Shown piece after piece: positions 1-64,000 of a stretch of 64,000 bases of DNA. Source of the stretch: Malacoraja senta (taxonomy: Eukaryota). The stretch spans positions 15,748,001-15,812,000 of the forward strand of contig CM075988.1 of the NCBI GenBank assembly GCA_038087875.1, in the 5' to 3' direction. How positions within the stretch are numbered: position 1 is the stretch's first letter; every line of letters begins with the position of its first letter. A program made the translations under genes and the position numbers. The notes beneath the pieces are model-generated. The model was not told the DNA's origin and did no database searches. It was given only the letters and a program-made list of their open reading frames with translations.

Positions 1-570
1 AGGAGGCCCAGGACAGAAAGGTCGGATTCGGAATGGGAGGGGGCGTTGAAGTGCTGACCTAAGCAGTCTTTCCAGGTGCGGCAGAGGTTCACCTGCACCT
101 CCTCCAACCTCATCCACTGTATCCGCTGCTCGAGGTGTCAGCTGCTCTACATCAGTGAGACCAAGCATAGCTTCGCCCAACACCTCCGCAATAACCAACC
201 TGATCTCCCGGTGGCTCAGCACTTCAACTCCCCCTCCCATTCCGAATCCGACCTTTCTGTCCTGGGCCTCCCCCATGGCCAGAGTGAGCCCCACTGTAAA
301 TTGGAGGAGCAGCACCTCATATTTCACTTGGGTAGTTTACACCCCAGTAGAATGAACATTGACTTCTCCAATTTCATGTAGTTCCTGCTTCTCCCTCTTT
401 CCCCTCCCCAGCTCTCCCACAGCCCACTGTCTCCGCCTTTTCCTTTCTTCTTCCCGCCCCCACTCCCACATCAGTCTGAAGAAGGGTTTTAACCCGAAAA
501 GTCGCCTATTTCCTTCACTCCATAGAATCTGCCTCACCCGCTGAGTTTCTCCAGCATTTTTGTCCACGTT
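1..570 (+). mobile_element. Penelope-like element 3' fragment (GIY-YIG endonuclease remnant plus pLTR with hammerhead-like core)
   Basis: ORF 76-381 reads QRFTCTSSNLIHCIRCSRCQLLYISETK...PVAQHFNSPSHS...LEEQHLIFHLGSLHP.RMNIDF, typical of the PLE GIY-YIG C-terminus. It is followed by CTGAAGAAGGG-N6-CCCGAAA at ~477-499 and the repeat tail seen many times in the window. Confidence 0.85.
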
Positions 571-574
571 GACC

Positions 575-828
575 AGTTCACCCTAGTTCTATGTTATGCT
601 ACTTTTACAATCACTCCCTACACTCTAGAGACAACTTTATAGATGTCAATTAACCTACAAACCTGTATGCCTTTAGTATGTAGGAGGAAACCGGAACACC
701 TTGAAGAGACCCATGCAGTCACAGAGAGAATGTGCAAACTCCACATAGATATCATCCGAGGTCAGGAATGAACCCGGGTCTCTGGGACTGAGGCAGCAGC
801 TCTACCAGCTGTGCGACTCTGCCACCAC
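575..828 (-). mobile_element. HE1-like tRNA-derived V-SINE
   Basis: Reverse complement of the same SINE found at 10365-10642 (tRNA head, central GTTTCCTCC.ACATxCxAAAG domain, TGTAGGTTAATTG). Ends approximate. Confidence 0.7.
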
Positions 829-1067
829 CTTAAAGCTTTGCCCTCTAGTTTTTGAAACTTCCACCCTGTGGATATTGACAATTGAAATATTACCACTGCT
901 GACTTTAATCATTTTAATGCATCAAAACAGAGGAATTAACCATTTTCTGGTTCCTCAGCCAAGTACATGATGCAGGAGTTTGAAGCTCATCAGTAATGGA
1001 AGGCAATGAAAAGTTTAACATCAAACGACACAAAGATCTCCATCACAAGGTGCTTTGTGCCTGGGAT

Positions 1068-1215
1068 ATTTAGTTTAGTTCAGAGATACAGCGCAGAAAC
1101 AGGCCCTTCAGTCCAGAGTCCGCACCGACCAGCAATCCCCGCACATTAACACTATCCTACACACACTGGGGACAATTTACATTTATATCTAGCCAATTAA
1201 CCTACAAACCAGTAT
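1068..1215 (-). mobile_element. HE1-like SINE 3' fragment
   Basis: TTTAGTTTAGTT tail plus GAGATACAGCGCAGAAACAGGCCCTTC, the reverse complement of the CR1/HER1-type SINE tail. Confidence 0.7.
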
Positions 1216-1241
1216 TCCCTTGTAATATTTCTGCCACTTAC

Positions 1242-4200
1242 CATTCAGAGGTGCTGGGGTTCCAGCGGTCAAAAACTCTGAAGCAAAAGAACAACATAAA
1301 TCAATGTTTCAGGGAGGAAAGGTGAGATAATAGCAAAGTAGAATTAAATCTAATCTAAACCTAAATTAAAGTTCTGCATTAATTGAAGCAAGATAACTTC
1401 TCAGATGAGGTTTCTGGTTAAATAATTACCCTTAAAGGGAGAGGAATATTACCCACCAGACCCTCCTCTTACACCAAAGGGAACCATAAAGGCTGGGTCA
1501 ATTATTCCTGTAGAAGCAGTTTAAGTTTGACTGCTTCCCTAGAAGATTGTACCTTCTTCCCTCGTGTATATGGGTCCAGATGAAACTGTGAAGGTTTGTG
1601 TTGTCAATCTTTCATTGGTGAAAATTCCTCGCTTCGGTCTCTTTCTACCAAAGCAGTCCTGTGTGGTTTACAAGCAGAGAACAAGAATTATATATCATCA
1701 CATAGCACCAAAGGAGAACATTTCTGCTGGCCTTAACAACAGTGTAATTCATCACATCCCTCTGCTTTTTCTCAATCATGCTACATTTTTTGTTCCCTTT
1801 CAAGTATTGTTCCAATTCCCTTTTGTAAAATTACTATTGAATTTGCTTCCCCCCGCCCTTTCGGGCACCACATATCAACTTTGGACATAAACAAGCATTC
1901 CCTGTATTTACCTTTGGATCTCTTGCCAATGTTAAATTAGTGCGTTTGATTTAACACACGAGCAATACCATAAGTGGTTTCTCCAATCCTACACAGCCAC
2001 ATAGGAGTCATTAACATGGACAGTAACTGCTGGGGACTAACAGTTTGTCTCAGAGAATCAAAGGAATGTAGTGTAATACAGAGCTAGAAAGGGTCACCAG
2101 TATCCATTGGCACGTCCTTAGATTGCAGATTTACAAAAATATTAAACCTCGAGGAGAATTCCATGTGGAATGTTTTAGGGAGGAGGAAGGATAGATGGAG
2201 GGGGACTAACTGTGCACAAAGTTGCTCCAGATTAGATTGGATCTATTCTTAAGAGAGACTTGTAGCAAACCGTAAACTTGTACCCAAAGTCCACAACAAT
2301 AGTGCCAGAGGTCAGGATTGAACAGAGTTTGTTGAGGCTGTGAGGCAGTAGCTCTTCTAGCTGTGCCACTCTGCCACCCAGCAATGCAACCTGGCCATGT
2401 CCATCTCACAAGCTGAAATGTGCAAATGGTGGGCACTCACTTGTAGCAAAGTCTGACAGGTTTTGGCTTCACAAAGCCTGGTAATACAGTGTACATAGAT
2501 TGTCGAGAGCTTCCTGTCCCATTGCTCGTTGAAACGGAAGGTATCAAAAACAAACGAGGATTTCCTGCCGATTCCATTTCCGATGATAGTTGTGCGAGGG
2601 CTAATGTTGCAGCTGGAGATGTAAAGATGGAGAATGGATGTTAGCAACGAAGCAAACATTTTATACCATCCCGATCTTGTCTCCGATTTAATATAAAATC
2701 AAATCAGTTTGGGTTCAGAGACGTTACCCAGTGAAGAAGGTATATCCAGTGTCAAGCGAGGAGAGATTAAATGGAGATGGTGTGGCAAAACAGTGATCCA
2801 GGAAGACGTTAAAGCTGAAAATCAAACACAGATAATCTATTAGACACACAGACTTCAGAAACAATTCATCCCTTAGTTTACATCCTTGGACAGTTTCTTC
2901 CCAGCTGTTATCAGGCAACTGAACCATTCAACCAACAACTAGAGTATAGTGCTGAGCTACTATCTACCACATTGCAGACCCTCAGACTATCTTTGATCGG
3001 ACTTTCCCGGATTATATCTTGCACTAAACGTTATTCCCATTATTCCCTTTATCATGTATCTGCACACTGTGGGTGGCTCGATTGTAATCATGTATTGTCT
3101 TTCTGCTGACTGGTTAGCACGCAACAAAAGCTTTTCACTGTACAATTGACAATAAACTAAACTTGCCCACTCCTATCTCTAAATTCCTGAAGGACGGCAA
3201 GTTCTGGATAAGATTCTGATGCCCAGAAGTCATTCTTCAAGTAAATACCAGCTAGATATTGGAGGGGGCTCATCGTGGCCAAATTAGTTCTGGCAACCCT
3301 CTTAGCCAGGATTACCAGATGACTGTCTCCTTGGTTCCTGTCTGACTTAGACTTACTGAAATCATATAATGTTGCTGAATATAATGTTGTACTTCTCCCG
3401 TACCACTGGTAGCAAAATAAAGGGACAAGAGAACATCACCTTAAAATTGGAACTGATTTTGGGTGTTACCTCCTTATACACAGGCTATTCGAAATTTGTA
3501 ACGTTCTCCCCCAAAATGCTGCAGATTCCAGTGGGATGGGTGCTGGGGCAGGTATCAGTTGATGTTTTAAGTCAACTTTTGTTTGTTAAAGTTGTGTGGG
3601 ATTTAAACCGAGTAGATGCTGTTGACTTTCCAATCCCACTCACCCACTCCATGCCCTGAAGGTGATCAAGAGCAGCAGCTTCAGTCAGAGCCTGATTGCA
3701 CCAATGTGCAAACGGAGAGACATAGGAAGTCCTGTTTACCAGCTGCGATAAGGTTATATAATGCGCATAAATAACTGCACTTTTTTAAAATTAATTGTAT
3801 TTTAACTTGTATTTTAACTTGTTAAGTATGGAAGCTATTTGTGGTGTTATGTCTGTCTTGAAGCTGTCGTGGCATTGTAATTTCCTGCAAAGGATTATTA
3901 AAGGTATAATCAATCAATCAATCAAACCTCAATCTGTTAGACGTGGAACATGCCCAAAGGGCTAAATGTCCTTCTCGTGTTCCTGTGTTTACTTACTTTG
4001 AAGATAGATTACCAATGCTGACTTCAACATAAACCTTATATCCGAGTGGAAGACCTTGGTCAGGAACGATCAGCGGTGAAATGTAGTCTTGGTCCTGTTC
4101 AGAATAAATGCAATGAAAATTATAAAGGTATTGTGAAATCTTTGGTGCCAAATCCCTAACTGCACAACAAAGGTCTTACAGGTTGCAGTAAGTAATCTCA

Positions 4201-7200
4201 TATGCTCCATCCTTGTTCTCGCCGTGTAAATGGCCTGTCCCACTTAGGCTATTTTTAGGTGACTGCCGGCGACTGTCATAGTCGTAGCAGGTCGCCGAAA
4301 AGCCGGCGACTGGGTCCCTCTTCGACATAAAATTTGAAATAGAATCATACTTTAACAACAAAAGAAAACCCAAGTCAGCACCGGCAATAACCTACGTCAT
4401 CCTGGAGACAACCTACGACAGCACCTACGTCAGGAGACGTCCAGCTACGTTCATTGGCGTCAAGCTAAATGTCGCCGAAAGGTTTTGAACATTTCAAAAT
4501 CCAGCGGCGACCAGAAAAAACGCTACGATTCTTTGGGCAACTGAGGAGACTACTCACAACCATACAGGCGACACCCCAGCGACCATGTGGCGACAGCCTA
4601 GTCGCCTGTGGTCGCCTAAAAAATCGCCTAAGTGGGACAGGGGCATAAAGAGTTCTCATTCAGTAAAAGCCCATTTAATGTCTTAACTCGACCATGTTAT
4701 TTACGGATTCCCTCAGACCCTTTACATATGACTTTATTTGGATTATCCTTCCTGAGTCGAAACAAATGAAGTTGCCACAAATCTTCAATTAATACTGGCT
4801 GCCATTGTGGGCTATTCATATTCTGGAACTCATAAACCTGAAATTGGACCGAGTTCAAGCCAGCCGACAAGGCAAAAAGGTCCCTAACTCATTGCTTACA
4901 AATAACAAAAGGACACAAAGTGCTGGACTAACTCAACGGGTCAGGCAGCAGCTGGATAGGTGATGTTTCAGGTCAGAACCCTTCTTCAGACTCTAAAGCA
5001 AGAGGAGTCAAAAGAGTTAGAGGGCGAGGACAAGTTTTTCCAGATGGAGGAGTGTACTAAGAGAGGAACATTGAACGGGTCTCTGTTCAACCAAGGACCT
5101 TCTATGTTTTTACAAATTGCACATCATAGCCATTGGCCAATTTTACGATTAATTATTTAAATATATGTGCTAAACTAAATCATTATGGAGCCATTGCTCA
5201 TGTTTAGACAGAGGCAGACAAGTGTTGAAGCCAATAGGACAATTTAGAAATATTTGACATGGATTGCGAACTAATCGACAGGGAAAATCAATAACATAAC
5301 CCAACTCAGTTTGAGATCCAGGCAACATTGAAAAAAAAATTAAACTTCAGATTCTTTGCCATGTATGAAGGGATGTTCGACATTTTTCAGACAATTGGAC
5401 GAGTTTCATGAAACAAAACCTGGATTATTTAGTTTCTCGGTTTCTGCTGCTTGTATACAGTCGCTGCCAAAGGATCAAACTGCTAAACATTACCTCTCAG
5501 TTCATCCATATCAGATAGTTGACTGGTAACAAGAGTGTACACTGTGTACAAAATGTGTTGCAGCAATTCAAAACCAACTTCAACAACACAACCTAGAAGA
5601 GCAACAGGCACACAGTACCATCACCACCTGATGGTCACCATCCTGATATTAAAATATCATCAGGTCAGATCTAGAAACTAACTACCACCACTGTGGAGGT
5701 AACAAGCGCCAGGAGCATAATGGTTCAACTGAGTGGCTCATCACCACCATGTCAAGGATAACTGGTGGATGGCCAATAAATGCAAACTTGTGCATACAAT
5801 AAATATATTTTCTTTTCTTTTTCAAATCACTCATTTCAAGTAATCTCTCTTTTTTTCCAATGGACAAGTAATGCTACGTGATGTGATGCTCGATATAAAT
5901 GGTGCCTTGGATAGTTGGCTGCTGGAACCAAACTTTGGTGCGCCAACAGCAGCCATCCACAGAACCTTTTTGGGTTTGTCTCAATACACAATAATCAGTG
6001 TTGCAGCTATACATCTCATGATTGTTTGTTCGATATATCATTGAAAAGTCAAGTTGAGTTTATTGTCATATGCATAAAGACGGTGAGGAACAGGTACAAT
6101 TAAATATTTTGCTTGACGGTGTTTTTGCTGAGGTATAATGTGTTGGCGTGGGATTAAGAGATGGGGAGTCCTTTTACAAGATGTGTAAATTAGTAATTCT
6201 CAGTATAACCAATGGAAATACTTACATCAAACAGCTGCAGGCGGAGAGTGCTGCTAAAGCTACCGTTCCTTGTGGCCACTGCAATAGAAATGGAAGACCT
6301 GAATGAAACAAAGACAAAGAATGTGAGGTGAGGAAGTGACTGTCTGCAGAACCAATTTCCTTGGACTCATTGGGTTCAATCTATGGAGCACCTGTTTCTG
6401 TGATATTCATTTCTGCCATAAAACAGACAATGCTGGAAATACTCAGCAGATCAGGCAGCATCCGTGGAGAGTGAAACAAGGTTAATCTTTCAGATCATGT
6501 TACATCCATTTCTCTCCCATCCCTCCCCTCCCCCCAATGCTACACTGCCTGCTGAGTATTTTCAGCATTTCTGATCCTATTTCAGAAGTGCAGCATCTAC
6601 TGTTTTTTACTCTTTAATTTCAATTCATCAGCTTGTTCACATTCCAACAGCATTGTAGTTAAAGGCATGGTTTCAAAGACCAAGATCGCTGTTATCTTAT
6701 TGTAGTGATCATTCATCATACGAGCAGTTGAACACTTGATTCTCACTGAACAAGATCCACAACCATTCACCCTTTAGTCAAAGCAGGGATCTCTCTGTTG
6801 CCCATGTCAAAAGCAAGCGGAACCACAAACTAAACCACACTGTACACCTATCCCAAACATGGACTTCTCTTGCTGTAATGAACAATTATATTTATTATCT
6901 GACCTTAATTACACACAATTACCTAATCACACGTAGGGAGACTCTCAGCTTCATACAATCTTTTTTTTTTTTCATCATTCACTAACTCAAGGTCTCTCAG
7001 TACTTTACTCCCATGAAGTGCTTACTGGAAGTTGTTGCAAAAAGTAAATTTGGCATAGCAAGATGCCACAGATTAAAGGTTAATGATCATACAAACTGTT
7101 TGTGATACTGATTCAGGAATAAATATTGGCAAAGAAATTAGAAACATTTTAAAGAACTTCTTCCAAAATTAGTGTGACTTTATTTTCACCAGAGCGGACA

Positions 7201-10200
7201 AAATCAGGCCTTGGTTTAATCTCTCTTCCAAACCAATGCACTTCTTCTTGTGTATGGCGTGCACAACCTATTTGATCTTATTTGATCGTGCACGCCAGGT
7301 AGATTGCATTCGTCAAAACAGGGCAGACCACGTGAAGGTTGCAATCTCCCACCCCACCAAGGCACTCTGGCATCACAACACTTCCTCAGTGCTGCACTGG
7401 AGAGTCAGATTAGATCCTCTACTCTAGTCTCAAGACTGGGGTTTGAACCCACAACACAAGAACAAGTTTGTAGACAGATGAGCTGAAGATGAGGTGCTGA
7501 ACACTGTCCTAGAGAAAAGCAGAGTTTTTTTGTGGTATGTGGGCTACTTTGAAGCAGATGATATGCTCAATGTCACACTCCTGTTTGTGGAAGCTTCCTC
7601 TGTACAAATTAGACGCTGCATTTCCCACAAGGTGACTTTGCTGCAAAGTTGAACAATTTTGTAATTTTGCAAATTGTGAAGGCACTACATAAATACCAGA
7701 TCTTTCTTTCTTTTAATGTATTCCAGAAATATATTTCAGGTCAATCAGTTCTCAGCCAAGTGTCCAGCTCACGAAACATTGATGCTACTTGCATTATCTG
7801 CTTTCAATTTTACTACCCAAAGCATTGTCTTTCAGGTGACGCTCCAGGTAACAGATCAGCTTCATGTTAAAGATCCTAGGGCATAACGTGAAGGCCTAAA
7901 GTTTCTGCCTACAATTTTCCCCTCAGTGGATCTCACCAAAAGCAGATGAACCAATCCTTCATACATTGCTTTTAAGAAGGAACTGCAGATGCTGGAAAAT
8001 CGAAGGTACACAAAAATGCTGGAGAAACCCAGCGGGTGCAGCAGCATCTATGGAGCGAAGGAAATAAGCAACGTTTCGGGCCGAAACCCTTCTTCAGTCT
8101 GAAGAAGGGTTTCGGCCCGAAACGTTGCCTATTTCCTTCGCTCCATAGATGCTGCTGCACCCGCTGAGTTTCTCCAGCATTTTTGTGTACCTTTATACAT
8201 TGCTGTCTTCCTGTGGGCAAATTGACTACCATATTTACCCAATGAACAATTGTGGCAACACACCAAGGCAAGCAGACGAATGTGAGTGCTTATGAGTTCC
8301 CGAGAGACATAGCTGAATAAATGAAACCTCTTTAATTATTTTATGCCATTACATAGTTCTAAAGAGCACTTACGTTATGAGTCTTGTGCTGTTAAGTATA
8401 TATTCAAGAGGGTACTTGCAGGAGAATTTATAGTACAGTCTTGGGCTGTAACTGATCATCAAGGAATGATTGGTCGGGGGGTCTATAAAACCAGAGATGA
8501 CCACGGACTGAACACTGGAGAAATGGGCAAAAGTTTCCGTTCCCGGACCCTCATCAAGAATCTGGAACACCGACAGAAACTAATAAACATTGACAATTAA
8601 CAAGCTGTATTTCTTGTCATTAACAATACAAAGTAAACAGTTGTAACTTGAACACACCCATGTTAATCCTACAGCTCGATCACCCTCCACCCTGACTTGC
8701 CTCTCAACCAGAATTGTAACCCCAATTCTATCTGGGTCTCTGCCTCTCTCCCACCCTCCCTGTATCTCTCGTCAAAGCTCTAAATCTTGAGCGTCTGCTT
8801 TTGGAAGCAAGCAAGTTCAACAAGTTTCAGGTTGCAGATACATGGAATAGGCAATTTCAAGAGTCTAAGGTGTTTTATTGTCGCTTGCACCCACATTAGA
8901 ATAATGAAATTCTTACTTGCTGCCTTTACAGGCACATTAAAGTTTATGAGTTAATGAATAGGTTTATTGGCCAAGTATGTTCACATACAAGGAACACAAT
9001 AGCACAACAAATATATTTACAACAATTTATCAGTTGTTTTAGATAAACCAGACCACGACAGTGCAAGCAGAGTGCAACTGTAGAGGTGCAAGGTCCAATT
9101 TGAAAATAGACTAGTCGAGATAAAATTGCCTTATTTAAAAATCTCCCAATCCCTGTCTGCTTTTCTCTCGAAATCTCTGCCGATAACTCATCCCCTGTCA
9201 CTGATCAAGTGCCTTCCAAATCTATCCGAATCACTCATTTTAATTCTTCATTGTGCCTTTTGTCTAAATCCTTTCATCTTTGGTGACACAAGAGACTGCA
9301 GATGCTGGAATCTTGAACAAAACTGGAGGAACTCGGCATCTGTGGAGGTAAATGGACCGAGGACGTTTTGCGTTCTCAGACTGCAGAAGTCTCCCAACAC
9401 AAAACGTCATCTGTCCATTTCCCTCCATGGATGCTGCCTGACCCACCAAGTCCTCCAGCAATTTGTTTTTTGTTTACCTCTTTGGACTTTGGCCCTCATT
9501 TGTAGGTGTGGAACTTTACATCCTATCTCTTGTATTTTAAGTTGCCATTCATGAGCCCATGTAGTGTGCTATCCGACCAGTGGTTCAGTTAAATCCTGAT
9601 TTCTGACCATCTCCGTCCCTTTAATTCTCTCCTACGCGAAGGTTTTTTTTGGGTGCTCCGGTTTCCTCCCACACTCCAAAAAACGTGTAGGTTTATAGGA
9701 TAATTGGCTTCTGTAATTTGTCCCTAGTGTGTAGGATAGAACTAGTGTACTGGGGTCTGTTTCCAATTTGTATCTTTCAACTAAAATTAAAGCACCTACT
9801 TTGAAATTATTGCCACAGTTATTGTCGTCGACGTCATTAACAATGATAGAATATTGAACGACTGGGGGTGTGGCCGGGACATCCACTCTCCCGTTACACT
9901 TTGTGTCATTATATCGGCCATTTAACGCAAGGGTTAAAGGATCAAAGCCAGCAAAGAGTGAAGGGCAAAGGTTAATGGATAGGTTGATCAACCGAGCACC
10001 ACAATCAATGGCGATATCCCGGTTATCTGAAACAGATAAGACATTGACGCAACAAGATTCAGAACTAAACAGTATTTGGACATTGCAGCAATTTCTTAAT
10101 ATACATTTCACTTGTAACATCCAAATGGATGCCAGACCACCATGAGACACCTCAGTGTTGCTGTATTACATCCCACATCAGTCGCTGACATTGTGACATA

Positions 10201-10933
10201 CCTGCACCCCGACCGTAATTGTAATTTAACTTGCGATCCTCACACCAACACTAGTGATTAACACGATATATTTCACACTAACACTAATATAACACCCACT
10301 TAGACATTCTTTATCTCCGCATCCTTCTCTGTAACTGATACACACCCCTCTGAGATGCAGATGGGGCAGCACAGTGGCACAACGGTAGAGTTGCTGCCTT
10401 ACAGCGCTGGGGATTGACGAGAGGTGCTGCCTGTGTGGAGTTTGTACGTTCTTCCTGTGACCAGGTGTCTTCTCCGGGTGCTCTAGTCCTCCTACATCGC
10501 AAAGATGTGCAGGTTTGTAGGTTAATTGGTTTCTGTAAATTGTCCCTAGTGTGGAGAATAGAACTAGTGTAAGGGTGATTGTTGGTCGGCATGGACTCAG
10601 TGGGCCGAAGGGCCTGTTTCCACACTGTATCTCTAAACTAAAGAAATAAGCTATATGCCACATTGCAAATGTAAAGCATTCCTCACTATGCATCACAGCC
10701 CTCTGATATATCCTACACCCTCAGTGAAACATATCTCTCCCCTCACTAACTATTTGCGCGCTCCACACTTCTCACCATAACATTGAAAATCCCCCCATGA
10801 CCATCACTAACAATCAGGATGTACCTGGATATCTGTTGTACTGAGCATCACAAGGGTAACTGGCTGGTGCGCATGGAATAAAAAATTGATGCAGTGATAG
10901 AGAGAGAAGTAACATCCTTGGTGAGGCAGCCAT
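1242..10933 (-). CDS. ZPLD1-like zona pellucida domain protein (cupulin-like, divergent paralog); 9 coding exons, 3' end unresolved
   Basis: Exons with GT-AG ends and compatible phases: 10933-10825 (MAASPRMLLLSLSLHQFFIPCAPASYPCDAQYNRYP, signal peptide); 10026-9800 (DNRDIAIDCGARLINLSINLCPSLFAGFDPLTLALNGRYNDTKC...CGNNFK); 8561-8374 (...ISGFIDPP...ISYSPRLYYKFSCKYPLEYILNSTRLIT); 6298-6226 (SSISIAVATRNGSFSSTLRLQLFD); 4094-3997 (DQDYISPLIVPDQGLPLGYKVYVEV); 2814-2728 (FNVFLDHCFATPS); 2612-2441 (C...FDTFRF...LSTIYVHCITRLC); 1658-1553 (furin site RKRPKR, EHP-like TVSSGPIYTR); 1277-1242 (EFLTAGTPAPLN). Motifs and exon sizes (73, 98, 172 nt) match ZPLD1 as I recall it, but identity is modest, so no symbol is given. 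Confidence 0.9.
2200..2380 (-). mobile_element. Degenerate HE1-like SINE
   Basis: GAGGTCAGGATTGAAC...GCTGTGAGGCAGTAGCTCT...CTGTGCCAC is the reverse complement of the SINE tRNA head. Confidence 0.55.
2885..3162 (+). mobile_element. LINE 3' end (Rex1/Babar-like tail)
   Basis: GACAGTTTCTTCCCAGCTGTTATCAGGCAACTGAA...TGACAATAAACTAAAC; near-identical family member at 54350-54625. Confidence 0.65.
4230..4646. mobile_element. Non-autonomous DNA transposon (MITE), PIF/Harbinger-like TIRs
   Basis: TIRs GGCCTGTCCCACTTAGGC...GCCTAAGTGGGACAGG in a TAA context; same family as 47938-48415. Confidence 0.75.
7120..7460 (-). mobile_element. Old Deu-domain SINE (SacSINE1-like) interrupted by a ~130 bp repeat
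   Basis: GGCCTTGGTTTAATCTCTC...CCTCAGTGCTGCACTGGAGAGTCAG...GGGGTTTGAACCCACAAC matches the reverse complement of DeuSINE head/core. Similar remnants near 13170-13260, 15620-15700, 52050-52230 and 57780-58000. Confidence 0.55.
7972..8193. mobile_element. Palindromic Penelope-derived short element (two inverted pLTR ends)
   Basis: 95-bp arms 8003-8097 and 8099-8193 (2 mismatches) centred on T8098; each arm has CTGAAGAAGGGTTTCGGCCCGAAACGTT. Confidence 0.85.
10365..10642 (+). mobile_element. HE1-like tRNA-derived V-SINE, near full length
   Basis: tRNA-like head (GGCACAGTGGCACAACGGTAGAGTTGCTGCC), V-type core (TGTGTGGAGTTTGTACGTTCT...AAAGATGTGCAGGTT) and CR1-type tail GGGCCGAAGGGCCTGTTTCC...TCTCTAAACTAAA. 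Confidence 0.8.
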
Positions 10934-11129
10934 ATCTGTAAACAATAAAAGTAAATTATAAAATGTAACACATAGCACAAAACGTTCTACAAAATGAAGC
11001 TTTGCTCTGCCGATTCTCCAGAGCCCAGAGCTACATGCCCATTCTTACCCACTAGCTCGATGTCCTAGTCCTGCGTGTTGGCAACCCCTTCGGTCAGGGA
11101 ATAATGCTGTGACTAAATTTGGGCCCTAT

Positions 11130-11650
11130 ATCTGTGGAAGGATGTGCTGGCTCTGGAGAGGGTCCAGAAGAGGTTTACAAGAATGATTTCAGGAATGAGT
11201 GGGTTAGCATATGATGAGTGTTTGACAGCACTGGGCCTGTACTCGCTGGAGTTTAGAAGGTTGAGGGGGGACCTCATTGAAACTTACAGAATAATGAAAG
11301 GCATAGATAGAGTGGATGTAGAAAGGATGTTTCCACTGTTGGGAGAGTCTAGGACCAGAGGTCATAACCTCAGAAAGAAAGGGTGCTCTTTTAGAAAGGA
11401 GGCGAGGAGGAACTTCTTTAGTCAGCGGGTAGTTAATCTGTGGAACTCATTGCCACGGAGGGCTGTGGAGGCCAAGTTAGTGGATATTTTTAAGGCAGAG
11501 ATAGACAAATTCTTGATTAGAATGGATGTCAAGGGTTATAGGGAGAAGGCAAAAAATGGAATTAGGAGGCAGAGATCTGCCATGATTGAATGGCAGAGTA
11601 GGCTGGATGGGCCGAATGGCCTAATTCTACTCCTATAACTTGTGAACGTG
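11130..11650 (+). mobile_element. CR1/HER1 LINE 3' fragment
   Basis: ORF 11144-11638 LERVQKRFTRMI...LGLYSLEFRRLRGDLIETYRIMKG.D...RTRGH...RRNFFSQRVVNLWNSLP is the canonical CR1 ORF2 C-terminus, followed by the GGGCCGAATGGCCTA tail. Confidence 0.9.
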
Positions 11651-14600
11651 AATGCAAATCCAAGCTAATTCCTATTCTCAGCTGAAACCATTAAAAACAG
11701 TTACATCACTGGGCAAGCTGGACTAGAGGTTACAAGTTCGAGTCCGACCATCGCAGATTAATAATTCCCAATTAAATCTTGTATTGGAAAATTAAAGCTA
11801 TCAGGTTGTTACTAAAACTCACGTCCTCTATAATGAGACCTGTGCACATTTTGGCCCGAACTAACCAGGTGATTCTTAAATGCTGCTTTGACCAGATCAG
11901 CTTCACTGGCCAAGATTTCCTTGCCTCATATTCAGGTGCAAGCATTCACTGTTATACTCGGATAGTTACAAATTGCAGAGTTCCCTACCCCCCACCCATC
12001 CTGATTCCAGGTCTAGGTTGGTAATCTCAGGTAAGTTAGGATTTTGCTAAACATTAAAAAAAAGACAACACACAGCCAAGAGAGAGATATGGTTCCACAG
12101 AGTTCTGCTAACCTCAAAATGGAAAGCCTATTAAATGGTCCGAGGGACTTCTTTAGCAATTCCTAAGATAGGGTTGCCAACTATGTATTCCACTTATAAG
12201 AAACAGGCTGAGAGTGGATGGGGTCACAATGTATAGTAGATACATTCAGGCTCAGCAATTTAAAATGGGCCCCAACTAACCTCATGTTGCCATGGACATA
12301 GCAGTAAACTAATGTTAAGTAAATGAAAGGAAGATATAATACAGGATGTGCTGGTTACTTGTTCCTGAAAATTAAACATTAAACTGTAAAGGGAACACAC
12401 AAGAAAACGTAGACAAAAACCCCTTCCGGGTTTCGGCCCGAAACGTTGCCTATTTCCTTCGCTCCATAGATGCTTCTGCACCCGCTGAGTTTCTCCAGCA
12501 TTTTTGTCTACCTTCAATTTTCCAGCATCTGCAGTTCCTTCTTAAACACAAGAAAACTTTGTGGGTTCCATTACATCCCCGCGGGACAATCTTGCAAAAT
12601 GTCTTGGTGGTATTAGATGAATCCCAGCAGTATTGTCTAAAATTCACAGCTACTTGGGCTAGAATTATGTTGTTTCCTTATGATTTAATGGACATATCTG
12701 CATTTAAAAGACATTTGGACAGGTACGTGGATAAGAAAGGTTGAGAGAGTTATGGGCCAAATGTAGGCAGGTGGGACGTGTGAACGGGGCATCTTCAGAC
12801 AAAGGGTCTGGACCCAAAACGTCACATATTCCTTTTCTCCAGAGCTGCTGCTTGACCCGCTGTGTTACTCCAGCATTTTGTGCCTATCTTTGGTGTAAAC
12901 CAGCATCTGCAGTTCCTTCATACACATCCAGTCTGATAATAATCAGATTAAACGTCTTAGAATAATAACATTATTTCTCATTACTGGAGTAACAGCTTAC
13001 TCCAATAACAAGAATGAAGTTAATGCTGTTTAAAGGAAAACTAGCCAGACTAGCCAGGGTAACTGATCAGTCCCACTTCAATAGCTCAAAATAAACACTT
13101 GTACATTCACCAGAGAGGGCAGATAATGCCTCAGATTAACATCCGAGCTGCAAGACTGCACACAACAGTGCAAGACTCCCTCAACACAGTGCTGAGATAC
13201 AAGATTACATTTTGTATACAAGTCTCTGGAATGTTACTCAAATCCACGGCTTTGATTCACGACGGACATGAATGTCTCAGTCCAGGAAGGACAGTCATAT
13301 TCCTTTAAACAAATATATGACACGCTTTCAGAATCCCACTTAGTTGCTTCACAGAAACACCACCATTGTTTAAATGTTTGTGTATGTGGTTCACAATCTT
13401 GCTAGACACTTGTCTCAATCCAATTCCTTGAAAGACAAAAAGTTTAATGGTTAAAGCCCATTCAAAAAATTGTACTCACCGCATTCAATTAATTTTGTAA
13501 ACATTTCTCATTCATTACCCAAGGCTGACACTGGTCCTTAGCCGACACTCTCAGGCATTTGTAAACTGCTTCATTACAAAATAATTTCAGAGGTGTGTCG
13601 TTGAGAATATTTGATATCCTAAACAAAGTGCTCTGAAAGACCCTCCTCTGTCTCCACCTCTAACACACCTTAATTCTTAACCCTCAGTTTCCCATTAATG
13701 TTTTCATATTCCCCATTTTGGTGAGGATCCCCTGCACTTGTCCAATCCCCAGATGTTCAGGTTTGGTTGGTGTCTCTCCCAAGGGGTCCATTACATATAA
13801 CCCCTCCACAGGATTAACGGCATGATCATGAGTCAGAACTCATCCCATCTCTTGCTGAATACCAGAAACCTGCACAGAGAGAGGACATAGGCAAATAGTG
13901 GTGGTTCAAGATCTGTGTGGTCTTCTCCCTGTCCTTGGAACTGGTTATTGGAACATTTCCTCATTTCATTCAAACATTTTTTTTGATTTAGGTTCTAATG
14001 TTAAAAATGAAGCTGTACAATAATTGTATAACTGTTATGTCAATCGCCTTATCCCTGTACAATCGCTTCTAATAAAATTAATTCAAAAAAAATAAAAAAA
14101 TTGTTAGGTGTAGGAATTGGGGAAAACGTTTCAGAGACAATAACAAATTATCTTTGATAATATTTTTGTTGCTGGGTGATATTGAAGCATTTTTCTCTGT
14201 GCTGTATTTGGCTGGGTGCATTTGAAGGGCCATTTAAAAAGTTTTACTTAGTGTTAACCCCTGAGGACCTGGCCTGTGTGCGACTGAAGGTTTTTATCTG
14301 TCAGTAATCCTGGTGGACCTGCCCTGGGTGTGGTGTGAACACGCGGTATGCACTGGAAAGTGTCTCATTGTCAGCCCTGATATCGCAGAGTGTGTGAAAT
14401 GCAGAGAAGATAGAGTCAGCAGAGAAAGGGAATATTTCTCCATTTGCATGTGATGAGAGACCGTCGCTTTAGATAGAAATATAGTTGCAAAAACAAAATG
14501 AAAGGATGCAAAGGGGGGGTAGTCTCTGCTTTTATCTGCATCAGTAACGTTGAAGTGTTTCAGTACAATGACACTGCTCTGTTAGAACACAATCAGACAG

Positions 14601-15722
14601 AGTCTTTGGAAATGTTCAAACATCAAGCAAGCAGAAATTTGGCATGCGCTCTGTAGTCGATTGTGCGTGTAATCTCGATGGCAATCAACCAACCGAGTGC
14701 ATATTTCTTGAACATAAAACACTGCACCGGCCACAGGAAAATTGCCAGAGCTGCATTCTGGACTTGGGAGTCAAAATCGTTCCAGATTCACATCTCTCAC
14801 CAACCAAATTCTTAGGTGCTGCCTGAAATGGTTTTGAGTTTATCGAATCCCAGTGACTCTCTGCACACAAAGGGGGGCAACAACATTTGTAAGGCTGCAG
14901 GGAAAGAAGGGGCAGGAGTATTTAGTTACAACAGTTCTTTCAAACAGCTGGCATGGGTATTTTGGACCAAATATTCTTTTTTTTTCTGTGCAGTGCCTTT
15001 ATTGTTCATAGGCTTTCATCTTTGCAACTAAACATTAACATTAATCATCCATATAATATCCAGCTTGTTTGTAATCTGCCCGATTTCAAGTCTCTTTGGA
15101 AAAGCTTCTGCTGTGCTGCCTGCAATCACTGTGACTGAGGAGGGAGCTTCGGATAGAAGGAGACCAGCTGACGAACTGTCACTGCAGCAGCAGTCGAAGG
15201 ATGTGTCACTCAGTGCCACCATGTCCTTTGGGCACAGCAAGTCTTGCGGGGAGGAGCAGAGTTCAATATTCACCTTCACAAACATGCATTTTTACTGGAC
15301 CTCTGGGTTGCAATATAGGAAACACATCAGCTGATTTGTGCATCTCCTCAAACTCAAACAAGGAATCCCAGTTGCTGGTTTACAAATAAGGAAAGAGTGC
15401 TGGAGCAACTCAGCAGGTCAGGCAGCATCTCTGGAGAACATGAATAAGTAATGTTTTGGGTCAGGACCCTTTAGATCAGATTATTTGTCTTAGTGGTTAT
15501 GACCAATAGTCTGAGTACATGCACTTCTCTAAAACAGGGCTGGGATATTTTCTTTTTATATCAATTTGAGTAAGCATACAGTGCTCCCTTACTTTGTTAG
15601 CTCACCTGCAATATGGCACCTCTGACTGTGTAGCACTCCCTTAAATCACACCTCTCCTGATACTGGGTTCCCTCAGCACTGCACTACAGTATTAACTTAG
15701 CGTTTAGTGTTCCGATAGTACT

Positions 15723-15997
15723 GTTTAGTTTAGAAATACTGAGCAGACACAGGCCCTTCGGCCCACCGAGTCTGTGCTGATCAACGATCCCCACACACTA
15801 GCACTATCCTATGTGCTAGGGATCATTTACAATTTGTTCCAACGCAAATTAACCTACAGACCTGTACATCTTTGGAATGTGGGAGGAAATGGGAGCACAC
15901 GTGGTCACAGGGAGAACGTACAAACTCTGCACAGACAGCACCCGTGGTCAGGATCGAACCTACGTCTCTGATGACAAGGCAGCAACACTACTGCCAC
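15723..15997 (-). mobile_element. HE1-like SINE
   Basis: Reverse complement of the SINE at 10365-10642, starting with GTTTAGTTTAG. Confidence 0.75.
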
Positions 15998-18900
15998 CCC
16001 GACTGGAACCCCAGACCCAACTCAAAGGCAATGCTGTTGTCAAGTTAATACCACATTATCAAGCCACTCCAAGAGATATCTTCAGAACTATATTTTAACA
16101 AAAGACAAAATATTGAAGTAACTCAGCGGGTCAGGCAGCATTTCTGCAGAACATGGATAGGTGATATTTCGGGTCGGGACCCTTCTTCAGACAAAAACTA
16201 TATTTTAATTTTTTTCTCAAAGCCCACTTTGTAAACCGCTGATATTTCAGACTCGACTTTAAAAGTGTTTCCAACAATACAGCGTTCAAACACTCACTCA
16301 GACACACCGGCATCTTAATCTTTGAAAGCAACAGGAAAGGGAATGTCTTCTGTAGTGGCTTTGTTCAGAGATGTGAAAGGCTAATCGATGAAATCAGAAC
16401 ATGCCACAAGACTGGGACAAAAGCAGTTTTACATCACTGGAGAACATGGCAGGTGAAAAGAAAAATGGGTTATAAACAAAGGAGCTGCAGATGGGTCAGT
16501 TCCCACCCAGATACATTTTCAATAGTCGTGAAGATTAAAACTGAGACAAACCAAATGTTCTAATTTCTAACCCTCAAAACAAAGACATGCTTTTCAAAAA
16601 CATATTTTTCAATCTCTAGACATCCAAAAATGCTCAAGCAAATTAGCTAGGGTTTTTTTCCCTTGGGAACAGTAGCCAAGTTGAATAAAAGATACATTAG
16701 AAAATAATTTACATATGGAAAAATATTTTTAGTGATATTTAGTGTTGAGAGACAACAGCCCTGCTTTTCTAATACCTAAACGTCTCTCTGAAATAGACAG
16801 CCCCATTGTAGATCTCAGCTGAAGGCATACCTCCAGAGTGCCACTCTCACTCAGTGCCAATGTTTCATGGCTAACCCATAGGAGTGCACGTTACTGACCA
16901 CACCATCGCATGTGCTGGAAAACAAGCAGGATTCCATTTTGTCAAAGGAGAACAAAGCAAAAATCAATATCCTGCAGATGCTGAAAGTCCAAAACAGAAA
17001 TCCCTAGAAAAACTACACAGGTCATACAAATGGTTAAGGAAGACTGGAGACACAGAGTTACAGTTTCATATCCATCTTTCATTTGTTCCAGGAACTGTTG
17101 GAATCTGTGTTTAATTATTCCATCTGAGCAGTCATTCATCGGAAGTGTTAATCTGTTCTCTCTCACCAAGTGCTGAACATTTCATGAATTTTACTTCTGG
17201 AATTGGAGTTCAATCATTAGACAAAGCATCAGAGTGAATGGGGTACAGGGCAACAGCAGCAATTCTAGAAAATAATTAGAGAGCCAGACCAAGCTGATCC
17301 TAGGCCTTAGAGTACCTCAAGTATTTCTCTGCATAACACTATTTGACTACGTTAACTCAAATTAAAACATCCAGTCCCTTGTTGCACTTCTCAAACCCAA
17401 GATATGATAAGATCCTCTCTAGGGAAGTATTTTTCATGCACCAAGGGAAATCATTCCTAACAAACTGGAAATTAAGATATTCCAACAAAATGGAGTTGTC
17501 CTGTAGGCATCTGGTGAAGCACTTAGCCAGAGCCTTTACAAAGCGTCCTATTAATTGTTGTGGCACAAATGTTATTCAGGTTCATCTTTCAAAGTAGGCT
17601 TTGAGTTCTGAGATAACCAAAACCTGCCCCCTTCTCTGGTTGACTATCTCCCCTCCTATCTCCCCTCCTATCCCCCCACCACACACACACACAAAATAGC
17701 AAATTAAACCATTTCCCTTCAGGTCATATTTACTCTGGTACTGGTCCACACTGCTGGTGAAGCCGAGGCCTGTAGGTGGACTGGGAATGATGCCCAATTG
17801 TTCTTAACCTTGGTGCTGTGTCAAGTTAGTGATTATTCCAACCCATTCTAGACGTCTCAAATATTATTCCACCCCTACCTATTAAGAATGTGGGCATCAA
17901 ATCTGGTACGTATTAACCATGGCATCACCTTTGGACCTGAACTGCTACATGCTCTTCCATCAGCTAAAGCATTCGTAACATGCATTAAACTAATTCTAGG
18001 ATCATCCTGCTCAAGGCACTGTATCTGCCTATGATTCTGTGGCATTAAAGACACAAGAACTGAAACAAGGGATGATGTAGCTTCGGTATATGCAAGGAAG
18101 TATTTCAAATCTCAAGTTTATTAACTAACCATCAAATCTTTAGTGAACATTTAGATTAATTGCAATTCATTAAAGCATCTCTTCTAACACAGCTTCATTG
18201 ACAAAGGACTTTCCAGGAGTCATACAGCACATGTACTACTAAATTGCACTAATCCTGTCTGAAATAGGGTCTCAACCTAAAACATCACCCATTCCTTTCT
18301 CTAGAGATGCTGTGTGGCCTGTTGAATTACTCCAACATCATGTCTATCTGCACTAATTCCCTTTGATTCTCCCCACATCCATAGAATCTCCTGCTCAAAG
18401 TTTCATCTCGGAACTGGAGTCAATTTAGATACCAACTAGCAAGTGTTTGACATTTGTGGAGACAAACACCTGAAGGGAACCAGTGGTGAGAACTTGCAAG
18501 CTCCACACAGTCAGCAGCAGAGTTCACAACTGAAGCACCGTCAATGGAGTTGGAGCAGCTGCTTTACTTACTGGATCAGCGGACTACTCATTTATAAATC
18601 AAAAAGAGCTTTGAATGTCATTGATACATACTGTTACCCATGCCATTTTAGCAGCTCAGGCCAAAGCCAGCAAGGCAGCTGAATGAAGAGAGTTATGTTA
18701 TTGTGGGTAGAATGAATCTTGGGGGATTGAAAGTAAATAACTGCCTGCTCAATGGTGTCCTTGCAATCAGAGCCTGAAAAAAAAACAAATCAAAGGATCA
18801 ATCTTGGGAATCAAGATGAGTCTCATTCTTCACACTGATGCCGCTGTTCCACACATGCCAAGGATGTGGGCACCCATTATGACCAAGGTACCATCTTTTG

Positions 18901-19559
18901 GACTTTTATCTGCAGCAGGTCCTACTCCTTTGCTGTTGGTTTCTTGGATTGAGATCCAGAGGTAAGGGATTAGCATTGCACAACATGTATATGGTGGTGC
19001 AACTCTAGAATAGGTGTCTCCATGCAATGGACACCTCGTCCTTCTAGGCGAGCTGCAGTTTGGTGGGGTATCAAGTAACATTGGCAAGTTGTGCAGAGCT
19101 TCCTGTTTATAGTATACCATTGAATGGGGGTCTAGAATGGATACAATAAGTCCCTGCCTGCCATCATGCCACTCCTCACAAGGAGAGCTACAACATTTGC
19201 TGCACCATCAGTGTTCCAATGCAGTAAACCCTCATTTTTAAAAGTCTCTATTAAAATAATATTGGTTATAGCAGGCAGATTTACCAAACTTCACTGCCAG
19301 GCCAGCCCCTGGCTGCATCTGCCATCACTGCCTGTATTGAGACCTTGGAGCTTTGTAGCTTAGGGCAGGCAAGGCATTGCTTTAATGTTTCAGCTGAAAA
19401 AAGGCACCTCTGTCAGTATGGTTCTTGCTCTGCTTAAACTTTATTTCTGGCCCTCTGCACATGAACTGACATGCAGTACCACAAATGCCACTTTTATAGC
19501 AGACAATCTGCAATATCTTGGGGAACGGCTGCTAACCAGCAGCCGTCCATTAAATTCAC

Positions 19560-20457
19560 TTTTTTTAAACTTAGTTTTTAGTTTTTCTTGTCTTTGTCTC
19601 GTGGGGAATTTTGACTTTTAATGTGGGGGGGTAAGGGGAAACTATTTTCTAGGTCCCTATCTGGTCGGTGAGGCAGCCCCGTCGACACGTCCTTGTGGAC
19701 TACCAGTGGGCGTGGAGTGGCGTTTCCTGGCGGGGACTGCCCAGCACCTTCAGCTTCGGTGGCAGCACAGCACTGGAGCACTATCACGGAGCGGAGCGGG
19801 CGATGCCTTGCCTGGGTTGCCGTGCTGGAGCTCCGGTGAGCTGTGGCCGCCTTGCTCAACACCTCCGGGCTGCGGGACTGCGGAGCGGCCAGCCGCGGGC
19901 GGCGGCGCCGACCCTAACATCGGGAGCCTCGGAGCTCCAAATCGGCGTGGCCTTGTTGGCTTCAGGTGCCGCGGACTCCGGTAGGAAATCGGCCGTCCCA
20001 GGTGGCCCAGCCGCTGCGAGGACTCTCCCGACGCCGGGGCAACAACACCCGGATAGAACGGCCAGGAACATCGGGCCTCCGTAGAGGCAACTGTGGAGGC
20101 CTCAATAGGCCTGACTTTGGGTGAACTGGGGTTGGGGACTGGACATTGTGCCTTCCCCCACAGTGATAATCATTGTGGGGGGGGATGATTTTTGTCTGTA
20201 AATTATATTTTATTTTGTGTCCAAGATGGCTGCCGGAGGGGGGAGTGGACGCTGGCGCGCTTTAGCAGCTGCTGCTCTCTTCCATATTGTGTTTTTTGAT
20301 TTTTGTTTTTGGATTGAATTCTGGCTTTAATTTCTGTACTCGTGATGTCTTTACTATTTATTTCATTCCGCTTACATGTTTCTACACTTTGTTAAACTTT
20401 GTAAAGTGTCCTTGAGACTTTTGAAAGGCGCCCATAAATAAAATGTATTATTATTAT
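19560..20457 (+). mobile_element. GC/CpG-rich non-autonomous retroposon with L2-type 3' tail (second copy 28625-29522)
   Basis: Ends in TGTAAAGTGTCCTTGAG...GAAAGGCGCCCATAAATAAAATGTATTATTATTAT; sharply GC-rich body in AT-rich surroundings; no credible protein in its ORFs. Confidence 0.55.
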
Positions 20458-20721
20458 GGTCTATTATAACAAGAATTTGCTGTACGGGGACATAACAAAG
20501 GCAATTTCCCCATAAAAAAACTACACAGTTGTACTATGTGAAGTCACTGCAGAAATGAAGCTTTTAGTCTGGAATGACCCAAGAGCAAATGATCTCTACT
20601 GCATGGTGCAAGGACAACTGAACCACTGCCATTCACAGCACAAACTTTAGTTTCAAAAACCTTCATTTGGTATCAGCCAAGAACACAGGACAAGTTGGCA
20701 ATCAAATTTAAAAAGTGGCTT

Positions 20722-20847
20722 TTTATTTAATATACATTTTCAAACATTTCCATTGGAGATTAAAAAAAACGTCTAATGCCAAGTTAAACACTGACCTATT
20801 ATAATATAAACATCTGTAATAAGAATTTAAATCTTAACATAATAAAA
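20722..20847 (-). promoter_or_regulatory. BTG4 3' UTR polyadenylation signal and CPE motifs (copy at +9065)
   Basis: On the minus strand: UUUUAU (20847-20842), UUUUUUUUAAU (20769-20759), AAUAAA (20727-20722), then a U/GU-rich stretch. Confidence 0.65.
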
Positions 20848-21046
20848 TTTGTCCTCGAGGAAGTTTAAGAGATCGTGTAAATAAGTGTAGATGAGCTCAA
20901 TGCTAGAACACCAAATTCATCTCCTATAGAACGTCAGAACACGCAGACTTGTCAGTAAATCTTCTGGATTGCCAGAAAATTGACTTCACAATACGATAAA
21001 GTAAGAGAAGGAAAATAGAGCAAGATAAAGGAAAGGACAATTCAGA

Positions 21047-24000
21047 TCAGTGCTTGGTATTTACCCAATGATACCGATCATTGTGAGGATATGTGAACAT
21101 ATGGTTGGAAACTCTGTACATTTTGTAGACTTTTTGGAGAGGGTAGCAGCCTTTAGTATCTTCTGTGATAGTTTTCTTGTGTGTAAACCTGGGCCAGACA
21201 GCTGCATGGTATGTGTAGTAATCATACTGCAAGAAAACAAAATGACAATTACTTAAAGCAACTCAGTTACAATACGTGGTCCAAACAGTTCAGTCTAGAG
21301 ATTCAGCGTGGAAACGGGCCCTTCAGCCCACTGAGTTCATGTTCACCACCAATCACCTGTTCACACAATTCCTGCATTACCGAACTCAATCATCAAGTTC
21401 GCCGACGACACCACAGTTGTGGGACGTATCACTGATGGAGTCGAGTCAGAGTATAGAAGTGAGATCGACCGGTTGACCAAATGGTGCCAGCACAATAACC
21501 TGGCTCTCAACACCAGCAAAACCAAGGAACTGATTGTGGACTTTGGAAGGAGTAGGATGGAGACCCACAGTCCTATACATATATACAGAGTTCCCACAGA
21601 CAGCACACAGAGTCTGGTTCAAACCTGGGTCTCTGGCACTGTGAGGCTGCAACTCTACCAGCTGTCCCCCCCCCCCCCCCCCATCACAATGTGGTATATT
21701 TTTGTAGTATCTTCAGATTTGTATCCAATGATCATCATGTTCAATTAATGCACTGCCTCAGAACAGACCTGGAGATCTCTCTACCCAACAAAGTGTTCTC
21801 TTATAAAACTAGATTTCTCCATTGACATTTATGGTATGGTTTACATCCAACTATTTCCAGTTTGTTTCAATTGCCCAGATTCTTCAGCATTTGCCCATTT
21901 CATATTACTTCCACTTTAGATAATATTGCCCACCAGTCAAATCCCAAACCAACTTCAGGGAAGTTGTCCATGTCCTTCAGCGTTGCAAGTAAATTAGATC
22001 AGGGTACGGTCTGTCGTTTAATTTTCCCTGAGCTAATCTACAATTGAAGAAAAATACTAAAGATTCCTTCCAATTTCAGATTTACTAACTGTCCTCGCCA
22101 CATTTACTTAAATTTTTTTTATTTTTTTAAAAATAAACAGCTGATCTGTAGAAAATAGATTTAAATCTGCAGTACCCTGCATACCAAATTAGAGACAAGA
22201 GTAAAGCATTTTGGCCAATGGTTTAATATCATTTTCATTTCACCTTGTACAGGTTAGCACCATAATGAATGGATGGATCTCAGCCTTGGGACATTTCAGC
22301 ATTGAAAATTACAGGCAAGCGTCATCCTGTCCCCTTTGTAAGCATCTGCTTCCAGCTGTTACTGGATAGATTAAATCCATAAGCAAGTAGGTTCACATTG
22401 AATTACCCCTTTTCAGAAAGGAAAAACACTTGGCACCTTTTGCCCCAAGCAACAGAGTTATATACCCTGTAGCAGAGTGTTATTTCTTAATGGGAAGCTA
22501 ATCAAGGGTATCATTTAACAAAACACTCGAGTATCAGTAATACATACTTATGCAACTGACAATATGCTAGCCAGTTTTTGTTAATAATCTTAGAACAGGA
22601 TTTTAACTTGCAAGTATAGATAGCAAGATGATTAACAATGTTGATCCTGTCTCATTAAGGAAATATTAAAACAAATATTTTGCTCACTCTTTATTTCAGT
22701 TGACAAACATAAATGTACTCAGTTTTCAGGGCAACATGTTATTAAGACACCACAGCTTCTTCGGTCTGAAGAAGGGTCTCGACCAGAAACGTCCCCTATT
22801 CCTTCACTCCATAAATGCTGCCTCACCCGCTGAGTTTCTCCAGCATTTGTCTACCTTAGATGTTTCCAGCATCTGCAGTTCTTTCTTAAACAGCTTCTAA
22901 ATAGTTTGTTGAAGATTGCTACAAGGTGGAGCACCAAGACAATTAAAAAAAAATCAAAGTTGGCTTTCAAGAAGCACAAGCTTATTGGCAATGGGTGTTT
23001 GACTGACTGTCACAAAATCCTTTTAGCTCTTAAAATACTAAAATATCTAAATTGAGAGCCACTGGAAATACCTTGGCAGTGAACTCTACTACTATACCTG
23101 GTAGATGCTCTTTGGGTTAATCACAGTGGGGATGGTTTGGGGTTCTTCTCCAGGGATTTCTCCTCCCCCAAAGCCGTTGCCCATGTAAATACTGTTTGGG
23201 TTGCTCACGATTGGTATGGTCTTTGTTTCTGAAGCTGCAGTGAAGTTTTCCTCTTCCCCATGGGCATTGCTTCGAGCATAAATTGCACTCAGCTCTTTGT
23301 TATAGTTTTCCTCATCTGAAGATGTACCAGAGAAATAATCCGAACTTGCTCGTTCTGCTGCATTGCTGATGTGCTTGAAGACTTCCTGATTAGAGTTCTG
23401 TTCCTCCAACCTCGTTATAATGAATGGCTGGTTCTTTTCGCCACACCTGAAATAAGAGTACATCAGTCAAACAATTGACTACCAAACTTATTTATACCCC
23501 AAGTCCCCATCAGTTTGTGGGAGAACAGTCTCTGATGATTTTAAGTGATTCAGGAACAACTTCTTCCCAACAACCATCATTACTAACACCAACAAAACTA
23601 CAAACTTTCTTGGCTATTGTTCAGACCTTGAAATTCTGGGGGCACTAATTGACCAGAATATTTAAACTTAACCCTTACCTACACCACACTTCATATGGAT
23701 CCACCCATATAGTGAGCTCCTTCGGCAGTTCCAAAGAAGAATATTCAATATTGCTTTCTACACAAGCCTGAAAGAGGACCAGATCCCGTGGTTGATTCTT
23801 GTTTATTCTGATACACCTGGAGAAAAACATTTTGTCAGGGAACACAACAAGATAATATCAGCCAAATTGGGCCATGTGTGATGGCCCAACAACACTCTCC
23901 TCAAATGCTCTCTTCTGTGAAAGGAAAATTGAAACAAGATGCTTCAAACCACCAAATTCCATTTTATTGGTGCTAGATTTTCATATGAACACTATTTGAA

Positions 24001-24938
24001 ATTCTTCTTCTCACATCTAAAAAATATTTTAAAACATCACACTGCTGTGGGGCTAATCCCAGTAAGTATGCTAGGACCCCCCCCCCCCCCCCCCCCACTT
24101 TGAAGAACCAGTTGCAGCCATGCGAGAATTAATTTCTCCATCCTTCTAATTTCACCGCCAATATGGATTTAAAATTAAACAGATGCAGTTGTCTTAGTGG
24201 GATGCAAACCTTCAGCTCAGAATCATGAAGCTAGGATTATTTGTCCAGTTAAAACTACCATGTTTACTACAGTGAACATTCCAATTCACCCAGAAGAATC
24301 TAGTTTGATTGTTGCCCACAAGCAATATTTAAAATGAATATTGGCAGTTTTCCAGGTGTATTATCTTTATCCAATATAACCACAAAACCAATTGTCTGAT
24401 GATATTTCTTCTCCCCACCCAAAGGAAAAGAACCAATTTCACTGAACTAGGCTACTCGACAGCCCCACAACTGTCAGAAAGGAAGGGACATTTCAATGCT
24501 TTGAAAGGCACTAAACAATCAAGAGTCCATGCTTGTTCAGTTTCAATGTAAATCACAATCCCAACAAGGTCGAGGTTCAGACAAGGCAATAATGCCTTCT
24601 TAGCAAGATCAGCCATGATCACAATGAATGGCTCGAAGGGCCAAATGGCCTCCTCTTGCACCTATTTTCTATGTCTCACAAAAGACACATTTATTGGGTC
24701 ATGTATTACAACCACATCCAAAGCAATATATCCAAATGTTTCCAGCTAAGACAGTACATTCCTACCTGTAGGCTTGTCCTCTAGAAGGGTTTCCACAGTA
24801 CCAGTGGTTCTTGTATTTTTGAAATAGTATTTTTGTCAGTTTGTTCCCAAATTTCTCCATCTTCTGCTTGCTGAATTTCTCATTTTTCTTCACCAGTCGG
24901 GTGATGAAAACTACTGTGGCAGCAATCTCTTCTTTCAT
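21047..24938 (-). CDS. BTG4: BTG4 (BTG/Tob family, maternal B9.10-like), copy 1; 4 coding exons, 279 aa
   Basis: Exons 24938-24766 (173 nt, [18 protein letters not shown]...[14 protein letters not shown]); 23816-23679 (138 nt, CIRINK...[17 protein letters not shown]; boxes A/B); 23446-23098 (CGEKNQPF...[15 protein letters not shown]...NPKSIYQ); 21226-21047 (...[10 protein letters not shown]). All GT-AG with consistent phase. RASSD/NPKSIYQ motifs and synteny with miR-34b/c and HOATZ favour BTG4 over BTG3. Confidence 0.93.
21370..21585 (+). mobile_element. LINE RT fragment (Rex1/Babar-like) inserted in a minus-strand HE1 SINE (21290-21665); copy at +9065
   Basis: Translates [52 protein letters not shown]; SINE tail lies to the left and SINE head to the right. 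Confidence 0.75.
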
Positions 24939-25339
24939 GGTTTCAATAAATTGTACCTGGAAGGTTAATTAGATTTTTAACAAAGTCTTCCCTGTGCGAC
25001 AGGTAACAACAATTCATGTCAGAGACAGTTAAAATAAACTTCAACCCAAAATACTTTTTTTTGTATTGTCACACATTTAAAGAGGGAAGACCATCAGCCC
25101 AAGTCTGAGCTGCCATTTCCAATTCAATTAATCATGCAAGGAAACTAAAAAGGATATAATTTAGCACATACATGACATGGTTTTACTTACGCAAGTCAGA
25201 ATACATTGGAATAACTTAACTCAATTGAAATGTTAATTGGCATGAATAGGTTTCAATAGCACCTTTTCAAAACTCAAGACAATGATTCAAGAAGAATTCA
25301 TTGCATTTACAGCAAGAGGCATTTACCCCTGTGAGGTGG

Positions 25340-26405
25340 GCAACTTATGGAAGAGGGATTCTGAGGGATAAGATATACTTGCATTTACAAAGGCTAGGTT
25401 TGATTAGGGATAGTCAGTATGGTTTTGAACAGAAGATCATATCTCAAAGTTAATCAAGTTTTATGAAGCAGTAACCAAGGAGGTCATCGAGAGCAGAGCA
25501 GTGGACATGGTCTGTATGGCCTTCAAGGTTCTAGGAGGCAAACTGCTATGGAAGGTTGGATCGTATGGAATCCAGCTACAGCTAGCTAATTACATGCATA
25601 ATCAACTTGATGGTAGGAAGCAAAGGGTGACGATGGAAGGTTGCACAGACTGGAGGTCCGTGACCAGTGATGTGGCTCATGTCTCACTGTTTGTGCCCAT
25701 ATCAATGATTTGGATGAGAATGTACAAGGCATTATTGCAAGTTTGGAGATGATACTACATAGACAGTGAAGGTGTTATCAAGAATTACAAGTGACGCCAA
25801 ATTCAGAAGGTATTGCATTTTGGGAAGTCTTTACTTCCCAAATGCTTCACAACTTCACAACAGTGCAGTCGTTTTCTGAGGGGAGTTGTAAAGCAGAGTA
25901 ATCTATGAGTACAAGTATATACTTCCCAAAAGTGTCAGGTGAACAAGGTGGATTTCATCAGTAAGAGCATCGAGTATGGAGATTGGAATGTTATGTCCTG
26001 CTGTAGAAGATGTTGGCAAGGCCACACTTGGGGTGTTGTGTTCATCTCTGGTCACTCTGCTACAGGAAATATGCCATAAGCTGGAGAGAGTGCAGAAAAG
26101 ATACAAGGATGTTGACAGTACTAGAAGGGCAGAGTTATAGAGAGTGGCTAGGTAGGCTGAGACTTTATTTCCTGGAGTTTAAAGAACCCAAGGGGTGATC
26201 TTATGCAAGTGTATAAAATCATGAGGAGCAAAAGGTGAAGATAGTCTTCTTCCCCCTAGAAAAAGAGGGCATACATTTAAAATGAGAGGGAAAGATTAAA
26301 TAGGATGCAGAGGAGCAAGCATATGGAACAAGTTAACAGATGAAGTGATTGAGACAAGTACAGATTACCATTTAAAAGACATTTGGACAGGTACATGGAT
26401 AGATA
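25340..26405 (+). mobile_element. Degenerate CR1 LINE (copy at 34405-35470)
   Basis: Frameshifted RT remnants: KLLWKVGSYGIQ...GRKQRV.MEG..DWRSVTS, RPHLG..V..WS, LERVQK. Confidence 0.75.
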
Positions 26406-27166
26406 ACATAATTTGGGTAACAAGGCAAATGGGTGACATTGCAGGTTGAGACCCTTCTGACTTCTCCAGTCTGAAGAAGGGTCTCAACCCCAAACATCAC
26501 CCATTACTTCTCTCTAGAGATGCTGCCTGTCCCGCTGAGTTACTCCAGCTTTTTGTGTCTATCTTAGACCATTACTTAGAGAGAAGATTTAATATCACTG
26601 ATGCAGCCAGTGAGCTCTCATCACCACCTAATGGCCAGCAGGGCTCAGTGCATACAAAGTCTTCCAGTGGTTTCAAAGACAAACTCAAGTTGCAGTCACT
26701 AAAAGTATCATACTCAGCCTCTCACAAGAACATGAAAGAAAATTCTCTCAATATGTTCACCATAAAAGTACATTAAAAAAAATCAGTAGATTTCAGGAGA
26801 GCAAAATGTTACAGCCACTGCCTCAGTGCCAGAGGCCAGAGTTCAATCCTGGTCTCAGGTGTTGTTGCATGGTGTAAATGTCCTCCTTGTGACCATGTCA
26901 GGTGCTCTAGTTTCCTCCCACAGCCCAAAGACATGCAGGTTGTGGATTAATTGGACACCACAAATCACCCCTAGTGTGCAAATGAGTGGGAGAATCTTGG
27001 ATAGTGTAATGCATGTAAATTGATGGTTAGCTCAGATTCAGCCAGCTGAATAATTGCTGCTGTGCCGTATCTCTATGAATTTGTTAGAACATGTCATTTA
27101 AAAGATAAAAAAATATTGAAAATACTTATCCAGCAGGATTTATGGAGAGTGAAATTGTTAATTTCC

Positions 27167-27366
27167 NNNNNNNNNNNNNNNNNNNNNNNNNNNNNNNNNN
27201 NNNNNNNNNNNNNNNNNNNNNNNNNNNNNNNNNNNNNNNNNNNNNNNNNNNNNNNNNNNNNNNNNNNNNNNNNNNNNNNNNNNNNNNNNNNNNNNNNNNN
27301 NNNNNNNNNNNNNNNNNNNNNNNNNNNNNNNNNNNNNNNNNNNNNNNNNNNNNNNNNNNNNNNNNN
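27167..27366. other. Assembly gap (200 N)
   Basis: Run of exactly 200 N. Confidence 1.
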
Positions 27367-30300
27367 CTAGAGATGCTGTGTGGCCTGTTGAATTACTCCA
27401 ACATCATGTCTATCTGCACTAATTCCCTTTGATTCTCCCCACATCCATAGAATCTCCTGCTCAAAGTTTCATCTCGGAACTGGAGTCAATTTAGATACCA
27501 ACTAGCAAGTGTTTGACATTTGTGGAGACAAACACCTGAAGGGAACCAGTGGTGAGAACTTGCAAGCTCCACACAGTCAGCAGCAGAGTTCACAACTGAA
27601 GCACCGTCAATGGAGTTGGAGCAGCTGCTTTACTTACTGGATCAGCGGACTACTCATTTATAAATCAAAAAGAGCTTTGAATGTCATTGATACATACTGT
27701 TACCCATGCCATTTTAGCAGCTCAGGCCAAAGCCAGCAAGGCAGCTGAATGAAGAGAGTTATGTTATTGTGGGTAGAATGAATCTTGGGGGATTGAAAGT
27801 AAATAACTGCCTGCTCAATGGTGTCCTTGCAATCAGAGCCTGAAAAAAAACAAATCAAAGGATCAATCTTGGGAATCAAGATGAGTCTCATTCTTCACAC
27901 TGATGCCGCTGTTCCACACATGCCAAGGATGTGGGCACCCATTATGACCAAGGTACCATCTTTTGGACTTTTATCTGCAGCAGGTCCTACTCCTTTGCTG
28001 TTGGTTTCTTGGATTGAGATCCAGAGGTAAGGGATTAGCATTGCACAACATGTATATGGTGGTGCAACTCTAGAATAGGTGTCTCCATGCAATGGACACC
28101 TCGTCCTTCTAGGCGAGCTGCAGTTTGGTGGGGTATCAAGTAACATTGGCAAGTTGTGCAGAGCTTCCTGTTTATAGTATACCATTGAATGGGGGTCTAG
28201 AATGGATACAATAAGTCCCTGCCTGCCATCATGCCACTCCTCACAAGGAGAGCTACAACATTTGCTGCACCATCAGTGTTCCAATGCAGTAAACCCTCAT
28301 TTTTAAAAGTCTCTATTAAAATAATATTGGTTATAGCAGGCAGATTTACCAAACTTCACTGCCAGGCCAGCCCCTGGCTGCATCTGCCATCACTGCCTGT
28401 ATTGAGACCTTGGAGCTTTGTAGCTTAGGGCAGGCAAGGCATTGCTTTAATGTTTCAGCTGAAAAAAGGCACCTCTGTCAGTATGGTTCTTGCTCTGCTT
28501 AAACTTTATTTCTGGCCCTCTGCACATGAACTGACATGCAGTACCACAAATGCCACTTTTATAGCAGACAATCTGCAATATCTTGGGGAACGGCTGCTAA
28601 CCAGCAGCCGTCCATTAAATTCACTTTTTTTAAACTTAGTTTTTAGTTTTTCTTGTCTTTGTCTCGTGGGGAATTTTGACTTTTAATGTGGGGGGGTAAG
28701 GGGAAACTATTTTCTAGGTCCCTATCTGGTCGGTGAGGCAGCCCCGTCGACACGTCCTTGTGGACTACCAGTGGGCGTGGAGTGGCGTTTCCTGGCGGGG
28801 ACTGCCCAGCACCTTCAGCTTCGGTGGCAGCACAGCACTGGAGCACTATCACGGAGCGGAGCGGGCGATGCCTTGCCTGGGTTGCCGTGCTGGAGCTCCG
28901 GTGAGCTGTGGCCGCCTTGCTCAACACCTCCGGGCTGCGGGACTGCGGAGCGGCCAGCCGCGGGCGGCGGCGCCGACCCTAACATCGGGAGCCTCGGAGC
29001 TCCAAATCGGCGTGGCCTTGTTGGCTTCAGGTGCCGCGGACTCCGGTAGGAAATCGGCCGTCCCAGGTGGCCCAGCCGCTGCGAGGACTCTCCCGACGCC
29101 GGGGCAACAACACCCGGATAGAACGGCCAGGAACATCGGGCCTCCGTAGAGGCAACTGTGGAGGCCTCAATAGGCCTGACTTTGGGTGAACTGGGGTTGG
29201 GGACTGGACATTGTGCCTTCCCCCACAGTGATAATCATTGTGGGGGGGGATGATTTTTGTCTGTAAATTATATTTTATTTTGTGTCCAAGATGGCTGCCG
29301 GAGGGGGGAGTGGACGCTGGCGCGCTTTAGCAGCTGCTGCTCTCTTCCATATTGTGTTTTTTGATTTTTGTTTTTGGATTGAATTCTGGCTTTAATTTCT
29401 GTACTCGTGATGTCTTTACTATTTATTTCATTCCGCTTACATGTTTCTACACTTTGTTAAACTTTGTAAAGTGTCCTTGAGACTTTTGAAAGGCGCCCAT
29501 AAATAAAATGTATTATTATTATGGTCTATTATAACAAGAATTTGCTGTACGGGGACATAACAAAGGCAATTTCCCCATAAAAAAACTACACAGTTGTACT
29601 ATGTGAAGTCACTGCAGAAATGAAGCTTTTAGTCTGGAATGACCCAAGAGCAAATGATCTCTACTGCATGGTGCAAGGACAACTGAACCACTGCCATTCA
29701 CAGCACAAACTTTAGTTTCAAAAACCTTCATTTGGTATCAGCCAAGAACACAGGACAAGTTGGCAATCAAATTTAAAAAGTGGCTTTTTATTTAATATAC
29801 ATTTTCAAACATTTCCATTGGAGATTAAAAAAAACGTCTAATGCCAAGTTAAACACTGACCTATTATAATATAAACATCTGTAATAAGAATTTAAATCTT
29901 AACATAATAAAATTTGTCCTCGAGGAAGTTTAAGAGATCGTGTAAATAAGTGTAGATGAGCTCAATGCTAGAACACCAAATTCATCTCCTATAGAACGTC
30001 AGAACACGCAGACTTGTCAGTAAATCTTCTGGATTGCCAGAAAATTGACTTCACAATACGATAAAGTAAGAGAAGGAAAATAGAGCAAGATAAAGGAAAG
30101 GACAATTCAGATCAGTGCTTGGTATTTACCCAATGATACCGATCATTGTGAGGATATGTGAACATATGGTTGGAAACTCTGTACATTTTGTAGACTTTTT
30201 GGAGAGGGTAGCAGCCTTTAGTATCTTCTGTGATAGTTTTCTTGTGTGTAAACCTGGGCCAGACAGCTGCATGGTATGTGTAGTAATCATACTGCAAGAA

Positions 30301-33300
30301 AACAAAATGACAATTACTTAAAGCAACTCAGTTACAATACGTGGTCCAAACAGTTCAGTCTAGAGATTCAGCGTGGAAACGGGCCCTTCAGCCCACTGAG
30401 TTCATGTTCACCACCAATCACCTGTTCACACAATTCCTGCATTACCGAACTCAATCATCAAGTTCGCCGACGACACCACAGTTGTGGGACGTATCACTGA
30501 TGGAGTCGAGTCAGAGTATAGAAGTGAGATCGACCGGTTGACCAAATGGTGCCAGCACAATAACCTGGCTCTCAACACCAGCAAAACCAAGGAACTGATT
30601 GTGGACTTTGGAAGGAGTAGGATGGAGACCCACAGTCCTATACATATATACAGAGTTCCCACAGACAGCACACAGAGTCTGGTTCAAACCTGGGTCTCTG
30701 GCACTGTGAGGCTGCAACTCTACCAGCTGTCCCCCCCCCCCCCCCCCATCACAATGTGGTATATTTTTGTAGTATCTTCAGATTTGTATCCAATGATCAT
30801 CATGTTCAATTAATGCACTGCCTCAGAACAGACCTGGAGATCTCTCTACCCAACAAAGTGTTCTCTTATAAAACTAGATTTCTCCATTGACATTTATGGT
30901 ATGGTTTACATCCAACTATTTCCAGTTTGTTTCAATTGCCCAGATTCTTCAGCATTTGCCCATTTCATATTACTTCCACTTTAGATAATATTGCCCACCA
31001 GTCAAATCCCAAACCAACTTCAGGGAAGTTGTCCATGTCCTTCAGCGTTGCAAGTAAATTAGATCAGGGTACGGTCTGTCGTTTAATTTTCCCTGAGCTA
31101 ATCTACAATTGAAGAAAAATACTAAAGATTCCTTCCAATTTCAGATTTACTAACTGTCCTCGCCACATTTACTTAAATTTTTTTTATTTTTTTAAAAATA
31201 AACAGCTGATCTGTAGAAAATAGATTTAAATCTGCAGTACCCTGCATACCAAATTAGAGACAAGAGTAAAGCATTTTGGCCAATGGTTTAATATCATTTT
31301 CATTTCACCTTGTACAGGTTAGCACCATAATGAATGGATGGATCTCAGCCTTGGGACATTTCAGCATTGAAAATTACAGGCAAGCGTCATCCTGTCCCCT
31401 TTGTAAGCATCTGCTTCCAGCTGTTACTGGATAGATTAAATCCATAAGCAAGTAGGTTCACATTGAATTACCCCTTTTCAGAAAGGAAAAACACTTGGCA
31501 CCTTTTGCCCCAAGCAACAGAGTTATATACCCTGTAGCAGAGTGTTATTTCTTAATGGGAAGCTAATCAAGGGTATCATTTAACAAAACACTCGAGTATC
31601 AGTAATACATACTTATGCAACTGACAATATGCTAGCCAGTTTTTGTTAATAATCTTAGAACAGGATTTTAACTTGCAAGTATAGATAGCAAGATGATTAA
31701 CAATGTTGATCCTGTCTCATTAAGGAAATATTAAAACAAATATTTTGCTCACTCTTTATTTCAGTTGACAAACATAAATGTACTCAGTTTTCAGGGCAAC
31801 ATGTTATTAAGACACCACAGCTTCTTCGGTCTGAAGAAGGGTCTCGACCAGAAACGTCCCCTATTCCTTCACTCCATAAATGCTGCCTCACCCGCTGAGT
31901 TTCTCCAGCATTTGTCTACCTTAGATGTTTCCAGCATCTGCAGTTCTTTCTTAAACAGCTTCTAAATAGTTTGTTGAAGATTGCTACAAGGTGGAGCACC
32001 AAGACAATTAAAAAAAAATCAAAGTTGGCTTTCAAGAAGCACAAGCTTATTGGCAATGGGTGTTTGACTGACTGTCACAAAATCCTTTTAGCTCTTAAAA
32101 TACTAAAATATCTAAATTGAGAGCCACTGGAAATACCTTGGCAGTGAACTCTACTACTATACCTGGTAGATGCTCTTTGGGTTAATCACAGTGGGGATGG
32201 TTTGGGGTTCTTCTCCAGGGATTTCTCCTCCCCCAAAGCCGTTGCCCATGTAAATACTGTTTGGGTTGCTCACGATTGGTATGGTCTTTGTTTCTGAAGC
32301 TGCAGTGAAGTTTTCCTCTTCCCCATGGGCATTGCTTCGAGCATAAATTGCACTCAGCTCTTTGTTATAGTTTTCCTCATCTGAAGATGTACCAGAGAAA
32401 TAATCCGAACTTGCTCGTTCTGCTGCATTGCTGATGTGCTTGAAGACTTCCTGATTAGAGTTCTGTTCCTCCAACCTCGTTATAATGAATGGCTGGTTCT
32501 TTTCGCCACACCTGAAATAAGAGTACATCAGTCAAACAATTGACTACCAAACTTATTTATACCCCAAGTCCCCATCAGTTTGTGGGAGAACAGTCTCTGA
32601 TGATTTTAAGTGATTCAGGAACAACTTCTTCCCAACAACCATCATTACTAACACCAACAAAACTACAAACTTTCTTGGCTATTGTTCAGACCTTGAAATT
32701 CTGGGGGCACTAATTGACCAGAATATTTAAACTTAACCCTTACCTACACCACACTTCATATGGATCCACCCATATAGTGAGCTCCTTCGGCAGTTCCAAA
32801 GAAGAATATTCAATATTGCTTTCTACACAAGCCTGAAAGAGGACCAGATCCCGTGGTTGATTCTTGTTTATTCTGATACACCTGGAGAAAAACATTTTGT
32901 CAGGGAACACAACAAGATAATATCAGCCAAATTGGGCCATGTGTGATGGCCCAACAACACTCTCCTCAAATGCTCTCTTCTGTGAAAGGAAAATTGAAAC
33001 AAGATGCTTCAAACCACCAAATTCCATTTTATTGGTGCTAGATTTTCATATGAACACTATTTGAAATTCTTCTTCTCACATCTAAAAAATATTTTAAAAC
33101 ATCACACTGCTGTGGGGCTAATCCCAGTAAGTATGCTAGGACCCCCCCCCCCCCCCCCCCCACTTTGAAGAACCAGTTGCAGCCATGCGAGAATTAATTT
33201 CTCCATCCTTCTAATTTCACCGCCAATATGGATTTAAAATTAAACAGATGCAGTTGTCTTAGTGGGATGCAAACCTTCAGCTCAGAATCATGAAGCTAGG

Positions 33301-36231
33301 ATTATTTGTCCAGTTAAAACTACCATGTTTACTACAGTGAACATTCCAATTCACCCAGAAGAATCTAGTTTGATTGTTGCCCACAAGCAATATTTAAAAT
33401 GAATATTGGCAGTTTTCCAGGTGTATTATCTTTATCCAATATAACCACAAAACCAATTGTCTGATGATATTTCTTCTCCCCACCCAAAGGAAAAGAACCA
33501 ATTTCACTGAACTAGGCTACTCGACAGCCCCACAACTGTCAGAAAGGAAGGGACATTTCAATGCTTTGAAAGGCACTAAACAATCAAGAGTCCATGCTTG
33601 TTCAGTTTCAATGTAAATCACAATCCCAACAAGGTCGAGGTTCAGACAAGGCAATAATGCCTTCTTAGCAAGATCAGCCATGATCACAATGAATGGCTCG
33701 AAGGGCCAAATGGCCTCCTCTTGCACCTATTTTCTATGTCTCACAAAAGACACATTTATTGGGTCATGTATTACAACCACATCCAAAGCAATATATCCAA
33801 ATGTTTCCAGCTAAGACAGTACATTCCTACCTGTAGGCTTGTCCTCTAGAAGGGTTTCCACAGTACCAGTGGTTCTTGTATTTTTGAAATAGTATTTTTG
33901 TCAGTTTGTTCCCAAATTTCTCCATCTTCTGCTTGCTGAATTTCTCATTTTTCTTCACCAGTCGGGTGATGAAAACTACTGTGGCAGCAATCTCTTCTTT
34001 CATGGTTTCAATAAATTGTACCTGGAAGGTTAATTAGATTTTTAACAAAGTCTTCCCTGTGCGACAGGTAACAACAATTCATGTCAGAGACAGTTAAAAT
34101 AAACTTCAACCCAAAATACTTTTTTTTGTATTGTCACACATTTAAAGAGGGAAGACCATCAGCCCAAGTCTGAGCTGCCATTTCCAATTCAATTAATCAT
34201 GCAAGGAAACTAAAAAGGATATAATTTAGCACATACATGACATGGTTTTACTTACGCAAGTCAGAATACATTGGAATAACTTAACTCAATTGAAATGTTA
34301 ATTGGCATGAATAGGTTTCAATAGCACCTTTTCAAAACTCAAGACAATGATTCAAGAAGAATTCATTGCATTTACAGCAAGAGGCATTTACCCCTGTGAG
34401 GTGGGCAACTTATGGAAGAGGGATTCTGAGGGATAAGATATACTTGCATTTACAAAGGCTAGGTTTGATTAGGGATAGTCAGTATGGTTTTGAACAGAAG
34501 ATCATATCTCAAAGTTAATCAAGTTTTATGAAGCAGTAACCAAGGAGGTCATCGAGAGCAGAGCAGTGGACATGGTCTGTATGGCCTTCAAGGTTCTAGG
34601 AGGCAAACTGCTATGGAAGGTTGGATCGTATGGAATCCAGCTACAGCTAGCTAATTACATGCATAATCAACTTGATGGTAGGAAGCAAAGGGTGACGATG
34701 GAAGGTTGCACAGACTGGAGGTCCGTGACCAGTGATGTGGCTCATGTCTCACTGTTTGTGCCCATATCAATGATTTGGATGAGAATGTACAAGGCATTAT
34801 TGCAAGTTTGGAGATGATACTACATAGACAGTGAAGGTGTTATCAAGAATTACAAGTGACGCCAAATTCAGAAGGTATTGCATTTTGGGAAGTCTTTACT
34901 TCCCAAATGCTTCACAACTTCACAACAGTGCAGTCGTTTTCTGAGGGGAGTTGTAAAGCAGAGTAATCTATGAGTACAAGTATATACTTCCCAAAAGTGT
35001 CAGGTGAACAAGGTGGATTTCATCAGTAAGAGCATCGAGTATGGAGATTGGAATGTTATGTCCTGCTGTAGAAGATGTTGGCAAGGCCACACTTGGGGTG
35101 TTGTGTTCATCTCTGGTCACTCTGCTACAGGAAATATGCCATAAGCTGGAGAGAGTGCAGAAAAGATACAAGGATGTTGACAGTACTAGAAGGGCAGAGT
35201 TATAGAGAGTGGCTAGGTAGGCTGAGACTTTATTTCCTGGAGTTTAAAGAACCCAAGGGGTGATCTTATGCAAGTGTATAAAATCATGAGGAGCAAAAGG
35301 TGAAGATAGTCTTCTTCCCCCTAGAAAAAGAGGGCATACATTTAAAATGAGAGGGAAAGATTAAATAGGATGCAGAGGAGCAAGCATATGGAACAAGTTA
35401 ACAGATGAAGTGATTGAGACAAGTACAGATTACCATTTAAAAGACATTTGGACAGGTACATGGATAGATAACATAATTTGGGTAACAAGGCAAATGGGTG
35501 ACATTGCAGGTTGAGACCCTTCTGACTTCTCCAGTCTGAAGAAGGGTCTCAACCCCAAACATCACCCATTACTTCTCTCTAGAGATGCTGCCTGTCCCGC
35601 TGAGTTACTCCAGCTTTTTGTGTCTATCTTAGACCATTACTTAGAGAGAAGATTTAATATCACTGATGCAGCCAGTGAGCTCTCATCACCACCTAATGGC
35701 CAGCAGGGCTCAGTGCATACAAAGTCTTCCAGTGGTTTCAAAGACAAACTCAAGTTGCAGTCACTAAAAGTATCATACTCAGCCTCTCACAAGAACATGA
35801 AAGAAAATTCTCTCAATATGTTCACCATAAAAGTACATTAAAAAAAATCAGTAGATTTCAGGAGAGCAAAATGTTACAGCCACTGCCTCAGTGCCAGAGG
35901 CCAGAGTTCAATCCTGGTCTCAGGTGTTGTTGCATGGTGTAAATGTCCTCCTTGTGACCATGTCAGGTGCTCTAGTTTCCTCCCACAGCCCAAAGACATG
36001 CAGGTTGTGGATTAATTGGACACCACAAATCACCCCTAGTGTGCAAATGAGTGGGAGAATCTTGGATAGTGTAATGCATGTAAATTGATGGTTAGCTCAG
36101 ATTCAGCCAGCTGAATAATTGCTGCTGTGCCGTATCTCTATGAATTTGTTAGAACATGTCATTTAAAAGATAAAAAAATATTGAAAATACTTATCCAGCA
36201 GGATTTATGGAGAGTGAAATTGTTAATTTCC
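27367..36231. repeat. Copy 2 of the ~8.87 kb duplication
   Basis: Begins CTAGAGATGCTGTGTGG as at 18301 and matches to ...GTTAATTTCC at 36231, after which unique sequence continues. Confidence 0.97.
30112..34003 (-). CDS. BTG4: BTG4, copy 2 (identical coding sequence; contiguous with the upstream promoter side)
   Basis: Exons 34003-33831, 32881-32744, 32511-32163, 30291-30112 (copy 1 + 9065). An acceptor at 34021 leaves 18 nt of 5' UTR, so a non-coding first exon lies further upstream. Confidence 0.93.
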
Positions 36232-37006
36232 TACCACCAAAACCAATATCAACTCCATTCTCACTGCCTATCCAGTCTTTCCATCACTAAATCATTACAG
36301 CCACACATTTTCCACAATTCAAAAGCCAACTAGAACACTCCTGGCCTGAGTCTGGCTGAGGTTAACTGAGACATCTGGTCATTACCTATTTATCACCCCC
36401 ATCATTCATTAAACCACAAGATAGAGAAAAGCATAATAACAAACTCAACCCAGTCCATTAGTAATAATTAATTTAAAAAACAAACTGGTTTCTATTCACA
36501 TATCAATGGAACAGAAACTAACAACCCTGAGTTCTAAAACTACTAGTCCTCAAACATATTTAAAAGCTATGTTCTTGCTTTGTGGGGGATGCTTCAAGCC
36601 CAGTCACCTACCAGCAGTGCTCTCAAAGTTCTAATGCCAAACTCCTGGGGGAGGTGGGGCCTTTATGGGGAAATGAAGCATCATGGGAAACCCACAATTA
36701 ACTCTAAGATCAAAGAAAATCCCACTCATCAGTTTCTTCAACTTGTCCTTTGGAGTATTTTAGACATTGCAGGATACTAATCGTTTTTATTCAGGTTTAG
36801 GTTTATTGCTGTTATTGTCACATGTACCGAGGTGCAGTGAAAAGCTCTGCTTTGCATGCTATCCAAACATTCTAATTCCTCTGAGAAGTTTCACCATTGT
36901 ATTCTCTGAATTGGCCAGGTCATTGTCTTGGTCTAATATCTCATCCTTCAGCTGATATCACTGGGGAGAAAATGTCACAATTATGTTGCCATTTTTGGGG
37001 ATCTAC

Positions 37007-37239
37007 TGTAGCGGCACCTGCTGGTGCCTTGGGGTAGTCGAACCCTTTGATTGGCTACCTCGGACACGTGACCGTGGGGAGGGGTTTACCCACACTTTTT
37101 TGGGCAAACCCATTAATTCTGTTCACCACCGTTGTGGTAGCGACACTGTTATTTAGTTGTCTTAAGACCATCGTTGTTTTCATTTAACTTTCGTTATAAA
37201 GTTCTTTGGAAATCAACCTACATTCTCGACTCTGCTAAA
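37007..37239 (+). repeat. 5' LTR
   Basis: Direct repeat of 42309-42541; about 24 mismatches by eye. Confidence 0.92.
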
Positions 37240-37267
37240 CTGGTGACCCCGACACGCCCAATTGATA

Positions 37268-40200
37268 ATGGACGCTGATATGCAAGACGCCGCAGGGGAC
37301 ATGCAAGACGCCGCAGGGGACATGCAAGACGCCGCAGGGGACATGCAAGACGCCGCAGGGGACATGCAAGACGCCGTTCCCGATGCTCATCAGAGCGCCG
37401 TCAGCCTCAAGCTGCCGGTGTTCTGGCCCGAACAGCCTCAAGTGTGGTTCGCGCACGTGGAGGCACAGTTCCACCTGCGCCATATAGTGGTGGATGAGAC
37501 TAAGCGCCATATAGTGGTGGATGAGACTAAGTATTTCCACGTAGGGGCACTTACGCAGGAGACAGCTTCCCGATTGCTGCCTTTCCTGCAGAACCAACCC
37601 GCGACCGCCAAGTACAACGGCCTCAAGGCCTCCTCCTGCACACTTTCGGGCTCAGCCACCGGGATCGCGCTGCCCGCCTCCTGCACATGGACAGTTTGGG
37701 CGATCGCAAGCCGTCCGCGCTCATGGCCGAGATGCTTGCTCTCATGGACGACCACCGTCCGTGCCTGCTTTACGAGCAAGACTTTTCAGAACTGAAGCCG
37801 GATGACGTCCTCCTCATGCTCGCGGGCGCTGATTTCGCCGACCCTCTGCAGCTCGCCGAACGGGCTGACGAATTTTGGCTGGCGAAGCACTAAGATGGCG
37901 GCGCCATTAACCGCGTTTCCGCGCTAGCGTGCCCTTCGCCTCAGCGTGAACGTGACGAACCCCACCCAAGAGTTCCAACACGGAGCCACAGCAGTGATCC
38001 GGGACTCGCGGTAAGCACCGATGGTGTTTTTATCACCTCCGATGGGGTGCTGAGGCCCGACGCTGCCGCCAGCCCTATACGTTTCAGGGAAATGCCTCGG
38101 CCGATTGTCTGTAGAGGCGATCATGATCGGCCCAACATCCGCCTCTACGACCACGACCGCCACTCCGGCCGACGCTTTCTCGTGGACTCCAGTGCCATTG
38201 TCAGCATCCTCCCGCCGACCGGGCGCGACACTCGTGCTGGTAAGCGGGGTCCTGTGCTCATGGCCGTCAACGGGAGCACCATCCGCACTTACGGTACGCG
38301 GACCCTCTCACTCACTTTCGACTCCTGCCCATACGAGAGGACGTTTATCATGGCGGACGTCGCTCAGCCGCTCCTGGGGGCCGAATTCTCACGTGCGTTT
38401 TCCCTCGTCGTGGATGTATGGGGCGGGCGTATGACTCTGCGATCGGCCATCGGCTCCACCACTCCGCGGCCCCCGCCCCCAGCGGACACACAACTCAGCA
38501 TCGTCGCCGAGGTCGATGGTCCATACACCTTCCTGCTCTCTGACTTTCCTGAGCTCCTCACACCCCGTTTCAGCGCAGCAGCCCCTAAACACATTCCCAC
38601 CGTGGGCCCTCCGGTAAATGCCCGGGCGCGCCGCCTCCGCCCGGACAAGCTGCGCATCGCCCGGGATGAGTTTCACTAATGGAGGGATCGTCCGGCGGTC
38701 AGACAGCCCTTGGGCCTCCCCGCTACATATGGTCCCGAAAGCATCTGGGGGGTGGAGACCTTGCGGGGATTACAAGCGTCTGAATGCCATGACCATGGGG
38801 GACCACTACCCGGCGCCCCATATTCAGGACTTCTCCGCACATCTCGAGGGCGCCGCTTTCTTTTCGAAAGTTGACCTCGTCCGGGGATACAACCAGATCC
38901 CCGTGCACCCCGAAGACGTCCCGAAAACCGCGACGATCACCCCGTTCGGCCTGTTTGAATGGCTCCGCATGCCCTTCGGGTTAGAAAACGCCATGCAGGC
39001 ATTCCAGTGACTTATGGACCAAGTCGGGCGGGGCCTGTCTTTTGTGTTTATTTATCTGGACGACATCCTCGTCGCCAGCCCCTCGCAGGACGTGCATGTC
39101 GCCCACCTTCGGACACTGTTCCAACGCCTCCGCGAGTACGGCCTCGTTATCAACCCCGCGAAGTGCCAGTTCGGCCTTCGCTCCATCTCCATCCTGGGAC
39201 ACAGCGTTACACCCAAGGGCGCTGCACGCTACCCGCGAAAGTCTAGGCCATTCGGCAGTTCCCCCGGCTACTCACTGTGAAAGGGTTACAGGAGTTTGTC
39301 GGCATGGTGAATTTCTATCACTGTTTCGTGCCGGCAGCTACTAACATCATGCTCTATTCCATTGTCTGGCAGGTAAGCCGCTGGAACTCGTGTGGTCCTC
39401 GGAGGCGGACGCAGCGTTCGAGGGTGCAAAGGCAGCCTTGGCCCACGCTACCATGTTGGTCCACCCACGTGCCTCCACTCCCACCGCCCTCACCATGGAC
39501 GCCTCGAACGCCATGGTGGGAGGCGTCCTGGAGCAGCTCGTGGACGGTAGCTGGCAGCCGCTGGCCTTTTTCAGCCGCCAGCTGCGAGCTCCTGAATGTA
39601 ATTACAGCGCCGTCGACCGCGAGCTCCTGGCATTGTATCTAGCTATAATGCATTTTAGGTATTTTCTCGAGGGCCGGGCATTTACTGCTTTCACGGACCA
39701 CAAGCCCCTCACTTTCGCCCTGGGCAAGATCTCCGATCCGTGGTCTGCCCGGCAACAGAGACACCTCGCCTATATATCAGAGTTTACTACCGACATCCGA
39801 CATATCGTGGGTAAACTGAACATCGTTGCCGACGCCTTGTCCCGCCCTGCTATTCCCTCCGTTTCGGCCATCGACCATGGCGTCGACTACGCCGAGCTGG
39901 CAGCAGCGCAGCGTGCAGATGCAGGCATGGAAGGCTACCGCACCGCTGTTTCTGGTCTTCAGCTGGCTGAAGTGCCGTGCGGGACTGCGGGCACCATGGT
40001 CCCGTACGACGTCTCCTTGGGTCGGGCCCGCCCCATCGTCCCTGTCAGTTGGCGACGCTGGGTTTTCAACGCTGTCCACGGTCCGGCCCATCCGTCCATA
40101 CGAGCGACTTCCGGGCTGGTGGCGGCCAAGTTTGTTTGGCATTGGCTCCGCAAACAGGTGGCAGCCTGGGCTCGCGCGTGTGTTCCTTACCAGACCTCCA

Positions 40201-41060
40201 AAGTTCAGCGGCACGTGCGTTCTCCGGTGCAGGAGTTCGAGGTTCCCACGGCCGGTTGCTGCACGTTCATGTCGACCTGGTGGGCCCGTTGCCGCCGTCC
40301 CGCGGCGCTACATACCTGCTCATCATAGTGGACCGTTTCACGTGGTGGCCGGAGGCAATCCCGTTCGCAGATACCTCCGCCGTGGCTTGCGCTCGGGCCC
40401 CAGCGACCCACTGGATTGCCCGGTTCGGGGTGCCGTCCGACCGGGGGTCCCAGTTCACCTCTGCCTTGTGGTCTTTCCTGGCCCAGCTCTATGACAACCG
40501 GTTGCATCATACAACCGCCTACCACCCGCAGGCTAATGGGCTGGTTGAACGTTTTCATCGGCACCTCAAATCGGCGCTGAAGGCTCGGCTCACGGACCCG
40601 GACTGGGAGGACTAGTTGCCGTGGGTCCTCCTCGGCATCCGCACCGCCCCTAAGGAAGATTTGGCTGTTTCCTCCGCTGAGCTGGTGAACGGTTCGGCCC
40701 TGCAAGTGCCCGGGGATTTTCTCCCCGCTGCCCGCGGCCAGGCAGCTTCAGCCCCGGCGTTGCTGGCGAGACTCCAGGAACGGGTGAGCACATTGGCCAT
40801 CGTTCCCACTTCCTGGCACGGTTCGCCTGCGGTGCATGTGTCGGCGGTTTTGCAAAAATGTGCCTATGTTTTTATCCGCAGGGACGCCCACCGCTTGCCC
40901 TTGCAGTGAGTTAATGAGGGGCCATTCCGGGTGCTGCGTTCCGGCGTCACCACTTTCACTGTGGACATGGGAGGCCGGAAGGAGTTCGTCTCCGTCGGCT
41001 GTTTCAAGCCTGCCCACGTGGATATGGACAGTCCAGTGGTGGTCGCCTTGCCCCGACATA
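37268..41060 (+). pseudogene. gag-pol of the Gypsy element, disrupted
   Basis: Consecutive ORF fragments 37262-37795, 37687-37893, 38047-38679, 38618-39010, 39014-39280, 39390-40328, 39977-40615, 40616-40909 carry gag, PR, RT, RH and IN motifs in order. Confidence 0.9.
37280..37376 (+). repeat. 21-bp tandem repeat (~4.6 copies, MQDAAGD) in gag N-terminus
   Basis: ATGCAAGACGCCGCAGGGGAC at 37280, 37301, 37322, 37343, partial at 37364. Confidence 0.95.
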
Positions 41061-42093
41061 CAATACTTACCTTCAGCGGCGCTGCAATTCTGCCACTGGC
41101 CGTGTGCGCGATTTTGGCGCCTTTGAGGGGGGGGGGCGGGGTTAAAACACGGGTTTCTCCTACCTTGTCCTGTATTATATTTCGTTGGAGTACCAGCTTT
41201 TGCGGAAGAATCGTTCCGAGGGGCGTTTTGAGTATTTTGTTTTTAAAATCTCCCGACAATTTCAGCGCTGAAGTCATTTTAAAATCAGCTTCTGAAGCCG
41301 TCAACGCCGACAACGGGGACGGATTTCACACACGGGACAGGTAAACGAAAGTAGTTTATTTTTATGTATAAACGTTCTCCTTAAGAGGCCTTTAATTCAC
41401 ATTTTTACATGCGAAACGGTGATTCTTTTCCCCGAACTAACGGCAATAATTTTCATGCCGATACGGGGTTAAATTCACTGCAAATCAACGTTCCAAATGA
41501 TCGCGTTCCAGAAATCCCCATTCGCAAGATGATATAAATGCCCATTAATTTACAGGTATTAAACATTAAATTTCTTCCATTTGGCCTATAAATCCATGAC
41601 AATGAGATTAAAAAATTATGTTATATTGTGAATTCTTGTGTGAATGTTATTTGGACACATAGGCTATTAAAAAATGTTAATCTATTCTTAAGAAATTGAT
41701 AGATATTTAGATCTAGTAATTGAATTTTGTAATTAGCTACAATTAGGTAACTAACTAATTATATGCTTTAATTTCATGTCATCTAAGTAAGATTGTTTCA
41801 TATTTGTTTCAGAATGCTTCAATCTATAATAACTGAAAATTTCTTTCAGTTCTCTTAATTTTTAAGAAAGTTACGGGCTTTTGACTGTCCTCGATCACAG
41901 CTTTTGTGTTAAGTCAATGGAAAAGCAATAGGGAACAAGATGCTAATTTCCGAGTATGAAAATGGCCATAACTTTTTTAATACTGAAGATATGAAAGTGA
42001 ACTAGGTGTCAAATTAAACTTCTTTTTATGCTTTATCTGATGGGATAAATTACAGACTTTATTTTTAAAATCTCAAAATTTTGTAACATTGCT
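41061..42093. mobile_element. Unclassified ~1.03 kb AT-rich element nested in the Gypsy integrase C-terminus
   Basis: Flanked by direct repeat ACATA (41056-41060, 42094-42098); removing it restores CCCCGACATAGAGGTCGTCCG (PRHRGRP). Confidence 0.75.
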
Positions 42094-42308
42094 ACATAGA
42101 GGTCGTCCGCCGGCTGTTCCGCCTGCACCGAGTGTGCCTGTTTCCCCCGACCCTGTAGTTCCTGTTCTTTCCGCCCCGTTACCTGATCCCGGCCTTCTTC
42201 CGCCGGTCCCCAGTGTTACGCCCGCCCCGCCTACGCTGACCATGCCTTCTGGTCATCGCATCCGGTCCCCGCTCGGTTCCCTACCTCGGGTTCTGGGGGG
42301 GGGGGTCC

Positions 42309-42541
42309 TGTAGCGTCACCTACTGGGGCCTTGAGGTATTCAAACCCTTCGATTGGCTACCTCGGACACGTGACCGTGGGGAGGGGTTTTTGCGCGCTTT
42401 TCTGGGCAAACCCATTCATTCTGTTCACCACCGTTGTGGTAGCGACACTGTTATTTAGTTGTCTTAAGACCATTGTTGTTTTCGTTTAACTTTCGTAATA
42501 AAGTTCTTTGGAAATCAATCCATGGTCTCGACTCCGCTAGA
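42309..42541 (+). repeat. 3' LTR
   Basis: Preceded by PPT; contains AATAAA (TATAAA in the 5' LTR); followed by TSD CTAC. Confidence 0.92.
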
Positions 42542-42596
42542 CTACTATGCAAACATTGGCTGCCATGTTTCCTACATTACAATGTTAACTACTCTT

Positions 42597-43228
42597 CCAG
42601 TCGCGGAGCCTGCGGACTACTCACCATCGTGGACCTGGCCGAGTTCGGAGTGTGGAGAGCTGTGGTGGCGCGCGGCTGTGACCTGACCCCGGAGATTCGG
42701 AAGCTCCAGCCGCCGGCCCGATGGACAGTAACATCGGGAACTCGCGGGTCCTTGGTGGGAGACCGCTTTTCGGGGCTCCCGCAACGGCAACTTCTCCCGC
42801 CCGAGTTGCGGGGTTGAGGATGGCCTGGAGCAGGGTCTAACATCGCCCGGCAAGGCTTTAAATGGCCGCTGGACTTGCTGGCGCTACCGGGGGCTCCAAC
42901 ATCAAGACCCGGAGCGCGGCCTTGCATCGCCCGGCGCGGCCTGAATGGGGGCTCCAACATCAAGAGCCTCGATCAGCTCGATGCAGCAGTTTGACTGCTT
43001 GACTGCGGGAGAAGAATAAAGAACAGAGAACAGGGAAGAGATAAGACTTTTGCCTTCCATCACAGTGAGGAGGTGTTTGGAGATTCACTGTGATGGATGT
43101 TTGTGTGGAATTGTGTTAATTGTGTGGGTTTTGTTTGGTTTTTTTGTTGCTGTTATGACTGCAGGAATGAAATTTCGTTGAACCTTGGTGTTAAATGACA
43201 ATAAATGGCATTCTAAATTCTAAATTCA
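42597..43228 (+). mobile_element. GC-rich non-autonomous retroposon with LINE-type tail
   Basis: CpG-rich body with internal repeat GGGGCTCCAACATCAAGA x2; ends AATTTCGTTG...ATGACAATAAA plus (ATTCTAA)n. Confidence 0.5.
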
Positions 43229-44287
43229 CTGCATGATCGTAGTGAAGCGCATAGTAAGTTCCCAAAGGTATGAAAGACGCTACAGGAATCAAATTGTTAT
43301 TTTCAATGCAGCAAGTATGTACTGGGCCTGCAGTCACTGTGGAATCTTGAATGTGATCAATATTGAACAAAAATGGTGGTACAGTTGAAGTCATTTCCTT
43401 CTCAATCATTGTTTCTATATGATGAACCAGTTTAAATGTTAAACTCCCAGATTTATTTTACCTAGGCTGTTGGAAGAGTGTTTTCTGATCAATGTAGTCC
43501 TCTCCCTCAATGAACAGCCAGTGTCCACATCACAAACAGCATAGGGTTTCATCGATCCTCAGGGAGAGTTTCATCTTGGATCTTAAGAACAAAACAAGAA
43601 TTTTAACAGACTCAATCTTCCTTTAACATATTAGTCTGTCTGCTCCTACACTGTAGAAACATAGAAACATGGAAAATAGGTGTAGGAGTAGGCCATTTCG
43701 CCCTTCGAGCCAGCACTGTCATTCAATATAATCATGGCTGATAATCCAAAATCAGTACCCCGTTCCGGCTTTTCCCCCATATCCCTTGATTCTCTTAGTC
43801 ATAAGAGCTACTGTAAATCTAACTCTCTCTTGAAAGCCACGCAGGCAAAAAACAGCCACTGGAAGTGGGCAGACTTCTTCTCGTCGAATAGATCCCGTCT
43901 GCACTGAATCAGCCCTGCCCACATTATATTTGCCAAACAGGGAATGGTGAGCCAATGTCCATTTTGAACAAACCTGCCCATGTTGAATAGGTCCCAGCCT
44001 CACTGAAAACCACTGCCTACAAGTTAGATAGGGCTCTTAAAGATAGCGGAGTCAATGGATATGGGGAGAAGGCAGGAAGGGGTTATGATTGTGGATGATC
44101 AGCCATGATCACAGTGAATGGCGGTGCTGGCTTGAAGGGCCGAATGGCCTACTCCTGCACCAATTGTCTATTGTCTATTGTCCATTGTCTATTATCTAAA
44201 GTATAGGCCACATAAATATTAAATAAAGATCTTCCTTAAATGCAATTCCCTTAAAAAAGCAGAAATTAAGAGTAAGGTTGATTCTTA

Positions 44288-45302
44288 GTGAATGGGGATA
44301 CCGTGGATAGGTTGAGCTACTTTAAATACCTGGGAGTCCATATCTCAGAGGATCTGACATGGACATCACACGCTGCCGCACTGGTGAGTAAGGTAAGGCA
44401 GCGCCTTTACCACCTCAGGCAGCTGAGGAAATTCAGAGTCTCTCGGAAGTTCCTCCAGTGCTTCTACTCAGCGGCTTTAGAAAGCATCTTGTCTGGAAAC
44501 ATCACAATCTGGTTTGGGAACTGCGCTGCCCAGGACAAGAAGGCTCTGCAGAGAGTAGAGCGTTCGGCCAAACGCACTATGGGAACTACACTCGCCCCTG
44601 TGCAGGAAATATACCACAGAAGGTGCAGATCCAGAGCCAGCAACATTATTGGGGACCCCTTCCACCCCAGCTGCTACGGTCAGGCAAACGCCTCCGCTGT
44701 CATGCTGTGAAAACAGAGAGGATGAGAAGGAGTTTCTTCCCAGAGGCCATTAGGACTGTAAACTCTTATCTCACCAGGGACTAACTTAAAGCCCTGTCCC
44801 ACTGTACGAGTTCATTCAAGAATTCTCCCGAGTTTGCCCTGATTCGAACTCGGAGATTTACGGTAATGGCCGCTCGTAGGTACTCGGGGCTCTCGTGGAC
44901 ATTTTTCAACATGTTAAAAAATCTTCACGAGTCTTCCCGAGCTTACCACGTTTCCCGAGTACCTGCCGTTAGCATTACGAGCTGTTAAGAGACGTCCCCG
45001 AGCTCCGACGTACCCGCTATGTACATTCTACGTGCTTCCACGAGTTTGATTTTTTTTTTAAACTCGGGAGTGCTCTTGAATGAACTCGTACAGTGGGACA
45101 CGGCTATTACTGTACCAATTTACTGTTGTGTTGTGTCTTTTTGAAATTGCTTGGGGGGGGGGGGGGTTCTCACAAATATGTAATTACTGATTCTGTTCTA
45201 TTCTGTTTTGTAGTTTTTTCTTGCTCAATTCGCATGCATTGCCACTTCTCATTTCACTGCACATCTCGTATGCGTATGTGACAAATAAACTTGACTTGAC
45301 TT
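44288..45302 (+). mobile_element. Rex1/Babar-like LINE 3' end interrupted by a MITE
   Basis: VDRLSYFKYLGVHISEDLTWTSH...QRLYHLRQLRKF...FYSAALESILSGNITIWFGN...ALQRV...RRSFFPEAIR; tail TGACAAATAAACTTGACTTGACTTG. Confidence 0.8.
44791..45104. mobile_element. MITE with long TIRs (Harbinger-like CTGTCCCACT termini)
   Basis: GCCCTGTCCCACTGTACGAGTTCATTCAAGA...TCTTGAATGAACTCGTACAGTGGGACACGGC. Confidence 0.8.
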
Positions 45303-45519
45303 GGCACGTGACCTCCAATTTAACAGGGTCCAGCATTGGCCAATACAATATTGAAATATAGTTGTCACGAAACTCAAGTGTGGTGCTAGAGACTGGGCAG
45401 GACATACTTTTCCTTTTGCCTTTTCTGTTTCTTCACCATTAGTAGCCCTACCTTCAGTTTAGCAGGCTCTAAGCTCAGTAAATTCTTCCCTAAATTTCTC
45501 TGCCCTAATTACTCCAATC

Positions 45520-46075
45520 AGAGATAGCCAACATGGTTTTGTCAGGGGCAGAGCTTGCCTTACTAATTTAATTGAATTCTTTGAAAAGGTAACTAAGTGT
45601 ATAAATGAAGGCAGGAAATTGATGTAATTACATGGATTTTAGTAAAGCGATTGATAAAGTCCAACATGGGAAACTAGTTCAAAAGATTAGGGACCATAGG
45701 ATCCAGGACAAGTTGGTAAAGTGGATCCAAAATTAGCCGAGCAATAGGAGATAGATAGAGAGTTGTTTTAGCGATTCATTGCCTGTATCACGTGGTGTCC
45801 CACTATTAATGTTGGGACCCTTGATATTTTCTAATGTACATGAATGACTTGGATGTGGATATGGGGGGCAAGACCAGTAAGTTCATGAATAAAGTCATTG
45901 GGTACTTTTATGTGGAGATTAACAGATACCTGATTGGTAAGGGTGTCAGGGATTATGGGGAGAAAGCTGGAGAATGGAGTTGAGAGTGAAAGATAGATTA
46001 GCCATGATTGAATGGCGGAAGTAGGCCGGATGGGCTGAATGGCCTACTTCCGGTCCTACGACTTATGATCTTATG
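45520..46075 (+). mobile_element. Degenerate CR1 LINE fragments
   Basis: RDSQHGFV.GR.CLTNLIEFFEKVT...DVIYMDFSKA.DKV.HGKLVQKI remnants and CR1 3' tail. Confidence 0.75.
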
Positions 46076-46189
46076 AATTGCTTAGGCATAGTGGGCATGT
46101 ACTAAGTGCTGGGTGATGGGGATAATATGGAAATGTGCCCGTTAGCTGGCTTGGAACAAATTACCTGTTCCATGTTGCATGATTCTATA

Positions 46190-46198
46190 AGAGAGGGG

Positions 46199-46272
<74 letters not shown>

Positions 46273-46278
46273 GGAGAG
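46190..46278. repeat. (GA)n microsatellite
   Basis: Direct reading. Confidence 0.98.
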
Positions 46279-47937
46279 TGAATGAGAATCTAACCACTGG
46301 CAAGCTATGTATGCCATTTTGTCCAACGGAGTGACGGAACTGCTGGACTATCCTCTGATCAGGGAACTAGTCACTGATTGTAGTGGGGTAGGATTTGACA
46401 ACCTGGTTAGAAAACAGTGAATTGCAGGAGAGAATAATAAACTCATTTTAAAAACGGAGGGAGAAATAAATGAACTATGGCCGTTGGCTGAGAGCCCAGA
46501 GGTTATAAGGGAAACAGGAGGAACACAGACTGCACCAGGTTAAAATGTCAGCATTGCAGTACTGCCATGCTGCCACAGGAGGGGGATGCAGTGAATTTTC
46601 CAATTTCTAGTAACTGGTACAGTATTCCTTTCAAACTTGCACCAGTCCTCTCTGTTTCCCTCTCCCTTTGTTCACTTTTTTCCGTCCCTTCCTCTCCTCC
46701 ACCCAGCTACATCTGCCCATTGTTTCCCATCCTCCCCATCTGGTACAACCCACCAGCTCTGGCCCCCCACAACCCCCCACCCCCCACCCCCTTCCCGCCG
46801 CCCTGCACTCCTATATACTGCCCATCTATCCTCTTCCCACCAGCGCTGATGTAGGGCCTTGGCCTGAAACGTCAGCACATCCTTTTTGCCCCACAGATGC
46901 TGATTGACCCACTGAGTTCTCCCAACAGTTTATTTTTTGCTCCAGGTGCCAACATCTGCAGCCTCGTGTCTCCAGTAACTGATGCATCTGGACTGATCGC
47001 GGCTCTGTGTACTTCCACTACCTTCCACATCTATTTATAAATTAGCATGTGTCATATAATCCTGAACATTTTAGCATTTATTCGATAGCCAGCCCAGCAC
47101 AAGAACCTACAATGTTTCCCAAAGCTGACCAAACACAAACCAAACTTATAGTGAGGACCCACTGGAGATGGATGGGGCAAAACTATAAGGTTGTCCCTTA
47201 TACACAATTCACTGAAAACAAGCATGCTGGTACAGTATGCCATTGGAAAGTCAAATGGTATGTAGGATGTTATAAAGAGAGGATTTGAGTACAGGAGCAA
47301 ACATAATTGCAGTTCTAAAGAGCCTTGGTGAGACTGCCTCTAGAGTACTGTGTACTGGTTTGAAGAATCATCGAGTGATACAGCATAGAAACAGGCCATT
47401 CGGACTGTACTAATCTCATCACGTTAGGCTGGGCCTGGTTCCGTAACTGGAATGCCCAGAAATAAAGGAGGCTGCAGAAAGTGGTAGACATTGCCTGTCC
47501 ATCACAGGTACTGATCTCCCCACTTTTGAAAGGATTTACATGAGCTGTTAAAAGGCAGCTAATATCAGCAAAGATCCACGTCACGTTGGCCATGGTCTCA
47601 TTTCACCACCACCAACGGGAAGAAACTACAGGAGCCTGAGAACCATGACCTCCAGGTTCAAGTACAGCTTCTTCCCAGTAACACCAGGCTCTTAAACTCT
47701 ACATAACACTAACCACAACCCTACCTCAGCAACTATGATCTAATATTAACTTTGCTTTGGTTGCACTATATATTTAGATTTTGCATTATTATGGTCAGTT
47801 AATTAGTATTACTGATTATTAATTTATAGTATTACTGATTATTGTATATTTATTTGTGTGTTATTATGTTAATGTACCTGTAAAGCTGCAGCAAATAAGA
47901 ATTTAATTGTTCCATTGCTGGTACATAAAATTTTATG

Positions 47938-48415
47938 AGCCTGTCCCACTTCGGCGATTTTTTCGGCGACTGCCGGCGATTGTCATAGTTGTAGCAGGTT
48001 GCCGATAAACCGGCGACTGGACCCCCTTTACGACAATGTCTACGAAAATGTCTACAACAACCTACCCCACCAAGTCGACGTGAAGCTAAGGCAAGCTACC
48101 GACAACCGGCAACCCATTAGGATGTCCACCTACGACCACACCTACGACAACCTACGCCCACCCGCGACAAGCTACGACAAGGTAAGACAATTCAGTCGCC
48201 GGTTGACGTAGGTAGTCGCTAATGGAATTCACCCAAGTCAGCACCGGCGACAACCTACATCATCTTGGCGACAGCACCTACGTCAGGCTACCAGAAAAAA
48301 GTTACGACTCTTTGGGCGACTGAGGAGACCACACAGGCGACACCCCGGCGACCATGAGGCGACAGCTTAGTGTCCTGTAGTTGCCTAAATAATCGCCTAA
48401 GTGGGACAGGCCCTT
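47938..48415. mobile_element. MITE, same family as 4230-4646
   Basis: GCCTGTCCCACTT...AAGTGGGACAGGCC TIRs; shared internal CCCAAGTCAGCACCGGC and CTACGAC repeats. Confidence 0.8.
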
Positions 48416-51052
48416 CACACTCCTAACTCTAGACTCATCTTCCAGCACTTGGCCTGTAGTCTTTCAGCCAACCCTTGGTGATTCAACTGCTCGTTGTCAC
48501 ATCTTTAATGCCATCAGTGACTTTCCTTCCATAACTCTCTTGGACGGTGTATTCCAGGTACTCACGATTCTCTGGGTGAAAAACACTTGCAGTATTTTGG
48601 AATGTAATTTTGAAGCCATGTTTACACTGATCATAGCTGTCACCTTATACCATCCAGTCATACCGTCAGTCTTTTGATTGATACACATGTTTTACTTTTG
48701 TTCCTTCAGGGGATCCTGCTCAGATCCCCTCTAAAACTCTTACTCCTAAATCTATGTCCTGCAGGTTTATATACCTCTGATATGAGGACTTTTTTTTTGC
48801 CTCTATCCTATGTGTTCCACTCATAATTTTATGTACCCTAATTATGGTCCCTTAACCTCCTCCACCACACGGAAAACAAAATGGACTCTCCAGCCTCTCC
48901 TCATAATTGAAATAATGCCCTAACTAGTGAAGGCCATGATCCCAAATGTCTTCTTAACCTTGTTATCTCCTTGCACTGCCACCTTTAAAGATGTTTGTTT
49001 CTTGTATACTGAGGTCCCTCTATTTCTCAGTACTCCCTAGGACTCTAGTACACTATTAGTACTCCAAAAATGCATCATCTCCTATCCATCAGGCATAAAC
49101 TCCATCTAACATTTCTCAGTCCATTTTACCAATGCATCAATAGACACCAAAGACCTCCCTCCACACAATGGCTCTGCAGCCAAGAATACCCTTTAACTAA
49201 AAAAGAAAGGGAATGGAATGAAGTTTCTTTGGACTGGTCATCATTTGCCCTAAGAGGTGAGTTTGAGTGGTCAAGGCCCAAATTCCCTGAAGTGAGTGAG
49301 AGGTGGTCTCATTCAAACTGATCAAAAGTTAACAGGGTTTGATACAACGAATGGATAGAGAATGTTTTCCATGAGTGTCGAGAACACGGGGTTGCAGTTT
49401 CAGAATAGGGTGGCAGTGTGACTCTTTTTGTATGTTTTATCCCTCTGCTACCAGAGATGCTGCAATTTCTTTTTTTGAATGTTTGAATGTTCTCCCTGTG
49501 ACTGTGTGGGTTTCCTCCCGGTTTTCTCCCACATCCCAAAGTCATACGGGTTTGTTGGTTAATTGGTCTCTATAAAATTGTCCATACTGTATAGAGAGTG
49601 GATGAGAAAGCGGGATAACAGAACTAGTGTGAGCGGGTGATGAATGGTCAGTGTGGAGGGCCTGTTTCCATACTGTATCTCTAAACTGAACTAAATGAAA
49701 GTAAAAAGCAGTAGGTTAGTTAGAATTGAGCAAAGAAGAAAAATCCTCAATGCAAAGGTCATAAACTTTTGCAATTCGGTGCCACAGAGAAGTTGGGAGT
49801 TGTGGAGTTTCAAATATTGAGTTCTTTTAAAACACTGAGTTGTAGATTTCTGGACAATAACCAAGTCGAGGGATGTGAGGATAGTGCAGGATGATGACAC
49901 TGTTGACAAGAATAACCCTGATCTTGATGAATGATGGTACAGTTTCAGAAAGCCAGCTGATTCATTCCTGCTCCTAATTCTTCTGTTCATATTGTAATCA
50001 ATTAACAATACAAACTGTACAATAATATTGTACAGCAATAATGACACGCTCCATATATACTTATTATAGATAGACACAAAGTGCTGGAGTAACTCAGTGG
50101 GTCAGGCAGCATCACTGGAGAAAGGAAGTCTGAAGTCTAAAGAAGTGTCTCGAACCGAAACGTCATCTATTCCTTTTCTCCAGAGATGCTGCCTGACCCA
50201 CAGAGTCACTCCAGCATTTTGTGTCTATCTTTGGTGTAAACCAGCATCCGCAACTCCTTCCTTTACTTATTATACTTACGTTCATTAGTACTGTTCAAAT
50301 TGCATACTAACATTTAAACCCTGTATTGTGCAGCTTATTCTATGATTAAACATTCTCTATCCTTGTGATATAGACATATTGGACATCTGAATTGTACATT
50401 ATTGTGGGAATATTGCAGATTGAGACTTTATATCCTGACTGTGGAGCTCCTCTCAAGCCAGTGCATGGGTTAAGTTGACTCCCATCAGTTTGCCACAGAT
50501 TAAGTTGCAGGTTTTCATAGATTCCTGTATGGACAAGTCTAGACATGAACAGGAGGGAACGGTTCTATTACTGAAGTGTTTCTCTGGTAACAAGTGGTCA
50601 CACAAACTGCAGCTGAATTACTCAGGCTCAACTGGAATGTTTATTTTATATGCAGGCTGCAACTTTTTTTTTTCTTTTCCATTTCCTCTTTCTAAGCAGT
50701 TGAGCATGTTATAAGACCAGAATCCGTAGCAGCCAATTAAAGAACGCCAAAGAACAGTGCATTTCCTACACCGTAGCAAAGTCACCAGCATATTAATCCC
50801 ATTTTAAGGCATTTGTGCCAAGAGTTGATCATCTTTTGTGTTTACAAGTTCCAAGCTCCCCCAACCAACATTACACTACAGCCCTTTAGAAAGAGTGCTC
50901 TTGTTCCTCTGAAGTACTGGTAACATAAGTTACTAAAGTGAGAAATAGGTGGCTGCAGCAAGTGATGAAGAGGGCAAATAGTATGTAAGCCTTTCTTGCA
51001 AGACAATTTTATGGTATGGTATGGTATGGTACCGAAGTATATAAGTCTTATT

Positions 51053-51382
51053 CTATAATAATAATAATAGATGGGATTTATATAGCGCCTTTCTAATACT
51101 CAAGGCGCTTTACATCGCATTATTCATTCACTCCTCAGTCACACTCGGTGGTGGTAAGCTACTTCTGTAGCCACAGCTGCCCTGGGGCAGACTGACGGAA
51201 GTGTGGCTGCTAATTTGCGCCTACGGCCCCTCCGACCACCACCAATCACTCACACACATTCACACGCAGGCAAAGGTGGGTGAAGTGTCTTGCCCAAGGA
51301 CACAAAGACAGTATGCACTCCAAGCGGGATTCGAACCGGCTACCTTCCGGTTGCCAGCCGAACACTTAGCCCATTGCGCCAT
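51053..51382 (-). mobile_element. tRNA-derived SINE with L2-type tail
   Basis: Minus strand: A box TGGCGCAATGG, B box GGTTCGAATCC, GTGTCCTTGGGCAAGACACTT core, TGTAAAGCGCCTTGAG...AAAGGCGCTATATAAAT tail and (TTA)n. Confidence 0.85.
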
Positions 51383-52899
51383 ACAGGGCCCTAGTGTGAT
51401 TGCACCTGGAGTAATGCATGCAGGTTTTGTCTATCTAAGAAAGATAGCTCTTGTGCCATGAAGACTGGTTCAATGGATGGTGGGTTTGCCTATGAAGAGA
51501 AGGTGTATTTTCTGGAGACTAGACATATGAGAGACCTCATTAAAATATACAACCTTTTTAAAGGGCAAAATAGTTAGATGCAAGGAGAATATTTATGCTG
51601 GCTGAGGAATGTGGAAGCAGGCACACAGTTTTAGAAGTCTGAAGAAGGGTTTTGCCCCGAAACGTTGCCTATTTCCTTTGCTCCATAGATGCTGCCTCAC
51701 CCGCTGAGTTTCTCCAGCCTTTTTGTCTACACACAGTTTTAGAACAAGGGAACTGTTTAGCACTGAGGTGGAGACTCATAATATAGAGAACCTTTAGAGG
51801 CAGCACATTTGTCATGGTCATTCGAGACAGAGACAATAAAGTATTGGACATTAAGGAAATTACGGGGTTATATGGAAAATGTTAGAAAATGGCACTGAGG
51901 AGAAGGGTAGCCACAATCGTGATGAATAATGGAGCAGGCTTAAAGGGTTGGACAGCTAATTATTTTTCCTATTTCTGATGTCATAATGAGATATATTGAT
52001 GTTCGTTGGAGGGCATAGCTGCGGGATACCTGGGAGAAAATGTCCACTTTTCTTGAAGTCATATTATGGGATCTGCACTTGAAAGGGCAACCAGGATGTG
52101 GTTTAACAGCTCATTTGAAAGAAAGTGCTGCCGAGAATGCACCACTCCTTGGAACTGCACTGGAAATCATTAATTATCCATTTGTGTCTTTTGAATGGGT
52201 CTTGAACTCTGAACCTTCTAATACAGAGATTTGACTGCATATCACTGGACCTCAGTTGGTATTGAAGCAATGGGGCCTTAGAATGGCCATTAAAGAATTT
52301 GGAAGAATGCAACAACAATCAACAAAGTCAACTGGGACCTGGTTCAATGGCATTGTAAGTATAGCTGACACAAGAGACTGCAGATGCTGAAATTTGGAGC
52401 AAAAAACAAACCCGAGTTCCTCCAGCAGTTTTTTTTTGCATTGGGTAAAGCAGCATCTGTGAAAGCAGAGGGATAGTCAATGTTTCGAGTTGAGACCCTG
52501 CATTAGGATTGCGAGTGTTGAGAGGGAATAGGTAATATATTGAGGTGAGGGGTAGGAGTGGGGCAGGAGCTGGCAGGGAATAGATTGATAGACACAAAGT
52601 GTTGGAGTAACTCAACGGGTCAGGCAACATCTCTGGAGAAAAAGGATAGGTGACGTTTCAAGTTGGACCCTTCTTCAGACCCCTATCCTTTTTCTCCAGA
52701 GATGCTGCCTGACCCGCCGAGTTACTCCAGCACTTTGTGTCTATCTTTGGTATAAGCTAGCTTCTGCAGTTCTTGGTTTCTACACAGGGAATAGATTGAA
52801 CCAGGTGAGGAGAAGAGTGGATCGGTGAAGGGAGCCAGGATGGGATAGGAAAGTGGGGAGGCTAAAGAGAAACCCCCTGTCACTGAAGCCATTTGAGAA

Positions 52900-54060
52900 A
52901 AGCTTCAAGGTGAATCGATGGGAATGAGTTATCAGGAGATTCAGCCTTGGAAGGAGACATCTAAAAATGGCCATATGGAAAATATAGAATATAGATAAAC
53001 AAATACAGTACTTTGAAATACATTTTGTGAATATAACAAGGGGACCACAGGTTGAGGATAAAAGCAAAGGATTTAACAAAGTGTTCAGCCAATGGATGAT
53101 TAACTTGTGGAAGAGTCTTTTAGACAGAAGAGTGGAGAAAATCCATTAGGTTTTGTCGTTAGATAACAATAGGTAAGGTAAACCAAGATTGGATAGTCAA
53201 GATAATCAGGCAACATCGGAATGATTTTGTGAATGGGAGATCAAGTTTCACTAACTTATTGGAATATCATTGAAGAAGTAACATGTGCGGTGGATGAAAA
53301 AGAATCACTGGATGTACTGAGGTTTCCTGAAGGATTTGTCGAGATGTCACACAAAAGTTTTTTTGTAGAAAATGAAAGATCTTTATGTATGTGCAACAAA
53401 TTGGCATGGATAAAAGACTGACTGGCTAACAGGAAACAGAAATGAACAAAAATAGATCCTTTTTCTGGTTGACAAGATGCAATGAGAGGTTTAATGCAGG
53501 GATCTGTACTGGATCTCAATCTTTTGCAGTTTGGATGTAGACATCAAATGTTGCAGAATTTGATGATAGGTAGCAAAGTGGGTTGTGAAGAGGACGTAAG
53601 GATGACATAAAGGAATATATACAGGTTCAGTGAGTGGGCAAAGACCTGAAAAAAGAGTCCAATTTAGGAACGTGAAATTGTTTATTTTGAAAAAATCAAG
53701 GGGCATATCATCTAACTCGTGGGAGACTGCACAGCACTCAGATCTGTAGGTACACAAAAATGCTGGAGAAACTCAGCGGGTGCAGCAGCATCTATGGAGC
53801 GAAGGAGATAGGCAATGTTTCAGGCCAAAATCCTCCATAGATGCTGCTGCACCCGCTGAGTTTCTCCAGCATTTTTGTGTACCTTCGAATTTCCAGCATC
53901 TGCAGTTCCTTCTTAAACACTCAGATCTGAAGGACTTGTGTATCCTGTGCATGTTTGCCAAAGGCTATTATGTAGTTACAACAAGTAATTAGGACTCACA
54001 GAATGTTATTGTTTATCACTAGGGAACTTGAATACAAAATGTTGAATACAAAGGTGGGAG
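52900..54060 (+). mobile_element. Degenerate CR1 LINE with nested palindromic Penelope element (53745-53918)
   Basis: CR1 RT remnants (LTNLLE..EEVT.AVD, LAWIKD.LANRKQ). The nested element is flanked by the CACTCAGATCTG duplication (53735-53746, 53918-53929). Confidence 0.7.
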
Positions 54061-54079
54061 ATTATGTTTCACTGTGACA

Positions 54080-54930
54080 CCCAACCTCTACAGATACACC
54101 AGAGAAAGCATTTTATCAGGATGCATCACAACTTGGTTTGAGAACAGCTCCATCCAAGACCGCAAGAAATTGCAGCGAATTGTTGACACAGCCCACACCA
54201 TCACACAAACAAACCTCCCTTCTATTGACTCCATTTATACCTCATGCTGCCTCGGTAAGGCCAGCAGCATAATCAAGGGCGAGTCGCACCCTGGCCTTCT
54301 CCCCTCTCCCATCTGGCAAAAGGTATAAAAGTGTGAAAACGATTCGTGGACAGTTTCTTTCTAGCTGTTATCAGGCAACTGAATCACCTACCACAAACAG
54401 AGAGCAGTGCTGAACTACCATCTACCTCTTTGATGACCCTCTGACTATCCTTGATTGGACTTTGCTGACTTTACCTTGCACTGAACGTTATTCACTTATC
54501 ATGTATCTATACACTGTAATGGATCGATCGTAATCATGTATTGTCTTTGTGCTGACTGGTTAGCACGCAGCAAAAAGCTTTTCACTGTACCTCGGTACAT
54601 GTGACAATAAACTAAACTGAACTGAACAGTGGAGGAACGAACGCCAGAGACCAGGGTTCAAGCCTGACCTCGATGCTGTCCATGTGGATCTTGCACACTC
54701 TTCCTGGGTTTTCTCCAGGTGCTTCGGTTTCCCCCCACATTACAAAGACATTCAAGTTTGTAGGTTAATTAGCCTCTTTAAATTGCCCCTTGTGTGAAAA
54801 GTGGGATAACATAGAACTAGTGTGAAGGGGCGATCGATGGTCAGTGTGGATGGGGGGGGGGGGGGGGGGGGGGAAGGGCCTGGTTCAATGTGGTATCACA
54901 AAACGTAACTAAACTAAATTAAACTAAATT
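54080..54930 (+). mobile_element. Rex1-like LINE 3' end followed by HE1-like SINE
   Basis: YR.TRESILSGCITTWF.NSSIQDRKKLQRIV; tail TGACAATAAACTAAACTGAAC; SINE from ~54630. Confidence 0.75.
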
Positions 54931-55573
54931 ATACTAGAGAAGGGACTTATGGGACTACTTCTGGAGTACTATGGACTGCTTGGATTTCCTTTATTTTTAA
55001 TGAAGGAGGAATGCATGGAACTGGACTAATTCCTGGAATGAGCAAAACACGGTGTTTGGAGGAACCTACCAGGTAAAGCAGGCTCAAATCACATGGTACT
55101 CAGAATACACTAGAGCAGGGAATGGAAGGACAACATTTTGGGTCCAGAGCCATTTTCAGACTGGGCTGTGGGTGGGGGGTGGGGGAATCCATTCCCTCCA
55201 TGTATTCTGCCTGACCCATTGAGTTCCTCCAACACTTTTGCTCAAGATTGCAGCATCTACAGTTTCTTGTATATCCATAACACTTGGAATGCTTGGGTTG
55301 TTCTATGAGAAAAGATTGGACGGGCTGGGTTTGTTTCTGATGGAGAGTAGAAGATTGGAAGGATCTTGTGGGGGTATCTGGAGTAGTGTCGCTGTTTAAC
55401 AACAAGATAGAACCAGTTAAAAACATAAAGCATTTTTGTTTTCTTTCTGAGTGTTTTGAAATTTTCTTCCTCAAAGGGCAATAGAAGCAGACTTTGAGTA
55501 TGTTTAAGGCAGTGTTAAGAAAGTTTTAGATATTTAAAAACCCTTGTTCTGTGATCACCCTTAAGCCTTTCCG

Positions 55574-56525
55574 GGACAAGTTAGTTGACAGTTCCAGGAC
55601 TAGCATTGTCAACAATAAATTCTCAACCTTGAACCGATCTTCCGCTGTTATCGAGACAGAATATTTATGGAGGATTCACCGTCACTGAGCAAGATAAAGT
55701 AGTTGATGCCCTGTATGGATAAATACATGACAAGCCAAGGGGTGAAACGTTATCACAGGAAAGTGAAGTTAAGATTATATGCAGATCAACCATGAACTTT
55801 AATAGCACAGCAGGTTATAGGGACCAAGTCCCTTCCTAATTCGAATGTGCATTGACCACCACGCCCCCCACCCCCCACCACCACAACTTCCCCACCATTT
55901 TTGTTTGTTGACTCCGAACTCCTGTTGAGTGAACTGTATTGAAGCGTTTTACATCTTCTGTGCAGCCCTGTTTGAATTTCCCGGGCTAGATGAGTTTTCC
56001 CTCCAGTGAAAGGGCGCTTGATACCGGCGCTAAATTCAAAGTAGTCAGTTGGTTTGAGACGCCGGAACTCAGAGTATATAAAGCGGCTCAAATCACAGTG
56101 GATTCGGGGTACATTGGATGAGGACGCCGAGAGGAGGATCAGCGTGGAACTAGTGAGGTGAGCGGAGCAGAGCAGAGCAGCAACCCAGAGCTCCGTGCCT
56201 AGTCATATAGGGTGCCGAATTGTCTCAATGTTCGCTGAGAAACAGTAGTAAGCACAAACGTGCAAATCAATGTAAGACTTTTTTGTAAGAGTCTCCATGG
56301 AGACAAACTAGGTCACGGGGCTGTTCTGAGCTCTATGCCTCCCGCGAGACTGGCAAATTCCAATGCAATATCCGCATTGGACGTTTCATTCGCCAGTAAC
56401 AGGGTGAAATCGCAGCTAAGTATTCGGTCTCGATAACAGCGCAAGATTGGTTCACGGTTGGGATTTCCTGTAACCGTCTTACATTGTTGTAGACCCTAGT
56501 CCTGGGACTGTAACGAACTCTGTCC
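55574..56525. repeat. Diverged inverted repeat pair (55574-55687 / 56394-56525)
   Basis: 55625-55663 matches the reverse complement of 56421-56459 at 35/39 nt; similarity extends to GGACA.GTT..TT.ACAGT.CCAGGACTAG. Confidence 0.85.
55971..56304 (+). promoter_or_regulatory. Candidate promoter/first exon of the miR-34b/c host transcript
   Basis: TTTGAATTTCCCG (55971), inverted GGCGCTAAATTCAAA (56026-56040), MYB-type CAGTTG (56046), TATATAAA (56075-56082), donor GAG|GTGAGC after 56157, palindromic X-box-like GTCTCCATGGAGAC (56291-56304). Motif inference only. Confidence 0.45.
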
Positions 56526-59150
56526 ACGCAACAAGCAGTTTATTAATCCATTGGAGTGGAAGCGACTTTAAATCACTTTATAGTGGGCTAGGGCAATTTG
56601 TGAGGAGAATTCCCGGACCCGAAGTATTGATACAGTCTCTCTTTTCCAACAGATAATGCCTGACCAACTGAATGTTGCTAAAATGTTCTTTATCTTTGAC
56701 CCTGCCAATTTACAGATTTGGTCTTGTGATTTGTTAGGTTACGTTTAAGGCTGATGAAGGGAAAGACGTTCTGAACTTGAGTACCGAGGGTCAAGCTAAT
56801 TTAAATAAGCCTGATTTGTGCCTAAGGTTCGTAAAGATTTGTTTAAATTAAATGCTGAACGAATTTGCAAGTGCGGAGTATAAATACTTTCGTTAAACTA
56901 TTATCAATACTTAATAAAGTTGTAGATTAGCTTTAGTGTTTCAGGGTAAAGCGGAAATAATGAACCCCAAACCTTCACGTCACTGTGGGGGGTTCTTTAA
57001 ATGTCTAAATATTTTATTTTAATGGCTTTTAGCCTAAAAGGTCAAAGTTGCATTGACATGGAGAGTTTAACGGAGTGAATACCCCAGTGAACGTGAGGGA
57101 ACACTTGCCAAATCAAATTTGATACCAAGCCAATACAAGGACGCATTTGGACCATTGGCCAAAAGTTGCGTCAAACACTTTTTAGGGGAGTTCTTCAAGT
57201 GAAAGAGTTGAAGCGAATTGGGGATGAACTTCAGGAGCACAGGGACTCGACACATGAAATCCCGTGGTGATTAAAATCGGGATGGACAAGAGACCAGAAC
57301 TGGAAGATGGCTTATTCTGCGCCTTTTGTGTCACTTTAAAGACTGGAAGGGCTTGGCAGGCAAAGTATTTTACCGACGAAGGGTCTCGACCCGAACCGTC
57401 ACCTATTATTTTCCTCCAGAGATGCTGCCTCACCCGCTGAGTTACTCCAGCAGTTTGTATCTATCTTCAAAGTATTTTAAACTGTTGTTGCTGTTACAAT
57501 GCAATTGTAATAACTTTCATAAATAAGAATGCGATCTATGTAACATCTTTTGCGCTTTAATGGTGTTGTATATCCATTTTATGCCCACCTATTAATTTCT
57601 TCCGTTTATTTCCTCTCTAATCAATATATTAAATCCACATTCGATATTTTATTCCATTTAATCACCAGTCTATCGCCGATATAATGACCGAGCTGTATAT
57701 TAGCGGGGAAATGTCAGTGATTGCATTAACGAGCAGCAAAATAGGAGCAACAAAGACGTGTATTTGCTTAGCGTCTTTCAAGAGTTCCGGGCGCATTCCA
57801 ACCAATGAAGTAATTTGGTGGTCTTGTCGTTAATAATGGAGGAAACGCCATTTATTCGCAGCAAGGTCAAACGAAAATGGTGTGTCATTATGAATGATGA
57901 ATTAAGGACCAATATTGGCCTTGAAGTCTCGGTTTAATTTCCTATTCCCAAGACTAGATTCACCCCAGGTGTTTGTTCAAGCTTTGAATTCGCACCAACT
58001 CGAGGTGGTAATTACACAAATTGACCCTTAAGACGTAGGATCAGAATTGGACCATTCGCCCCATCGAGTCTGCTTGCCATTCGATCATGGCTGATCTATT
58101 CCCCCCCCCCCCTCAATCACATTCTCCTGCCTTCTCCCCGTAACCTTTGACGCCCTTTCTAAGCAAGAAGCCACAACTGACCATAGTCCTGCCTCAAATG
58201 TGTTAATGAGGGAGGGAGGGGGGGGGGAAGAGGCAGGGGAGCATCATGTGTGCCGTGCCAACCTTTGTGGTGTGAATCAACCCGATACCGTATCCTGGAT
58301 AGTAACGGCTGGCCTGGGCGGGCCACACCTTAACCAGGTATAAGAACGGCCTGGGTTGATGTTTACAGGTAGCGGTGTAGCCGCGTGAAACGACCCGCGT
58401 CACTGTCCCCCTGACTACACACTGTACACACAGCCCTTGCCTAGCGTTTGCCAGATTACCGCAACTTGGAGCTAACTCTCTCCGTAGCCAGGTACAGTTC
58501 AACCAATTACCTGATAATTAGTCAAAAATAGTTATTTTAGTTGGAACTCTCGATGGAGCAAATTATTATTCGATTCGTCCCACGGAAGCAAATCGGAAAG
58601 TTTAGGAACATTTTTTTAAACTGCATTTCGTTTCCACGTTTTATTTCTCATTGCATGTTTAGAGGTCTAGAACTCGAGTCCGTGTTGGTATTTCAATCGA
58701 TTAATCCCTCTTCATTGCAGTGGGAGTTGAACTTTTCCCTGTTGTGTTCCTGTTTTAAAAAGTTAAATGTTATTTAATTAACTTGATGTTATTAATGGAC
58801 AAGTGGCCTGTATCTGTTTTAAAAACCCGGGAATAATTCTGTTGAGGTCGACTTTTGACTAATTTGTGTAGACCCCAATTTAATAACTGGAACGCCTACT
58901 GAATTAGTATAAAATTTAAAAAAACGGACTTTTCGTGAACTTGGCTGTGACATTTAAGATTACGTTTTCATTTAAATTGTATACTTCGTTTAAAAAGTTG
59001 AATTGGGATTGTGCAGAGGACGGCGTGTAAATGATTGTAATATTTCTGAATAGTTGTGGAATGTTAATTCGACCGAATCTTTCCTCCTTTTGCCCATCCA
59101 GGCTAGCATTGCTGACGATTGCCCCCACCCCCTTTCGGACAGAAAGGCCA

Positions 59151-59231
59151 GGCCGGGTTTGGAGGCAGTGTAGTTAGCTGATTGCGGACAATGACGGTCA
59201 ATCACTACATACACTACCATCAAAAGAGGCC
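59151..59231 (+). ncRNA. MIR34B: pre-miR-34b
   Basis: 5p AGGCAGTGTAGTTAGCTGATTGC (59163-59185); 3p AATCACTACATACACTACCATC (59200-59221). Flanks CGGGTTTG...CCATCAAAA resemble the miR-34b precursor; first of the pair. Confidence 0.93.
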
Positions 59232-59890
59232 GCACCTCGCCACCAGCGCCTCCTGCAGTCCGGTGTCCGCATTAACTGCACCCAGGCTGCTCCGACACCT
59301 CGTCTGATATTCGCCATTGGTGGCCCTTCCTCAGCTGCGAGATCACAACGCTCTAACTTTCTCAAATAATCATTACCAAATCCTTCAATATGCATTCTCT
59401 CAGATTCCAATTTGGCTAATTTTGCGATTTAGAACAAATAATATTTAATAGATTTAAGGTGCAAATGCTTGAAATAGTGTGTATGTTAAGCTTCATTTAT
59501 GGATGTTGGAAGCATCGGTTTTTTTTGGTGAACTTCTGACTAATGAAATAACTTGTTGGTAGACAAAAAATGCTGGAGGAACTCCGTGGGCCAGGCAGCA
59601 TCTCTGGAGAGAAGGAATGGGTGACTTGTTGGAATCTGTTAACACCGCATTCACCCAATGTTCGTTCACAACTTTTTTTGATCAAACGCAAGTTGTTATT
59701 CCCAAATTGTTTTAAATACTCGTTACGTTTAACTGGATTCCGTTCATAACTGACAACAAAACGTTTATTACAGGAGGTTTTTTGTTATGATGTATTTTTT
59801 AATGTTTGTTTTTGTCACAGTTTATTTTCCGGCCACGTTGAATTCTCGGCATCGTGTGCTGAAATCGAATATCGTTTGTATTTGTTACAC

Positions 59891-59970
59891 GCCTGGTTGC
59901 TAGGCAGTGTAGTTAGCTGATTGGTAACTGATAACTAAGCAATCACTAACCACACGGCCAGGCAAAAAGG
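59891..59970 (+). ncRNA. MIR34C: pre-miR-34c
   Basis: 5p AGGCAGTGTAGTTAGCTGATTG (from 59902); 3p AATCACTAACCACACGGCCAGG (59941-59962), matching miR-34c-3p, followed by AAAAAG. Confidence 0.95.
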
Positions 59971-62900
59971 TCAGAATTTCATCTTGAATTGGGTACAACA
60001 AGGACCAAGGGAGAATGGACGGATTGTGAAAGATTTAATGCCAGTTTCCAGGAACTGAACACGGTGGACATTTTAACTTGTTAAATCTTAACGTGGCTTT
60101 TGATAAAGTTGAAAACACTGTACTTTATGATCACGTGCTTTCTATTAATACCCGGACCATCGTAATTAACACCTTTAATGTTTCGATGCATGTTGAGTTT
60201 CTGTATATTAAATAAAACCTTTTTGGGACTTGTTTCTCTGATTGTTCTTGAGGCCAATGTCTTCCAGACTACCATTGCAGATTTCACGAATATGTTGGTG
60301 GAAGGAAAGGGGAGGGTGCACCGTACGGGTTGGATACTTCAGTGTGCGTTGGGAGGAACTGCAGATACTGGTTTACACCGAAGGCAGACACAAAGCTGGA
60401 GTAACTCAACGGGTCAGACAGCATCTCTGGAGAAAATGAATATGTGACGCATTGGGGTCTCAAGAAGGGTCTCGATGCGAATCGTCACGTATTACTTTTC
60501 TCCAGAGATGCTGACTGAGACGCTGAGTTGCTCCAGCATTTTATTTCTATGGCTATATAATTTCTCGGGTTCAACTCTAATATTTGAGAAGGATGAGATC
60601 TATCCAGCAGAATGGGTAGAAGCAACCAATTACATGGATTTATTCCTGTTTTTGGGAGCAACAATTGATCAGACTCAAGAGACGGGGGTTTTCACGCCAT
60701 TCGTTTGGATGCATAAGAAACTGTAGATACTGGAATCCTGAGCACAAAAAAAAAACAAATTGCTGGGGGAATTCAGCGGTTCAGGCAGCATCTATGGAGG
60801 GACGTTTCGGGTCGGGGCTTTTGGAAACATTTCTTTGCATAGCTCGATCGTATTTTAGTGCAGTGTGCTCGTGCTCCGGGCAAACCGTAAACTGGAAACT
60901 TTCCATAAAAACAAAACTAAGGACACATTTTGCATGACTTGAACGCCGTCAACCCTGAAATTATATGACGAATACAGTTAGCAGCGGTACCTGACAAATG
61001 TTCCTGCTCCTTCAGGAAATAGTGGAAGCGAAGCGGCGAAACTGTACGGGCTAACATGTAACCCTCGAGTTCTTCTCTCAAACGGCCGTGCTCAACCACT
61101 GCGCTGATTTTATTTTTTTGTGCGTGTTTAGGAAGGAACTGCAGATGCTGGTTTGAACCGAAGATAGACACAAAAATGCTGGAGTAACTCAGCAGGACAG
61201 GCAGCATCACTGGAGAGAAAGAATGGAAGTTTCGGGTCGAGATCCTTCTTCAGACTCCAGCATTTTGTATCTATCTTTTTTGTGCGTGTCGGGTATCAGT
61301 CTGGGAATGAAATGCAATTTTTTTTCTTCATTTTCCCCATTATCAAGATCAAGTATTCGCCGAGCTACTGGGATGGTTCAAATGTTTTTTAAAAAGTCTT
61401 GATTATGTCCTAACTATTCCCAACTTCAAAAGTGCACCACTTTAATGCCAATGTACTTTTGACGTCTCCTGTAAAAGGATAAATTGTGGCTGGGCCCTGC
61501 TTACACCAGAGACAAAGAAAAGCGAACCCCAATACTCTTTCCTGGTGAAAGTTTTCCGGCTTAAAACTAACAATGTTTCTCGCTCTCTAGATGCTGCCTG
61601 AACGGCGGGTTCCTCTCATTCCTTCCTTTTCATCGCATTCATTGTATTAGTGCAAGTTCACAGACTGCTCAAGCACAGAACGCGTCAATATGACACAGCG
61701 CACAGTGGAGAAAAATGCACTCGTTATATATACATTTATTTGAAGCAATTTATCCTCCCCCATCCTAACTCGCGTGTTCTCCACGAAGCTAAACCTCGAG
61801 AAACAAACTCTTCAATAAAACCAGTTATTATATTTTATAATTCAGAGGGCCCTCGGTGATAAAGAGGTAAACAATGTACATCAAACAATGAGTAAAATAA
61901 TGGAACGCAATGTTCACTGAAATGTCATTTATATGAAAATATATATTACTGCTAACATTACGCGGCGTCGCACAAACAAAATACTGTATGTTCTTTCCTG
62001 GAGTTAGTTTCCTGAGCCCACGCCATTCTGGCCACACCCTCTCCTCGCTGCTACTATGGGGAAGAAAGTACTGAGAGCCAGTTACCCATTAGGTTCCAGA
62101 ACCATTCTGCACAATCCTACCTCACGCAATCTAACCATACCAACCCACTAGCGACTTAGCACTACTATGTTTCCCTCGCTTTTTCAACTTAACGTAGAAT
62201 AACTGATTTTGTATTCTTAATGGTGTAGGTGTGTCTTATATGCCTGTAATGCTGCAGCAAATAAGAATTTAATTGTCCCGGTTCATATCCAGTGCACATG
62301 GCAAATAAAGACACTTTCATATTTTGCCAAAATATTTCTATGGTATTTTGATGTCTAATCGGCCAAACTCGCGTATTTGTGTTTCCAATTCTACCATCTT
62401 TAATGCACAAGGTTTTGCAAAAAGAAAAACAATCAGAGAATATTGTGCTAGACAAAAATGCTGGAGAAACTCAGCGGGTGAGGCAGCATCTATGGAGCTA
62501 AGGAAATAGGCAATGTTTCGGGCCGAAACCCTTCTTCAGACTCTTGTTCTGTTAGCAGAATATTGTGCTACGATGTTACAGTGTCGCAGCTACGGATAAA
62601 CTGCAGATGTTTTAAAAAGTGCACGGGCCGCATTGTGATAAATTGGGAGATCGGGACTACACCCATTGCGTATGAGCGGTCAGTTCAGTAGTCAAATCAG
62701 TTATCGTGTCCCAGCCTCTATTTTGCAGCTTCCTCTCCCATCCCTTCATCCTATTCAATGTGCCCGAAGAAAGGTCCCGTCCCGAAAAGTCGCCTCTTCA
62801 TTTCCTCCGCAGATTCTGCCTGGCCCGCTGAGTTCCTCCATCATTTTGTGTTTTGCTCAATATTTCGGCATCTACTGTTCGTTGTGTCTCCGCTCTATTC

Positions 62901-63194
62901 ATTCTCCTACTCTCTTTCCATACCTTTGCAAATTTAACTTTGCACTGAGCAAAATAACCCCAACGACAGATGTCTCCAAGGAACTGAACTCTCATCGCCT
63001 GCCTACTGGTACCCTGATACATGGTTGAAAAGTCCGTGCAGGGACATTTGCACAAACGGCAGAGGCTCCAGTACAGACATAAAATGTTGCAGTAACACAG
63101 AGGATCAGACAGCATCTCTGGAGAAAAGGAATAGGTGACGTTTCGACTCTTTGGTGTCAACCACCATCTGCAGTGAGTTCCTGCCTCCAGACAG

Positions 63195-63560
63195 CGGCCA
63201 GGGTACCCCGGTCACGTGCGCCCCGGAACGCCATCACCACAGGAGACCGTTGCCACGGGAACGGCCCGCATTAGCTTCCATTCCGCCGCTGGGTGGGAGA
63301 CGCGCTCAGTGATTGGTCGTTCTGGTCCCGGCCGGAACACTGCGCCGCGCGCCCCCGGGGTTGCTATGGTGAGTAGCGGCCGCGCGCCTCCAGGGTTGCT
63401 ATGGCGAGGAGCGACTGCGCGCCCTCCGGTTGCCATGGTGAGGAGCGGCCGCGCGCCCCCAGGGTTGCCATGGTGAGGAGCGGCCGCGCGCCCCTGGGTT
63501 GCCATGCTGAGGAGCGGCCGCGCGCCCCCGGGTTGCCATGGCGAGGAGCAGCGGCGAGCG
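63195..63560 (+). promoter_or_regulatory. HOATZ CpG-island promoter with RFX X-box, E-box and CCAAT box
   Basis: GTCACGTG (63211), GTTGCCACGGGAAC (63249-63262), ATTGG (63312), then six tandem X-box-like motifs; very CpG-rich. Confidence 0.7.
63345..63549. repeat. 34-35 bp minisatellite, 6 copies, each with GTTGC(C/T)ATG(G/C)(T/C)GA
   Basis: Motif starts at 63360, 63395, 63429, 63464, 63498, 63532; unit ~GGGTTGCCATGGTGAGGAGCGGCCGCGCGCCCCC. Confidence 0.95.
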
Positions 63561-63807
63561 ATGGCCGAGGTTCACCTGCCGGCCGAGGCCGGGCCCAAGC
63601 CGGAGCCGGAGACGGAGGCCGAGGCCGAGACCGACTCTCGCTCCCTCTACACCGTGTTCGCCGGGTCCTCGCCGGAGGACGTTGCCTACGCCAAAGTGTT
63701 CTGGAGCTCGCTGTCGCTGCAGCCGCCGCTCGAGTCCCGTCTGGTGTCTGGAGACATCAAGCAGCGGCTGAAGGCGGCGCCGCCCGCAGGGTGCAAGCCC
63801 TCCAAAG
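63561..63807 (+). CDS. HOATZ: HOATZ (C11orf88, cilia- and flagella-associated) coding exon 1; gene continues beyond the window
   Basis: MAEVHLP...[44 protein letters not shown] matches the HOATZ motif VFAGSS..D...AK.FW.S....PP.ES.LV...QRL. Good Kozak context (GCGATGG), probable donor AAG|GTGATG after 63807, expected position downstream of miR-34b/c. Confidence 0.88.
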
Positions 63808-64000
63808 GTGATGGAAGAGGAGGGGAGGAGGACGAAGGAATGCGGAGAGAGGGGGAACGAAGGGAGGGGAGGGGAGACGAAGGGATGGGAGGATGCAGGG
63901 AGGGGAGGATGCAGGGATGGATGAGAAGGAGGACCAAGGGATGGGGGTAGGAGGACCAAGGGATGGGGGGGGGGGGGGGGGGGGGGTAAGAGGACGAAGG

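Follow-up and report, generated by a model that had tools for sequence, protein, structure and literature searches.

A ZP-module gene beside BTG4 in the skate Malacoraja senta and its probable place in a third branch of the ZPLD1 family

ZPLD1, or cupulin, is the major protein of the semicircular-canal cupula. Its filaments form only once the EHP-bearing propeptide is lost (PMC9692296). In zebrafish, zpld1a was not detected in neuromasts (PMC9851615) and is expressed in the cristae. A further gene of the family, si:dkey-4p15.5, was termed a strong, uncharacterised neuromast marker (bioRxiv 10.1101/2025.09.30.679639). The gene described here was found in a window of Malacoraja senta DNA, by which the whole analysed stretch of 64,000 nucleotides is meant. 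It is probably the ortholog of the uncharacterised zebrafish gene si:dkey-103g5.3 and, with it, part of a third branch of the ZPLD1 family (group C), which would have arisen before cartilaginous and bony fishes split. Databases already list the group C gene, under the name "ZPLD1". It has not been given a separate name, and no study of its function was found in the literature.

Gene model and locus

The features of the window were as follows.

13480-13504, minus strand: possible first coding exon, 25 nt (ATG, 8 codons plus 1 nt), donor GTGAGT at 13479-13474
10825-10933, minus strand: exon 1, conserved ATG at 10933 and predicted signal peptide, ending in phase 1 with a GT donor
9800-10026, minus strand: exon 2, 227 nt, ZP-N core with four conserved cysteines, ending in phase 0
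8374-8561, minus strand: exon 3, 188 nt, end of ZP-N, invariant C-x-Y-P motif and IHP-like patch, phase 2
6226-6298, minus strand: exon 4, 73 nt, interdomain linker, ending in phase 0
3997-4094, minus strand: exon 5, 98 nt, start of ZP-C, ending in phase 2
2728-2814, minus strand: exon 6, 87 nt, ZP-C with the motif LDHCFATPSP, ending in phase 2
2441-2612, minus strand: exon 7, 172 nt, C-terminal half of ZP-C with four cysteines, ending in phase 0
1553-1658, minus strand: exon 8, 106 nt, furin-type consensus site and EHP-like strand, ending in phase 1
1242-1277, minus strand: exon 9, 36 nt, linker ahead of the membrane anchor, phase 1, donor GTAAGT at 1241-1236
23092-24938, minus strand: BTG4, with BTG exons at 24938-24765 and 23815-23678 and a C-terminal exon within the open reading frame 23463-23092
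59156-59226 and 59895-59967, plus strand: two mir-34 hairpins (Rfam RF00456, 54.9 and 68 bits)
from 63504, plus strand: HOATZ (Pfam HOATZ-like, 4.4e-20)

The original prediction was that nine exons splice into an open frame of 365 codons, and this was confirmed. The exons ran on the minus strand from 10933 to 1242 with sizes of 109, 227, 188, 73, 98, 87, 172, 106 and 36 nt. They summed to 1096 nt, or 365 codons plus 1 nt, without a stop. All AG and GT borders were canonical, and GT-AG borders were present in 10 of the 10 exons in the window, the nine and the 25-nt exon upstream of them. Intron phases were 1,0,2,0,2,2,0,1,1. These phases and several exon sizes had been predicted to equal those of ZPLD1, as was borne out by the true ZPLD1 gene of Takifugu. 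Following an extra 5' exon, that gene showed phases 1,0,2,0,2,2,0,1,1,0 and the same exons of 73, 98 and 172 nt. The full series 1,0,2,0,2,2,0,1,1,0 was also found in the group C genes of skate, bowfin, wrasse, Denticeps and Xenopus. Exon sizes in group C were 227 or 221, 188 or 191, 73, 98, 84 or 87, and 172 nt. Bowfin accounted for the shorter exon 2 (221 nt), the orthologs of skate, teleosts and frog all having 227 nt, and the 73-nt exon was present in all ZPLD1-family genes examined. SINE copies crowded the introns of the skate ZP gene.

Both ends of the gene were compared with Leucoraja erinacea. The 25-nt upstream exon matched exon 1 of the gene model in Leucoraja (10001-10025 of that locus) at every position, with flanks about 90% identical, and joined the AG acceptor immediately before 10935. 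The start codon may therefore be the ATG at 13504 and not that at 10933, judging from the sequence. The N-terminus MAASPRM encoded from exon 1 was common to the Leucoraja, Pristis and Mobula orthologs. At the 3' end, the 36-nt exon 9 was also present in Leucoraja, where a last exon of 179 nt, coding for membrane anchor and tail, followed about 1.3 kb on. That last exon had no match in the window, and its skate counterpart falls beyond the window start. The frame is left open because the window edge cuts the gene, exon 9 ending at its GTAAGT donor.

The gene followed BTG4 directly, on the same strand; a place next to BTG4 had been predicted. BTG4 was recognised by two Pfam BTG matches (1.5e-20 and 2.3e-14, profile positions 1-58 and 59-106) and was collinear with the Leucoraja BTG gene. 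A second BTG4 copy about 9,066 bp further on was artefactual. From the mir-34 pair and HOATZ, the region is recognisable as the BTG4 / MIR34B-C / HOATZ locus. The order BTG, then ZP, on one strand was shared by the window, little skate, bowfin and an eel, whose gene model merges the two. In the little skate (Leucoraja), HMBS followed the ZP gene. Two teleosts showed the order C-type lectin, ZP gene, apolipoprotein, and no BTG gene was present within 10 kb of the ZP gene in Denticeps, a wrasse or Xenopus laevis. The position directly 3' of BTG4 would have been kept since the gnathostome ancestor.

Protein features and constraint

A signal peptide, a full ZP module, the site RKRPKR and an EHP-like patch had been predicted, and all were present in the spliced protein. 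The hydrophobic N-terminal signal, read from hydrophobicity, covered aa 7-24, with its core at 10915-10862 in exon 1. The 12 cysteines aligned with ZPLD1 positions, and those of ZP-N (45, 57, 80 and 107, model residues) were invariant across 48 family members. The IHP-like patch EYILNST (aa 165-171, window 8405-8385) was called after the zebrafish ZPLD1 motif EYLVNNT (PMC9692296). The cleavage site RKRPKR occupied aa 323-328 (window 1646-1629). It was followed by the EHP-like FTVSSGPIYTR at aa 341-351 (window 1592-1560), which fits the consensus ..s.GPl... and resembles the zebrafish ZPLD1 EHP motif VITAGPIITR (PMC9692296).

Exon 7 alone matched the Pfam ZP-C profile PF00100 with an E-value of 5.5e-7 and 30.2 bits (cut-off 24.6) over profile positions 85-133. 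Exon 6 gave a weak match to ZP-C at positions 48-67, adjoining the part covered by exon 7. The window exon with the ZP-N core did not match Pfam ZP-N (PF23344) on its own. The annotated Leucoraja protein, 96% identical to the skate protein (13 of 365 residues differ), matched ZP-C at 2.7e-20 and ZP-N PF23344 at 1.8e-5 and 25.4 bits (cut-off 24.7). A phmmer search with exon 2 returned 154 ZPLD1-family representatives. The AlphaFold model of an ortholog showed pLDDT values of 88-95 across most of both domains and above 90 in the exon 2 region. The EHP was predicted as a beta-strand at residues 349-360 of that model. In Foldseek, the model had its top match in the PDB with the uromodulin polymerisation region (4wrn, E 2e-14). 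Further best matches were uromodulin filaments, ZPD and ZP3, and the ZP-C domains of ZP2, betaglycan and GP2; the ZP-C fold matches had TM scores of 0.6-0.75, normalised by target length. The Leucoraja last exon encoded a 19-residue hydrophobic stretch (mean Kyte-Doolittle 3.07), modelled as a helix at 389-418. The skate protein would share this membrane anchor, which is known from orthologs only, its own exon lying outside the window.

The prediction of an intact-looking gene also held. Splice sites were canonical, cysteines and motifs were kept, and dN/dS relative to Leucoraja was 0.23 (NG86) to 0.29 (YN00). The coding sequence was 97% identical to that of Leucoraja, and blastn blocks including introns and flanks were 87-95% identical, mostly about 90-92%. 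A non-functional or decaying copy, with a frame whose openness is by chance or recent, could be suspected from the lack of a stop codon in the window frame, the introns full of SINE copies and the last exon cut away by the window end. It is very improbable given canonical splicing throughout, a dN/dS of 0.23-0.29 with coding sequence more conserved than introns, the retention of 12 of 12 cysteines, IHP, cleavage site and EHP, and intact orthologs from sharks to frogs. Read from its sequence, the skate locus is a functional, constrained gene.

Its product would be a type-I membrane precursor with signal peptide, ZP-N, a linker with IHP, ZP-C, RKRPKR, EHP and a membrane helix encoded by the off-window exon. 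If it behaves like ZPLD1 and uromodulin, the precursor would be cut at RKRPKR and lose its EHP and anchor, leaving an N-glycosylated ectodomain of about 300 residues that could polymerise head-to-tail into extracellular, gel-forming filaments. We infer both cleavage and polymerisation from sequence motifs and relatives.

Family relationships and origin

The maximum-likelihood tree comprised three groups, each with a support of at least 100/98. Group A held true ZPLD1. Group B (100/99) held ZPLD1-tandem genes, si:dkey-4p15.5 and si:ch211-103f14.3. In group C, the skate gene was joined by zebrafish si:dkey-103g5.3 and by other proteins from elasmobranchs, ray-finned fishes, coelacanth, lungfish and amphibians. 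The tree was unrooted, and the order in which A, B and C branched shifted between runs. No lamprey, hagfish or invertebrate relatives were found for use as an outgroup. Within group C, the skate model sat in an elasmobranch sub-group (100/100). Group C roughly followed the species tree, with its coelacanth, elasmobranch, ray-finned fish and joint lungfish-amphibian branches in no firm order. Branches within group C were several times longer than within group A.

The spliced protein thus fell outside the ZPLD1 ortholog clade, and its description as a divergent ZPLD1 paralog stood. It was about 40% identical to true ZPLD1 and 45-51% identical to ray-finned fish and coelacanth members of group C. 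Among true ZPLD1 orthologs, a snake protein and those of cartilaginous fishes shared 69-74% identity, and conservation from fish to mammal is about 70%. A simple skate ZPLD1 ortholog relocated beside BTG4 would account for the matching exon phases and several matching exon sizes. This reading is barely credible, given an identity of only about 40% compared with that among true ZPLD1, the separate tree groups at 100/98 or above and an AU test that rejected a grouping of the elasmobranch copies with ZPLD1 (p = 0.02). A translocated ZPLD1 was rejected, since a skate (Rhinoraja), sharks and a chimaera have true ZPLD1 besides.

Retention in chondrichthyans, as originally predicted, proved too narrow. 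The gene was also kept in bichir, sturgeon, gar, bowfin, teleosts, coelacanth, lungfish and amphibians. No amniote member of group C was present among the best 120 of 165 matches in the protein database search, and the gene appears, from these sequences, to have been lost in amniotes. Groups A and C each hold cartilaginous and bony fishes, so they had separated by the time of the jawed-vertebrate ancestor at the latest.

Two origins of this split were weighed. Joint origin with the presumed 3q12-13 / 11q23 paralogy by early vertebrate genome duplication seems the likeliest. The neighbours of the two groups differ in a paralogon-like manner, with BTG4, HMBS, apolipoprotein and C-type lectin genes beside C, all of them 11q23-type genes in human, and an ALCAM-like immunoglobulin-superfamily gene beside A. 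In Takifugu, true ZPLD1 adjoined this ALCAM-like gene and a group B gene. An ordinary single-gene duplication with transposition in an early vertebrate would suit a family that makes local duplicates, as with group B in tandem with ZPLD1. Amphibians likewise have two group C genes on one contig or chromosome, and the tree, with no outgroup, gave an unstable A/B/C order. The age of the A/C split and the paralogon-like neighbours speak against it, and it is the less likely origin. A 2R ohnolog is plausible and fits the data, which comprise an unrooted tree and the immediate gene neighbours.

Candidate matrix and comparison with known systems

The product had been proposed as a candidate for a gel-like matrix in the cupula, lateral line, ampullae of Lorenzini or egg coat. 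The lateral line gained indirect support from zebrafish single-cell data, and ampullae and egg coat were left as alternatives. Zebrafish si:dkey-103g5.3 gave a moderate signal, with enrichment in one neuromast node (46% vs 18% of cells; PMC6363392 supplement). In the same node, ovgp1 and sfrp1a mark mantle cells (PMC6363392 supplement). In zebrafish single-cell data it shared a co-expression module, at near-equal coordinates, with fndc7rs4 and tnfsf10l3; zpld1a and tectb belonged to a different one. The former (module 1) may be a lateral-line support-cell module, as read from two marker genes only. Among the protein matches listed, the taxa keeping a group C gene were those with a lateral line.

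The matrix may, tentatively, be the neuromast cupula of the lateral line, made by mantle and support cells. This role was favoured because of the ortholog's enrichment in the mantle cells of zebrafish neuromasts. We give somewhat less credence to another matrix, which could be ampullary gel, a membrane of the inner ear, the egg coat, or a coat on skin or olfactory surfaces. ZP-module proteins build varied matrices, and the PDB matches included urinary, egg-coat and pancreatic filaments. All tissue evidence came from zebrafish, where the ortholog was seen in only about half of mantle cells. Ampullary organs are lateral-line derived and have the same taxonomic spread except for most teleosts and frogs. 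However, teleosts and frogs keep the gene and mostly do not have ampullae of Lorenzini, and the zebrafish gene co-varies with lateral-line and not inner-ear genes. Egg-coat ZP proteins sit in other subfamilies.

For the neuromast cupula, group B has also to be considered. Expression of its members si:dkey-4p15.5 and si:ch211-103f14.3 extended to a much larger share of neuromast cells (about 90%, vs 18-46%), so these paralogs may be the main cupula proteins. A more speculative extension is that groups B and C together form the structural protein set of the neuromast cupula, perhaps also of ampullary gel in cartilaginous fishes. The work would have been split early, with ZPLD1 serving the ear canal cupula and the BTG4-linked and tandem paralogs the lateral line, and amniotes would have lost those paralogs along with the lateral line. 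If true, the hitherto missing cupula structural proteins of the lateral line would be identified.

Among known systems, uromodulin was the best structural match. Its precursor, cleavage and EHP-release logic are alike, at about 19-20% identity. Uromodulin additionally has EGF and D8C domains, and its anchor is of the GPI type, not a membrane helix. The group B genes (si:dkey-4p15.5, si:ch211-103f14.3 and si:ch73-261i21.5) share the family and domain plan and are neuromast support-cell genes. They are likewise missing among amniote matches, and one or more of them sit in tandem with ZPLD1 and not beside BTG4. Group C orthologs have the same exon plan (10-11 exons) and, in skate, bowfin and eel, the same place 3' of BTG. 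Nothing essential differs from them, the window copy being without its last exon owing to the window edge. ZPLD1 shares the domain plan, the 12 aligned cysteines, the order of IHP, cleavage site, EHP and anchor, and identical intron phases. The skate gene lies at the BTG4/HMBS locus, whereas ZPLD1 lies beside an ALCAM-like gene. Group C evolves faster than ZPLD1 and is without amniote matches. In zebrafish, zpld1a marks cristae and not neuromasts, whereas si:dkey-103g5.3 co-varies with neuromast genes.

Gene structure and surroundings in the window

Features of the window (coordinates, strand, assignment)
10933 to 1242, minus strand: ZPLD1-like gene with a ZP module, nine exons
13504-13480, minus strand: 25-nt upstream exon with its own ATG and the donor GTGAGT
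11189-12753: about 1.56 kb without counterpart at the Leucoraja locus
11144-11638, plus strand: 164-codon ORF in the region of this insert, resembling a LINE 3' end
18301-27166 and 27367-36231: stretch of 8,866 bases and its repeat, across the N run 27167-27366
about 37200-41350: GC-rich block (up to 0.61)
59156-59226 and 59895-59967, plus strand: two mir-34 hairpins (Rfam, 54.9 and 68 bits)
63504-63950, plus strand: ORF, first coding exon of HOATZ (Pfam HOATZ-like, 4.4e-20)

The ZPLD1-like gene was rebuilt from nine exons of 109, 227, 188, 73, 98, 87, 172, 106 and 36 nt, with AG...GT at every border and intron phases of 1, 0, 2, 0, 2, 2, 0, 1 and 1. Spliced together, they comprised 365 codons and one base with zero stops. 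This confirmed the nine-exon open ZP gene of the original prediction, which was slightly extended by the 25-nt upstream exon. Every base of this exon equals exon 1 of the little skate (Leucoraja erinacea) gene model, in surroundings that are otherwise about 90% identical, so the protein may start nine residues earlier than the ATG first proposed. The insert lacking in Leucoraja is intronic, placed after the upstream exon and before the ATG exon. Exon 9 ended at a strong donor (GTAAGT, 1241-1236); the open frame reflects a gene that continues past the window edge. In the orthologous little skate gene, the last exon of 179 nt is located about 1.3 kb beyond exon 9 and codes for a membrane helix and a short tail. 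A tblastn search with the Leucoraja tail gave no match to this membrane anchor exon in window positions 1-1241.

The coding sequence differed from that of L. erinacea in 32 of 1095 bases and 13 of 365 residues, with dN/dS values of 0.23 (NG86) to 0.29 (YN00). Blastn blocks across the locus, introns and flanks included, showed 87-95% identity, mostly about 90-92%. The coding comparison indicates that purifying selection acts on the ZPLD1-like gene. The window DNA is from a close skate relative of Leucoraja, distinct from Leucoraja.

BTG4 was located upstream of the ZP gene on the same strand. Two exons spanned positions 1-106 of the Pfam BTG profile, and the C-terminal exon terminated in a SNPKSIYQV-type motif. 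The mir-34 hairpins were found between BTG4 and the cilia gene HOATZ, whose first coding exon sits within GC-rich sequence that carries a tandem array. Mammalian MIR34B/C likewise lie between BTG4 and HOATZ, and the window has the order BTG4, MIR34B-C, HOATZ of human 11q23.1.

The window is low-GC vertebrate DNA rich in SINE and LINE copies. The repeat flanking the N run, with no mismatch and one gap, gave a second BTG4 copy; the matching stretch of Leucoraja held one BTG gene. The repeat looks like an unmerged contig overlap, an assembly artefact, rather than a real tandem duplication. The GC-rich block between BTG4 and mir-34 contained ORFs that overlap one another and carry RNase H-like and integrase zinc-binding domains; from these domains it is classified as a Ty3/gypsy-type LTR retrotransposon remnant.

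Orthogroup and origin of the ZPLD1-like gene

Exon 2 as a phmmer query matched ZPLD1-family proteins and nothing else. This search, exhaustive over the representatives, gave nothing above 49% identity, though elasmobranch proteins nearly identical over this exon exist in the 90%-identity collection. The first impression from it, that no cartilaginous-fish ortholog was annotated, was wrong. The queries of the word-index searches were a teleost match, a ZPLD1 of a snake, and a profile that combined a frog protein with window exon pieces; the profile recovered eight elasmobranch orthologs. An empty or poor return from that representative library is therefore no proof of absence. With the snake query, true ZPLD1 was detected in chimaera, sharks and a skate. 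The orthogroup of the window gene is already in the databases, without a name of its own and mislabelled.

Identity to the window product
Leucoraja: 96% (94% in BLAST local alignment)
Pristis: 81%
Mobula: 79%
Two sharks, Heptranchias and Pristiophorus: 68%
Bowfin, sturgeon and coelacanth: about 50%
Teleost and frog proteins: 45-49%

Groups of the maximum likelihood tree
A: true ZPLD1
B: teleost si:dkey-4p15.5, si:ch211-103f14.3 and si:ch73-261i21.5, with coelacanth and frog relatives
C: the window gene with the Leucoraja, Pristis, Mobula, shark, bowfin, sturgeon, coelacanth, teleost and frog proteins of the identity table

The maximum likelihood tree comprised 66 sequences without an outgroup and resolved groups A, B and C, with support of 100/98 or more for each. 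A constraint joining the elasmobranch C sequences to ZPLD1 cost 22 log-likelihood units (AU p = 0.02). The original prediction that the BTG4 locus carries an ancient ZPLD1 paralog, distinct from ZPLD1 and seemingly absent in mammals, was right. The gene is not confined to chondrichthyans, since group C includes bowfin, sturgeon, coelacanth, teleosts and frogs. Group C roughly followed the species tree, and the deep order of coelacanth, elasmobranchs, ray-finned fishes and lungfish plus amphibians was not settled. Frogs and a caecilian carried two group-C genes each, on the same contig or chromosome. No amniote was found among the best 120 of 165 matches in the group-C-centred search; amniotes were abundant in the ZPLD1 search with the snake query.

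A long-branched catshark protein was placed in group B, from which all three groups are probably older than the jawed-vertebrate ancestor. No TECTB, non-vertebrate or cyclostome relative for rooting was obtained among the lower-ranked representatives. The tree is unrooted because every named lower-ranked representative was a vertebrate ZPLD1-family member.

In exact-match splice searches of fetched loci, the intron phases of a true ZPLD1 of Takifugu, as well as its exons of 73, 98 and 172 nt, recurred in group-C genes from skate, bowfin, wrasse, Denticeps and Xenopus. The agreement of phases and several exon sizes with ZPLD1 stated in the original prediction was right.

Neighbours of group-C genes and of true ZPLD1
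Leucoraja: BTG (+), ZP (+), HMBS (-)
Bowfin: BTG (+), ZP (+)
Eel (Synaphobranchus): single gene model fusing BTG and ZP
Denticeps, wrasse: C-type lectin gene, ZP, apolipoprotein gene
Xenopus laevis: no BTG gene within 10 kb of the ZP gene
Takifugu flavidus, true ZPLD1 (fetched locus L005, 10001-17694): ZPLD1, tandem group-B gene, then an ALCAM-type Ig-superfamily gene

Human 11q23 holds HMBS, CBL, MCAM, the APOA cluster, LAYN and BTG4; 3q12-13 holds ZPLD1, ALCAM and CBLB, and the two are classical paralogous regions. Together with this paralogy, the neighbours of the group-C and ZPLD1 loci are consistent with an ohnolog. The Takifugu tandem gene codes for 386 residues of the si:ch211-103f14.3 type, with 60-70% identity to that group. 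Given its placement after ZPLD1, at least this group-B gene is a local ZPLD1 duplicate. For the group-C gene, we lean towards an origin by genome duplication, on an outgroup-free tree in which the branching sequence of the three groups varied between runs.

Candidate role in the lateral line

ZPLD1 is cupulin, an inner-ear cupula protein. In zebrafish, zpld1a is a crista support-cell marker and was undetected in neuromasts (PMC9851615), so the neuromast cupula must be made of something else. Salmon cupulin was considered as a group-C member and rejected, as its peptides match true ZPLD1 (PMC4219815). No paper on the group-C gene was found in the literature; its zebrafish ortholog, si:dkey-103g5.3, appeared in two supplementary tables and in no main text. 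It was enriched in one neuromast dendrogram node, with 46% versus 18% of cells and an adjusted p of 6e-17, and the same node carries the mantle-cell markers sfrp1a and ovgp1 (Lush et al. 2019, PMC6363392). In a module table of ear and lateral line, si:dkey-103g5.3 belonged to module 1, with coordinates nearly equal to those of fndc7rs4 and tnfsf10l3. Two group-B paralogs were also in module 1, and zpld1a and tectb in module 4 (PMC9851615). The lineages in which group C was found all have a lateral line; amniotes, which are without one, did not occur among the best 120 of 165 matches. Based on these single-cell and module data of a distant ortholog and on the taxonomic spread, the likeliest role of the group-C protein would be a structural one in the cupula of neuromasts.

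Group-B genes were expressed in many more neuromast cells than si:dkey-103g5.3, and a 2025-26 preprint describes si:dkey-4p15.5 as a leading marker, still uncharacterised, for one cluster of neuromast support cells (bioRxiv 10.1101/2025.09.30.679639). Group-B genes may be of greater weight in the neuromast cupula.

As regards the window, the finding is unremarkable: the gene was correctly recognised, and the annotation of a sister species already includes it. If the ZPLD1 family consists of three ancient branches and the two that seem to be lacking from amniotes comprise support-cell genes of the neuromast, they would form a short, directly testable list of lateral-line cupula candidates and a clean example of organ loss accompanied by gene loss. 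Public databases apply the name "ZPLD1" to at least three distinct orthogroups, a labelling problem that can lead orthology-based work on inner-ear genes astray.

Protein features and comparison with ZPLD1

At its N-terminus the product is hydrophobic; its further features are eight N-glycosylation sequons, an IHP-like internal hydrophobic patch (EYILNST), a basic site (RKRPKR) and an EHP-like external hydrophobic patch (FTVSSGPIYTR). In Pfam scans of single window exons, only exons 6 and 7 gave matches, and exon 7 by itself sufficed for recognition of ZP-C; single exons had no match among PDB sequences. ZP-N and ZP-C were both recognised in the Leucoraja ortholog. An AlphaFold model of this ortholog, calculated from a 48-sequence family alignment, reached pLDDT values of 88-95 across most of both ZP domains, with the EHP as a strand and the anchor as a helix. 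Its closest PDB structures were all ZP-module polymerising proteins, with the uromodulin polymerisation region on top (E 2e-14).

True ZPLD1 of snake and cartilaginous fishes shared 69-74% identity; the window product showed only about 40% identity to true ZPLD1. Its twelve cysteines occupy the aligned positions of those of ZPLD1. RKRPKR and FTVSSGPIYTR of the skate product coincide exactly in position with the cleavage site of zebrafish ZPLD1 and its experimentally tested EHP, VITAGPIITR (PMC9692296).

Follow-up and report, generated by a model that had tools for sequence, protein, structure and literature searches.

A minisatellite of candidate RFX X-boxes in front of the ciliary gene HOATZ in skates and sharks

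Does a tandem repeat that multiplies a transcription factor site directly in front of a gene work as a cluster of sites, or is the site simply carried along by a repeat that expands for reasons of its own? We addressed this question at the HOATZ locus of the skate Malacoraja senta, using 64,000 nucleotides of genomic DNA (the window, meaning the whole stretch that was analysed) together with HOATZ loci from seven other species reached via protein matches. We favor, with a probability of about 0.6, the reading that the repeat is a promoter minisatellite acting as a homotypic cluster of RFX sites in front of HOATZ; within this reading, RFX binding, the position of the TSS and any dose effect are what we infer from the sequence. 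The comparative pattern across elasmobranchs is in our view the most interesting part of the finding.

The repeat in the window and its X-boxes

The first 83 codons of the open reading frame starting at 63561 match the Pfam family PF17664 (HOATZ-like, E = 1.4e-20) and share 89 % identity with Rhinoraja longicauda HOATZ. The protein encoded by exon 1 differs from the Rhinoraja, Leucoraja erinacea and Amblyraja radiata versions, and we infer a GT donor at 63808 from the ortholog proteins, which read ...PSK|D at this point. The mir-34b/c cluster, with two mir-34 precursors, is located 3.4 kb upstream of HOATZ on the same strand, a position kept in Leucoraja, Rhinoraja, Pristis, Heptranchias and Stegostoma, and BTG4 exons follow on the opposite strand farther upstream than the precursors. 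This locus agrees with the BTG4 / miR-34b/c arrangement known from zebrafish to human (PMC11166285).

Directly in front of HOATZ, TRF calls a repeat at 63344-63556 with a period of 34, 6.2 copies, 85 % matches and a score of 301 (Table 1). The initial annotation had described six tandem units of 34-35 bp that end 11 nt before the ATG. The units themselves stand, and the six GTTGC[CT] starts as well as the solitary GTTGCCACGGGAAC had been placed exactly at the positions listed in Table 1. The end point does not hold by TRF, which extends the final, incomplete unit up to a distance of 5 nt from the ATG; the 11 nt are obtained by counting from where the last well-matched unit stops (63549/50). 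All units lie between 29 and 201 bp upstream of the HOATZ ATG. The surrounding CpG island has a GC content of 0.71 and a CpG observed/expected ratio of 0.98, compared to 0.44 and 0.51 for the whole window.

Table 1 Features of the HOATZ promoter region, in positions of the window
Feature	Position	Strand	Basis
CpG island, spanning promoter, array and exon 1	63200..63810	.	base composition
GTCACGTG, E-box-like (CACGTG), upstream of the distal X-box	63211..63218	.	six-species alignment
Distal solitary candidate X-box GTTGCCACGGGAAC	63249..63262	+	RFX2 PWM 0.871 (+), 0.895 (-)
Inverted CCAAT box (ATTGG), between distal X-box and array	63312..63316	-	alignment
Minisatellite, head-to-tail 34-35-bp units (X-box plus ~20-nt GC-rich spacer)	63344..63556	+	TRF and unit table
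Candidate X-box, unit 1, GTTGCT AT GGTGAG	63360..63373	+	RFX2 PWM 0.902 (-)
Candidate X-box, unit 2, GTTGCT AT GGCGAG	63395..63408	+	RFX2 PWM 0.901 (-), 0.808 (+)
Candidate X-box, unit 3, GTTGCC AT GGTGAG	63429..63442	+	RFX2 PWM 0.931 (-), 0.812 (+)
Candidate X-box, unit 4, GTTGCC AT GGTGAG	63464..63477	+	RFX2 PWM 0.907 (-), 0.812 (+)
Candidate X-box, unit 5, GTTGCC AT GCTGAG; lowest-scoring unit	63498..63511	+	RFX2 PWM 0.863 (-)
Candidate X-box, unit 6, GTTGCC AT GGCGAG; ATG-proximal, -29	63532..63545	+	RFX2 PWM 0.930 (-), 0.848 (+)
HOATZ exon 1, coding part	63561..63807	+	Pfam PF17664, orthologs

No further copy of the 34-mer with up to 3 mismatches was found in the 64-kb window, where the chance expectation is also none. 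Likewise GTTGCCATGG is restricted to HOATZ promoters in about 470 kb of related loci, with the exception of a lone site at 12286 of the window. With no other copies in the window or related loci, a dispersed genomic satellite finds no support, and an assembly artefact is ruled out, given that the array is present in six independent assemblies.

We scored the units with the JASPAR count matrices for RFX2 (MA0600.1, full site) and RFX5 (MA0510.1, half site) taken from Table S4 of PMC5838959, applying the cut-off of 80 % relative score used in that study. The initial annotation had interpreted the units as RFX-type X-boxes, proposing this very scan and naming scores below threshold as grounds for dropping the idea. 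All six units pass both matrices, with RFX2 scores of 0.863-0.931 on the minus strand and RFX5 scores of 0.908-0.956, and four of them also pass RFX2 on the plus strand. For comparison, validated human X-boxes (Table S5, PMC5838959) score 0.815-0.952 with the same implementation, while RFX2 sites of at least 0.90 occur in the background at 0.015 per kb outside promoters (470 kb, window plus related loci).

Each unit had further been described as one strong and one imperfect half-site, which agrees with the scores. The GTTGCC half is perfect, and its weaker partner, CTCACC or CTCGCC when read on the minus strand, is fair, with a rank among all hexamers in the 98-99th percentile. If a perfect half is joined to a random partner, the mean is 0.807 and only 4 % of such pairs score 0.90 or more, compared to the 0.90-0.93 of most units. 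This difference points to two inverted half-sites and not to a lone half-site.

The strict classical X-box consensus, GTNRCC N0-3 RGYAAC, reportedly comes from Emery and colleagues (1996). No unit and no distal box matches it in any of the elasmobranch loci, and the second half of the skate units reads GGTGAG or GGCGAG. Against the relaxed consensus RYYRYY N1-3 RRNRAC (Laurencon 2007, as quoted in PMC4168999), comparison by eye gives 11 of 12 positions for the standard skate units, the last C being replaced by G, which applies to five of the six units in the window. Unit 5 (GCTGAG) agrees at 10 of 12 positions, and the Stegostoma units and the distal box agree at 12 of 12. X-boxes of RFX targets are known to concentrate within +/-500 bp of the TSS (PMC5838959), and paired X-boxes of which one is relaxed have been described at motile-cilia genes (PMC4168999). 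By matrix score the units are supported as candidate RFX promoter X-boxes.

In mouse, both sperm flagella and ependymal cilia need Hoatz, which is at the same time a Foxj1-dependent candidate (PMC7132099). A link between C11orf88/HOATZ and RFX was not found in the literature searched, where only the Foxj1 dependence turned up. The FOXJ1-type motif RYMAAYA is absent from the 700 bp upstream of HOATZ in the skates, the sawfish and Stegostoma, and occurs once in Heptranchias, at -680. A local module of FOX and RFX sites at the HOATZ promoter finds no support in these sequences.

HOATZ promoters of other elasmobranchs and the origin of the array

The initial annotation had treated the repeat as a VNTR of one species. 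The array is real and its scope is wider, with arrays at HOATZ in four skates and two sharks. By TRF, the Leucoraja array has a size of 34 x 6.3 with 97 % match and contains eight GTTGCCATGG, including a 10-bp micro-duplication. The Amblyraja array (34 x 4.6, 91 % match) comprises about five units and the Rhinoraja array (35 x 6.6 plus two more distal units, 85 % match) about nine. Among the sharks, the sevengill shark Heptranchias perlo has six near-identical units (34 x 6.1, 98 % match) and the zebra shark Stegostoma tigrinum seven to eight units (31 x 7.4, 93 % match). At one assembly per species, the number of X-boxes is 1, 5, 6, 8 and 9 for batoids and 6 and 7-8 for sharks.

The batoid with a single copy is the sawfish Pristis pectinata, where there is no repeat and one GTTGCCATGGCGAA lies 29 nt before the ATG, the position occupied by the last unit in all four skates. 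The proximal X-box is found at -29 in five batoids, at -31 in Stegostoma and at -44 in Heptranchias. At HOATZ, two AT-rich, teleost-like assemblies likewise have no more than single X-boxes.

Pristis also shares the landmarks farther upstream, namely GTCACGTG, the distal X-box and the inverted CCAAT box. The GTCACGT of the GTCACGTG element is invariant across the six-species alignment, Amblyraja being without the final G. The distal X-box is kept in the skates, the sawfish and the sevengill shark, with its GACCGTTG block invariant in the alignment. The inverted CCAAT box is present in the window skate, Rhinoraja, Pristis and Heptranchias, and the segment has been deleted in Leucoraja and Amblyraja without apparent harm.

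The proposal that a promoter X-box has been amplified is borne out by the single Pristis copy at the same -29, accompanied by the distal X-box, CACGTG and CCAAT landmarks. Because Pristis and the teleost-like loci are single-copy, and Pristis at the same position, the skate array appears to be the ancestral proximal X-box amplified with about 20 bp of its flank. Unit 6 of the window is, judged by its offset, at the ancestral position and the positional ortholog of the Pristis copy. We consider this account of the origin and structure of the array, as an amplified ancestral X-box, very likely.

How often the amplification took place can be approached through the spacers. The skate and Heptranchias spacers are identical at 14 of 20 positions in register, have a 10-mer in common and an equal period; in a shuffle test this likeness has p = 0.008 in register and p = 0.14 with free rotation. 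The spacer of Stegostoma is related to neither of them (p = 0.36-0.85), and its unit has only the X-box in common with theirs. Within skates, unit 2 of the window carries a GACTGCG spacer variant that is common to Amblyraja units, and the variant occupies matching positions in the window (unit 2) and in the first units of Amblyraja; the skate array is therefore older than those genera. Minisatellites of this size class make up only about 2.5 % of the sampled loci, and a repeated chance coincidence at one 14-bp site is therefore unlikely. Since the zebra-shark spacer around the same X-box is unrelated, the sequences suggest one of two histories: either the X-box was amplified at least twice, or a single, very old array has been kept and remodelled and has collapsed in the sawfish.

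Copy number and competing readings

We hypothesize that slippage or unequal exchange in the CpG island tandemly duplicated the ATG-proximal X-box together with its GC-rich flank of about 20 bp. The roughly 200 bp in front of HOATZ would then hold six sites for RFX dimers plus the distal one as a seventh, where the ancestral promoter would have had two. Such a homotypic cluster for RFX2/RFX3-type factors, directly upstream of a TSS lying in or after the last unit, may raise RFX occupancy and with it HOATZ transcription in multiciliated cells and spermatids, while the unit number may drift among lineages. That the extra copies add measurably to HOATZ expression is a tentative proposal, to which we give slightly less than even odds. 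The copy-number dial for HOATZ output envisaged in the initial annotation is at best equally tentative and may well be less likely than that. Homotypic site-number effects depend on the factor, and RFX sites were absent from the set tested (PMC6360817). In C. elegans, synthetic 3x repeats of a half-site gave no expression and repeats of the full motif drove it (bioRxiv 10.1101/2021.02.03.429678).

One explanation for the high number of X-boxes is that copy number has no regulatory meaning: the GC-rich flank in the CpG island slips and the site is copied along, so that only the ATG-proximal X-box, possibly with the distal one, matters, and the extra copies decay neutrally and are renewed by turnover. 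We looked at the differences from the unit consensus within arrays and found 26 in 546 positions of the core (4.8 %) and 45 in 645 of the spacer (7.0 %). Extra constraint on the 14-nt core is not significant in this comparison (Fisher p = 0.11), as a passenger minisatellite would have it. Two points favor a function of the extra copies: every unit keeps a high-scoring X-box in five of the six arrays, and Stegostoma and skate units have nothing but the X-box in common. The Leucoraja and Heptranchias arrays are young (97-98 % identical) and may have perfect X-boxes simply from recent copying; the Leucoraja 10-bp micro-duplication, which affects the X-box itself, points to ongoing slippage.

The old, 85 % identical Rhinoraja array is the sixth, and its non-proximal copies have all changed, to GTCGCC, GTCGTC, GTCTCC or GTTACC. 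RFX2 scores of its seven non-proximal X-boxes are 0.84-0.88 for five and below 0.80 for two, and the ATG-proximal copy alone keeps GTTGCC (0.918). This pattern of decay resembles what would be expected if selection holds one copy only, and the sawfish has just one proximal copy. On the other hand, the Rhinoraja variants are confined to degenerate positions of the X-box and most of the copies are still above the PWM threshold. The comparative pattern also speaks against mere passengers. Because one and the same site of 14 bp is covered by arrays in skates as well as in a squalomorph and a galeomorph shark, despite the small minisatellite cover, and because the Stegostoma unit is built on a different spacer, the site has either been hit repeatedly or has persisted as an array since before the shark-batoid split, neither of which is typical of neutral minisatellites. 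Taken together, we regard a meaningless copy number as rather unlikely, although it is the strongest of the competing readings.

It is conceivable, at the other extreme, that the array is a selected device, kept since before the shark-batoid split or repeatedly rebuilt as an evolvable knob for expression, in which several phased RFX dimers would make transcription in spermatids and multiciliated cells stronger or more switch-like. We find this unlikely, and slightly more so than the neutral account.

A second explanation places the TSS upstream of the array, in which case the ATGs of the units (GCCATGG) would be part of a transcribed leader and act as throttling uORFs or provide an N-terminal extension. 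In each unit the ATG indeed stands in a strong context, with a purine at -3 and a G at +4. A recount of the six ATGs agreed with the initial annotation: they rotate through the three frames, the one at 63504 (unit 5) is in frame with the HOATZ ATG and open, adding 19 codons, and the one at 63435 meets a stop after 13 codons. The extension suggested on this ground is nevertheless unlikely, since none of the unit lengths (34, 35 or 31) is divisible by three and the frames vary from one species to another. The in-frame copy shifts position or is absent among species, with none extending the ORF in Rhinoraja, while the canonical Met-Ala/Gly-Glu start is kept in all orthologs. The combination of unit length and frame rotation across species speaks against a coding repeat or N-terminal extension. 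As for throttling, at least five out-of-frame uATGs in strong context would nearly abolish translation of HOATZ.

In all five batoids, the sawfish among them, the strong-context ATG of the proximal X-box (-23) lies outside the HOATZ frame and overlaps the main ATG, and a transcript started upstream would therefore translate HOATZ poorly. Since this uATG is present even in the single-copy sawfish, transcription would normally start downstream of the X-boxes. This suggests a TSS of HOATZ in or after the last unit, which would fit the X-boxes reported very near the TSS (PMC5838959; PMC4168999). Annotated protein starts are weak and conflicting evidence on this point. The annotated CDS starts of Leucoraja, Heptranchias and Stegostoma pass over available upstream in-frame ATGs, whereas the Amblyraja RefSeq protein XP_032905699 starts inside the array and has a repeat-encoded extension of 31 residues, a hint that at least some Amblyraja transcripts have their start upstream of two to three units. 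The repeat-encoded N-terminus of this protein is probably spurious. The array is probably promoter, and not leader or coding sequence; we consider a leader highly improbable.

Finally, that the GTTGCCATGG core serves another factor, or that the array is merely a structural part of the CpG island, is scarcely credible: the unmatched strict consensus and the missing literature link between HOATZ and RFX speak for it, but by PWM the units score as well as validated X-boxes do, a random partner would do far worse than the second half-site, the flanks diverge between teleost-like fish and sharks but the motif class at this place is kept, and HOATZ belongs to the motile-cilia class controlled by RFX factors.

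Comparison with known systems

Our preferred reading, a homotypic cluster of RFX sites, combines elements that are known separately. With the RFX promoters of ciliary genes it shares the class of motif and, in the case of HEATR2 (one strong and one relaxed X-box, PMC4168999), a motile-cilia target. MAP1A, with two X-boxes at +33 to +80 (Table S5, PMC5838959), has the same class of motif, and a Stegostoma unit opens with the exact 14 nt of its 3' site GTTGCCATGGAGAC. As in these genes, the HOATZ sites are no more than a few hundred bp away from the start of the gene and consist of one good and one degenerate half-site. While HEATR2 and MAP1A have one or two independent sites, the HOATZ arrays consist of 6-9 predicted sites placed head-to-tail by a minisatellite.

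Promoter tandem repeats made of transcription factor sites are of a known kind (PMC3899988). In both cases the unit holds the site of a factor, so that the number of units is the number of sites, and this number differs between genomes. At HOATZ the predicted factor is RFX and the gene ciliary, unlike in those repeats. In contrast to VNTRs that vary within a species, the variation at HOATZ is seen between species, and skates as well as sharks have the array, be it inherited or re-created.

Homotypic clusters likewise pack several sites for one factor into a proximal promoter, for which cooperativity, lateral diffusion and redundancy have been proposed as benefits (PMC6360817). Typical clusters, unlike the HOATZ array, are irregularly spaced and are not recent tandem duplicates. 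The synthetic 3x klp-6 X-box variant reporters of C. elegans (bioRxiv 10.1101/2021.02.03.429678) are also arranged head-to-tail before a coding sequence. Those repeats are artificial, and the skate units, with a strong and a fair half, stand between the half-site and the full motif.

Methylation-dependent MDBP/RFX1 sites accept 5-methylcytosine in place of thymine (PMC3185043). The GTCG of Rhinoraja units, compared to the ancestral GTTG, is a T-to-CpG change at position 3 that MDBP/RFX1 would tolerate if the C were methylated. This likeness is a resemblance of sequence only, and the CpG island that holds the array is probably unmethylated.

Site-number tuning of promoter output has usually been tested on synthetic constructs. 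HOATZ offers a natural series of orthologous promoters at one cilia gene, with 1 site in the sawfish, 5, 6, 8 or 9 in skates and 6 and 7-8 in sharks, in which the flanks are otherwise conserved and the same core appears in two spacer designs. If copy number were irrelevant, a functional motif would be hitch-hiking in a neutral minisatellite that looks designed, a caution for motif-based readings of repeats. Alternatively, if it matters, a minisatellite of binding sites has been maintained over a long time or rebuilt convergently. Tandem repeats of transcription factor sites in promoters and homotypic clusters are known, and no report of a natural tandem array of X-boxes was found in the literature searched; if copy number matters, HOATZ would, as far as that literature goes, be the first case of a promoter whose X-boxes are multimerised in nature.

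Sequence upstream of HOATZ

HOATZ lies 3.4 kb downstream of a pair of mir-34 precursors that constitute the mir-34b/c cluster, on the same strand in the window (Table). Leucoraja, Rhinoraja, Pristis, Heptranchias and Stegostoma have this pair 5' of the gene as well. In Amblyraja an insertion of about 6.3 kb (L007, the HOATZ locus of this species, 2606-8895) splits sequences that are contiguous in the window (around 62315-62326), and because of this insertion mir-34b/c falls outside the 10-kb flank.

Further upstream, a stretch of at least 7.2 kb that precedes an N gap (window 20000-27166) is 100 % identical to a second copy at 29065-36231 that begins 1.7 kb past the gap. Since the two stretches are identical, the BTG4-like exons are present twice, a doubling that looks like an assembly duplication at the gap and not a genuine gene duplicate. 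The only further match to the RFX2 position weight matrix scoring at least 0.88 within the window is an isolated one on the minus strand at 12281-12299 (0.885), which includes GTTGCCATGG at 12286.

Repeats and spacing around the promoter

The distal X-box, a solitary predicted RFX site, directly adjoins the array of X-box repeats in Leucoraja and Amblyraja, and both lack a segment of about 95 bp bearing an inverted CCAAT box. The inverted CCAAT box is retained in the window skate, Rhinoraja, Pristis and Heptranchias.

In skates and sawfish, HOATZ intron 1 begins with a long repeat that is purine-rich and has G runs (GGGGAGG/GGA motifs); in the window this repeat contains a run of 22 G (63965-63986). 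Heptranchias, the sevengill shark, carries a second minisatellite about 400 bp 5' of the HOATZ ATG (9357-9605 of its locus, L003), for which Tandem Repeats Finder reports three copies of a consensus period of 83 comprising a G run and the CAATCTCTGAG motif.

Coordinates of features at and near HOATZ (L001, Rhinoraja longicauda; L002, Pristis; L006, Leucoraja; L007, Amblyraja radiata)
Feature	Position	Strand	Detail
N run	window 27167-27366		
BTG4-like exons, two sets	window 23678-24938 and 32743-34003	-	
mir-34 precursor 1	window 59156-59226	+	Rfam RF00456, 54.9 bits
mir-34 precursor 2	window 59895-59967	+	Rfam RF00456, 68 bits
Site of missing CCAAT segment	L006 9745-9760; L007 9915-9930		versus window 63263-63359
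Purine-rich repeat, HOATZ intron 1	window 63810-64000; L001 10255-10450; L002 10230-10500		
Inverted exon 1 piece	L001 about 9730-9766		source L001 10188-10222

The array in Amblyraja and Rhinoraja

The RefSeq HOATZ protein of Amblyraja (XP_032905699) has its start ATG inside the X-box array (L007 10001-10093). Its N-terminus thereby gains 31 residues encoded by the repeat that are absent from all other orthologs and are probably an annotation artefact. Alternatively, this array-internal start hints that some transcripts may begin upstream.

In Rhinoraja, a piece of HOATZ exon 1 recurs in inverted orientation as a 35-bp insert that breaks up a single unit of the array, making a small inverted duplication within the promoter repeat. 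Rhinoraja units (L001 9690-9950) also carry GTCG in place of the GTTG of the ancestral X-box, a T-to-CpG change. At methylation-dependent MDBP/RFX1 sites thymine can be replaced by 5-methylcytosine (PMC3185043), and the Rhinoraja GTCG units resemble such sites in sequence.
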